This document shows, piece after piece, positions 1 through 48,229 of a stretch of 48,229 nt of DNA (position 1 is the first letter of the stretch; every line of letters starts with the position of its first letter). The translations under genes were made by a program, and so were the position numbers. Source of the DNA: Candidatus Heimdallarchaeota archaeon (lineage in GTDB: Archaea; Asgardarchaeota; Heimdallarchaeia; Hodarchaeales; Hodarchaeaceae); contig DXJL01000016.1 in the NCBI GenBank assembly GCA_019057635.1, positions 1 to 48,229 on the forward strand, given 5' to 3'. The notes below the pieces were generated by a model. It was not told where the DNA came from and did not search any database. It saw only the letters and a list, made by a program, of their open reading frames with translations.

Positions 1-597
1 ATTGCCGAGGAAATCAGAGAATTAGGCCATCTTGCCGATATTGCTCTTCTTCCAGCGGAATATAAACCACTTGATATTGTTCTTAACATGAAGGTTGAAG
101 ATCTCTCATTTCTTAGAACCATTAGTGAGATTCTAGCTAAACATGGAAAAAGGATTTTAAACTCTCAATGGTTGAAAGACCACCATTTTAAAGTCGCAGC
201 TGTTTACAAGGAGACACAACGGATCATAAAAACGTTCTTAGACAGTCAATCCATGATCCCTCGCGTTGTCATCATTGATTCACGAGATATAATACCAGGA
301 AAACTTGCTAAGGAACTTTTTCAACCATTATTTGATCGAGGAGCCACTATCATAGCGCTAATCTACAGAAGATCCATTAGTGAGGCCACAAGAATAAGTT
401 TTCGAGTTACCAAGGCTGAACAGGATAATTATGATGTTTCAATTGTAGCTAAACATTTTGGTGGCGGGGGACATCGTATGGCGGCTGCTTGTACTCCCAA
501 TCCTAAAGATATTCCTAAAAAAGTAATTAATCAACTAAAAACACTCATCTCACCTACCGATACAATAGAATACTTTTCTCTTAAAACCATACTATGA
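1..597 (+). CDS. DHH/DHHA1-family phosphoesterase, 5'-truncated by the window edge
   Basis: The frame is open from base 1 (IAEEIRELGHLAD...). The C-terminus has the DHHA1 motif 'VAKHFGGGGHRMAAA'. Confidence 0.8.
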   Translation: MAEEIRELGHLADIALLPAEYKPLDIVLNMKVEDLSFLRTISEILAKHGKRILNSQWLKDHHFKVAAVYKETQRIIKTFLDSQSMIPRVVIIDSRDIIPGKLAKELFQPLFDRGATIIALIYRRSISEATRISFRVTKAEQDNYDVSIVAKHFGGGGHRMAAACTPNPKDIPKKVINQLKTLISPTDTIEYFSLKTIL

Positions 598-736
598 ATA
601 TTCTGAAAATTTCGTTCCCGCTCAAGAAATTTGTTCATTTTCTGGATACAAATTAATAAATCAATTTCAGAGATTTTTATTGGCTTAGTTGTTTTCGATA
701 AAAACGAATATTAACTACTGTAACAGGTAATTCAAG

Positions 737-1936
737 TTGAAAATTGGCATTTTTACGGATTCATGGGTTCCTAATCTAAACGGTGTTGTCATTTCTATAA
801 TTAATGAAGTTCAATCACTGAGGAAAAGACACGAATTCGTGGTCTTTGCACCAAAGCTTAGACAAAGTATTCCATTCGAAATTGAGGGAGTTCCGATCTA
901 TGAGCTACCAAGTGTCCCATTTCCACCATATCCTGGATACAATGTTGCATTCCCGAGTATTGGCTTATCAAAAATATTACACAAAGAAAAGTTCGATTTC
1001 ATTCACTGTCACTCTCCTTTCTCCCTTGGGTACTTTGCCACATTGACAGCTAAAGCTTTTTGTGATATTCCCCTTCTTAATACGTATCATACCCACCTAG
1101 TTGAATATTCTGCTCATTTATTCGGAGGATTCTATGCTGATAAGATCACAGCAATACTAGAAGAAGCTGTCTGGATGTATATTCGGTGGTTTTACAAAAA
1201 ATCAGATGTTATCGTCACACCATCTAAAACAATTCAATATGATCTTCTGAAGCATGGTGTCAAACCACCTGTTTATTCCCTCCCTAATATGATTTCCAAG
1301 GTATTTTTGACTAATACTAAAGATACCAAAGATGATATTAACCTCCAAAACAAAATTCGTGAGCAATATGGGATTAAACCTTCTTCAAAGATAATAATTT
1401 ATTGTGGACGTGTATCCTATGAGAAAAAGCTTGAAGTATTGTTAGAAGCATATAAAAGTATACAAGATTCATTCCCAGATAGTTTTCTTCTCATTGTTGG
1501 TGATGGGCCCCACCTAAAGACATATCAAAATCTTGCTGTAGAATTAAAATTGAAAAATTATGCTTTCACCGGATTTATCAGCCATACAAAGTTACCAGCA
1601 GTTTATCGAATGGGTAATTTTATGGTAACTCCGAGCGATACTGAAACTCAGGGTCTAACTGTCTTAGAGGCGATGAGTCAACGATTGCCAGTCATCGGTG
1701 TCTCTGGAGGAGGTGTGGTCGATTATATTTTCCATCAAAAGAATGGCTTATTATCTCGACCAGGAGAAGCAAGTGAATTCGCTGCATCTATGAAAACGCT
1801 GCTTGAGGAACCTGACACAACTCAAAAATACGCAAAATCTGCAATTAAAACTGCAAACCAATTTTCTTCTAAAGGTTACACCTCTCTACTCGAAAAAGCG
1901 TTCCGAATAGCCTGCAAACTCCATGCAGAATCATAA
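737..1936 (+). CDS. GT4 glycosyltransferase, monoglucosyl-diacylglycerol synthase-like
   Basis: N-terminal 'MKIGIFTDSWVPNLNGVV', 'HCHSPFSLG', 'TYHT', 'GRVSYEK' and the GT4 motif 'ETQGLTVLEAM'. Confidence 0.88.
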   Translation: MKIGIFTDSWVPNLNGVVISIINEVQSLRKRHEFVVFAPKLRQSIPFEIEGVPIYELPSVPFPPYPGYNVAFPSIGLSKILHKEKFDFIHCHSPFSLGYFATLTAKAFCDIPLLNTYHTHLVEYSAHLFGGFYADKITAILEEAVWMYIRWFYKKSDVIVTPSKTIQYDLLKHGVKPPVYSLPNMISKVFLTNTKDTKDDINLQNKIREQYGIKPSSKIIIYCGRVSYEKKLEVLLEAYKSIQDSFPDSFLLIVGDGPHLKTYQNLAVELKLKNYAFTGFISHTKLPAVYRMGNFMVTPSDTETQGLTVLEAMSQRLPVIGVSGGGVVDYIFHQKNGLLSRPGEASEFAASMKTLLEEPDTTQKYAKSAIKTANQFSSKGYTSLLEKAFRIACKLHAES

Positions 1937-2074
1937 TAGAAGGAGTAACTAGATTTTAACTAATTTTTTCCTTTTTTGTAGGAAAAAGTCTTTGGATATA
2001 CACTTTTATTAGGATTCTATATCAAACTCGTCTTACCAATTATTAGTTTAAACCGAAAGAAAGATGCGATTATT

Positions 2075-2512
2075 ATGGCTTTACAACAAACAGACTTGGG
2101 TGACATTGAAACATTGTTATTACTAATAATAGCGATCGTATTAGTTGCTATAATTCTTTATATCAGTGTTCGCTTAATAGCAGGTAAGAAAGAAACTGAC
2201 TTTGGATATATTATCCGCTTAGTACTCATAGCACTAATTATTGTTATTTTGGTTGCTGTAGTTATAGGAGCAATTGTTGGTAGTGTTGGAGATTTTCCAT
2301 TTATTTCAACTGCAGCATCTCAATTGGTACCTGTACTGGTATATGTCGCAATCGTGTATTTACTCAAATATTTGCTCATTCCGGAGAAAGCTGAACCAAC
2401 TAACTGGCAAGCTTCTATTTGGATTGCGGTTATTACATTATTCCTCATCTATTTGATAAATGCTGTTGCTATTGAGTTAAGTTTTCCTCCCCTTATTGAT
2501 GCGGGGATATAA
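2075..2512 (+). CDS. Small integral membrane protein, about 4 TM helices
   Basis: 145 aa with four long hydrophobic segments; followed by a T-rich tract. Confidence 0.75.
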   Translation: MALQQTDLGDIETLLLLIIAIVLVAIILYISVRLIAGKKETDFGYIIRLVLIALIIVILVAVVIGAIVGSVGDFPFISTAASQLVPVLVYVAIVYLLKYLLIPEKAEPTNWQASIWIAVITLFLIYLINAVAIELSFPPLIDAGI

Positions 2513-2677
2513 CTCCTTTTTTCTCATTTCTTTATCAAAAAATAACAAACCTGGTATCATAGAAAGCTTAATGGAAGAAAATTTTGAATCGATTTCATTA
2601 TAAAAGCTACTTATCATTGCTAAATTAGACACTCACATTAACGACTATCAAGTATTGAACGGATAGGACAAGTTAAA

Positions 2678-3496
2678 ATGCATAGAATCTCACGTTCCAG
2701 CTCTAGATATACAAATAATCCTCTTGGCCTTCTTCGATCTGTAGTAGTGATTTCAGATTGGATCTCATTTGCTGATCAAAATGACGTCATGGCTACTCAA
2801 TGGTCTTACAAGAAACAGTCTATCAAAACGATCAGAAACGCGAGTGTTATATTTATCCCAGTCGATTTCTCTCGTATAATCCAAGATGATCTTTCTTATA
2901 TACTATTGTATGGAGCTGGCATATATTGGACGAATTTTTCAATTACTAGCCCTCAAACCATTACAATTGATCATCGTTTCTTGACGGGTCTTCTGCTTCC
3001 TGAGAACAAATGGCTAGATAATCATTTTAATACCGAACCATTCATCTTTCCTCCAGGTAACGACTTTATCGCCAGTGATCACTTATTAGAATTCCCTTTC
3101 ACTTCATTAGGGGAACAAAATGATATTATGGGGGAACATAAAAGGGCTTTTGGTCGAGGTATTATCTTGGCACAATTAGTTTTTCCTTTTAAGGAACCTC
3201 TATTAATGTTAAGAAAAGCAACAGAAGGGTACAATGAATTTGATTCTCCAGACTCACCTATGCGTGTATTGCTTTCTGAGTTTGATTACAAACAGCGAAG
3301 AAATCAAATAGCACTTGAAAAATCTGACATCGAGTACGAGGTTACTATTCCAGGGATTCAGTCCATTAAAGCCGATCTCCTTGACTTCTTACCTAGCAAA
3401 TGGAGCAATGAAGTTTATGTCAATGGTCTACGAAGAGAAATTGCTAAGATTGCTAAGGATTTTGCTTTTATCGGTGCTCCATTAATTTTGAAATAA
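2678..3496 (+). CDS. Hypothetical protein
   Basis: 272-aa ORF filling the gap between genes; no recognisable motif. Confidence 0.65.
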   Translation: MHRISRSSSRYTNNPLGLLRSVVVISDWISFADQNDVMATQWSYKKQSIKTIRNASVIFIPVDFSRIIQDDLSYILLYGAGIYWTNFSITSPQTITIDHRFLTGLLLPENKWLDNHFNTEPFIFPPGNDFIASDHLLEFPFTSLGEQNDIMGEHKRAFGRGIILAQLVFPFKEPLLMLRKATEGYNEFDSPDSPMRVLLSEFDYKQRRNQIALEKSDIEYEVTIPGIQSIKADLLDFLPSKWSNEVYVNGLRREIAKIAKDFAFIGAPLILK

Positions 3497-3677
3497 TTAT
3501 TCTAGAAATTCTCCAGAAATTAGTGCATCAGGAGAAATTCTTAGTCCTTGTAATTGCTATGGGACTTCACAAAAAGCGGTGGAAACGAAATTCTTAAGTC
3601 GATTCGAAAAAAAGCTTATAAGGAATGTATGACACTAAAATGTGATTTACAACAATCATATTTAGGCCGATCGAAAG

Positions 3678-4013
3678 ATGACAATAGTTTTGACTGAAGA
3701 CCAAACAGAGTTATTACATTACTCTTTGAGAAATTTTTTGATGACCCTACATGATATTGACCGATTCAAGTCAAAAAATTATTATTTAGCAACACCCTTT
3801 AGTAGTGGATACAGATTTTTCGATGTGGAAAATGACTCTCTTCAAAAAACAATTTTAAACGCATTAGAAATTCTCAATGAACAAGAGATTGATAGGATTA
3901 ACGTAGAAAATGATGATGGATTTCCAATATTAACAATATTCTTAGAATCTGGCCCCACAGTCATAATGGAAGATTATGTCTCTGGTAAACCTCTAGCTAA
4001 TATTAAGTTATAA
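3678..4013 (+). CDS. Hypothetical acidic protein
   Basis: 111-aa ORF with ATG start and no overlap with neighbours. Confidence 0.6.
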   Translation: MTIVLTEDQTELLHYSLRNFLMTLHDIDRFKSKNYYLATPFSSGYRFFDVENDSLQKTILNALEILNEQEIDRINVENDDGFPILTIFLESGPTVIMEDYVSGKPLANIKL

Positions 4014-4048
4014 GGAATACTAAATTTTTCGTCAGTATCAAATCTAGG

Positions 4049-4570
4049 TCAAAGATAGGAGAGATCTCTATGGTCGTTCAATTTGAGTTGTAATAAATCG
4101 GTTCCTGCAGAACGAATTTGATCGAACTTTCGGAATCCAATTTCCGTGTAAAACCTCATTGCCGCTTCATTATTCTGCTGTACACCCAATTCAATGGTTT
4201 TTCTTCCATCCTGCTTACACTCATTGATTAAATGGGCCATAATTTGGCTCCCAATTTTACGCCTTTGCCACTCAGGATTTAAAACAATAGCCGTAATCCA
4301 CAAGGAATTTGTTTCTGTATTCATCCAGAGAAAACCAATATTTTGCCTTGTAACTTGAATAAGTAGAACACTATGAGATTCGAGAGTAAGGGCTTCATTG
4401 ATATCTTTAAACCAACTTTCCCAACGAAATCTACCTCTCCATGCTCTGTTGACAATAGCATCCATTTCGGTAAAAAATAGTTCCTTGATAAAATCCATAT
4501 CCTCTAGCGTGGCTTTTTTTAAGAGGATATTTGGATTCTCGGAAATCTGGGTTTCTTCGGAGGTTAACAT
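4049..4570 (-). CDS. GNAT-family N-acetyltransferase
   Basis: Acetyl-CoA binding motif 'VLNPEWQRRKIGSQIM' and 'NEAAMRFYTEIGF'. Confidence 0.88.
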   Translation of the reverse strand: MLTSEETQISENPNILLKKATLEDMDFIKELFFTEMDAIVNRAWRGRFRWESWFKDINEALTLESHSVLLIQVTRQNIGFLWMNTETNSLWITAIVLNPEWQRRKIGSQIMAHLINECKQDGRKTIELGVQQNNEAAMRFYTEIGFRKFDQIRSAGTDLLQLKLNDHRDLSYL

Positions 4571-4710
4571 TTTGGTCAGTCTCTTAGCCAGAGGGATGAT
4601 AATTACTTGAATTCACTAAAGTAATTGTATTTAAAAATTGTAGGCTAATGCATTATTTGGTATGCAAAATAGAGTAAAGGCTCGTTATTCAAGTTTTTGT
4701 ATCAACGGAA

Positions 4711-5754
4711 GTGTTCATTTATCTGATGAAGGTTAATTTTATTCTTGACATGGAAAAAAGCTTAATTGGAAGTGGAGTTTATAATTCTGCTATACGCCTT
4801 GCTAAACAACTTGAATCCTTTGGAATCTATACTGATATTAATGGAAAAAATCCTCGATACGATATCTATCACTTCCATACAGCTCTCCCTCAATCGTTAT
4901 TGAAAGCAAAAATCTTAAACAGACGAACGAATCGAAAATACAAAATCATAATGACAGGCCATACTACAATTGAGGATTTTCGTGATAGCTTTCTATTTTC
5001 TAATCGAATTGATTATGCATTGATTCCATATTTAACGAAATATTACTCCTACGCTGATTATTTAATCGCTGTTAGTGACTATAACAAAACAATATTACAA
5101 CGATATGGATTTGATCCTACAGCTATTCGTGTAATTTCAAATGGTATCGACCTCTCAACAAATCGTAAAAACCCAATAATACGCAAAAATGCCAGGAGAC
5201 ACCTTGGTTTAGGAGAGAATGTATTCCTTATCATCTCAGTAGGGTTATGTATTTATCGCAAAGCACCTGATGTCTTTACACAAACCGCATTACTAACCCC
5301 TAACCATCGATTCATGTGGATTGGTAAGTATCTCCCTTTAGGAACGATTGCTCATTCCCCCTATCTGCGAAACCATTTTCAGAAAGCACGTGTTTCTTCA
5401 AATATTCAATTTACTGGTTATATCTCAAAAAATACATTGGAAGCACTTTGGAATGCAGCCGACATTTTTCTTTACGTGAGTCGGGAAGAAAATCAAGGTA
5501 TTGCACTGCTTGAAAGCATAGCTTATGGGAACATTCCTGTTGTAAGAGATCATCCAGTATTTAACTGGTTAACAGGAGGGGAAGATTGTTTAAAAGGAAG
5601 AACCCCAGAGGAGTTTTCAGCTCATATTAGTAATCTCGCCTCAAACAAATCACTTCAAAAGTCATTAGTGAAACAGGGAACCGTCACATTACGAAAACAT
5701 GATATGCAGAATTCTATTAGCGCTCTTGCTGATTTATATTCTGAATTAGTTTAA
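4711..5754 (+). CDS. GT4 glycosyltransferase, CpoA/diglycosyl-lipid synthase-like; start may be the ATG at 4726
   Basis: 'GSGVYNSA', 'GHTTIEDFRDSFLFSN', 'ISNGID' and the GT4 motif 'EENQGIALLES'. Confidence 0.85.
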   Translation: MFIYLMKVNFILDMEKSLIGSGVYNSAIRLAKQLESFGIYTDINGKNPRYDIYHFHTALPQSLLKAKILNRRTNRKYKIIMTGHTTIEDFRDSFLFSNRIDYALIPYLTKYYSYADYLIAVSDYNKTILQRYGFDPTAIRVISNGIDLSTNRKNPIIRKNARRHLGLGENVFLIISVGLCIYRKAPDVFTQTALLTPNHRFMWIGKYLPLGTIAHSPYLRNHFQKARVSSNIQFTGYISKNTLEALWNAADIFLYVSREENQGIALLESIAYGNIPVVRDHPVFNWLTGGEDCLKGRTPEEFSAHISNLASNKSLQKSLVKQGTVTLRKHDMQNSISALADLYSELV

Positions 5755-5829
5755 GCGATCATCTAGATATTTCTAGGTTTAAAAAAAAGTAAATGAATGA
5801 TGTTGATTAAGATCAACAACAATTCTTGT

Positions 5830-8730
5830 TCAGGATTTGTTGATTCTAAACATTAGACCTACTGCAGCTACTCCTAAAGCAACAAAGATTCCAAATCCAC
5901 CAATACTAAACAGGACATCAAACAAGTTTAGTTGGTTGGATAGCTCATTTTCTCGCTCTAATACTTCAAATTCGATAGAACCGATAGCATCTGAACTACC
6001 CGAAACAAAGATATTAATCAGATAATTCTTTGCTTCCATTGTCTTATCAACAACTAGATCTATATAATACACTCCTTGTTGTTCATAGACAATTAAGTTT
6101 CCTTCTGATACATTGTCTGCTAACGAAGAAATTAGATCTAATCCACCGATTCTTTTCAAAGTCTCAGTAAGTTGAATTGTAAAGTTGATAACCAAATGCT
6201 CCCCTTGTTTTACAGTAGGTAGTGTGCTTGATGTAACAATCTCAAGAGTTCCTTGGATTGAGATGGCTAATTGAGTTATTGCTACTTCTGCGAAACTTGT
6301 TGCATTCTGTGAATAAGCAGTATTCCACCGTATTCGGAATGTATATATTCCACTTTTAATATTCGGATCGATGAAGTCAAACCATATAATTGTATTCCCA
6401 ATATAATGATGATGGAATTCTTGGGTAATATCAATTTCGTTTAATGAGGTGCCAGTTTCATCTAGGAAAAGACGCAGATCCACATCTGTGATGGGAATGT
6501 CAAGAACTGAACTGATATTCCTATTTGTATAGTTCGCTTCTAATGTATTATTAATATTAAGAAACTCTAAAGTAATATTTCCACCGAAATAATCGGTTAA
6601 CCAAAATGATGTTCCAGGTAAGTGTTCCTCGGTTACATTAATTCTAAACTCCACCCTAGGTAATGTAATTGGCACAACAAGTGATAAAAGAGGATCCCCT
6701 ACTCCATCAGGTTTCACATTTGTTCCCATTAAACTAAGTGATAAATTACCTGTGATATTCCCGAAAATTCCCCGATTTGGTATCTGGAAATTTATTCCAA
6801 TTGTTTGTGTATTATTTAGAGGAGAGGTAAAATTACCATTAATTACCGATTCACCTTCAGTATTGTAAGGAATGACACCGAAAACATCCCAATAGATAAT
6901 TTCCTCAGATTTCCAATTGCTTTCCCATAGATAACTTGTAAGAGCGGCAGTTATTTCTAGGTACTCAAGATCATACCATTCTGTGGGTGTTGAATTTGCT
7001 TCCAAATACCCCAAAACAGTAATATTATCTCCAGGGGATATGGCCTCTATTCCTGTCTCTTGTGCAAAATATTCTGTGAATACTGAAACATTATTTACTG
7101 TTTTATTCGTTGAACCACGAAGAAGAAAATAATCTTGAATAACAAAATTCATGGGCTCTTCAACAACGAAAGAAATATTGATTGTTTTCGTTTGAACTTC
7201 TGTTGGAGGTTCTCCTGTGTCTATTTGATGAATTTTGAATACAACGATCCAGGATCCCATGTATACCTGATGGGTAGGTAATTGGATTTTGATTTCAGCT
7301 TGAACATCTGATGCTACACTTATATTTTCTGGAGATTCAATATCAATTTTGTAGGTACTAGATAATTCTTCACGATATCCTTGGTGGAACCATGTCGAAT
7401 TAACAAAACCATCAAATTGATTTTCCACATTAGCAAAGGGTCCAGTATTTCCTTCGAGTTTTGTAACAAGATTAACTGCTATATTATCAATCAGCCAATA
7501 AGAGGTTTTATTATTTGCATACGAATTTGAATCTCTCAAGACAAACCTTAAAGTCTTTGTAGAAGGGGATGGTAAGGTAACAAAGGTTTCAAAAATGTAT
7601 TCTGCAGTGTGCCATTCTTGAGATTCTGTAATTAAAGTTTCATTATTCCACATTCCATCTGCAGCATAGGAAAATTCTAAGGCTGGTGGGGCTTCAGCTA
7701 AGATACAATTATCGAACCACCCTGTATAGTATCCATCTGCATCATCTCCAGTATCTAACCCCCTGAAAGATGCCCTTACTAATGTAGCGTTTTCAGGTAG
7801 TTCCCATTCTAACATAATAGTTACATACCCTTTTTCATCTACTTCATGATTTCTAGAATCCTCTGATATTTTCCAATCAAAAACATCTCCAGAAATATTT
7901 ATTGCTTCTAGACGAAGTTCCCAATAATTAGGATTAGTATTCCCCGTGGCACGAGCTGTAAATGTGAACGAACGTTTATCAGACTGGCCATCAATGGGTA
8001 CAGTTTGGTTTAGAATATATCCGTTGGTCGCATTAATACTGGCATAGTAATCGCCTTGACTCGCGTTTGATGGGTCATTAATTATTGTAACATTACCAAG
8101 ATAACCAGTCCAACTAGTATTGTCTCCAGTTTCAAAACTTGGATTTGTTAAATTGTTTTCTCCCTGAGAATAATAATCAAATGTTACACGATATTTACTG
8201 TTTGGTTTTAGGGCTGAAGCATTATTGTAAATCTCTACAGCATCTAAATCATGATCAGCTATTTCTGTTAAATTTAAATAACCATCTACTGCTGAAACAT
8301 CAAAGAAACCATCATTTTCCCAATCATCTGTAATCCCTGAGTCAAAATTTGGATCAGTAAAGACGTCTTGATAATAGCTTTCGAAATCAAAACTAACCTC
8401 ACTAACTGGGGATTCTAATCGCCATTCAAGCGATCCATTCATTTCATCTGTATCACCTTCGGCTGTCACAGTCACCCAATCCCCAGGAGCGTACGAATCG
8501 GCATCTGTGGTTAAAGTTGTCCGTCCAGAAGTAACTTGAGAGAATGTTTTATAGCTGGGATGATTATTCTTTGATATTAGATTTACATTGCCCTCAGTCA
8601 ATTGAACTTGCTTCGACAAGTCCTGGTCGAAGGAAAAAGAAGTCTGTTGAGTTTGACCATAGATTCCGACAATAAACAGCAAAATTATACATAATGGAAT
8701 GATCTTATTTTGGATTTTCATTGATTTCAC
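5830..8730 (-). CDS. Large secreted, C-terminally membrane-anchored surface glycoprotein with CBM/galactose-binding-like domains
   Basis: N-terminal signal peptide; C-terminal TM helix plus 'RINKS'; 'DVFTDPNFDSG' and 'NLTNPSFETG' CBM-type starts; roughly 30 N-x-S/T sequons. Confidence 0.75.
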   Translation of the reverse strand: MKSMKIQNKIIPLCIILLFIVGIYGQTQQTSFSFDQDLSKQVQLTEGNVNLISKNNHPSYKTFSQVTSGRTTLTTDADSYAPGDWVTVTAEGDTDEMNGSLEWRLESPVSEVSFDFESYYQDVFTDPNFDSGITDDWENDGFFDVSAVDGYLNLTEIADHDLDAVEIYNNASALKPNSKYRVTFDYYSQGENNLTNPSFETGDNTSWTGYLGNVTIINDPSNASQGDYYASINATNGYILNQTVPIDGQSDKRSFTFTARATGNTNPNYWELRLEAINISGDVFDWKISEDSRNHEVDEKGYVTIMLEWELPENATLVRASFRGLDTGDDADGYYTGWFDNCILAEAPPALEFSYAADGMWNNETLITESQEWHTAEYIFETFVTLPSPSTKTLRFVLRDSNSYANNKTSYWLIDNIAVNLVTKLEGNTGPFANVENQFDGFVNSTWFHQGYREELSSTYKIDIESPENISVASDVQAEIKIQLPTHQVYMGSWIVVFKIHQIDTGEPPTEVQTKTINISFVVEEPMNFVIQDYFLLRGSTNKTVNNVSVFTEYFAQETGIEAISPGDNITVLGYLEANSTPTEWYDLEYLEITAALTSYLWESNWKSEEIIYWDVFGVIPYNTEGESVINGNFTSPLNNTQTIGINFQIPNRGIFGNITGNLSLSLMGTNVKPDGVGDPLLSLVVPITLPRVEFRINVTEEHLPGTSFWLTDYFGGNITLEFLNINNTLEANYTNRNISSVLDIPITDVDLRLFLDETGTSLNEIDITQEFHHHYIGNTIIWFDFIDPNIKSGIYTFRIRWNTAYSQNATSFAEVAITQLAISIQGTLEIVTSSTLPTVKQGEHLVINFTIQLTETLKRIGGLDLISSLADNVSEGNLIVYEQQGVYYIDLVVDKTMEAKNYLINIFVSGSSDAIGSIEFEVLERENELSNQLNLFDVLFSIGGFGIFVALGVAAVGLMFRINKS

Positions 8731-8926
8731 AGCAATCGATATTTTTCAAGATATTTCACAAATCTCTGGTAAGACTGGTCTTCCAAGATCTATCTGGAGG
8801 GTTTTAGTAAATGGTTTTTAACTTTACCAATCTCTTAGTTCCAAAACGTGAATACTCGTACCTCGGAAAATTGGATTATATATCAAAAATTTTAAGAAAT
8901 TTCAAATATTAGTTAGGATTGAGATT

Positions 8927-10768
8927 ATGACAGAACCTCTCCTACTCCTTAAACAACGAATCAAAGAGGGGAAACAAGCACTATTCGAAAAAGGATATGT
9001 TGCGGCCATTAAAGCTTTTGAAGAAGCCATTATAATTGGAAAAAACTTTTCTCCCACCTTAGATAATATTGTTGGAATATCATTTGGGAATATCGCCCTT
9101 GCACTAGCTCATCAGGAAAAAAATGATCTTGTTTTAGATTGTGTTCTTCGTGCAGCTGATCATCTATCTATTATTACTGAAAAACCCTTAGTTTATACCT
9201 CTATTCTACTTGGTTTAGGACTGGACTTTCAGAAATTTAACCTCCATGACTGTTCAATAATTTTACTCAAGATAGCTTTAGATATAGCTCGAAAGAATGC
9301 ACCAGAGCAGGATACGAGATTAATTTCTATCATCACCCGACAATTAGCCTTCTCATATAGTGAAATCAGTAATCTATATGCTTCAGCAAAGCTATTTAGA
9401 ATTTCGGGTGATTTAGAAGAACAAGCAACGATAGCAGTTGATTTATATAAAAATGCAGCCTATCTTTATTATAAGGAGGGTGTGAGAGAAGAAGCGCTAG
9501 ATATTCTTGAAACTGCTTTTGATAAAGCGGAAATTATTGGTGATACCGATAATCAGACAGAAATTGCACGTTTTCAAGTAACAATTTCTTACGAAATAAT
9601 GAAAAAATTTGCCTCACATGGATTGTCTCAACGGGCTCTTGCTTACTCAGAAATCTGTATTAATAAATCTCGATACTTGAAAGATAGCATATCAACTACT
9701 AAAATCCTCTATGAGACTGCATTGATACTTCAATTAATAGGTAAGTTCTGGCAACGGAATAATTTATTGAAACAAATTATCAGAGAAGATAAATCTCAAG
9801 AGACGGAACGAATTCGACAACGTGCTATACTGCTCTTAGCAGTACACTTCTTGGAAATTGAGAATTTTAGTGAGGCATATTTTTACTTGGAACAATTTTC
9901 TTTAGAAAAAATAAATGAAATCAATCCTCAATTATCACAAAAGTTAATTGAAGTAGCAAAAAGCCTCGAAAAATCATATCAACGAGGACAGATACAGACT
10001 GATCTTCGATTCTCAAGGAGTGATTTAGATTTACCAGTAGAAAAACTCCTTGAAGACGAGGATGAAATGTTTGTAACCTTTTCCGCACCAGAAAGACCCT
10101 CATCCCTAGAATTAGAGGAATTAGGCGTAAATTTACAAACAACACAAATCACGGAAAAACTTAAACCTCCATCAGTCGAATCTTTACAAGCCCTTTTTGA
10201 TACAGAAACAAGTCCGATACCAGAATCTGTACCGACTTCTGAAGCTAGACAAGAAACGGATAGGACTCAAACTGATAGACCATTGGCAACTGACGAAATT
10301 GGCGTACAACCAACTAGAGAAACCCAAATTGATCAGGTCTTTAGTGCCCACCAAGAGATTTCGAATTCCCACCTACCAAGTTCCAATGATATTCTTGAAT
10401 TGATTCAACCTTCTAATCAATCTGTTATCCATATTACTGATGAACCATTGTTGGAACCAGAAGGTAATATTCGGTATGAGGTAGGCCGCCGATTGCAAAG
10501 AGCAGGATGGTCTGTTCATCTAAATTTTTCAACAGATATTCATCACGGCGCTGAACCAGACATTCTTGCTGAGAAAGGATTAATAAGGAAAAAGAAAAAG
10601 TTAATCTTCTTTGCCGAACATGTTCCCGATGCAGAAATCTGTGCTTTTCTTCTACAATCAAATCCTGAAGCAGGGGAACGAGTAATCTATCTTCTCGAGG
10701 GAAATCCGAGCGAGGCGGATGTTTCCTCACATGTCAAGATCATTAATCGAATTGATCAATTATTCTGA
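8927..10768 (+). CDS. TPR/alpha-SNAP-like solenoid, acidic linker and C-terminal restriction-endonuclease-like domain
   Basis: Helical repeats such as 'ASAKLFRISGDLEE...AVDLYKNAAYLYYKEG'; P/E/T-rich linker; C-terminal 'EVGRRLQRAGWSV...EPDILAEK'. Confidence 0.6.
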   Translation: MTEPLLLLKQRIKEGKQALFEKGYVAAIKAFEEAIIIGKNFSPTLDNIVGISFGNIALALAHQEKNDLVLDCVLRAADHLSIITEKPLVYTSILLGLGLDFQKFNLHDCSIILLKIALDIARKNAPEQDTRLISIITRQLAFSYSEISNLYASAKLFRISGDLEEQATIAVDLYKNAAYLYYKEGVREEALDILETAFDKAEIIGDTDNQTEIARFQVTISYEIMKKFASHGLSQRALAYSEICINKSRYLKDSISTTKILYETALILQLIGKFWQRNNLLKQIIREDKSQETERIRQRAILLLAVHFLEIENFSEAYFYLEQFSLEKINEINPQLSQKLIEVAKSLEKSYQRGQIQTDLRFSRSDLDLPVEKLLEDEDEMFVTFSAPERPSSLELEELGVNLQTTQITEKLKPPSVESLQALFDTETSPIPESVPTSEARQETDRTQTDRPLATDEIGVQPTRETQIDQVFSAHQEISNSHLPSSNDILELIQPSNQSVIHITDEPLLEPEGNIRYEVGRRLQRAGWSVHLNFSTDIHHGAEPDILAEKGLIRKKKKLIFFAEHVPDAEICAFLLQSNPEAGERVIYLLEGNPSEADVSSHVKIINRIDQLF

Positions 10769-10779
10769 AACCGTAAAAA

Positions 10780-11448
10780 TCAAAGCTTGGTGGAGGATTC
10801 TTTCTCTAATAACTGAAACGTTTTTTCCAAGAGATTGCTAACCTTATGGCGCATTTCTTGTATCGTACCATCACTAATAAGTGTTTGAAGTAATTTTTGG
10901 GACGAGTAATACTCAATTAATGGTTTAGTCTTATTTTCATACGTATTCAAACGTTTTTTTACTGTTTCTTCTGTATCATCCGAGCGTTGAAATAATTCTC
11001 CAGAGCATTTATCACATATTCCTACTTTAGAAGGTCGATTAAATTCAAGATGAAAAATTGAGCCACATTCTTTACAGGTTCGTCTCCCAGTGATTCTCTT
11101 GATTAACAACCCATAATCGACACTGATATTGATTACAAGATCGATATCAGTAATTTTGGCTAGTTGGTTGGCTTGCGCGATATTCCTTGGATATCCATCT
11201 AGTATGAATCCATGTAAACAATCATCTTTCATCAATCGTTCTTTCAATAGTTCAAGCACAATCGCGTCTGGTACCAAGTTACCTGTATTCATGAACTCTT
11301 TAGCTTTCATACCAAGGGTAGTTTTTCGTTTTACGGCGTCTCGTAGCAAGTCGCCCGTACTAACTTGTGGAATTCGGTGTTTTTGAGTAATGAATTTAGC
11401 TTGAGTGCCTTTCCCTGAACCAGGAGCACCTAGAACAATCAACTTCAT
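10780..11448 (-). CDS. adk: Adenylate kinase, long form with Zn-binding lid
   Basis: P-loop 'GAPGSGKGT', 'STGDLLR', 'GFILDGYPR', lid CxxC...CxxC, 'QRSDD'. Confidence 0.96.
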   Translation of the reverse strand: MKLIVLGAPGSGKGTQAKFITQKHRIPQVSTGDLLRDAVKRKTTLGMKAKEFMNTGNLVPDAIVLELLKERLMKDDCLHGFILDGYPRNIAQANQLAKITDIDLVINISVDYGLLIKRITGRRTCKECGSIFHLEFNRPSKVGICDKCSGELFQRSDDTEETVKKRLNTYENKTKPLIEYYSSQKLLQTLISDGTIQEMRHKVSNLLEKTFQLLEKESSTKL

Positions 11449-11463
11449 TTAATAGTCCTTTCC

Positions 11464-12189
11464 TTAGTTAGATACGATTTCATTGTTAAGTTTCAATAAA
11501 ATGTCTCTTGCTTTCGAAGCGTGTTGCTCGTTTATTACAAAGACGATTATCAAGTGATCATCATGCAGCACCATCGTATCGTATATGCTTATGGCTTGAT
11601 CTGCCAAGAGAGAAGATATATGTGCAAGAATACCAGGGATTTCTGCGGCTTGATGTGGTAACATTAATCTTAGAAGGCTAAGTGAATCATGCAATTTAAT
11701 AAAATTAACTCCCGAGAATGCCTTTAGCATTTCTACAAAGTTATTTTCAGCCATTTTTTTAACATACAGCTCTACGCTACTCTGACTTAAATAGGCGGAA
11801 TTAAGATCATCTTTTTGAATCTGCTTGAAAATAAGATCTAGCACTTCTTTACTGTCAACATTTGAAGGTAAATTGATCTTGTAGTGTTTTAACCCATCGA
11901 GTACCTCAGTTGTACCTCGTTTCAGTACACTTTGCACGCGTTTTACTCCAAGAAATTCCTCTTGTTGTTCACGAAGTCGTTTAAGATAGCGGGTTATTGC
12001 TACAGCCACGTTTCCTTCTAATTTAACAGGATCCTTGGTAGAAAAGTCTGTGTTATCAATTAGTTGTGCTTTGATTTTCTTAGCTATTTCTCGTTGAGCT
12101 CTCTTTCGTTGCTGAAGTTCATGAACGAGAGAGGGATCCTGGTCTAAAATTTCATGTACAATTTTAGAGACAGACTTGTCTGTTGCCAT
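11464..12189 (-). CDS. Archaeal ACT-domain protein with N-terminal helical region
   Basis: C-terminal 'EIPGILAHISSLLADQAISIYD' ACT signature. Confidence 0.7.
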   Translation of the reverse strand: MATDKSVSKIVHEILDQDPSLVHELQQRKRAQREIAKKIKAQLIDNTDFSTKDPVKLEGNVAVAITRYLKRLREQQEEFLGVKRVQSVLKRGTTEVLDGLKHYKINLPSNVDSKEVLDLIFKQIQKDDLNSAYLSQSSVELYVKKMAENNFVEMLKAFSGVNFIKLHDSLSLLRLMLPHQAAEIPGILAHISSLLADQAISIYDTMVLHDDHLIIVFVINEQHASKARDILLKLNNEIVSN

Positions 12190-12596
12190 CTCAATTCTCC
12201 ATACGCTTTTTTTATTGTTATAAAAATTGGCCTAAACTCAGTAATTTAAGAAAATTTCACGTTATAACCAGTAAATCTTATTTATTAGCTTGTTTCTACC
12301 AATTTCATGTAGAAACATATGCTAATGCGTCAAATTCGCTTGTATACGCCATGTGTTGGCTTCTTACATTTGTTTTTATTTATTCTGAAAAAAATTACGA
12401 GTAATGAATTTTTATACGTAATTCGAAATCGAGATGACAAATAAGCGGATCCTCACTTTTTTCTCGTCCAAAGAGAATTGAGATTTCCAACAATACACAT
12501 TGTTTTTCCAAAACAATATTAATACTCAATTATCTTAACTCTTGTACGACTAACTTCTCTTACTATTGAATAGACTAGTTTTTTTCATCGAGGAAC

Positions 12597-13343
12597 ATGC
12601 TATTGATGAAACAAGAAACCATTGTTATAATACCAGCCTACAATGAAGAGCTATCACTATCAAGAGTAATCCATCAGTTAGACAAGTATTTTACAAGAAA
12701 ACAGATATTAGTTGCAGATGATGGATCAATCGATAATACACTTTTAATTGCAAGACGTTTAGGAGTCGAAATGGTCAGAAGTCGAAGTAATCAAGGAAAA
12801 GGGTTTATTTTAAGAAAGGCATTTATGGCTGTGATCTCTCAGATGCCAAGCGTTAAATGGATACTAACTCTGGACGCTGATGGACAACATAGTCCCGGAG
12901 ATATACCAAAATTCTTGTCAACTGTAAATGGGGCAAGTGATATCGGTATAGTCAACGGAAAGAGAAAATATCTGCAGATGCCAATTAAAAATCGAGTATC
13001 AAACACTTTGACCTCAAAATGGTGCAATTTTTGGTTGAAATGGAATATTGATGATCTTCAATGCGGATTTCGGCTATATAACTTAAAAGATCTTAAAGAA
13101 ATCATGAACTATGGACTTAAAGGTAGGAAATTTGATTTGGAAACTGAATTATTATATATTGCTTGGTTAAAGAATATTAAACTCATTCAAATTCCAATCA
13201 CAACAATGTATGCAGAACAACGGCGTCGATCTCGTATAAAACCAATATTAGATACACTTCGTTGGGTTTGGTTGGGAGTTAAATTTGGATTTAAACTGGA
13301 GTTTTTTCATAAAATTTGGTTAACAAGAAAAAAATGGGATTAA
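12597..13343 (+). CDS. GT2 glycosyltransferase, DPM1/polyprenol-phosphate hexosyltransferase-like
   Basis: 'IIPAYNEE', 'DDGSID', 'NQGKG', 'DADGQH', 'DLQCGFRLY', 'FDLETELL'. Confidence 0.9.
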   Translation: MLLMKQETIVIIPAYNEELSLSRVIHQLDKYFTRKQILVADDGSIDNTLLIARRLGVEMVRSRSNQGKGFILRKAFMAVISQMPSVKWILTLDADGQHSPGDIPKFLSTVNGASDIGIVNGKRKYLQMPIKNRVSNTLTSKWCNFWLKWNIDDLQCGFRLYNLKDLKEIMNYGLKGRKFDLETELLYIAWLKNIKLIQIPITTMYAEQRRRSRIKPILDTLRWVWLGVKFGFKLEFFHKIWLTRKKWD

Positions 13344-13560
13344 GAGGTAAAAAGCAATTATTAATTAGCCCCGTCGAATTTCTGGACATTTTCTTAACAC
13401 TTCAAAAGAATGGGAAGAAAATAGGGGATTTTTTCCAATAAACTTACTGCAGGTTTATTTCGATTTTTTTATATACTGGATGAAATACACTTATTTCAAA
13501 TGCATAAAGGATGGAATCAGTATATCAGATAATTATCGGGCAGGACAGGGGATTCAATTT

Positions 13561-14109
13561 ATGAAACAAAAATTAGTACTTAAATTAGTTCTTTTAGGTG
13601 ACCCTGGTGTGGGTAAAACTTCTTTAATTTCCCAATTTGTCCATGCCAAGTTTAGAAATTCGTATCAGCTCACTGTTGGTTTAGATATTTCATCTAAGCA
13701 GATTAAATTAGATGATGGTCGTACTGTCACTCTTAGTATCAATGATATTGGTGGACAGGCTCGTTTTGCTGCAATTCGACATATGTTCTTCAAAGGTGCT
13801 CATCTAGCTATGTTCGTTTTTGATGTAACAAGAGCTGACACACTTAGAAACATTGTTGATCCTTGGCATAAAGAACTCATGGAGTTTTGCAGCCAACCTG
13901 ATTCCACAAGATCCGCAATTCAGACTATTCTAGTGGGAAATAAAACTGACCTTGAAGATTATCGTATGGTAGAGGATGATGAAGGAGAAGCCTTGGCGAA
14001 AAAGATTGGTGCCCAAGGATATATTCCCGCCTCAGCGAAAGAGAATCTCCAAGTAGATAACGCTTTCAAACGTTTAGCACAATCTTTCTTCGATCAAATT
14101 CGCAGTTGA
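13561..14109 (+). CDS. Rab-like small GTPase (Ras superfamily; eukaryotic signature protein). The ORF track starts at 13480, but the ATG at 13561 fits the domain start.
   Basis: G1 GDPGVGKT, G2 YQLTVG, G3 DIGGQ, Rab-like 'RFAAIRHMFFKGA', G4 NKTD, G5 SAK; no C-terminal prenylation Cys. Confidence 0.92.
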   Translation: MKQKLVLKLVLLGDPGVGKTSLISQFVHAKFRNSYQLTVGLDISSKQIKLDDGRTVTLSINDIGGQARFAAIRHMFFKGAHLAMFVFDVTRADTLRNIVDPWHKELMEFCSQPDSTRSAIQTILVGNKTDLEDYRMVEDDEGEALAKKIGAQGYIPASAKENLQVDNAFKRLAQSFFDQIRS

Positions 14110-14138
14110 AAACACTACACACACAAGTTTAGAAAAAG

Positions 14139-15014
14139 ATGATTCCATTGGACATTGACTATAGTTTTTTGGATCAGTTTCCTACTTACGTCTTTACAGA
14201 ATTGATGAGAAAGTGGCAGAGCACGTCAATCAATCTTGAATCAAATGGATTATTCTCAAAAGAAAATGTTGAGAAAACCAAATCTATTCTTCATTCACTC
14301 AGTTCCAATCGAATGAGTCACCTACAAAAGCTTGCAGGTACATTAGCTCTCACAGATATTTGGTGGCAAGTATACCAACTTTCTAATCCAATATCGTTAT
14401 CAAAAATCCGCCTAAGACCACAAGAAATAGATATAAGCAAATATTTACCTGAAGATGCTAGCAAAATAACTGGAAAATTCACATTAATTGATCTTTGCGA
14501 GCATGCCCTTCTTTTGGTAATCGATTTTTCATCCAGAACTAGATCATTGCGTGAGTGCTATCGTTATATTTATCTTCCTTCGATCAATAAAATTTTACAA
14601 GAAAAAAAACCGCTTGCTTCTGCTCTATTGGAAGATGAACTGCTCCCATATCTGAGTTCAACCCCTGAGAAGTTTTCTTCTAAACCGATTAGAGCACGCC
14701 TTATAAAAAAGTTAGCTATTTCACCTGATGATCCACAACATCGTTTAAATATCTCTTTACTTAAGATTAGGATCTCTTTGGAGACATCTGGAATAGAGGG
14801 TCTTCAACACATAATTATTGAAGGAGATAATGTTATTAGAGGAGTGGAAACATTAGAACAGAGGCATGAGATTTCCTTAAAATTCATGGATTCTGGACCT
14901 TGGGTTGGCGTTGGGACAACAGATTTCCATATTGAGATACGAAAAGGCATAAAGATTCATCAACTTGAAACTGACACCTTTATGAGACTTAATACTGTCC
15001 TGAACTGGTATTGA
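14139..15014 (+). CDS. Hypothetical protein, possible CENP-N/Chl4-like
   Basis: 291-aa ORF lying 29 bp after the Rab gene and 3 bp before the protease gene. The motif order resembles CENP-N (see findings). The CDS is well supported; the family call is tentative. Confidence 0.6.
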   Translation: MIPLDIDYSFLDQFPTYVFTELMRKWQSTSINLESNGLFSKENVEKTKSILHSLSSNRMSHLQKLAGTLALTDIWWQVYQLSNPISLSKIRLRPQEIDISKYLPEDASKITGKFTLIDLCEHALLLVIDFSSRTRSLRECYRYIYLPSINKILQEKKPLASALLEDELLPYLSSTPEKFSSKPIRARLIKKLAISPDDPQHRLNISLLKIRISLETSGIEGLQHIIIEGDNVIRGVETLEQRHEISLKFMDSGPWVGVGTTDFHIEIRKGIKIHQLETDTFMRLNTVLNWY

Positions 15015-15017
15015 GCG

Positions 15018-17501
15018 ATGAAAGGCAAGATTAGAAAAAGTAGTCTTATTTTTGTGATTTTCTTTGTGACTTCGCTAATTTTTGTTAATTCCTCTCTTAA
15101 AATTGAAAATGGACACTTTCATGGATATAAAACAATTTTCACTGACCAAACAATCCAAGATACTGCAAGCAAAGATAACTTGGATGTCCTGATATTTTTT
15201 AAGAACTCTATACCAGTATTGGAGAAATATGAATCGGTTATCATAAAGAAATACAACCATTTTCCCATTGTGCGATTTCAATTTACAGACGAATCCCGCT
15301 TCATTTCGTTCCTTCAAGAATATAAGAAGAAAATCGTAAGTATAGAATCAATAATTCACTCTAAATCTTCATTTGTTACTGATGGTGGAGAAACAGAGGA
15401 AAAAGTTGATTCAGTACAGTCTATTATTGAATCCACAGGTGCAGAAAAAGTACATCAGTTAGGTTATACAGGTAGTCGAGTTAAAATTGGGATAATCGAT
15501 ACTGGAATTTCAGCTCATGAGGAATTTGGTACAAGAATAAAAGGTAGCGCAGTTTTTGTTTCTCAAATCAATGGTTACTCTCAAGATATAACAAGCACTT
15601 CAGATGAGTGGAGTCACGGTACTCATGTTGCGGGGTTAGCAGCGGGGAATTCATCAGGACTAGCTCCAAGTGCGGAGATATTTAGTGCCAAAGTAATCCA
15701 TTCAACAAGTGTTACAGGTGCTGGAGGTGGAGGAGGGGAAGAAACTACTTTAGGAATATTAGAAGCTATTGAATATCTTATTAACAACACTGTCGATGTA
15801 ATAAATATTTCTCTGGGACAGTACCATAATTTAGGAACTGGAATGCGACAGGAACTTATCAATTATGCCACTTTTGCATATAATATTGTATTCTGTGTAT
15901 CTGTAGGTAATTCGGGATCAGAATATGGTGATAGAGGATCTTTGAACAATCCTTCTACAGCCCTCCAATGTATTGCTGTTACCGCAAGCGACACATCGGG
16001 ACGAACTCTTGCAGATTTTTCTTCTAAAGGACCGAAACCTGACTATTCTGTAAAACCAGATATAACTGCTCCAGGTATCAATGTTTTAGGTCCAAGTCAT
16101 TTAGGAGGAGGATATATGACAAAATCTGGTACATCAATGGCATCACCTATTGCTGCAGGAGCAGCTGCATTGCTTATTGATTATCTCAAAGGAATGAATC
16201 TCTCCTACACTCCAGGCACTATTAAAAGTGCTCTCCTTTCAGGGTCAACAGACATGGGATTTCAGCCATGGAGACAAGGAGCTGGCTTTGTAAATGTGTC
16301 ACGCGCAATAGAGGTGATTCAATCATCACCACTTGTGAATAACACCCCTGATATCCTATATCTTCACCCCCAAGAACTACCAATTGATCCATATGAAATA
16401 TTATTTACTGAGAATAATATAGAATTTAACCTTACAGTAATATCAAGTAGAGTGAAAAAAATAGACTTTGATATTCCAGAGTCTTTGTCAGAAATATTAA
16501 ATTTTCCAGATAGTGGTTTTATTTTGAATAATTCTAAGTTGATCCCGGTACAGTTCAATATTCCTGCGAACTACTCTCCACAATATATCAACAGCTCTGT
16601 AATGGTGGGTGATCAAGAGTTACGGATTAAATTTGAGATAAGGAATCCTGTGGCACGTATTCTATTTGATGAAAGCTATAACCGTATTGTTAAACATGGA
16701 TTTGGTACCGCCGTTTATGAAATTCAAGGAGATGCCTCAAACACGATCGGGATGTATTCTAATTTTGTGAGGTATTTATCGTATGAAAATAATTACTCCG
16801 TTACTCCCAATATTCGTGGAGAATTGACTGAAGAAAACTTAAATGACTACAATGTTGTAATATTAGCTAATCCATTTTCTTTAGCATCGGATATTTATAT
16901 GGATTGGGTTAGTAATCCTGGCACAAGCTTTCTTGCTATTCCTCCCGATTCTATTCAAACCCTCTATGATTTCGTGGATAATGGAGGGGGTCTTCTTGTT
17001 ATAAGTACAGATGACTCTTATTGTGATATTCCAGCTTTAAATAATTTTATGGCCTATTTTGATTTACAAATACAAAATTTGGGGAGTGAGTGGGTCGTAC
17101 AAACTTCTGTGATAAATTCATACAACTGGACCCAACATCTAACCACTATTCCATTTAGAGGTAACTATCTTCAAACAACAGGCTCTCAAACTACAATTTT
17201 TGCCACACATGATGGTAATCCGACTATTGCATCATATACCAGTTTCAGTGGTGGTCGAGTGTTATTATTTGGCTCAGATCTCACATTTGATAATATTGGA
17301 TTCTCTACATATGCTTATCATGGAAATTCTGAACAAAATCGAATAATATCATTTAATGCTGTTGCCTGGTTGGCAAAAGGAGAATATAGAAATTATTCTC
17401 CAAACGATTCTTTGGAATTTCCTGAATTTACTCTTATTCTTGTTATAATCTTCGGTCTTGTTATTTTAGTCCTCAGTTTTCAAATAATAAGGCGGAAGTA
17501 G
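15018..17501 (+). CDS. Membrane-anchored S8 subtilase with Site-1 protease (MBTPS1/SKI-1)-like architecture
   Basis: Signal peptide, prodomain and catalytic triad (IIDTG, HGTHVAG, SGTSMASP). Post-catalytic domain has 'RILFDESYN...GGGLLVI...DIPALNNFM'. C-terminal TM helix plus 'RRK'. Confidence 0.85.
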   Translation: MKGKIRKSSLIFVIFFVTSLIFVNSSLKIENGHFHGYKTIFTDQTIQDTASKDNLDVLIFFKNSIPVLEKYESVIIKKYNHFPIVRFQFTDESRFISFLQEYKKKIVSIESIIHSKSSFVTDGGETEEKVDSVQSIIESTGAEKVHQLGYTGSRVKIGIIDTGISAHEEFGTRIKGSAVFVSQINGYSQDITSTSDEWSHGTHVAGLAAGNSSGLAPSAEIFSAKVIHSTSVTGAGGGGGEETTLGILEAIEYLINNTVDVINISLGQYHNLGTGMRQELINYATFAYNIVFCVSVGNSGSEYGDRGSLNNPSTALQCIAVTASDTSGRTLADFSSKGPKPDYSVKPDITAPGINVLGPSHLGGGYMTKSGTSMASPIAAGAAALLIDYLKGMNLSYTPGTIKSALLSGSTDMGFQPWRQGAGFVNVSRAIEVIQSSPLVNNTPDILYLHPQELPIDPYEILFTENNIEFNLTVISSRVKKIDFDIPESLSEILNFPDSGFILNNSKLIPVQFNIPANYSPQYINSSVMVGDQELRIKFEIRNPVARILFDESYNRIVKHGFGTAVYEIQGDASNTIGMYSNFVRYLSYENNYSVTPNIRGELTEENLNDYNVVILANPFSLASDIYMDWVSNPGTSFLAIPPDSIQTLYDFVDNGGGLLVISTDDSYCDIPALNNFMAYFDLQIQNLGSEWVVQTSVINSYNWTQHLTTIPFRGNYLQTTGSQTTIFATHDGNPTIASYTSFSGGRVLLFGSDLTFDNIGFSTYAYHGNSEQNRIISFNAVAWLAKGEYRNYSPNDSLEFPEFTLILVIIFGLVILVLSFQIIRRK

Positions 17502-17648
17502 TAAATTAATAGCTTCTTTTTGTTCAAATTGGGTAACTTTTTAACTAAACGCAGCTCAAGATAGTTATTCTACGCCAATTAGTGATGATTAGTAATTGAA
17601 ATAGACTTATTAGTCAAGAAACTGAGATATGCGAAACGTGATCTGATA

Positions 17649-18701
17649 ATGAGTCAAGAGCGTATCCAAATTGTGTTAATGAGGATTATCGAGGGGTTTT
17701 CAGATTATTTTGTGTCTCACTTAGAAGAAACTTACAATAAATCTCCAGGTAATATAGAAGTAAAAAATATTACTGTAGAAAAGAAATTAGGTTCGACTGG
17801 CATACATATTGTCAGAGTTGCTCTCGATTCTGATGTAGGTTCTGATGATGCGAGCATTGCTGTAAAAATATATGATAAGTCAGAACAAGCTCTTGAGGTT
17901 GTCAAACGTATCAATATGTTGGAGAAACGCCTATTTGATTATGCAAAGATGGGAATAGCATCTGCATCAGTTATTTTCTTTTCAGGGAGTGTAATTATTA
18001 TGGAAGGAATTCAGGGTGATGTTTTTCGCGAATCCAAAATTCCTAAACCACAAAAATATCGCTATGCGGGCCGAGGATTGGCGGCATTCCATGGTGTGCA
18101 GAAAAATCGTGTCTGGTTTGATAAATATAAGCTATTATTAGCGCGCAGCCTTGAATCCGCACCCTTTTCTGTTGAAAATAAATTACAACTACAAAAAAGT
18201 TTTAACCGTGTTCTTCCTTTAGCTGAACAAGCATCACAACATTCTGGTTGTCCTAGCTTTGGTGATTTTCATCCTGGTAATCTAATCTTTGATATTCGAG
18301 TTGGGAGGAATCCAATGATTCAAACCCATATCATCGATCCTGAGTTTCTAGACATTTCTTCTGAGCATGATCGGTTGGAAGATATCTGTAACTTCTTTGC
18401 TGTAGAAGCAGTAGATCAGTACAGAATGGACAAGACGTTAACTAAGCTTGTAATGAATATTAAGTCATTCTTAGCAGGTTATAACGAAATTCTCGCCCAT
18501 AATCAATCTAGCTTTACCGATTATTATTCTAAGAACTATATCCCCATCAACTTCCACCTAGCATTAATGATCTTGATGAGTATATTGAATATTCAACACA
18601 TGGAGGATATATTTGGTGGTGAGGCAGGTATTCAAAGAGAAATTGCATTACGAAGTAATTTAATTGAAAAATTACTTGAAGACAACTCTTTTCCAGATTA
18701 A
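17649..18701 (+). CDS. APH/choline-kinase-like phosphotransferase
   Basis: 'IAVKIY' Lys, 'LAAFHG', catalytic loop 'GDFHPGNLIF', metal-binding 'IIDPE'. Confidence 0.75.
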   Translation: MSQERIQIVLMRIIEGFSDYFVSHLEETYNKSPGNIEVKNITVEKKLGSTGIHIVRVALDSDVGSDDASIAVKIYDKSEQALEVVKRINMLEKRLFDYAKMGIASASVIFFSGSVIIMEGIQGDVFRESKIPKPQKYRYAGRGLAAFHGVQKNRVWFDKYKLLLARSLESAPFSVENKLQLQKSFNRVLPLAEQASQHSGCPSFGDFHPGNLIFDIRVGRNPMIQTHIIDPEFLDISSEHDRLEDICNFFAVEAVDQYRMDKTLTKLVMNIKSFLAGYNEILAHNQSSFTDYYSKNYIPINFHLALMILMSILNIQHMEDIFGGEAGIQREIALRSNLIEKLLEDNSFPD

Positions 18702-18712
18702 GGGGAATCCTT

Positions 18713-19399
18713 ATGGAACATCAAGTTCTTTATTCTATTGCAGGAATTGCTACGACTATTCTTGTAACTGATGAGGATTTCTTATTATTTTTAGATATAG
18801 GAGATGGGATACTTCGCGATATAGTGGAGAATAAGAATGCATTCCCAATAAATAAGCCTGTTCACATCTTAATCTCTCATGGGCACTTTGATCATTGTGG
18901 AGGTTTGTACTCGTTTCTGGGTTTTTTACGCATGCTTGGTCATAGACAAGTTGTAAGTGTCTATTCACCAGAAGGGAGCAATGAAATTCAAACTATTATC
19001 GAATCCTTCCTTTCAGTGTATAAATCGTCACTCCCTTTTCCATTTGAAGAATTTAGACTATCTCATGGGGATAGGGTAACAATTACTGATCAGGTTGAGG
19101 TTGAAAGCTATCAAATGAAACATCAGGGGTCAATCATCGGAGTGGGAGCAATGTCACCAATTCCATCGTTGGGTTATGCAATCTACTTTAAGGGTGAAAA
19201 ATGGCTAGCATTTACTGGTGATACAGGGTATCATAAAAATACTGAATTACTTGTTGATAATGCATCCTTCGCTTATATTGAAGCAACTAACAAAAATGGA
19301 GAATCTAATTCTTATCATTTGACTCCAGACGAAGCACATAAACTAGGACGTTTGGCAAATAACTATCGCTTAATCCATAATAGATACGAATCTCGTTAG
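18713..19399 (+). CDS. Metallo-beta-lactamase-fold hydrolase, RNase Z-like
   Basis: 'LDIGDG', 'SHGHFDHCGG' (HxHxDH), 'FTGDTG', 'EAT', 'HLTP'. Confidence 0.85.
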   Translation: MEHQVLYSIAGIATTILVTDEDFLLFLDIGDGILRDIVENKNAFPINKPVHILISHGHFDHCGGLYSFLGFLRMLGHRQVVSVYSPEGSNEIQTIIESFLSVYKSSLPFPFEEFRLSHGDRVTITDQVEVESYQMKHQGSIIGVGAMSPIPSLGYAIYFKGEKWLAFTGDTGYHKNTELLVDNASFAYIEATNKNGESNSYHLTPDEAHKLGRLANNYRLIHNRYESR

Positions 19400-19570
19400 T
19401 TAGAACATTTATATCAGTGATATTTAGTACAAATTCACCAATAGAGTTGAAATAGGAAGTTCACCACATAAAAAAACATCAACCCCATACTGATATTCTT
19501 AGCCAGAGAATAGATATTGTTAAAAAAATACTCTTTCAAAATTTAAGCGTTAGTAGTTGTTGGAATTAGA

Positions 19571-20563
19571 GTGCTATCTAGAACTTTCTTAAAAGAAGTA
19601 GAAACAATTCATAATGATACTCATAGTGGAGCCGCTAAGATCGCGGAAAGCTGCTTAATTGCTTTGAAACAAGAGTGTCTGACAACAAGGAATCAAATGT
19701 CCCGATCCTTTTTGAAAACAGCAATTCAGCTCCTTCTCGACACACATCCAATGGCTACAATCGAAAACGCACTTTTACCAATATACGTCCGTCTTGTGCA
19801 ACTTATAGACTCCCCTCATTTAGAGAATGGTGATCCAAAACCAGCTATAGAAATGATCTTCGCAACCAGACGCGAACAATTACGAATTGGTGAAAAACAG
19901 ACACGGGAGACACTGGTTAATACATTGAAACAATTTAAATCAATTTTAACATTCTCTCATTCATCTACTGTTATAAAAGCCCTTTTACAATTAGCACGTG
20001 AAGGATTTACAGATAAGGTTATTTATATTTTAGAATCACGACCCTTGAAGGAAGGAGAACGAACAGCCTATTCCTTAGCTAATGCGGGCTTTAAAAATGT
20101 CGTTCTTGGAATTGATTTAGCGATTCATGAATTCGCTCAACATGCAGAAGCAGCAGTATTTGGTGCTGATATGATACGAGTGAATGGAAAAATCCTAAAC
20201 AAAATTGGATCCGTAACAATAGCAAAGCTATTTCGTGAACTAGGAAAAGAAGTTATTGTTGCAGCGTCAATGGCGAAAATCTGTTTGCGAGGAATTATTG
20301 AAAAGGATCATGGGTGGCATCCAGTTATCCCCCAACGTAATCCTAAAGAAATTTCAAATATCATACATCCAAACTTAACCACTTGGAACAAATATTTCGA
20401 AGTGGTTTCACCTAAACTAATCACGCTTTTAATAATGGACAAAGAGATATTTAAAACACCAATTGAGCAACATTTACCCACATTTATTGAAACTAGTGCA
20501 TTAGCAGATCAAATTGAGAAATTGCGGATTATTTGGAACGAAGTAGATTTCACAATGGTGTGA
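19571..20563 (+). CDS. eIF-2B alpha/beta/delta family protein (aIF-2B / R15P-isomerase-like)
   Basis: 'DTHSGAAKIA', 'LTFSHSSTV', 'ESRPLKEG', 'GADMI...NKIGS', 'NKYFEVV'. Confidence 0.85.
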   Translation: MLSRTFLKEVETIHNDTHSGAAKIAESCLIALKQECLTTRNQMSRSFLKTAIQLLLDTHPMATIENALLPIYVRLVQLIDSPHLENGDPKPAIEMIFATRREQLRIGEKQTRETLVNTLKQFKSILTFSHSSTVIKALLQLAREGFTDKVIYILESRPLKEGERTAYSLANAGFKNVVLGIDLAIHEFAQHAEAAVFGADMIRVNGKILNKIGSVTIAKLFRELGKEVIVAASMAKICLRGIIEKDHGWHPVIPQRNPKEISNIIHPNLTTWNKYFEVVSPKLITLLIMDKEIFKTPIEQHLPTFIETSALADQIEKLRIIWNEVDFTMV

Positions 20564-20603
20564 ATTGATAGATTAAAAAAATAAACACTTCGTATGATAT
20601 TTA

Positions 20604-21302
20604 TTACCAAGGTTTCACTAATTCTGGCTGAATGGTTGGGAGCTCGAAAGTGAGAGCTGCACGAAATGGTTCAGTTCTCTTAGCTTTGCGAATATTTGTG
20701 ATTTCACCACTAGTAATTCTAATTTTGACACTTTCTTCTAAAGCTGGCTTGTACGCAGAATCAAATATTAGTAGCCATGTAGAATTATTGCTCTCATTCC
20801 AAGCGACTACATTAATCTCATCTTTTTCACGATCGTCGATTAAATCAAGTATATGGTAAAAACCTTTGAATTGTTCAATTTCTTTAGGGTCTTCACTTGT
20901 TGACAATACTATGGGAACTTTTTTCAGTAACCTTTTAGGAACCCCTTTTTTAGAGTCATCTACTCCCCGATTTGTTAATTTTCTCTTAAAGATTCCCTGA
21001 ATTTTTATTTCACTATCAACTAAATCTCGACGTAGCCTTGTTAAAACAAATAAACGATATACCGAACGATCTACTTCCTCTAGCTTACTAAAATTCTTTA
21101 CTAGAAATTTTAAAATATTAATTGCTAACTCACGCTGTTCGTGCGAGTAAAGATCATTCGCATAGGCATGCATAGAAGAAATTAATCCTTCTATCATTTC
21201 TGAATTCCTTTTAATTAATAAAGCTGATTCATTTTGTTGACCAGTTGCTATTAAGGCAACAGATAACCCTAGTATTTGAGTAGAAGAAAGTTCTGGATCC
21301 AT
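20604..21302 (-). CDS. C-terminal part of the PIN-TPR gene, in frame with 21363..22424 across one TGA
   Basis: The 20 codons between the TGA at 21365-21363 and this ATG are open and in frame (LYLLLGKYERALELFNAVPQ). Confidence 0.65.
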   Translation of the reverse strand: MDPELSSTQILGLSVALIATGQQNESALLIKRNSEMIEGLISSMHAYANDLYSHEQRELAINILKFLVKNFSKLEEVDRSVYRLFVLTRLRRDLVDSEIKIQGIFKRKLTNRGVDDSKKGVPKRLLKKVPIVLSTSEDPKEIEQFKGFYHILDLIDDREKDEINVVAWNESNNSTWLLIFDSAYKPALEESVKIRITSGEITNIRKAKRTEPFRAALTFELPTIQPELVKPW

Positions 21303-21362
21303 TTGAGGAACGGCATTAAAAAGTTCTAATGCTCGTTCATACTTCCCTAACAGTAAATATAG

Positions 21363-22424
21363 TCAACCTTGTAAAGCTATTAAATTTTCAATTGCCTCTC
21401 TCCCAACAGCAATGTAGTTCATATATACTCGACAAGCTTCAGCGTGTACCAATGCTTCTACAATTTGATTACGTGATATTCTATAATATAATAACCAACT
21501 ATGGTGTTCGAACAATTCAGATCTAAGCATTCTCTCTACTATAACGCGTTGTTCTAGCCCATCAATAGAATATATTAATTCGGAGCTTTTTGCTAGAATT
21601 TCAAGAAGTACTTCTTCTGCTTTGTGAATATGAAAGGTTTCTCGGGTTCCACGGGCTTTTATCACCAATTGCTGAGCAATAATTAAACCATCCTCAGGAG
21701 TTAACACTTCGGGTTCATGTTTTGGGGCGATTGCGACAATTTCTTTTTCGATTTCTGCTAGACTACTGTCGGCCCCTACTTCAGCGGCTGATCTGACAAA
21801 TCTCGCAGTATCGGTTAAATCATCAATTAGCATTGCTACATCAATATATCGACGAGTTTTCTTTTTATAACTCCATGATGCGCGAAAAACTCTTTCAACA
21901 GTCTGATCCAGAATTTTACGCATTTTTACGTCAGATACGGATGCTGCTAAGATTGACACAAACGAACCACATGATAAATGATCAATCCCTTTGAATACTT
22001 TGTTTTCTTTAATTATCCTAGCGACACCTTCATCATCAGAGACTAACGCTACCTTGTTGTTGTCTTTCAAGCTAAATTTTTTAGCTAATATTACAACATC
22101 GATATCTGCAGGATCGCCTTTTACACGTACCATCCGTTCTTGAACAGCATACTCTGCTGTTCGATTCCACAATTTCGAGGACCTTTTAACAGGTTCCATA
22201 CGTATAAACTTTGGTATAAGTCGTCGTAATTGCCGGAATCGTCCAGGAATATCTGATTTCGGGATTTCATTAGGTACCATTATCTCCATCCCTACAGATT
22301 GCCCAATTTTTTGAAGATTTGGCATTAAGGAATCAGATACACCTGCATTCAACAAGGAAATGAAAAAGTTCGTGTCAAGAACTACAACATCAAATACTGA
22401 TTCAGACACAGAGAGAAACTCCAA
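21363..22424 (-). CDS. PIN-domain protein, N-terminal part of a probable ~606-aa PIN-TPR protein interrupted by an in-frame TGA
   Basis: PIN motifs 'VVVLDTNFF', 'VPNEI', 'DPADIDVV', 'LVSDDEGV', followed by helical repeats. Confidence 0.78.
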   Translation of the reverse strand: MEFLSVSESVFDVVVLDTNFFISLLNAGVSDSLMPNLQKIGQSVGMEIMVPNEIPKSDIPGRFRQLRRLIPKFIRMEPVKRSSKLWNRTAEYAVQERMVRVKGDPADIDVVILAKKFSLKDNNKVALVSDDEGVARIIKENKVFKGIDHLSCGSFVSILAASVSDVKMRKILDQTVERVFRASWSYKKKTRRYIDVAMLIDDLTDTARFVRSAAEVGADSSLAEIEKEIVAIAPKHEPEVLTPEDGLIIAQQLVIKARGTRETFHIHKAEEVLLEILAKSSELIYSIDGLEQRVIVERMLRSELFEHHSWLLYYRISRNQIVEALVHAEACRVYMNYIAVGREAIENLIALQG

Positions 22425-22499
22425 GGATAAGTATTATTCAAGAATTGATCTGGTATTTATTAATGGTAAGTATGTTATTCAGGGGTTAAAAGTAAGTAG

Positions 22500-22601
22500 A
22501 GCGGAGGGCGTGATTCGAACACGCGTAATACAGCTTTGCAGGCTGCTCCATAGCCACTACAAGCACTTCATGACAAATGAAGAACCCTTTGGTACCTCCG
22601 C
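22500..22601 (-). tRNA. tRNA-Cys: tRNA-Cys(GCA) with a ~30-nt D-loop intron (about 22557-22586); CCA not encoded
   Basis: Acceptor stem GCGGAGG/CCTCCGC with U discriminator; anticodon arm GCAGC-CTGCAAA-GCTGT; T-arm GCGTG-TTCGAAT-CACGC. Removing 30 nt restores a 72-nt cloverleaf with a D-loop GG. Confidence 0.9.
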
Positions 22602-22893
22602 ATAAAGTCAACAACCTTAATGACAATAATTCAGTAAAACTAGATAAATTAAAATTATTTCGTTTTAGCAAATTCTAAGTAATACTCTGATAATGGTTTT
22701 TTTTTTGCGTTGAAATGGAGTAGGCGTTTCCCCAATCCAAGTAAAAACAAAAGATATTCAAAACACGTTTTATTTTTCCTCCTTTTCAAACAAAATTTTA
22801 AGAAATACGTCTATTAGGGAACAATGTTGAACAGAGATTCGGATTTAAGATTAAGACATTTCAAAATGTTTTTAGAGGAAGCACTTATTTTTC

Positions 22894-23742
22894 ATGTTAG
22901 AAGGATTATTTATGATTGAAAGCAAATTTCACGTATACATCCCAAGCATGGATGGTGAATATATTCCTGTTAAGTTTACCTCTCGTGCTGAAGATCTAAA
23001 AGAAACTGAAGTGTTAATTTTTCTTGATGAGGATAACAGACAAATCTATATTTGGACAGGAGAAAATTCATCTGTTAGAAAACGCTTTATCTCTAGTCAA
23101 ATAGCACGACAAATGCGTCTTGAAAAAGGAATGACCCATAGAATTTCTACTGAAGATCAAGGAAACGAGACGATAAAATTCAAAGATTTTATTATACGGC
23201 TAGAAGCGTCACCTGTGCCCCCTGGTTCGTTACTAGACGTAACACCTGCAGTACAAGCCGCATCTATAAACGAACTAGCCCCTCCCCCTAAAACAGCACG
23301 ACCCATGAAAGCTAAGATATCTACGGATGAAAGTAAGGTAGAAAAAGTAATAAAACCTGTTTCTCCTCCTCCTCCACCAATTTCAAAAACCAAACTGAAA
23401 GAAAAACCTGAAACTTTAATCTTATATTTTGCTGCAGATGAGGTTTCAGAAGTGACAAATTCGAAAGCAAAACTTCTGTACCCCGCATCTAAATCTGAAA
23501 CAACTCTCACGATGCTTCATGCATCATCTGCTGCCACCGAAGGAAAAATCGTATTGTATTCCATTAAAAGAAATACAAAAACTGCTACTTGCAAAACAGC
23601 GACACCAATATTTGTGATTTATTTATCCCCAAACATGAACTCCGTGCACGCTCTTGATGATCTGGAAATTCCAATCACTGCAGGTTACTCTATCTATTAC
23701 ACATGTCCTGGAAACACTTTCTTGGGAATTAACCTCGAGTAA
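22894..23742 (+). CDS. Gelsolin-like domain protein with Pro-rich linker and unknown C-terminal domain
   Basis: 'DLKETEVLIFLDEDNRQIYIWTGENSSVRKRFISSQIARQMR...EDQGNETIKF' matches the gelsolin-repeat pattern; 'PPP' and 'PPPPP' runs follow. Confidence 0.78.
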   Translation: MLEGLFMIESKFHVYIPSMDGEYIPVKFTSRAEDLKETEVLIFLDEDNRQIYIWTGENSSVRKRFISSQIARQMRLEKGMTHRISTEDQGNETIKFKDFIIRLEASPVPPGSLLDVTPAVQAASINELAPPPKTARPMKAKISTDESKVEKVIKPVSPPPPPISKTKLKEKPETLILYFAADEVSEVTNSKAKLLYPASKSETTLTMLHASSAATEGKIVLYSIKRNTKTATCKTATPIFVIYLSPNMNSVHALDDLEIPITAGYSIYYTCPGNTFLGINLE

Positions 23743-23893
23743 CGATCTGATAAGCATAATTTTTGTGCTTTCGTCTTTTTTTTTACTCAATTACTTTTCC
23801 ATTTTCGTACTAATTCCCTCTTTCCTTTTCACAATGAAAACAATTTTAACACTCTTTTCTCCTCATCTTTTAACCTCAACAAGGTGTTTTTTA

Positions 23894-25207
23894 ATGAGTG
23901 ATCATAAATTCAATTCTCGTTTAACAGGTTTCTTTAGAATGTCGATGTCAGATAGACAAAAAAAGATAAAGGAACGATGTCAGCTAAGTCAAGAAGATTT
24001 AGATTATTTAGTCGAATCTTCGACTACATTAGAAAAGGCAGGCCAGGGTTTTTATATTGAAAATACGATCGGAGTACAACAAATTCCTCTGGGAATAGCC
24101 ACTAACTTTACTATCAACGGTGAAGATGTTCTTGTTCCAATGTCAGTAGAAGAGGCTTCTGTGGTAGCTGCTGCATCCAATTCAGCAAAAGTGACTCGTG
24201 CTGCAGGTGGATTTTCAACAAGCAGTACTCCGCCAATAATGATTGGCCAAATCCAGATTATTAATGTACCAAATCCATTTTTTGTTCGTGAACTGTTTTT
24301 AGAGCACGAAGAAGAAATTATCAATATAGCAAATGAACAAGATCCAATTTTGGTGAAATTTGGAGGGGGATGTAGAGGAATAAATGTAAAAGTCCTTATG
24401 AATACAATTACTGAGCCTATGGTCATTTTAGAACTGTTAGTCGATGTACGTGATGCGATGGGCGCTAATGCCGTAAATACTATGAACGAAGCTGTAGCGC
24501 CACTGTTGGAAAAATTATCTGGTGGTAGAGCTTTATTACGCATAATTTCTAATCTTGCAGTTCGAAGACTTGTTCGTGCAAAAGCTATTTTTAAGGCTGA
24601 AAAACTTAAGACTGAAAAATTTTCAGGTTCAGAGGTAATAAATGGAATTTTGAACGCTTATGCTTTTGCAGAGGCGGATCCATATAGGGCATCAACCCAT
24701 AATAAAGGGATAATGAATGGTATTGATGCTGTCGCGCTAGCAACAGCTCAAGATTGGCGAGCTATCGAAGCAGGGGTCCATACTTATGCAGCTATCAAAG
24801 AACCTGGGAAATATGTTTCACTTACAACTTGGGAGAAGAATGCTGAGGGCGATCTCGTGGGAACTATAGAAATCCCTCTAGCCGTGGGATTGGTAGGTGG
24901 AGTTGCGAAAATTCATCCTATTGCTCAAATTGCTTTTAAAATCATGAATCTTTCTATTCCTGGTGGAGCGCTAAAACTAGCTGAAATAATGGCATGTGTA
25001 GGATTAGCACAAAATTTTGGGGCGCTTCGAGCTTTGGCATCAGTTGGTATTCAAGCAGGTCATATGAAATTACATGCACGTAATCTTGCTGCATCTATGG
25101 GTGCAAAAGGTGAGATATTAGATAAGGTTATCGAAACTCTTACTGGCAGGGATTTAAAAGTTACGTATGACAATGTAAAATCAATCTATGAAGAATTAAA
25201 AAATTAG
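23894..25207 (+). CDS. mvaA: HMG-CoA reductase, class II (bacterial/degradative type); likely start ATG at 23894
   Basis: 'IENTIG', 'EEASVVAAAS', 'DAMGANAVNTMNE', 'THNKGIMNG', 'GIQAGHMKLHARN'. Confidence 0.93.
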   Translation: MSDHKFNSRLTGFFRMSMSDRQKKIKERCQLSQEDLDYLVESSTTLEKAGQGFYIENTIGVQQIPLGIATNFTINGEDVLVPMSVEEASVVAAASNSAKVTRAAGGFSTSSTPPIMIGQIQIINVPNPFFVRELFLEHEEEIINIANEQDPILVKFGGGCRGINVKVLMNTITEPMVILELLVDVRDAMGANAVNTMNEAVAPLLEKLSGGRALLRIISNLAVRRLVRAKAIFKAEKLKTEKFSGSEVINGILNAYAFAEADPYRASTHNKGIMNGIDAVALATAQDWRAIEAGVHTYAAIKEPGKYVSLTTWEKNAEGDLVGTIEIPLAVGLVGGVAKIHPIAQIAFKIMNLSIPGGALKLAEIMACVGLAQNFGALRALASVGIQAGHMKLHARNLAASMGAKGEILDKVIETLTGRDLKVTYDNVKSIYEELKN

Positions 25208-25239
25208 ATTAGGTATAAGGTTTCTTTTAGGATTGAAGG

Positions 25240-25911
25240 TTATTCCTTAGTATTATTAGAATAATCTTCATCCTCTTGTATTTCCCATTGATCAATACCA
25301 ATCATTCTCGATTGACACTCGAGATTCATCTTTGTTAAATTATTTAAAAAATTTGCGAGAATTCTTCCAGTAGCACCCCAGATGATTTCTCCTTCATAAT
25401 TAAAGAATGGAACATGAAAAAGTTTTCCTCCTTCATAGGGTACTGCTTCTGTCCAATATTGCTTAATATCGGATATTCTATTTAGTGCGACCTTCAAAAT
25501 ATACTCAATCTCATCAGAATTATGATTATTACAATTTATATCAAAATCCTCTGAAATATAACCCACGACTGGGGTGACAATGTACTGACTTACCGTGAAA
25601 ATATCATCTAATAATCCTAATATCTCCACATCTTCACATCCTATTTCCTCGTGAACTTCACGAATTGCAGTTTGAACTAAGTTTTCATCAAGAGTTTCAT
25701 CATATCTACCCCCAGGGAATGAAATTTCATTTTTATGATGAGATACTTTGTCTGTTCTCCGAGTAAAAAGTGTATACCACTCATTCTCATCTTGAAATAA
25801 CGGAATAAGAATAGATGCCCTTCTATATCCTTGAGGAACTTCGAGAACTTTGCGTGAATTATTTTGAAGGACAGTACGTATTTCTTGAAGACATTGTGGA
25901 AGTTTAAACAA
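25240..25911 (-). CDS. Nudix CoA pyrophosphatase (NudL/PCD1-like)
   Basis: 'LFTRR...HKNEISFPGG', Nudix box 'TAIREVHEEIG', 'IWGATGRIL'. Confidence 0.9.
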   Translation of the reverse strand: MFKLPQCLQEIRTVLQNNSRKVLEVPQGYRRASILIPLFQDENEWYTLFTRRTDKVSHHKNEISFPGGRYDETLDENLVQTAIREVHEEIGCEDVEILGLLDDIFTVSQYIVTPVVGYISEDFDINCNNHNSDEIEYILKVALNRISDIKQYWTEAVPYEGGKLFHVPFFNYEGEIIWGATGRILANFLNNLTKMNLECQSRMIGIDQWEIQEDEDYSNNTKE

Positions 25912-26140
25912 ATAAATCTCCTATTTATAGCCATTGGGGGTTTATTTAAGACATTTTTTGGAATTTTCTGAAAATTGGACGGTTTTTCCTATCATGATAT
26001 TTCTCTCTTCATTCGATAGGTTTAGCTATGTATATAATTCAGAGATTTCTTGATTTGTACGATAAATCACCAGTTAAAAGCATACGAATATTCAATAAAA
26101 CTAACAAGCTGGAATTACCAGAAGTTAATGGTTATATATA

Positions 26141-26524
26141 ATGCCATTTATCAACGTAACATTTGCAGAGGCAAAGAATTCTTTAACAAACCGAACCTTA
26201 ATCGTCGAAATGTTAAAAGAAAAAAAAATAAATCCAAAAGAAGCCGATCTGTTAGAAAGTATGCATTTATATGCACAAGATCCGGAAAAAACCTCCCTGC
26301 AAAAGGTAAACGATTTGTGCATTCAATATTTTCAAGATGATCCAGAGGATGCATATCAAAAAATAAAACGGTTTGTCACTAGTGATAATAAAAGAGTTGC
26401 TTGGGTAATATTCTCCCGCACATTCCAAGAAATTCCATATGATGATAAAGATCCGTTAGATGACTATACACCTCGTGTTTCCGAAGTGTTGATTATTAGA
26501 TCTACCTTCATTGCAATTAAATAG
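26141..26524 (+). CDS. Hypothetical protein, first gene of an abutting three-gene cluster
   Basis: 127-aa ORF whose stop directly abuts the next ORF at 26525. Confidence 0.6.
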   Translation: MPFINVTFAEAKNSLTNRTLIVEMLKEKKINPKEADLLESMHLYAQDPEKTSLQKVNDLCIQYFQDDPEDAYQKIKRFVTSDNKRVAWVIFSRTFQEIPYDDKDPLDDYTPRVSEVLIIRSTFIAIK

Positions 26525-28312
26525 GTGGAAGAATCAATAATGACAGAAATTAGTTGTGAAGAATTAGCAACGGAAGCTGAAACCGCAACTAGCCACTCTC
26601 TTGAGATTGCTGCAGGAATCTATGAATCAACAGCTAAATGTTTCGATTCAAAGGGTAATAGAAGAAAAGCAGGCCAATACCTAACTATTGCGGGAGATTT
26701 TTATCTAGAAATTAAGAAAATGGATAAAGCTGCCAGTTGCTATGGAAAAGCGATAGTTCGGCATCTAATGTCTGAAGATATTGAAACTGCGAAAATTCTA
26801 GTCGAAAAGGGAAAGAAATATGGATTTACTACTGCAACCTATCAATTCAAAATGGCATTAAATGCCCTAGAACGAAAAATATCTACAGAAGATGAAGACA
26901 TTCAGGAGGAGGATAAATCTACTCACACTCACATCGAAGAAGATCTTCCAGATATTAAGATATTACCTTTGGAGGAAGAAGATTTATTACCTCTAGATGA
27001 AGATGAATTCGCAAATAATAATGATATTGATTTCAATCGTCAAGATTTTATAATCCCTCAATTAAAGACTGATGATCCCTCAAAAATGGACTCTTTCGCA
27101 GTCTTGGCTGCAGTTTCGAAAACTGTAAGAAGAAAATCAGAAAAGAAAATAAGAAGTGATGCTGTAGTAAAAGATCAAAGGGGAGATACAAGATTTTTGT
27201 CATCAAAATCATCAATTTCTTCTAAAAAAAGTTCCTTTAGAGCCAAAGGGACCGACAAGGATATGTATTCAAACTCAAAAGTTAAAGCTACTGAACTTTT
27301 ACAAGATGAAGAACCTTCTGCTGAACATATGATCGGTACTGATACTTTGGACATCGTATACGCAGCTAAAACGGAAATTACAAATGAATACGAAGAAGAC
27401 CTCGTGGATATTGAAATAGTAGATCGAATTCCATATAGGTGGGAAGTAGTCGATTTCCAGACAGATTTTGAATTAAATGACAGAAAAAAAACAAAGGAAG
27501 GAACTGTCTTCACTTGGAAAGCTGAAAAACTGATCCCGGGAAATACAGGCACCATTGAGTATGTATTACGGAAACGAGTAGAAAGATCGATCATTCTCCG
27601 AAAAGAACGTCAAGTTGTAGTATTAAATTTATACCATTCCTTGCATCAGAATTTAGAAGCTCAGTTGAACTTTGTTAATACAACAGGAGGAGTCGTCCAA
27701 GAAATACTGATCGAAGACGTTATCCCCCCAGAATTAGTTGTGAATCAAGCGTATTCTCCTCAAAAAATTCGTCCTGTTAGGATTCCAACACATGATTCAA
27801 CTTTATTTAGATGGATATTTAGTAATCTACCCCCAGGTGATACATTTTCCTCAAATTATGTTTTTAAGGAGAAACCGTTAACTCGCCACTACATAACTGA
27901 AGTTGAAACAGATTCTGGAAAACTCACCTGTAATAAAATTTCACAGCCACTTATAGATTCATTTGATTGTGAGTACATTTGGATGTATACAATTGAAAAT
28001 ATGTCGACCAATGAAATTATGTTAATTGATCGAATACCACTTGATTATAGTATATCTTTTGTTGATCCAATACATCTTCGGCCAACAATAGTTCGAGAAA
28101 AATCAAATTCTCTCTTAACCTGGAATTTGGAGAGAAAAGAAAAAATTTACATAATTATTCGAATGTCTGGCCAAGAATCATTTACACCCCTATCACCTAC
28201 GATTGAGATAAAGAATATCAAGGAAATCCAAATGCTAGAAACTAGTTCAGAATCTGAAAAGGCATTAATTGACATCAGGCATCTTAAACTTAAATTCTTG
28301 GAGATCATCTAA
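26525..28312 (+). CDS. alpha-SNAP-like N-terminus, acidic linker and three beta-sandwich (DUF11/mu-homology-like) repeats
   Basis: N-terminal 'AAGIYESTAKCF...KAGQYLTIAGDFY...KAASCYGKA'. Three repeats of N-x(n)-[IL]-x-D-x-I-P ... W. No signal peptide. Confidence 0.65.
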   Translation: MEESIMTEISCEELATEAETATSHSLEIAAGIYESTAKCFDSKGNRRKAGQYLTIAGDFYLEIKKMDKAASCYGKAIVRHLMSEDIETAKILVEKGKKYGFTTATYQFKMALNALERKISTEDEDIQEEDKSTHTHIEEDLPDIKILPLEEEDLLPLDEDEFANNNDIDFNRQDFIIPQLKTDDPSKMDSFAVLAAVSKTVRRKSEKKIRSDAVVKDQRGDTRFLSSKSSISSKKSSFRAKGTDKDMYSNSKVKATELLQDEEPSAEHMIGTDTLDIVYAAKTEITNEYEEDLVDIEIVDRIPYRWEVVDFQTDFELNDRKKTKEGTVFTWKAEKLIPGNTGTIEYVLRKRVERSIILRKERQVVVLNLYHSLHQNLEAQLNFVNTTGGVVQEILIEDVIPPELVVNQAYSPQKIRPVRIPTHDSTLFRWIFSNLPPGDTFSSNYVFKEKPLTRHYITEVETDSGKLTCNKISQPLIDSFDCEYIWMYTIENMSTNEIMLIDRIPLDYSISFVDPIHLRPTIVREKSNSLLTWNLERKEKIYIIIRMSGQESFTPLSPTIEIKNIKEIQMLETSSESEKALIDIRHLKLKFLEII

Positions 28313-30253
28313 TTGTCCGAAAGCTCACCTCATTTTGATATGCAGCAGTTTAACCATGTGGTATTAGCGGTTCTATGGGACGACATCTCGGGACCATCGA
28401 TAATTTCTCTATATCCATTGGCTTTCGACGACCCTGAATCAATAGCGTTACAAATATATTTAGCTTCAGTAACAGTTTTTGGTCAACATGGCCAATCTCA
28501 GAGGACTGAATTTAGTGTTCCTTTGTTGAGTTTAGGACAAAATATTCTCGCCCGAGTGGCATTTGATGCATGGTTTGATCCTTCAATTCGCGGAGAAGAG
28601 CGACCATTTTTTTTATCTATAATTGGAAAACACGACAGTGCAAATCTTTTAAATACACATCTTGATACACATATTTTTACATATTTAGATATATTAAAGG
28701 AACAAAAAGATGCCTTTAATGCAAGATTCGTATGGCAAAGAATTACAGATTCAATAAACGACCCCCCGTTAAAAGAGCCCAAATTTGATCCTGCCGATAT
28801 AGATTCGGATTACGCTATTCCTCGTGCCCTGAAGGATTTACAAACAGCAAGTGAGGCATGGGATAAACTCAAAGATCGTAATCAACTTTGGACAGCTATG
28901 AAAGTGGCTAATCGGTTAGAAAATATTGACGATAAAGCTGCAGGGGAAGCATTTTTTTTATCTGGGAATATTTTCCAAGCAGCTAACAACTTCCAAGATG
29001 CACAAAATGCTTTCAAACAAGCTACTGATGCTTTCTCTAGAGTCCATGAATTTCAAAAGTCAGGACAGGCTTTCTGTTTAGCAGGAAAAATGGCATATCA
29101 ACTAGGTGATAATGATCATGCAATTGAATTGTTTCAAAGTGGAGCTGTCTGGATAAAAGACCCTAAATCACAAGCTTCAATACAGTATGATATGGCACTT
29201 GTATATCAAGATCTCAATCTCTTTGAAGAAGCGAACGGATGTTTTGAGAAAGCAGTAAAGTTGATTGAAGAAATTGATAATCAGATTGCAGCAAGATATA
29301 CTTCAACGTATGCAAGTAAATTAATGCTCCAAGCGGAAAAGGAGAGACTAGAAAATCCAGCATATGCTCTCGGTTTGACGCGTAAATCTGCTGAACAAAG
29401 AATAAGAGCAGCTGATTTCCTTAAAAAGAGTGATGAAGGACTCGAGGAAGCTGCTACATCTTTAATGCTAGCTGCTAAGGTATATTTTTCCTTGGAAAAT
29501 GAAAACAAAGGAATAACTCTTGTAACACATGCTTCCTCATTATTTAAACGCATGGACAATTTCCAATCAGCTCTTAAAACGTTGTATGACGGTGCTCAAT
29601 CAGTAAAAAATATAGAATCAAAATTATCATTATTAAACAATGCCACGTCCATAATTCCTGAAGATCCAGCTGATGAACTTCTGCAACGATTATTAGGACT
29701 GATAACTTATGATATTGGACGGATTGAAATGGAAAAAAATCATTATTTGGTGTCCAGAGATTATCTATCCCGATCAAAAAAACTGCTTACTACGGCCAAA
29801 GCTCCTGCAGTTGAACTAATTCCCGTGTTACTTCTTTTTGCAAACAATTCCTTTAATATAGAAAATTTTGAAGAAGCTGCAAACAATTTTTACCACGCAT
29901 TTGAAATTTTATCAGGTATGGAGGAGACAGAATCTTTCCTAAAACAAAAAAATCGGTCTTTGACAAACGCACTGATTAGTTGGAGACGGAGTAGTACAAT
30001 ATATCATAATGCAGCCTTAGTATCTCTGATGAACCAAAAAGAAAGGGAAACTGTAGAATATTTCACCCGTTCAGTTGCATTATTGATAGAATGGGCTGAA
30101 AATAACACACATGACTCCCAGGACGAAATTCAAAAAGTTCTAAGTAATCGAATTCGCAAATTGCAATTGAAGAATGATTTATTTATTTTAGCTGAATCAA
30201 AATATCAAATTGAGGCATTAATTTCAGATTTAAAAGCATTAATCATCTCATAG
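28313..30253 (+). CDS. Longin/uDENN-like N-terminal domain fused to an alpha-SNAP-like TPR solenoid
   Basis: 'AVLWDDISGPSIISLYP' and 'FDPSIRGEERPFFLSII', then many 'A..F..A...F' SNAP/TPR repeats. Confidence 0.68.
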   Translation: MSESSPHFDMQQFNHVVLAVLWDDISGPSIISLYPLAFDDPESIALQIYLASVTVFGQHGQSQRTEFSVPLLSLGQNILARVAFDAWFDPSIRGEERPFFLSIIGKHDSANLLNTHLDTHIFTYLDILKEQKDAFNARFVWQRITDSINDPPLKEPKFDPADIDSDYAIPRALKDLQTASEAWDKLKDRNQLWTAMKVANRLENIDDKAAGEAFFLSGNIFQAANNFQDAQNAFKQATDAFSRVHEFQKSGQAFCLAGKMAYQLGDNDHAIELFQSGAVWIKDPKSQASIQYDMALVYQDLNLFEEANGCFEKAVKLIEEIDNQIAARYTSTYASKLMLQAEKERLENPAYALGLTRKSAEQRIRAADFLKKSDEGLEEAATSLMLAAKVYFSLENENKGITLVTHASSLFKRMDNFQSALKTLYDGAQSVKNIESKLSLLNNATSIIPEDPADELLQRLLGLITYDIGRIEMEKNHYLVSRDYLSRSKKLLTTAKAPAVELIPVLLLFANNSFNIENFEEAANNFYHAFEILSGMEETESFLKQKNRSLTNALISWRRSSTIYHNAALVSLMNQKERETVEYFTRSVALLIEWAENNTHDSQDEIQKVLSNRIRKLQLKNDLFILAESKYQIEALISDLKALIIS

Positions 30254-30287
30254 AGACTTCAAACACAAAAAGAGAAATTCAAGAATA

Positions 30288-32513
30288 TTAATCAACGAAT
30301 TTTATCCTGATTTTTTCCACTAATTTTTCCCGTTCTTGTGTTATTCTAGACTTTTTCAGTGTTAAGCGCTTTATGATTTCCTCATGTTTTTGATCTGATA
30401 CTTCGTCATTAAGAAATTTTTCATCTGCTTTTTCCAAAGAGTCCTCAACTTGAGCTAGATCGTTATCCAATGATAAAAGCTCGGGATGATCAATTGGGAT
30501 ACCCTCCTCATCATATTGGTATTCTATTGATTGAACTTTTTGTTTTACTTCCGCTTCTTGGTCAGTCTGTGGTTCTATAGTAATTGCTTTTGTAAAAACT
30601 TTAGGACCTATTATCTTCTTTGAGGAAGTTGATTTTATATCTTCTTTTCTGCTTTTTCGTTTTGTTTTTACACCCTGATCACTTAGATATTCAGAGTCGC
30701 CAATTAAGAAGCCTTCCTGCTCCCCCTCAGAGTTTGTTAACAGCAAATTCGGCATTTCACCGGAGAAAAGATTTTCCACTTGAGCAGTAAAGAGGTTATC
30801 AAACCTTTCTTGAGCCATCGCAATTTCTTTGCGAGCTTTGTCCAAATCTATTTTTTCTCCATCTTGTATACGTATTCCAAAAACTTTTACAATTTCCCCA
30901 ACAGGAGTTTCCAATACAGACACAAATGGTGTTTGTACAAAGGAGTAATCTGGAGTTTCCAAAACGGTAACCAATCCCCCGAGAATTTTGACATATTCTC
31001 CTACCCCTTTTATCTCTACAACTTGAACTACTCCTCCTAGTATCTGAACAAGCTCAATTCCGAGCTTTTCAAAAACAAAGATTCCTGGTAATCGTACTAA
31101 TGTATAGTCTTTAGTTTCTGTGATGGTATATTTTGATGGAGTTGTATCAAATACCGAAGAGAAAATCCCTTGAGGGCCCTTCCAGTCTTTTAATTGAGAT
31201 ATTGCTTGTTTGACATTAGTGAATAATTCAGAAGTTGAATCAAGTCCTGCAGATATTAACTCATTTTCAGTTAGTTCATTGACATTTTTCGATTGGAGCT
31301 GAAGTTTAATCTGATCCCATTCTTCAGGTGGAACCCAAACCGTTGTTGTGCCATCGACTTCTTTTGTAGAAACCTCTTGTTCTTCTGTTTCTGTCGATAT
31401 CTCAGATTTTCCCATCAAAACAAGAGTTGTTCCTTTTTCTGTAACAGTAGGGACCGCTATTACCCCTTTTTTAGTCGAAATGGACGTCTTACCTTTACTT
31501 ATTATCTTCATGTCATCTGTTGGGATAGTGAAAACTCGTGCAGGTTTCTCAAAGGATGTTTCCTGAATAGCACTTGCGAATTCATTAATTCGACCACCAA
31601 CTTGACTGTTAGGATCAACAATCTTACCTGTAAGCGAATTAAGAATTGAATTTAGTCCATTAGTTCTTTTTCTTTGAGGCACCAATAAGAGTAACACCCC
31701 AATTATCAATAAGAAAAACGCTAAGTATTCAATGACTTCTTTTCTGTTTACTACCCAACCAAGCCATAAGAATACCAGTAGAATAACAGATGAAGAGAGA
31801 AATCCATCACGAATCCTTTCTACTCTATTCTTCAATGCAAAATTTTGACGAAGAAGAGTATTTATTGAAACATTTTGTCTTGGTGAGTTACCTGGTAGAA
31901 TAATCCCGAGGATATTAAATGTGAGAGCAGCAAGAAGTAATAATTCTAATTCGAAATTGAAACTTTCAGGTAAAAAGAGGATAGAAAAACCCTTTAATAT
32001 GAAAATGACTATAGTAGCTATCCAAAAACCACGGAATACTTCACCAACATAATAAAAATAGCCGAATTGTAAGGTTTTTAAATCGAATCTATTCCAAATA
32101 ATTGCTAGTGGAGTGAGAATGCAAGCCATCAAAGATTCAAATTCGTAATACGTTAAATCCGGAAAATTCATATCCCAGAGTTCAAAAGTGACAGAGGCTG
32201 ATGAAACAATGTTAATGATGAGAAATCCGATGAGTATTTTCACCGCCCTATTAAGTGGGGAAGGAATATCTCTCTCATCATTTGAAAAGAATCTAGAAAT
32301 AGGAATTACGAAAAATAAAATGAGAATAAGTCCAAATAATGTTGCTCGTATAGGTGAATCACCAGAAAATATCACAGCTACAATACACCAGAAAATGAGT
32401 GCAAGAGTAAAAATATAATCTAGGGGGGTCTTTGGTCGAAGAAATTCTTCTGTTTGATCAAGTGCAAAGCTCTCTAATGAGCCATATTTCTGTAATTTTT
32501 GGATATTTTCCAT
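30288..32513 (-). CDS. Polytopic membrane protein (about 8 TM) with a large soluble C-terminus containing beta-hairpin repeats and a coiled coil
   Basis: Hydrophobic segments within aa ~30-280; repeats 'VQILGGVVQVVE / VKILGGLVTVLE / VQTPFVSVLE'; helical C-terminus. Confidence 0.7.
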   Translation of the reverse strand: MENIQKLQKYGSLESFALDQTEEFLRPKTPLDYIFTLALIFWCIVAVIFSGDSPIRATLFGLILILFFVIPISRFFSNDERDIPSPLNRAVKILIGFLIINIVSSASVTFELWDMNFPDLTYYEFESLMACILTPLAIIWNRFDLKTLQFGYFYYVGEVFRGFWIATIVIFILKGFSILFLPESFNFELELLLLAALTFNILGIILPGNSPRQNVSINTLLRQNFALKNRVERIRDGFLSSSVILLVFLWLGWVVNRKEVIEYLAFFLLIIGVLLLLVPQRKRTNGLNSILNSLTGKIVDPNSQVGGRINEFASAIQETSFEKPARVFTIPTDDMKIISKGKTSISTKKGVIAVPTVTEKGTTLVLMGKSEISTETEEQEVSTKEVDGTTTVWVPPEEWDQIKLQLQSKNVNELTENELISAGLDSTSELFTNVKQAISQLKDWKGPQGIFSSVFDTTPSKYTITETKDYTLVRLPGIFVFEKLGIELVQILGGVVQVVEIKGVGEYVKILGGLVTVLETPDYSFVQTPFVSVLETPVGEIVKVFGIRIQDGEKIDLDKARKEIAMAQERFDNLFTAQVENLFSGEMPNLLLTNSEGEQEGFLIGDSEYLSDQGVKTKRKSRKEDIKSTSSKKIIGPKVFTKAITIEPQTDQEAEVKQKVQSIEYQYDEEGIPIDHPELLSLDNDLAQVEDSLEKADEKFLNDEVSDQKHEEIIKRLTLKKSRITQEREKLVEKIRIKFVD

Positions 32514-32778
32514 AAAAAACTCTTTCCTTGGTTCTTTCTAAAATTTCTAATATTCTAAACTTAAACTCATCGAAATCTCTAAATCAGTAGTAGGTTTTTT
32601 GATTTTGTCAAGGAATAAAAACGAAAATAAATACTATTTACTTTCATTTGGATGTGAAACATCTCATAGGATTCACATCAAGGAGTACTCTTACAATAGA
32701 GTTTATATTAATTACACTCTTGGTAAAATTGTGTTTTTGATCCTACATATACAATATTGTAAAAAAGGTTGAATATTT

Positions 32779-35700
32779 TCATTCAGTAACTGGTTGGTCA
32801 TGGCAATAGATACACCCTTCTTCAATGACTTCTGTAGGACTTATGAATGCCCCACACAGGCTACATACGATCTCTTCATCTGTTTGTACATCAACTTGAG
32901 AAAAAGATGATTTGACCTCAATTTTATTACCATTAGTAAACAACTCTTTCTCTTCCAATTCCTCAATTTCATCAGTTGATACTAAAGTTGATTTTTGTTT
33001 ACTAAAATTTACCAAAACAGATTTAGGAGAATTCTGCTCCTTTTCATTATGCAGAATAGTCTTCATTAAATTATTCCCTGGGGAGAGTTTTGTTACAGGC
33101 TTAGTAGGCTTAACAGTTTTTTTCCTACGCTGACTAGGTTGAAATTTAGCTGTTTTTGGAAAATTAAAAATCGTATCAAGAGATTGTGTTCTGATTTTTT
33201 TCTTTTTAGATTTTTTCAACTGTGATCTGGTTGATATATGTACAGGCCGAGGGAGTGGTGTTTTGCCTTCTTCTGAAGAAGATTTGGCTGGTGATTTTCC
33301 TATTTCTTCCGACTTTAAATCAAGGATTTTCTCTTTCTCGGCGATTTCAATTTCTTGGATATCGAGAACATGCTGATTTTCTGTTTTAATTTGTTGATTC
33401 TTCATCGGATATTGTATCATTCGATCAAAAATTCTACCAGGGTCGTAAATATCTTTCAAATACTGTTTCGTATCTATTAATTGTTGGATATCTTCAATTG
33501 AGGTGATTTCATTCAGCATAAAACTTAATGTGCATATTCCATGTTTAATAAAAACAGATTTAACCTTTTTAAAATCAAAATCAAATACCTGAGCAGGGAT
33601 AACGTGGTTTCCCTTTATATTAACCATTTGGATACGGATTCCTGGATCAATGGAATAACCAAGATCCTTTAAAATGTAGGCCGCAGTAACCTGAGGTAAT
33701 TTTGACTTATATTCTTTTAGATCTTTGTTAAGAGCCTTAGGTTTGACATAAAATGATGGATCTATGTTTCCATCCATTACTTCTTTTCTTATTCTATCCG
33801 ATGCCTTAAAGGCGTTTTGATAAATCTGTTCCAATGTAATGGGATGAACTGGATCAAACTGTTCTAGATACGCTTTTATGACTTCTTCCTGAAAGTGTTT
33901 TTGTAACTTTGAAAAATCTGCTCTCTTTGACTCCAACCCTGTAATCTCCTCTTCCTCCCACGTATTATCCTGTGATAGATGATTATAAACTATATATTTC
34001 TTCTTTCCCATGACAAATTGAAAATCATAAGGTCCGTCTTGCTCGAATTGAATTAGACTTTTACTTATCTTTTTGATTGTCGTCCCATCGTTTAACCAGT
34101 AGTTGTCATTTTTAAAACCAGCTTTAGACACCTTTTCATTTAATATTTTATCAATAAGACTCACTCGAAACTCAAGTTTTTCATCTGATTCTGCAGAATT
34201 TATCAATGTAACTGGAAAATCAAGGGGAAATTGTTTAGGAACCCATAACCAAACTCCATCGGTATCTAATTCTGTTACACGGCCAATGTCTTCTAATTGG
34301 TCCGCAGCCCAATGAATTAAATCAGCAGATAACTTTGTAGTAATACCCGCACACGGCGTACTGGCATTTCTTACCCCACCACGCATCCCTAATAAACCAT
34401 AGATGCTATTTAATGGAACTTTCATGCCTAGCTGTGTACTATCATGAAATTTTTGTTGACGAAGCATGTCTGGCGAAACTGACTGATTATTAGCACTTTT
34501 TTGTTTGATAACTTGTTTTAATCGCTGCGCTTCAAATTTATGTCTTACCCGTGTATTGAAAAATTCATCCATAATTCGGGCAACAAAATTGAAAGCTTTC
34601 TGGCACACCCGCGATTGAACAGAAATGAGAACAGATATCTTTTTTGTCCTAACATCAATACTTAGATATGTATTCTTAGGAAGCTGAAATATTTTTGGCT
34701 GATCTTCAAAAATATCAAAGAAATTTCTATCTAAATGGCTTCCAAGTTGAGTTGCTTCTACTGTATGCTCTAACCACTTCGTTATTTCATTATAGGGATC
34801 AATAGAGGTGAAATTTTTACCTAAATATGATTTACTTAACGGAATTTTGACAAATCCCGACTTTTTTCTCAACACATAAGCTTGTGTTTGAGAACCATTG
34901 TAGGAAAATATTTCCTGAACTCGTCCAGTTGTGGCTTGTTCTGGTTCATACTCTTTACACGACGATTCATTTTTAGTGGTACATATTGAGGGATCACATT
35001 TTGATGATCCCTTTACTCTATGTTTGCATGGTCTACGAGCGGTAAGTTTAATTACCCAATCCCCTTCAAAAAAGCAACTATCATCATTTTCTCTATATTC
35101 ACATCCTTGACACTTTGTTAGGGGTACAATACCTGAAGGCTGAAGTTTATATTGACGTATTTGCGAAGGATACATAGAAGTTACATCTACATGTACACCC
35201 CTTAGCTGAACATCACCAGTTGTTTCCAAAAGTTTATCGACTTGCTTCAGCGTATTTTTCACGACTTTTTCAATTCCCTCAACACGAATACTGGAAAGAT
35301 CCTCAAGTATACTGCGCAATATATTATTCTTCTCTACAAAAAGCGATTTAGGTACCCCTCTATCTTGTAAAGCTAAGGAAAAATTCTGAAATAACTGTTC
35401 TAGGTCATCTGAATAGGAAATCGATAATTCACCAAATTTCTCTAACACTCTTCTGTCAAATTGGTTTTTCATTTCCCTCTTCGCGATATCTTTACTGTTC
35501 TTTACAATAATTTGCTGTATAAGCGATTTAATCTCAGTTAATGCTTTTCTATTGGTTTTGTTTTTCCTATAGATGTCACTTCGAAAAATACCTGAACGTC
35601 TCGCCTCAACAAGTCCTCCTGTATATGCAAAGGAATCAATCATAATATTAGGAGAGAAAGACTCAATATGTTTTTGATCAATACGACGCTTTCCAACTAT

Positions 35701-37203
35701 GTTGTAATGATGACCTTCAGCATCAATTAACAAATCATCAAGCGAGCCAGCACGACGTGTTAATAATTCTGACGCTGGGACAGGAAACATTTGTCCCAAC
35801 GAAATAAAGAAATCTAATACAATTTCTTTCACGTACCGGTAAGTAATATATCCGTCACAGGCTGCATATCCTACTGCATCAACGGGGCTTTCTTCGATTG
35901 CAAAAAGTGCCTCCCGACCTATAGGAATTATCTTAAGCTTCTTTTCAACACTCGGTTTCAGTCCTAAGTCTTTTTTAGGCAAGTAACTATATTTTTCGTT
36001 GAATAAAAATGCATCAAGATGAATTATTCCTGCTCCCGACACGGAATCAATTCTAGCGGGGGAATAGTTTTCTCTAAGATCAATGGGTCCCGTATTTTGT
36101 CCTGTTGATTCCCGTTTGAATTTGATACGAAAACCAGTTCTTCTCTCAAGAGAAATATTGTAAAGTAAGGAACGAACAGCTAAAAATGGAATGTCAAAAC
36201 GATCACCAAAAAAATCAGCCAGTACGTCCGGTTTGTACTCCTCAATTATCTCATAAAATCGATGAAGAAGCTGTTGTTCATTATTGAAAACTTGTACCTC
36301 TATTGGGACTCGATCAATAAGTAACGAATGAGGAAATTTTGTGCCCGTCTTACACCAATCAACCCAAGGCTTTGAATGATCTTCATCTTTCTGCATCAAC
36401 ACGATATCAATGCCTGAGACTTCTTTCGTGTTTACAACATCGTCATTTATTATCAGATGATTTATATTTCCAGTGAATAACGAAATCATGGAAATTGCAT
36501 CACGATTTGGATTTGGCTCACGAGTTTGATCAAAAACAGTTTCTATATCATAAGCAAGAATTTGAAGATCTGGAGGGGCCATATTATTTAAGATATCGAG
36601 TTTGTGAATTTCTCCTCCACTAATATCAGCTTGATACCACGAGCCCACTCTAATATTATGGTCAATAGCTACTCGATGATTATATAAGACATCAGCTTCT
36701 CTCCATTCAATGATACCTTTTATTTTTTCACACTGGGATCTCAAGCTAGGAACAGACCTAGGATGATCGACAGTCACTTTAAGAAAATCCTTAGTTACAA
36801 GAAAAGTTAGATCAGCAGCATCGTGACATTTTTCCTTTGTAACCATAACAATTTTATCCTCCCCCAGCTCCTGAATCCGAGCTATTATACGATTTACTTG
36901 ATTATTTGTTAAACCGGATGTTATTAGCATATAGAAGTAAGGTGCGTGCCGTAAGAAAGCACTTCGTTTGTTATGTTCTTCATCAAGAAAATATATCTGA
37001 ATACCATTAATCGTTCTTTTTTTACTACCCGATTCGTAACTATCCTCTGAATCAAAGTAAGGTTCATAAGTATCTTCTTTTCTACTAGTAGCTTCATAGT
37101 CCAAAATAAAGATGGGTTGAATTAGCTGTTGATTATATCGAAATGGTTTAAACCATGAACGATAACCAAAACTCACACCGTGATCTTGTCCTGAACTTGC
37201 CAT
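32779..37203 (-). CDS. polB: Family B DNA polymerase of the eukaryotic Pol epsilon (POLE/Pol2) type
   Basis: Exo I 'ILAYDIET', Exo II 'GDRFDIPF', 'SYLP', 'YTGGLVEARRSGIFRSDI', motif A 'HVDVTSMYP', CysX 'CQGC...C...VCQ', motif B 'KVPLNSIYG', motif C 'ELDTDGVW', C-terminal CxxC...CxxC. Confidence 0.93.
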   Translation of the reverse strand: MASSGQDHGVSFGYRSWFKPFRYNQQLIQPIFILDYEATSRKEDTYEPYFDSEDSYESGSKKRTINGIQIYFLDEEHNKRSAFLRHAPYFYMLITSGLTNNQVNRIIARIQELGEDKIVMVTKEKCHDAADLTFLVTKDFLKVTVDHPRSVPSLRSQCEKIKGIIEWREADVLYNHRVAIDHNIRVGSWYQADISGGEIHKLDILNNMAPPDLQILAYDIETVFDQTREPNPNRDAISMISLFTGNINHLIINDDVVNTKEVSGIDIVLMQKDEDHSKPWVDWCKTGTKFPHSLLIDRVPIEVQVFNNEQQLLHRFYEIIEEYKPDVLADFFGDRFDIPFLAVRSLLYNISLERRTGFRIKFKRESTGQNTGPIDLRENYSPARIDSVSGAGIIHLDAFLFNEKYSYLPKKDLGLKPSVEKKLKIIPIGREALFAIEESPVDAVGYAACDGYITYRYVKEIVLDFFISLGQMFPVPASELLTRRAGSLDDLLIDAEGHHYNIVGKRRIDQKHIESFSPNIMIDSFAYTGGLVEARRSGIFRSDIYRKNKTNRKALTEIKSLIQQIIVKNSKDIAKREMKNQFDRRVLEKFGELSISYSDDLEQLFQNFSLALQDRGVPKSLFVEKNNILRSILEDLSSIRVEGIEKVVKNTLKQVDKLLETTGDVQLRGVHVDVTSMYPSQIRQYKLQPSGIVPLTKCQGCEYRENDDSCFFEGDWVIKLTARRPCKHRVKGSSKCDPSICTTKNESSCKEYEPEQATTGRVQEIFSYNGSQTQAYVLRKKSGFVKIPLSKSYLGKNFTSIDPYNEITKWLEHTVEATQLGSHLDRNFFDIFEDQPKIFQLPKNTYLSIDVRTKKISVLISVQSRVCQKAFNFVARIMDEFFNTRVRHKFEAQRLKQVIKQKSANNQSVSPDMLRQQKFHDSTQLGMKVPLNSIYGLLGMRGGVRNASTPCAGITTKLSADLIHWAADQLEDIGRVTELDTDGVWLWVPKQFPLDFPVTLINSAESDEKLEFRVSLIDKILNEKVSKAGFKNDNYWLNDGTTIKKISKSLIQFEQDGPYDFQFVMGKKKYIVYNHLSQDNTWEEEEITGLESKRADFSKLQKHFQEEVIKAYLEQFDPVHPITLEQIYQNAFKASDRIRKEVMDGNIDPSFYVKPKALNKDLKEYKSKLPQVTAAYILKDLGYSIDPGIRIQMVNIKGNHVIPAQVFDFDFKKVKSVFIKHGICTLSFMLNEITSIEDIQQLIDTKQYLKDIYDPGRIFDRMIQYPMKNQQIKTENQHVLDIQEIEIAEKEKILDLKSEEIGKSPAKSSSEEGKTPLPRPVHISTRSQLKKSKKKKIRTQSLDTIFNFPKTAKFQPSQRRKKTVKPTKPVTKLSPGNNLMKTILHNEKEQNSPKSVLVNFSKQKSTLVSTDEIEELEEKELFTNGNKIEVKSSFSQVDVQTDEEIVCSLCGAFISPTEVIEEGCIYCHDQPVTE

Positions 37204-37720
37204 AGAATCTACTCGTAGTTTTAAAGAAGCAACTATTTCACGAAAGGAAAAATGGATCTAAAATCGCATTTTTTGGTTTTTTCTTTATTAGAGTCTTTTG
37301 ATTTCTTAATTTTGGATATCAGTTCTTCTTAAAGATGGATTTGTTACAGATATTATAATTAATTAAAAACCCCTTCATGGAAAACTGTAATTACTTCTAA
37401 GTAGACACAATTTAAAAAAGTACTTACAGGCCTTAGTATTTAAAAAGGCAATGCCTTACCTTTATATAGTCCTTATATGGATATACAGATCTGTTAGAAA
37501 AACGAAGTGAGTATCTATCAGAAGATACCTCCTGTCCTTGAATAAAGGGGCCCGTTTTAAGAAGGAGATTGGCCCCAGAATCCAGAATGATTTAAAAATC
37601 CATAGGACAATTAAGTACAATTACAATTATTTAGGAAAGTACATATATAAAACGCCAAAAATGGTATAACTTTGGTGATTAAATAAGACTTGTCCAGAAT
37701 TTAAAAGAGGTCTAGATCCT

Positions 37721-37981
37721 ATGCAACTTTCACGACTATTAGAAAAATTTCGAACCGAAATTCTTGGATTATTAGTAGCTATAGTGCTGATTTCTGCTGG
37801 GTTAATTTTTCCAAATTTCATTCCTGATAATGTTACTGGTCCTCCAGGATTTCAAGATGCAACATGGATAAGAACTATGATTTCATTATTACTTGTTGGT
37901 ATGGGCCTTGTAAGCTTTATTTGGCTTGTAATTATTCATCGATTCATGACTCATAGAAGTAAGAAAGATTATCTGTACTGA
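37721..37981 (+). CDS. Small 2-TM membrane protein
   Basis: 86 aa, two hydrophobic helices, basic C-terminus. Confidence 0.6.
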   Translation: MQLSRLLEKFRTEILGLLVAIVLISAGLIFPNFIPDNVTGPPGFQDATWIRTMISLLLVGMGLVSFIWLVIIHRFMTHRSKKDYLY

Positions 37982-38026
37982 GGATCATGCAAACCCAAAA
38001 TTTTGCAGAAGGATTGTGAATGTAAA

Positions 38027-38431
38027 ATGGGTAAAGGAAAAAAAGCAAAAGAACCCCCCATAAATGTGAATTCAAATGTTTGGAAGAGCCTATTGGAAAT
38101 TGAAGATCTGCGTGTAAGAGAACGAAAGCTCATTCGAAAATTATGGCAAGATCTTCGAGAGGATAGTACACGTAGGATTCATAAAATGGTTTTTGAACAA
38201 GCTCTACAATCAAATTCAGCCTTTCCATCTATGAACGAAAGTGAACTTGAAAAATGGATAATAGAAAATATCTCAGCTGTATTTATCGCTCTTATTGAAC
38301 AAGGAGATATTATCGTTAAAGAAACTGAGCCTAGTAAATGGCGAGAGGCTGGTATAGCAATCTACGATAAAATCAAAAAAACTGTATCAAAAGAGGAAAG
38401 TAACCCGATAGAGGAAAATGATAACAGCTGA
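38027..38431 (+). CDS. Hypothetical helical protein (ORF track start 38003; ATG at 38027 preferred)
   Basis: Charged helical ORF 15 bp upstream of the methyltransferase gene. Confidence 0.6.
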   Translation: MGKGKKAKEPPINVNSNVWKSLLEIEDLRVRERKLIRKLWQDLREDSTRRIHKMVFEQALQSNSAFPSMNESELEKWIIENISAVFIALIEQGDIIVKETEPSKWREAGIAIYDKIKKTVSKEESNPIEENDNS

Positions 38432-38446
38432 TTCGGGAGATTTAGA

Positions 38447-41047
38447 TTGTCTTTTCAGCTGAAGCGATATAATCCAAAACAGAGAACGTCGAATTCAGTT
38501 GTAAACAGGATAAAACAATTAATCCAAGAAATTAAACATCTTGATCTTGAAATTTCTGTCTCCTATTTTTCGAACCAATGGTTTAAGGATTTATTAGTTC
38601 TTCATTTTATCACTCTGATGTTCTTTGGTTTAAAAAATATCAATAAAATGCTAAACTACGAATTTAAGAACTGGAAGGAGGTATTTTCTTATTTTGATGA
38701 TCCTTATACCATTATCCTTCAATTAAACAAATATTTTCCTCTTCTACCAGGTCAGGATCAGGTTCATGACTATTACAATAAACCTCTAGTCAACGAACAA
38801 CAGATTTTAAAGACGGTAGATTGGGGGGATTATGCTGAAACGATATTAAAGGACTCTTTTTTTCAAAAAAATCATAGCAATCTAAATGACTCGTCTTTAA
38901 CTGTAATAAATTTCGATCTTTTTGACAGAATTGCAAATTTGTTAAGAGAATACGGGGAAGAAGAAAAAAAAATTGATGGAATAGTCTACACTCCTTATTA
39001 CCTTGCTGAACAAATAACCCAAAGGACAATTGGTCAGTGGTGGAAAATAAATTCACAAATAGGAACTAGAAAAAAGCAAAATCAAAAAATTTATCTTCTT
39101 GATCCTACTGTTGGAACAGGCACCTTTTTAATTGCTGCAGGCAATATTTTGTATGATATTTTCAGGAAAAAAGATCCTTATTCCTCCTCTCTTAATCTAC
39201 GAAAGAGAATAATTGAGCATAATCTTCATGGGTTTGATAAAGATCCTATCGGTATTTTCATCACTAAAATTAAGTTACGATTATGGATATTAGAAGATTG
39301 GATGTCAGAAGTCGAGCCGTATGGGGATCTAGCTGACAATATTTATCTAGGAGATTCCTTATTCGGTTATAATGACCGGGAAAATCACTTACTGTCGAGT
39401 TCTAAATCCAAAGCGAAGCCAAGAAAAGAACACTCTTCTGCTATCGATAGGAAAATAGGAGTCTACAAGCTTCCATCAAAATCATCCTTTTATGAAAAAA
39501 CTCTAATCATTAATGACTATTACAGAAAGTTTTGTAAAGATATAAATGCTTATTATTTCATTATAGAAGGAACAAAACGTGAGTGGAATGAATGTAAGAA
39601 CTATTTAGAGGAGGATATTAGGAAAAAAGTACATTTTTCAGAATCCGATTACTTTAATCCATCAAATGATACTTATATAATCTTTCCCGACGAAATTCAG
39701 CAAAAGAATGAAAATCTGACTGGTGACCTCACGCCTTGGTGTTTTCCTGGAAGTGATCATATAAAGGAACCCGAAATTCCCCCAGAATTCCACATTATTA
39801 TCGGAAATCCTCCTTTTATAGCATTAACTGATTTATCAATGGTTACCCGATTAAAGATTAAGGAAATACATCCTGAAATTTATAACGGAAACAGTGATCT
39901 ATCCTACTTCTTTACCAAAGGAATGATGCAAAATTTGAGTCCCTATGGAGTGTTAGGATTTCTTCTATCTAAATCTATTCTTTCCAGTGTTTATGCTAAG
40001 CAGATTAGGGAATTTATCATACGTAAAGCAACTCTTCTTGAAATCCATGACTTTAACGAATTGCTTATCTTCCCTCAAATTAATATTAAAACTTGCTTCA
40101 TGCTGCTAATAAATAAAAAATGGACGTCTAATGAAGAACTTCATGCTTATAAGTATTCTAAAACAAAATTTGAGGATATAGAAGCAACAAAAATATCCCA
40201 AATTAGACTAAAATCTGAGAAATGGACATTGTATTCTCTTGACACTAAGAAGACCATTGAAAAAATAATTAGAATATCAAATTGTAGGTTAAATGAAATA
40301 TCATCACTCAGCAAAGGTATAGAAACTGGTTGTGATAAAGTTTTTGCTCCCAAAGTTCCTTATTTTTTTTCTATGCATTTACATCTCAAATCCTCTCACT
40401 ATAAACCATGGTTAAAAGGAGGGGAGATAAAACCATTTTTTATAAAGCGAGAAGGAATGGAAGTCTTATATGCTCCAAAATTTCGTCAAGAGCAAATTAG
40501 AAATTCAAAGAATGCATATCAGTATTTGAAAGATAATAAGGATGACCTTCTAAACAGAAGTAGAGTTACTAAATATTACCTCTGGAGAGAGGGAGATGAA
40601 CGGAACACTATGGATTGGCAAGGAGTTAAGATTGTTACCCCCTACAAAGCAAGGAGGAATACTTTTGCGATTGATGACCAAGGTTGTCTTTCCTCAAAGG
40701 ATGTTGTTTGGATTATCCCTAACGAAGATTACAATGATGCAAACACTTTACTATTCCTAGTAGCCTTATTGAATTCAAAAACACTTACGTTTTATGCTCG
40801 GTGTATGTTTAAAGACTTGGGAGGAATGTATGATTATTATCCACTTCAAATTCGAAATCTACCTCTGGTATTACCACCCCGTGATTCTCAGAAGTATATT
40901 GACATAGTAACTGTTACAAGACAAATTCAAAACTCACCGAGTGAAAAAAAACATATTTTAGTTGAAGAAATTGATAGAGTAATCTATCAGTTATACAATC
41001 TGACAAAAAAGGAAATCTCAGAAATTGAATCCTTCCTAAATCAATAA
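38447..41047 (+). CDS. DNA amino (probably N6-adenine) methyltransferase, gamma-class TaqI/Eco57I-like, with C-terminal target-recognition region
   Basis: 'GIVYTP', motif I 'LDPTVGTGTF', 'GFDKD', 'GDSL', motif IV 'IGNPPF', 'LVALLNS'. Confidence 0.87.
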   Translation: MSFQLKRYNPKQRTSNSVVNRIKQLIQEIKHLDLEISVSYFSNQWFKDLLVLHFITLMFFGLKNINKMLNYEFKNWKEVFSYFDDPYTIILQLNKYFPLLPGQDQVHDYYNKPLVNEQQILKTVDWGDYAETILKDSFFQKNHSNLNDSSLTVINFDLFDRIANLLREYGEEEKKIDGIVYTPYYLAEQITQRTIGQWWKINSQIGTRKKQNQKIYLLDPTVGTGTFLIAAGNILYDIFRKKDPYSSSLNLRKRIIEHNLHGFDKDPIGIFITKIKLRLWILEDWMSEVEPYGDLADNIYLGDSLFGYNDRENHLLSSSKSKAKPRKEHSSAIDRKIGVYKLPSKSSFYEKTLIINDYYRKFCKDINAYYFIIEGTKREWNECKNYLEEDIRKKVHFSESDYFNPSNDTYIIFPDEIQQKNENLTGDLTPWCFPGSDHIKEPEIPPEFHIIIGNPPFIALTDLSMVTRLKIKEIHPEIYNGNSDLSYFFTKGMMQNLSPYGVLGFLLSKSILSSVYAKQIREFIIRKATLLEIHDFNELLIFPQINIKTCFMLLINKKWTSNEELHAYKYSKTKFEDIEATKISQIRLKSEKWTLYSLDTKKTIEKIIRISNCRLNEISSLSKGIETGCDKVFAPKVPYFFSMHLHLKSSHYKPWLKGGEIKPFFIKREGMEVLYAPKFRQEQIRNSKNAYQYLKDNKDDLLNRSRVTKYYLWREGDERNTMDWQGVKIVTPYKARRNTFAIDDQGCLSSKDVVWIIPNEDYNDANTLLFLVALLNSKTLTFYARCMFKDLGGMYDYYPLQIRNLPLVLPPRDSQKYIDIVTVTRQIQNSPSEKKHILVEEIDRVIYQLYNLTKKEISEIESFLNQ

Positions 41048-41060
41048 TGAGTTTGAATTT

Positions 41061-43559
41061 TCATGAAATGTAGGAAAAGTCTGTCTTAGCTTTATCAATA
41101 CGAGCTTGGATAATTTCCTGCAATGATTTATGCATTTTTTCTATTTTTTCGTCCGAAAGTGAGTAGATTTCCCTGAGAAATTGGTCTAATTCTTGTTTAG
41201 ATGATGGTTGTTCATTTTTTATATACGAAGATGGTTTGGACAGCAATATTTTTTGGAAAAGCGAGGCCAAGAACGATTTCTTGTCAAGATACTTGAATTG
41301 TGGAATTTTAATATCTTGATATTCATATACTTTTACATCCAGTCCTCCTTCTCCAAGATTTTCGCGTCCTGATAGTTCTATCTGAATTGAGACAAAAACA
41401 GTATTCAGAAATAGAAACAGAAACGTAGTCAGATCTTCTTCATTTATTATTATATCGCTCAGAGGAGTAATGCCATATAACCGAGCATCAAAATAATAAT
41501 TATGAGGATTATAGAAAAATGGATAGCGGTCATTTATTGTCATTATGCAAAGTATTGGACAAAAATGATAATACTCGTCAGGTAGCGAGTACCAAAATTT
41601 ACGATTCGCACAAGTTGTCCTTAAGGCATAGGGGTTTCCTTTTATGGGCCTCCATGTTTCTCCCCATTTAATATATTCTCTAATTCCTGGTTTAAGCTCA
41701 AGAGAACTTTTCTTAGGTATTATAATGACAACATAAATTAAATTTTCGCTTGTAACTTTGAATCCTTCAAGTTCCTTAGGTGATTTTATTAGGTAGTTTG
41801 GGATCCATTTTTCATTATCAGGAGTAGTATATAGGATTGATTCTTTCTGGAATTCATGATTATTCATGTCAGAATGCATCCAATACTCTCTCTCTATGGT
41901 AAATGAATCCTCCTCTAAAAGAAAACCTTGTTCTTGTAATCTATGCAAAATTTTATAGTTTTGCGGTTTTAAAATTAAACTTCCATCTTTTAAATCTATA
42001 CTGGAAACGAAAAACCTATTCATTCTTCCAGGTTTTCCAACATAAAAGAAGTCATTTGCGCCACTAGTAAAACCTCTGCGAACTGAGGCATAATCTCTTA
42101 AAAACTTCATGTTATCTTTTGTATTATCAAGATAATCAAGGAAATACCTTGGGGCTTTTACGAATAGTCCCCATTTTGGTTCTAGAAGTAATTTACTCTC
42201 CATAACAGATGCAAACACACTATCCTTAATCATTGGAAGTGCCTCTTTGATCCCGTAATTAGCAAGGAGCTTGAGATCAGCTTTGGAATTTATTCTGATG
42301 AACTTAACTTCATGAGAGGATGAGCTCAATTCAAGACTTTGCATGTGACTCTTTACTTCAAGTGTCAAAATAACTGTATTAACCTCTACTGAGGGGATTA
42401 ATTTTTCTAAACGAGTCGATACAATTAATTCAATATTGTAATGATCTAATAAGAAAAGTTGAAGCATTAAACCATATCTGACATCCATCCATGAATTAGG
42501 AATAATCAATCCTAAACGATCTTGGGGATTTAAAAACTCAGAAATATAAAGGATGAAATAAATATACAAACTAGATTGACCAGAAACTCGAAAAGATGTG
42601 TATTTCTGTTTAAAATCCGAAATAATGCTTGTAGAAGAAACTCTATTTCTTATAAAATCTTTTTCCCTAATTGGAATTAACTCTTGCCGAGTATATGGCG
42701 GATTCATTAAAATAGCAATAACTCCATGCTTTTCAGACCGTAACTCACTTAAAATAGAGGCACTTTGAAAAAAATCTTGAGTATATACTTGACATTCGAT
42801 TGATAGTGACTGTAATTTGCAAAATACTTTTAATGCGCTCTCACAGATGAGACTGAGTATCGGGTCTTTCTCAATTGCAATTACTTTTATTACTCCAGAA
42901 AGGTCAATCTTGGGTAAGTTTTCTAAAGCACGAAGTAAAAAAACACCAGTACCAGCCGCAGGATCAAGAATTATCTCAGTTTCAGGAACAATCACCTGAT
43001 CAAAAATAAAATCTACAACAGAAATCGGAGTAAAAACTTGGCCTTGGTTTTGTATTTTATTTTGCCCGATACTCCTATCATAATAATAAGGGAACTTCAT
43101 TTGGGAATAGTTTATTGAATTGCTAGTATTTTCTAAAAGGAGTTTCAGACATTCATTTGAAATATAAGGATTAGATACGAACAGTTCAATAAGAGATTGT
43201 AGAGGAAATATTGGTGAGTAAAGCAAAGGGATATCTAAGTTTTTTTCAGTAATTCTATCAAATATCATGTGAATTGAATTGGAGTACGAATGTTCACCCA
43301 GCAATTCGACCCTCTTAAGAGTCTTTAATCCTAAACAGAGGCAATCATATATCAAAACCGCTATAACAGTTGAAATTGAATTAATTTTGTGATCTGTTGC
43401 ATTTACATTTTCTGAAAGAAATATACTCTTGAAAAAAGCTTCTGATTCTGAATTGGTACCACTAGACTCTTTCAATTTCTGAATAATGCTATAAATATAT
43501 GGTGTGATGTGTTTGATAAACTCAGGAAAGGGATCTCTCTCTTTGATCTGTTTTTTCAA
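41061..43559 (-). CDS. Second DNA amino-methyltransferase, gamma-class Eco57I-like, convergent on the first
   Basis: 'GQVFTP', motif I 'LDPAAGTGVF', motif IV 'MNPPY', 'IIPNSWMDVRYG', 'RRGFTSGANDFFY'. Confidence 0.87.
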   Translation of the reverse strand: MKKQIKERDPFPEFIKHITPYIYSIIQKLKESSGTNSESEAFFKSIFLSENVNATDHKINSISTVIAVLIYDCLCLGLKTLKRVELLGEHSYSNSIHMIFDRITEKNLDIPLLYSPIFPLQSLIELFVSNPYISNECLKLLLENTSNSINYSQMKFPYYYDRSIGQNKIQNQGQVFTPISVVDFIFDQVIVPETEIILDPAAGTGVFLLRALENLPKIDLSGVIKVIAIEKDPILSLICESALKVFCKLQSLSIECQVYTQDFFQSASILSELRSEKHGVIAILMNPPYTRQELIPIREKDFIRNRVSSTSIISDFKQKYTSFRVSGQSSLYIYFILYISEFLNPQDRLGLIIPNSWMDVRYGLMLQLFLLDHYNIELIVSTRLEKLIPSVEVNTVILTLEVKSHMQSLELSSSSHEVKFIRINSKADLKLLANYGIKEALPMIKDSVFASVMESKLLLEPKWGLFVKAPRYFLDYLDNTKDNMKFLRDYASVRRGFTSGANDFFYVGKPGRMNRFFVSSIDLKDGSLILKPQNYKILHRLQEQGFLLEEDSFTIEREYWMHSDMNNHEFQKESILYTTPDNEKWIPNYLIKSPKELEGFKVTSENLIYVVIIIPKKSSLELKPGIREYIKWGETWRPIKGNPYALRTTCANRKFWYSLPDEYYHFCPILCIMTINDRYPFFYNPHNYYFDARLYGITPLSDIIINEEDLTTFLFLFLNTVFVSIQIELSGRENLGEGGLDVKVYEYQDIKIPQFKYLDKKSFLASLFQKILLSKPSSYIKNEQPSSKQELDQFLREIYSLSDEKIEKMHKSLQEIIQARIDKAKTDFSYIS

Positions 43560-43577
43560 AGTATCACCATTTGTTAT

Positions 43578-44285
43578 TCATTCAAAAAAGGAATCCAATG
43601 GAGTTATTTTGGGAACTACCTGTTTATAATATTCGCAGAGAACGCTCATAGAACATATATAGCATCTGGGATTTGAAGAAACACAAAGAATAGCTCCTAA
43701 ATCCATAATTGCTTGATTTTTTGTCCAGACATTACCATTTATAATGAATTCTTCTGCAAATGCCCACATGTTTCTATCAAATTTAGCATTTCTTTCGTCT
43801 CTCCACGTACCAAAGATTCGACTAATCACTCTCTCGACATTTACATCAACAATGGCTGCATTCTTATCATTTTTTTCAAACGCAAAACTGAGAATAGCTC
43901 CTGCAGTATATCGGCCAATGCCTTTTAATTCTAATAACTCATCAAGAGAGGAGGGAAATATACCCTTTCTCCTATCTCTAATTTCTTTTGCAATCTCAAA
44001 GAGAAATTTACTTCTCCGAGTATACCCGAGTTTGTCTGTTATTAATCGTACTTGCTTCGGGGAAGCACCTGCTAAAACCTCTATTGTCGGAAATCTTCTT
44101 AGAAATTCCTCATAGATTGGAATTACAAGGTCCACGTTGGTTTGCTGCAGCATAATTTCGCTCACAAGAATATGATAAGGATCTCGTGTTTTTCTCCATG
44201 GTAAATCACGCTTGTTCTTTTCAAACCATTTAAGGAGAAGTTCAGTAAAATTATGTAACGTATTAAGCTGCGATTCATTAATCAA
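43578..44285 (-). CDS. mutY: Short MutY-like HhH-GPD adenine DNA glycosylase with a [4Fe-4S] motif and no C-terminal Nudix-like domain
   Basis: 'RDLPWR', 'SEIMLQQT', HhH 'LKGIGRYTAGA', 'VDVNVERV', C-x6-C-x2-C-x5-C. Confidence 0.85.
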   Translation of the reverse strand: MINESQLNTLHNFTELLLKWFEKNKRDLPWRKTRDPYHILVSEIMLQQTNVDLVIPIYEEFLRRFPTIEVLAGASPKQVRLITDKLGYTRRSKFLFEIAKEIRDRRKGIFPSSLDELLELKGIGRYTAGAILSFAFEKNDKNAAIVDVNVERVISRIFGTWRDERNAKFDRNMWAFAEEFIINGNVWTKNQAIMDLGAILCVSSNPRCYICSMSVLCEYYKQVVPKITPLDSFFE

Positions 44286-44537
44286 GTAATTACACTCTAT
44301 TCAATCACTTAAAAGCTAAGAGAGAGATTCTTAAGGGTTTAGCAATAATAAACTCTTTATCTTATTTTTCTTTAGATATCTTACCAAAATAGCAAGAACT
44401 ATGAGGATTCTATTTTCTTTTTCTTGACATATTGAGGCGGAACTTTTTTCTAATAATACTTGATGGAGAAATTGTATGCCTTTAGAAGAATGCTTAAAAA
44501 TCTAAGGGTCAGTTTAATGACTTACTAAAAGGGATGC

Positions 44538-45353
44538 TTGAAAAGAATGAGTGAAAAAGATGAGTCCACAACTAAGAAGCTTGGGAGATTTTTTGGAAAG
44601 AAAGCTGTCGAGGCAGGCAATGTAATTAACCGTGAGATGAAACGTGCTGGTAAAATCGCCAGAGACGAAATATCTGACATTGATTTTGGAAATGTGGTAG
44701 TCAAACCTTCTCAAAGACCCAAAAATGAATCGTATGTTCGATTCACCCGTAGAGAACGTCCTACTAAAACTTATACTCAGGCACATCGAGCAGTCCGATT
44801 CTTCTCTCAAAACCCCGATAAGAAAGAAATGAATCCTGGAATCGATGGCTTAGTCAGCTTTTCTATTTTAATGACCCCTATCGCACTTCTAATCGGAATC
44901 TTAATATTATTTACTAACTTAAACGAATTTATAGCTTTATTTTTCCTCTTTCTGTATACTCTGTTTATTGCTATACCAGGTGCTTATTTAGGGTTAGATT
45001 CTATTTTTGCAGGAGCACGATCAGTTATTTTGGGTGGGGCATCTGTTTTTCGTGGATTCTTAGAGTTTATCAAACTAATTATTCAAGGAATAATCGAACT
45101 AGGCATCTTACTTTTGAATAGCATGTTTGGATTTCTTAAAGGGGCCTTTGATACCTTGGCAGACTATGTTGTATTCATTATTGTCTACGCTATCTTTGCT
45201 GGTGGAATCTGGGCGATCCTTTTAACGTTAAAATTAGAACTAGGAACATTGGTTGTCCTTGGTCTCATGGTATTAATACCTGCTTTGCTACCTGCAAGTA
45301 TTGCCCATCGTTACTGGTTAATTTGGCGCTTAGGAAGAGAATCCGGATCTTGA
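44538..45353 (+). CDS. Membrane protein with a basic N-terminal region
   Basis: Charged N-terminal ~100 aa followed by 4-5 hydrophobic helices. Confidence 0.68.
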   Translation: MKRMSEKDESTTKKLGRFFGKKAVEAGNVINREMKRAGKIARDEISDIDFGNVVVKPSQRPKNESYVRFTRRERPTKTYTQAHRAVRFFSQNPDKKEMNPGIDGLVSFSILMTPIALLIGILILFTNLNEFIALFFLFLYTLFIAIPGAYLGLDSIFAGARSVILGGASVFRGFLEFIKLIIQGIIELGILLLNSMFGFLKGAFDTLADYVVFIIVYAIFAGGIWAILLTLKLELGTLVVLGLMVLIPALLPASIAHRYWLIWRLGRESGS

Positions 45354-45405
45354 ACCATGCGAAATAAAATTCTAAACCATTTTTTGATTCTGGGGATAAA
45401 CGCAA

Positions 45406-45867
45406 ATGGATAAATCGTTAGACGAGACTGATCATACAATATTACGCGCTCTATGTAAAGATGGAAGAACAATATATCGAGATATTGCAAAACAACTGGA
45501 GGTCTCTCCACAAACAATTTCTGACCGTTTAAAGAAGTTAGAGAACAGTAAGGTAATTCGAAAATTTACTATCGATATTGATCCAGATAAAATTGGTTTC
45601 GATATAGAATTCATTTGCGAGCTGGATATAGATGCGAGTCATATGGACCATATTCTCTCTATTCTTGATGAAATCTCGGAAATTCATATAATTAAGATCA
45701 CAACGGGAATTCACGATATCTTATGCATTGGGAATGCTCCTTCGATAAGTAATTTGCACGATATCGTTGAAAAGCAAATTTCTCTGATTGAAGGGGTAAA
45801 CAAAACCTATACATCAATCACCTTGCGAAAAGTAAAACAAAATCAAATCCTAAATTACGATACTTGA
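45406..45867 (+). CDS. Lrp/AsnC-family transcriptional regulator
   Basis: 'LDETDHTILRALCKDGRTIYRDIAKQLEVSPQTISDRLKKLE' HTH plus a RAM domain with 'TTGIHD'. Confidence 0.93.
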   Translation: MDKSLDETDHTILRALCKDGRTIYRDIAKQLEVSPQTISDRLKKLENSKVIRKFTIDIDPDKIGFDIEFICELDIDASHMDHILSILDEISEIHIIKITTGIHDILCIGNAPSISNLHDIVEKQISLIEGVNKTYTSITLRKVKQNQILNYDT

Positions 45868-45915
45868 TTGGACGAAATCAGATCAAAACACATAAAAAAA
45901 TGGACAGATCAATAG

Positions 45916-45946
45916 TGCTGCATCCGATAAATATTGCTGCATCCGA
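45916..45946. repeat. 12-bp direct repeat TGCTGCATCCGA x2 (45916-45927 and 45935-45946), candidate operator upstream of rocD
   Basis: Exact repeat read from the sequence between the Lrp gene and rocD. Confidence 0.55.
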
Positions 45947-46044
45947 AAGTTTTTTATGGCAATATGCTTTTGTCCAATTTAGAGATCAATAGATCCTCCT
46001 CTCTCCTCGAAAGAAGGGAAAATAATACCAATGATGTGATTGTT

Positions 46045-47244
46045 ATGCCTAATTCTAAAGAATACATTGAGTTTGATGCGCAATATGGTGCACATAATTA
46101 CCATCCCATACCTGTTGTAATTACCAAAGCCAAAGGAGTTTGGGTTTATGACCCTGAAGGAAAAAAATATTTAGATTGCCTTTCGGCTTATTCTGCTATC
46201 AATCAGGGTCACTTACACCCGAAAATAGTTGAGGCTCTTGAAGAACAGTTAAAACATGTCGCATTGACCTCTCGTGCATTTCACAACGACCGCATGGGTC
46301 TTTTTCTTAAACACTTGCTTGATATTTGTGGAGAGGGGTTCGATATGGCATTACCCATGAATACAGGGGCAGAAGCAGTTGAAACTGCACTTAAAATGAC
46401 AAGAAAATGGGGTTATGAAGTAAAAGGAGTTGAAAAAGATAAAGCTGAAATTATAGTTTGTGAAAATAATTTTCATGGACGAACCACAACCATTGTTGGC
46501 TTTTCTACTGACCCAGATGCATACACTGGTTTCGGACCATATACACCAGGATTTAAAGTAATACCTTACGATAATATTGAAGCTCTTGAAAAGGCTATAA
46601 CTCCAAATACTGTAGGGTTTATGGTTGAACCTATCCAAGGTGAAGCGGGGGTTTTGATTCCGAAAGGGGGATATCTAAAGAAAGTGCGTGAGATCTGCAC
46701 AGAAAATAATGTATTGATGATTCTAGACGAAATCCAAACGGGATTTTGTCGGACTGGAAAGATGTTTTGTCATCAACATGATGGAATTATCCCCGATGTC
46801 ATGATTTTGGGAAAAGCATTAGGAGGAGGTCTGCTTCCTGTCTCTGCAGTTGTCAGTCGCAAGGAAATTATGAAAGTTTTTACTCCTGGTACACATGGAT
46901 CGACTTTTGGTGGTTTTCCATTAGCGTGTGCAGTGGGTGACGCAGCCTTGGACGTTCTTGTTGATGAAAAACTTGATGAAAGGGCCACAACTATGGGTGA
47001 GTTATTTCTGCAAAAGTTAAAAGAAATTAAACACCCTAGAATCAAGGAGGTTCGGGGAAAAGGATTATTAACTGCTATCGAATTAACAGAGAAAGCTCGG
47101 CCTTTTACACAACAATTAATAGACAAAGGGATTTTAGCTAAGGAAACTCATGATTACACCATCAGATTTGCTCCACCACTTGTTATTAAAGAGGATGAAA
47201 TTCTGTGGGCTGTGAATATTATTAAAGAGATACTTGGATCCTGA
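46045..47244 (+). CDS. rocD: Ornithine--oxo-acid aminotransferase (class III PLP); likely start ATG at 46045
   Basis: 'GAHNYHPIPVV', 'DCLSAYSAINQGH', 'PMNTGAEAVETA', 'EPIQGEAG', 'DEIQTG', 'GKALGGG', 'HGSTFGG', 'AKETH'. Confidence 0.94.
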   Translation: MPNSKEYIEFDAQYGAHNYHPIPVVITKAKGVWVYDPEGKKYLDCLSAYSAINQGHLHPKIVEALEEQLKHVALTSRAFHNDRMGLFLKHLLDICGEGFDMALPMNTGAEAVETALKMTRKWGYEVKGVEKDKAEIIVCENNFHGRTTTIVGFSTDPDAYTGFGPYTPGFKVIPYDNIEALEKAITPNTVGFMVEPIQGEAGVLIPKGGYLKKVREICTENNVLMILDEIQTGFCRTGKMFCHQHDGIIPDVMILGKALGGGLLPVSAVVSRKEIMKVFTPGTHGSTFGGFPLACAVGDAALDVLVDEKLDERATTMGELFLQKLKEIKHPRIKEVRGKGLLTAIELTEKARPFTQQLIDKGILAKETHDYTIRFAPPLVIKEDEILWAVNIIKEILGS

Positions 47245-47336
47245 GTAAAAAAGATGGGGGGTTTTATTCATTTTTAAAAGAGTTTTAACGCAATCACATC
47301 TTTCTAACGTCGATTGCGATTAGGAATGGAAAAATA

Positions 47337-47756
47337 ATGCAGATAAAAGTTAAAAAAATTTCTAAAAAAGCCAAAGTTCCAACTAAACATAATATAAATG
47401 ACGCTGCTTTTGACCTATATGCAATTGATGATCTAACTCTCCCTGCTGGGAGTACTGACATTGTTCACACTGGTATATGTTTAGAGATCGAAGCTGGTTT
47501 CTTTGGGAAAATCGAAAGTAGGAGTTCCATAGCAAAGAAAGGAGTTTTTTGTACCGCAGGTATAATTGATTCTGGATATAGGGGGGAAATAATGATTGTT
47601 ATGAACAACAGAGGGGTGGAGGATCAGCTAATCCAACCTGGCCATAGAGTAGCTCAATTAACCATTCACAGAGTTGAAAAAGTACAAATCAGTGAATCTG
47701 AATGGCTTGATGATCAATCGGACAGAGGAGGGGGATTCGGAAGTAGTGGGGAATAG
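47337..47756 (+). CDS. dut: Trimeric dUTPase
   Basis: 'AAFDL', 'RSS', 'GIIDSGYRGEI', 'RVAQL', 'RGGGFGSSG'. Confidence 0.95.
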   Translation: MQIKVKKISKKAKVPTKHNINDAAFDLYAIDDLTLPAGSTDIVHTGICLEIEAGFFGKIESRSSIAKKGVFCTAGIIDSGYRGEIMIVMNNRGVEDQLIQPGHRVAQLTIHRVEKVQISESEWLDDQSDRGGGFGSSGE

Positions 47757-47785
47757 GTTCTCAATCGAAAATCTTTTTTATCACA

Positions 47786-48112
47786 CTAACTCGCGACAAT
47801 ACGAAATTTCTGTGGATTAATCCTCTCTGAATGACATTCAGGACATTTATGGGGGTCACTAACTCGTCCTCTACCTAAGAACACATAACCACAACCAATA
47901 CACGAAGCTGGATTTACTTCAATTCGCTTATTATCATATTTTATTGTTTTTCGGACTGAATCTATGTCCATAGCTATAGTTTTAACTGATGTTTTAGTAA
48001 GATCAGCTAATTCTTGAAGAGTCATTTTTTCATTTTTCGATAACAATTCTACAATTTGTTCTCGTCGTGTTTTCATTTTCAGCAACTCTACATGACTGAA
48101 TTTGTCGGACAA
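47786..48112 (-). CDS. Archaeal HTH plus Zn-ribbon transcriptional regulator
   Basis: 'TRREQIVELL' wHTH followed by 'PASCIGCGYVF...PHKCPECHSERI'. Confidence 0.85.
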   Translation of the reverse strand: MSDKFSHVELLKMKTRREQIVELLSKNEKMTLQELADLTKTSVKTIAMDIDSVRKTIKYDNKRIEVNPASCIGCGYVFLGRGRVSDPHKCPECHSERINPQKFRIVAS

Positions 48113-48132
48113 AAAAAAATAATTAAACTTTT

Positions 48133-48229
48133 TGAGTCACGACAGGATGAGTCACACATCCCCTATCCGGCTGATCAGAACAAACAGAGTTTGAACTGAC
48201 CGAAGGGACTACTTGTTTATCAGCAGATA
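48133..48229 (-). ncRNA. Possible structured RNA, truncated by the window edge
   Basis: GC-richer than its surroundings; stem pairing 48164-48175 with 48219-48229; hairpin GGATG/CATCC; downstream T-tract on the minus strand. Confidence 0.3.

Follow-up and report, generated by a model that had tools for sequence, protein, structure and literature searches.

A conserved Asgard archaeal gene cluster encoding a GP-motif longin–TPR protein as a candidate GTPase-activating module on a putative cytosolic scaffold

The window analyzed here is a stretch of 48,229 nucleotides from the genome of a Hodarchaeales archaeon (Asgard), in which three genes, herein designated A, B and C, were identified on the plus strand (Table 1). 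All three were found to be real, single-copy genes encoding soluble proteins, and NCBIfam holds no name for any of them. In the preliminary description of this DNA, the three reading frames were reported to join without gaps. For A and B, the zero gap turned out to be an artefact of ORF calling: the starts of homologues and the database length of 590 set the start of gene B at the ATG, leaving a true gap of 15 nt. In contrast, the zero gap between B and C is, as read from the sequence, a real translational coupling. The spacing between GGAG and ATG peaks at 8-10 nt in the Hodarchaeales genome, and the start codon of C at the coupling site varies among relatives (ATG, TTG or ACG). A read-through fusion of B and C was also considered and rejected: at 18 of 22 loci C shares the frame of B, yet two of the loci carry 2-3 in-frame stops, and the shared frame is attributed to the fixed spacing of GGAG plus 9 nt. 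A scan of the locus for bacterial promoters and terminators, a method not suited to archaea, stayed at chance level.

Table 1. Positions of genes and protein segments (window numbering)
Feature	Position	Strand	Description
Gene A	26141..26524	+	127 aa; small soluble protein, no known family
Gene B	26540..28312	+	590 aa; ATG 26540 is the true start, GTG 26525 rejected
B residues 1-127	26540..26920	+	alpha-SNAP/Sec17-like helical-repeat head
B residues 128-269	26921..27346	+	acidic linker with conserved short motifs (alignment)
B residues 274-560	27359..28219	+	three tandem DUF11-like beta-sandwich repeats
B|C coupling site	28300..28315	+	GGAG within last B codons, 9 nt, TAA of B, TTG start of C
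Gene C	28313..30253	+	646 aa; GP-motif longin and TPR superhelix
C residues 15-150	28355..28762	+	longin with W22-D23, G27-P28 and Arg93; topology from model
C residues 169-645	28817..30250	+	LGN/Pins-like TPR solenoid

Orthologues of gene A and full-length orthologues of gene C were each detected in 23 of 24 Hodarchaeales genomes. B is followed by C in 22 of the 23 genomes having B, and A is followed by B in 22 of 23, the remaining one being cut by a contig end. Since a whole 20-kb block is syntenic within the genus, linkage there is not specific. In a second Hodarchaeales family with different flanks, the order A-B was kept in 2/2 cases and B-C in 1/2. In another Asgard class (families f19 and f20), B and C are linked in 14 of the 17 genomes where both were seen, and gene A stands directly upstream of B also in two genomes of other classes, G116 and G113. 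In these two genomes and in other Heimdallarchaeia, B was found without a neighbouring C, and in genome G023 C lies at another place. The linkage is thus conserved, and B carries no export signal; of the earlier proposal, the data support a cytosolic unit of longin, helical-repeat and beta-sandwich domains, here seen to be co-translated. No description of A-B-C as a unit was found in the literature, where bioRxiv supplements may list these families; six short motifs of A, B and C were absent from those supplements of PMC10307638 covered here.

Gene A gave no Pfam match above cut-off and no Atlas match, and a search for a longer fused form found none, which is weak evidence. HHalign gave <1.2% for A against the middle module of B and against the C-terminal half of the gene preceding the 520-aa B type, leaving both kinships unsupported. 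For gene B (model pLDDT 80.7), the best match of the head was alpha-SNAP/Sec17, as the preliminary description had it, but only for the N-terminal half of SNAP (about 120 of 290 residues): B residues 3-121 match Sec17 residues 1-135 alone in the structure search, and the full-length SNAP fold with its C-terminal NSF-binding part is absent from B. The SNAP family of Pfam stayed below cut-off for B, whereas part of C reached 27.8 bits (cut-off 25). The head is followed by a small module of helix and beta-hairpin (residues about 140-228, pLDDT 65-88), present in all B types, and by a disordered stretch (232-269, pLDDT <50). The three beta-sandwich repeats are mutually homologous (HHalign 98, 90 and 91%), and their best match is DUF11 (PF01345); DUF11 matches were found in distant B homologues, and Atlas matches to DUF11 clusters (0.86-0.88) serve as a lead only. 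DUF11 proteins are mostly surface proteins, whereas B lacks an export signal. A PDB sequence search with the B profile gave nothing useful. The head varies among lineages: in other Heimdallarchaeia its counterpart sits on the upstream gene (HHalign 91%), and the f19/f20 homologues of B begin with, or stand behind, a gelsolin-like domain, for which Pfam gelsolin remained below cut-off (E 0.002).

In gene C (model pLDDT 88.0), the solenoid matched TPR families above cut-off, its best folds were TPR, and the closest match was the TPR domain of LGN/Pins. The second SNAP-like domain of the preliminary description falls within a generic, LGN-like TPR solenoid, and the generic TPR and DUF11 proteins named there as a deflating outcome apply in part, the solenoids being generic TPR and the sandwiches DUF11-like. 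The assignment of the N-terminal domain of C as longin stood. Its own sequence matched no Pfam family, and Folliculin was matched by 2 of 27 C-family members; the NPR2 family had no match in this genome. PDB sequence searches with a first longin profile and with the Folliculin-positive paralogue gave nothing useful. The best PDB match of the C longin profile was the human C9orf72 longin, a weak one (E 0.042 and 0.013), in which W22-D23 and G27-P28 of C, invariant in 16/16 alignment rows, align with W33-D34 and G38-P39 of C9orf72 at equal spacing. C thus carries a GP motif with upstream WD on a longin fold. Arg93 (codon 28589-28591) belongs to a DxxxRGxxR motif kept in 21/21 Hodarchaeales orthologues; in the model it occupies the loop joining strands 4 and 5, presumably where the eukaryotic arginine finger sits. 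Searches gave no alignment of Arg93 with the arginine of SMCR8 (Arg147), FLCN or NPRL2.

The GP motif has been described in SMCR8, C9orf72, FLCN, NPRL2 and a subset of Asgard longins, whereas adaptins, TRAPP and DENND are reported to lack it; the Asgard GP-motif longins were proposed to be ancestral to the eukaryotic longin GAPs, with partner and substrate unknown (PMC12290439). W33-D34 of C9orf72 is required for its GAP activity (PMC8213707). With the C9orf72-SMCR8(-WDR41), FLCN-FNIP2 and NPRL2-NPRL3 complexes and the Asgard FLCN/SMCR8-type longins, C shares the WD, the GP and a conserved Arg, and Arf-family GTPases near its relatives are a further likeness. The differences are that WD and Arg stand on one chain in C, that no eukaryotic counterpart was found for B or A, and that the DENN core of the eukaryotic longin GAPs is replaced by the TPR superhelix; C is therefore taken to share the longin type, and is not filed as a member of the longin GAPs. 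The DENN part of the former uDENN-like assignment was dropped, and C does not qualify as a DENN-domain GEF: no cDENN/dDENN core follows the longin, and C is all-helical TPR after residue 165. Liu et al. (10.1101/2020.10.19.343400) described Asgard NPRL2-like longin fusions and a roadblock-Rab-DENN operon; they resemble the present system in the class of longin and in linking longin proteins and small GTPases at the operon level, but their operon encodes DENN and roadblock proteins in place of longin-TPR and triple-sandwich proteins.

The WD, GP and Arg are also present in longins fused to response-regulator domains (Arg in 34/36), and NPRL2-like longins tied to two-component systems are a reported type (10.1101/2020.10.19.343400). 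In a quick tree, the Hodarchaeales longins grouped with these fusions and not with the f19/f20 C proteins (SH-aLRT 91). Taken together, these observations indicate that presence of the Arg does not by itself imply GAP activity. Because of the same grouping, orthology of B-C across classes, judged from sequence, is likely but short of proof (best E 1.7e-9 with a profile of the TPR part alone).

Association of C with small GTPases was examined on the genomes. Of 26 C loci, 7 have a GTPase gene no more than two genes away, as compared with 9.5% for genes of this genome, the seven loci representing four genera with four loci in one genus, and the baseline coming from another lineage. In several of these neighbours, an Arf-family domain is fused to a longin of this same type. 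No GTPase is linked to C in Hodarchaeales, and no longin-GTPase fusion of that type exists in this genome. The involvement of small GTPases suggested earlier thus stands as a genomic link in relatives, but not for the Rab-like gene at 13480-14109 (given as 13561), which had been named as partner: a GTPase-domain gene stands at 12.1 kb or less from 328 of 707 ORFs (46%), counting ORFs with enough contig and a GTPase set of 67 that may include non-Ras types, and proximity was rejected as evidence at such a baseline. The assignment of regulators to Asgard GTPases by gene order has been described as difficult (PMC10933270). Six of the seven tandem C pairs combine a copy carrying the RG motif with a copy devoid of both RG and GP. 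The copies lacking the Arg fell into a single clade (98, quick tree), indicating one duplication, not six. These pairs resemble the Arg-plus/Arg-minus pairing of FLCN:FNIP2 and NPRL2:NPRL3; the genome under study has a single C gene.

We put at about even chances the reading that A, B and C form an Asgard-specific cytosolic scaffold, in which the longin of C is a candidate GAP module of the C9orf72/SMCR8/FLCN/NPRL2 type. Two C longins would pair, as a homodimer here and, in lineages with a duplicated C, as a heterodimer of Arg-plus and Arg-minus copies; the pair might clasp a small GTPase of the Arf/Rag-like kind, with Arg93 inserted into it. The LGN-like TPR groove may bind an extended peptide, possibly the acidic linker of B. 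The sandwiches of B and its head, which varies between SNAP-like here and gelsolin-like in the f19/f20 class, could place the complex at a partner, a membrane protein or actin, with A as a putative small partner of B. Asgard archaea are close relatives of eukaryotes, and A-B-C offers a concrete system for asking whether GTPase off-switches predate eukaryotes. As the C family comes with candidate partners (A and B), with Arf-like GTPases next to it and with naturally occurring Arg-plus/Arg-minus pairs, and as B has a named member in a cultured Lokiarchaeon (P0073), the question of a pre-eukaryotic arginine-finger GAP is directly testable in vitro.

The same proteins could instead be co-regulated signalling proteins devoid of GAP chemistry, with the GP/Arg longin serving dimerisation or output in general and the DUF11-like and TPR domains acting as generic binders, in loose or pairwise contact. 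The receiver-domain fusions as nearest relatives of the C longin, the generic TPR solenoids and the occurrence of B without C in several lineages speak for such an arrangement; it does not readily account for the retention of WD, GP and Arg together, their joint loss in one copy of tandem pairs, or the fusion and adjacency of the C family to Arf-family GTPases, and we regard it as unlikely, if worth serious attention. A complex prediction (B 125-452, A and C 160-646) gave a C score of 0.02 against a mark of 0.32, with controls also unfolded, and is no evidence either way.

In its mode of action, the A-B-C system most likely resembles a scaffold-bound longin GAP, and not a cargo-sorting coat adaptor. 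A proto-adaptor coat, ancestral or parallel to AP/COPI/TSET, in which C would provide longin and trunk, B would provide the appendage or mu-like sandwiches, and a small GTPase would govern the sorting of membrane cargo, appears quite improbable. The inventory of longin, helical solenoid and beta-sandwich is shared with AP1-5, COPI, TSET and the Asgard mu-like protein (Eme et al. 2023, PMC10307638), and Arf-like GTPases are neighbours. The mu-like family, which reaches Pfam Adap_comp_sub (33.1 bits, cut-off 31.6), has repeats homologous to those of B (HHalign 93-97%), and its gene is co-oriented directly before B-type genes at two loci of one genus (L189 and L230), whereas at L175 it is found three genes away from B. 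Weak Foldseek matches of B include the delta-COP MHD (E 0.016, TM 0.29) and TRAPPII subunits (E 2e-3 to 2e-2 and TM <0.3 overall). Whole-chain VIA searches with B were dominated by the helical head; the best 50 VIA rows were TPR domains, with no longin or mu/appendage structure among them. Against a coat, the homology of B to the mu-like family is confined to the DUF11-like repeats, mu subdomain A being absent, and B, with its three tandem repeats, shows no complete mu-homology domain by sequence. The solenoid is TPR, with no HEAT/Adaptin_N family at E 0.05, and the longin is of the GP type, not sigma/mu. PF01217 (Clat_adaptor_s) had no match in the genome; PF00928 (Adap_comp_sub) matched neither B nor C nor anything else in the genome, the control of the genome search being silent. 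The mu-like gene of this genome (G000 C157:9385-11604) lies on another contig and belongs to a family separate from B. A relationship to the AP/COPI/TSET coats, as suggested in the preliminary description, is unsupported.

A cytoskeleton-linked scaffold, in which B would anchor both C and a GTPase on actin filaments and steer protrusions instead of vesicles, is compatible with the GAP scaffold as its localisation step; as an explanation of its own, we judge it very improbable. It is suggested by the gelsolin-like domains of the f19/f20 homologues and by a gelsolin-domain gene at 22894-23742, but the Hodarchaeales B has the SNAP-like head and no gelsolin domain, the Pfam matches elsewhere are below cut-off, and the gene at 22894 is three genes off and absent from the examined f2 flanks. 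A still broader proposal would be an Asgard-wide operon complex, with an arginine-finger longin GAP that would act on Arf-like GTPases, would in one lineage already have diverged into a catalytic and a non-catalytic paralogue, and would be connected by B with actin and the mu-like protein, as a pre-eukaryotic module joining the ancestors of the C9orf72/SMCR8/FLCN GAPs and of the mu-adaptin sandwiches; we consider it improbable. The record of P0073 carries the name 'Gelsolin-like domain'.

The three genes A, B and C, carried by contig C118 of a genome (G000) of 3.19 Mb that is 92% complete, were present in the window sequence as the preliminary description had it, and hydrophobic segments were absent from all three proteins, in agreement with its claim of no transmembrane helix. 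Of its two zero-gap joins, that of B and C stood, whereas that of A and B was an artefact of ORF calling. The true start of B is ATG 26540, since close homologues begin at the corresponding residue, the codon is preceded by a purine-rich site, B is entered in the protein database as 590 aa, and the reading frame of A relative to B differs between loci (17 junctions listed).

Positions of the genes and sites discussed (window coordinates unless a genome and contig or a fetched locus, L, is named)
Feature	Position	Strand	Remarks
Rab-like gene	13480-14109		Pfam Ras
Gene immediately behind Rab-like gene	14139-15014
Two ORFs (353, 232 aa)	20604-22424	-	match single 600-aa conserved gene of relatives, 70-98% identity
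Gelsolin-domain gene	22894-23742	+	Pfam match below cut-off (E 0.0017); lies three genes before A; synteny kept within genus
A	26141-26524	+
B	26540-28312	+	SNAP-like head, acidic linker, three DUF11-like repeats
B|C coupling site	28300-28315	+	GGAG at 28300-28303, nine bases, then TTG directly after TAA of B
C	28313-30253	+	longin, TPR solenoid
Membrane-protein gene	30288-32513	-	741 aa, no Pfam family
DNA polymerase gene	32779-37203	-	1474 aa, family B
Two Eco57I-like adenine methyltransferase genes	38447-43559		convergent
Mu-like gene (L203)	G000:C157:9385-11604		N-terminal HEAT repeats (HEAT_2 over cut-off), DUF11, sub-threshold Adap_comp_sub; in 22/24 genomes of order
Further GP/Arg longin protein (L231)	G000:C189:21071-22387		above Pfam Folliculin cut-off
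Further GP/Arg longin protein (L232)	G000:C2:10050-11741
GP/Arg longin + Arf-family GTPase domain fusions	L191:5905-6861; L213:6312-7292; L217:8206-10147; L225:59-1063

GGAG-to-ATG spacing in G000 peaks at 8-10 nt. C shared the frame of B in 18 of 22 loci; several in-frame stops at two loci ruled out a read-through fusion, indicating that the shared frame reflects coupling. By script, the codon 9 nt after GGAG in 22 loci was TTG, as in the window, in 3, ATG in 2 and ACG in 9, or ACG in 10/22 counting L043, read by eye (the observation concerns window 28300-28315 and L033, L035, L039-L043, L045, L047 and L048). As no in-frame ATG, GTG or TTG precedes the first conserved strand of C in L042, L045 and L034, and the sole in-frame candidate in L043 is a GTG within that strand, C likely has a conserved near-cognate ACG start in relatives. 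Among the papers listed by a literature search, none concerned such a start in archaea.

The proposed linkage was borne out by synteny, the A-B-C order being retained across Hodarchaeales. Of the 24 genomes that represent the order, 23 contained A, B and full-length C alike; the remaining one, which lacks all three, is 74% complete. A lay directly before B in 22/23 genomes (the remaining one is truncated by a contig end), and C directly after B in 22/23 (in G023 it is located elsewhere). Within the genus the entire neighbourhood is syntenic, so that linkage there carries little weight. Flanking genes differ in the second family of the order, and A-B was kept there in 2/2 and B-C in 1/2. In f19 and f20, families of another Asgard class that appears to be Lokiarchaeia-type from a named B-family record (P0073), B and C were both seen in 17 genomes and linked in 14 (28 genomes via 40 loci); C there has a longin-TPR-longin or TPR-longin layout.

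Across the phylum, the B profile matched 119/400 genomes at E 0.001, some weakly, and the A profile 27/400. Among 60 distant loci, selected by B or C matches, A adjoined B in G116 and G113, both of other classes, and C was not seen near B in other Heimdallarchaeia. The SNAP-like head, on B in Hodarchaeales, is there carried by an upstream gene (HHalign 91%), and neighbouring genes have evidently exchanged domains. At L161:9213-9818 this gene (~200 aa) precedes a 520-aa B-type gene, likewise at L159, L162-L167, L173, L174 and L176; B of these loci has a different alpha/beta N-terminal domain. In a quick tree of B (56 rows, 2 dropped) sequences clustered largely by lineage, which fits an old vertical gene.

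The longin of C bears W22-D23, G27-P28 and DxxxR93GxxRPF, the Arg motif being found in 21/21 Hodarchaeales orthologues. According to excerpts of PMC12290439, the GP motif is present in SMCR8, C9orf72, FLCN, NPRL2 and some Asgard longins and absent from FNIP2, NPRL3, adaptins, TRAPP and DENND; the Arg finger, and the requirement for W33-D34 of C9orf72, are shown in excerpts of PMC8213707 and 10.1101/2020.04.15.042515. In PDB sequence searches with C-longin family profiles, built mostly from Arg-bearing rows, human C9orf72 came out on top (E 0.042 and 0.013) with WD and GP in register; a narrower profile gave no match. Pfam Folliculin was matched by 2/27 members of the family, and not by the window's own C longin. 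Among the 150 best library matches, GP and Arg were both found in 31/32 C-sized proteins and 34/36 receiver-domain fusions, counts biased by the profile used. Hodarchaeales longins grouped with receiver-domain fusions in a quick tree (SH-aLRT 91), and a Hodarchaeales-only TPR profile ranked f19/f20 C proteins first, weakly (best E 1.7e-9); C is therefore likely, short of proof, to be orthologous across Asgard classes.

The Rab-like protein at 13561 had been named as a GTPase partner. Its gene is 12 kb from A-B-C, and 328 of 707 G000 ORFs have a GTPase gene equally near, indicating that this proximity is baseline and no evidence for partnership. In f19/f20, a GTPase gene lay within two genes of C in 7/26 loci, compared with 209/2190 genes in G000; the seven loci represent four genera, with Arf-family proteins among the GTPases. 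At four f19/f20 loci the GTPase is fused to the same longin type as C, and such a protein could possibly be a GTPase with its own GAP. Neither a GTPase link nor a fusion of that type was found in G000.

A, B and C are co-translated, linked and soluble, and the C longin bears the motifs. By analogy, C longins would pair and bind a small GTPase, on which Arg93 would act catalytically; the TPR groove of C may hold the linker of B, whose variable head and sandwiches would position the complex, with A as putative partner of B. Whether A-B-C is a longin-GAP scaffold acting by these steps we judge evenly balanced. A non-catalytic signalling role is rather unlikely: Arg is invariant in Hodarchaeales, and in 6/7 tandem C pairs of relatives the RG motif is retained by a single copy, the other also being without GP. 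The Arg-less copies formed one clade in the quick tree, indicating a single event.

A proto-coat adaptor, as first proposed, is improbable. The repeats of B are homologous to DUF11-like repeats of the Asgard mu-like family (93-97%, HHalign), and a gene of this family immediately precedes B, on the same strand, in L189 and L230, two loci of a single genus. In L175 it is three genes away from B; this L175 protein exceeds the Pfam Adap_comp_sub cut-off and resembles by eye Table S3 entries in excerpts of PMC10307638. HHalign found no homology of B to the remainder of that family, and kinship with AP/COPI/TSET failed on three sequence tests: PF00928 does not match B, the solenoid of C consists of TPR instead of HEAT repeats, and its longin is of GP type. 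In fold searches with whole-chain B the matches were taken up by the helical head, and the delta-COP MHD appeared only at E 0.016 (TM 0.29). The mu-like gene of G000, on a different contig from A-B-C, is closer to the adaptin layout than A-B-C, having HEAT and mu-like parts on one chain. An actin scaffold is about equally improbable; a gelsolin-like head, with two repeats, is found on B of f19/f20, and that of Hodarchaeales B is SNAP-like.

Earlier publications describe both the longin class and the mu-like proteins of Asgard archaea, the former with receiver-domain fusions in excerpts of Liu et al. (10.1101/2020.10.19.343400). No description of A-B-C as a single operon turned up in the literature searched, including excerpts of PMC12962969 and 10.64898/2026.10.28.762692. 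New here are the view of the Hodarchaeales A-B-C operon and the gelsolin-longin-Arf clusters as one family with exchanged domains, the longin pairs with and without the Arg93-type motif, the mu-like neighbour and the corrected start codon of B.

As to other window genes, the split ORFs at 20604-22424 are evidently a frameshift or assembly error in G000. Convergence of the membrane-protein gene on C was seen at 18 loci retrieved from the genus and not in the second family. The DNA polymerase is probably the epsilon-like polymerase of Hodarchaeales, an enzyme reported only for this order in excerpts of PMC10307638.
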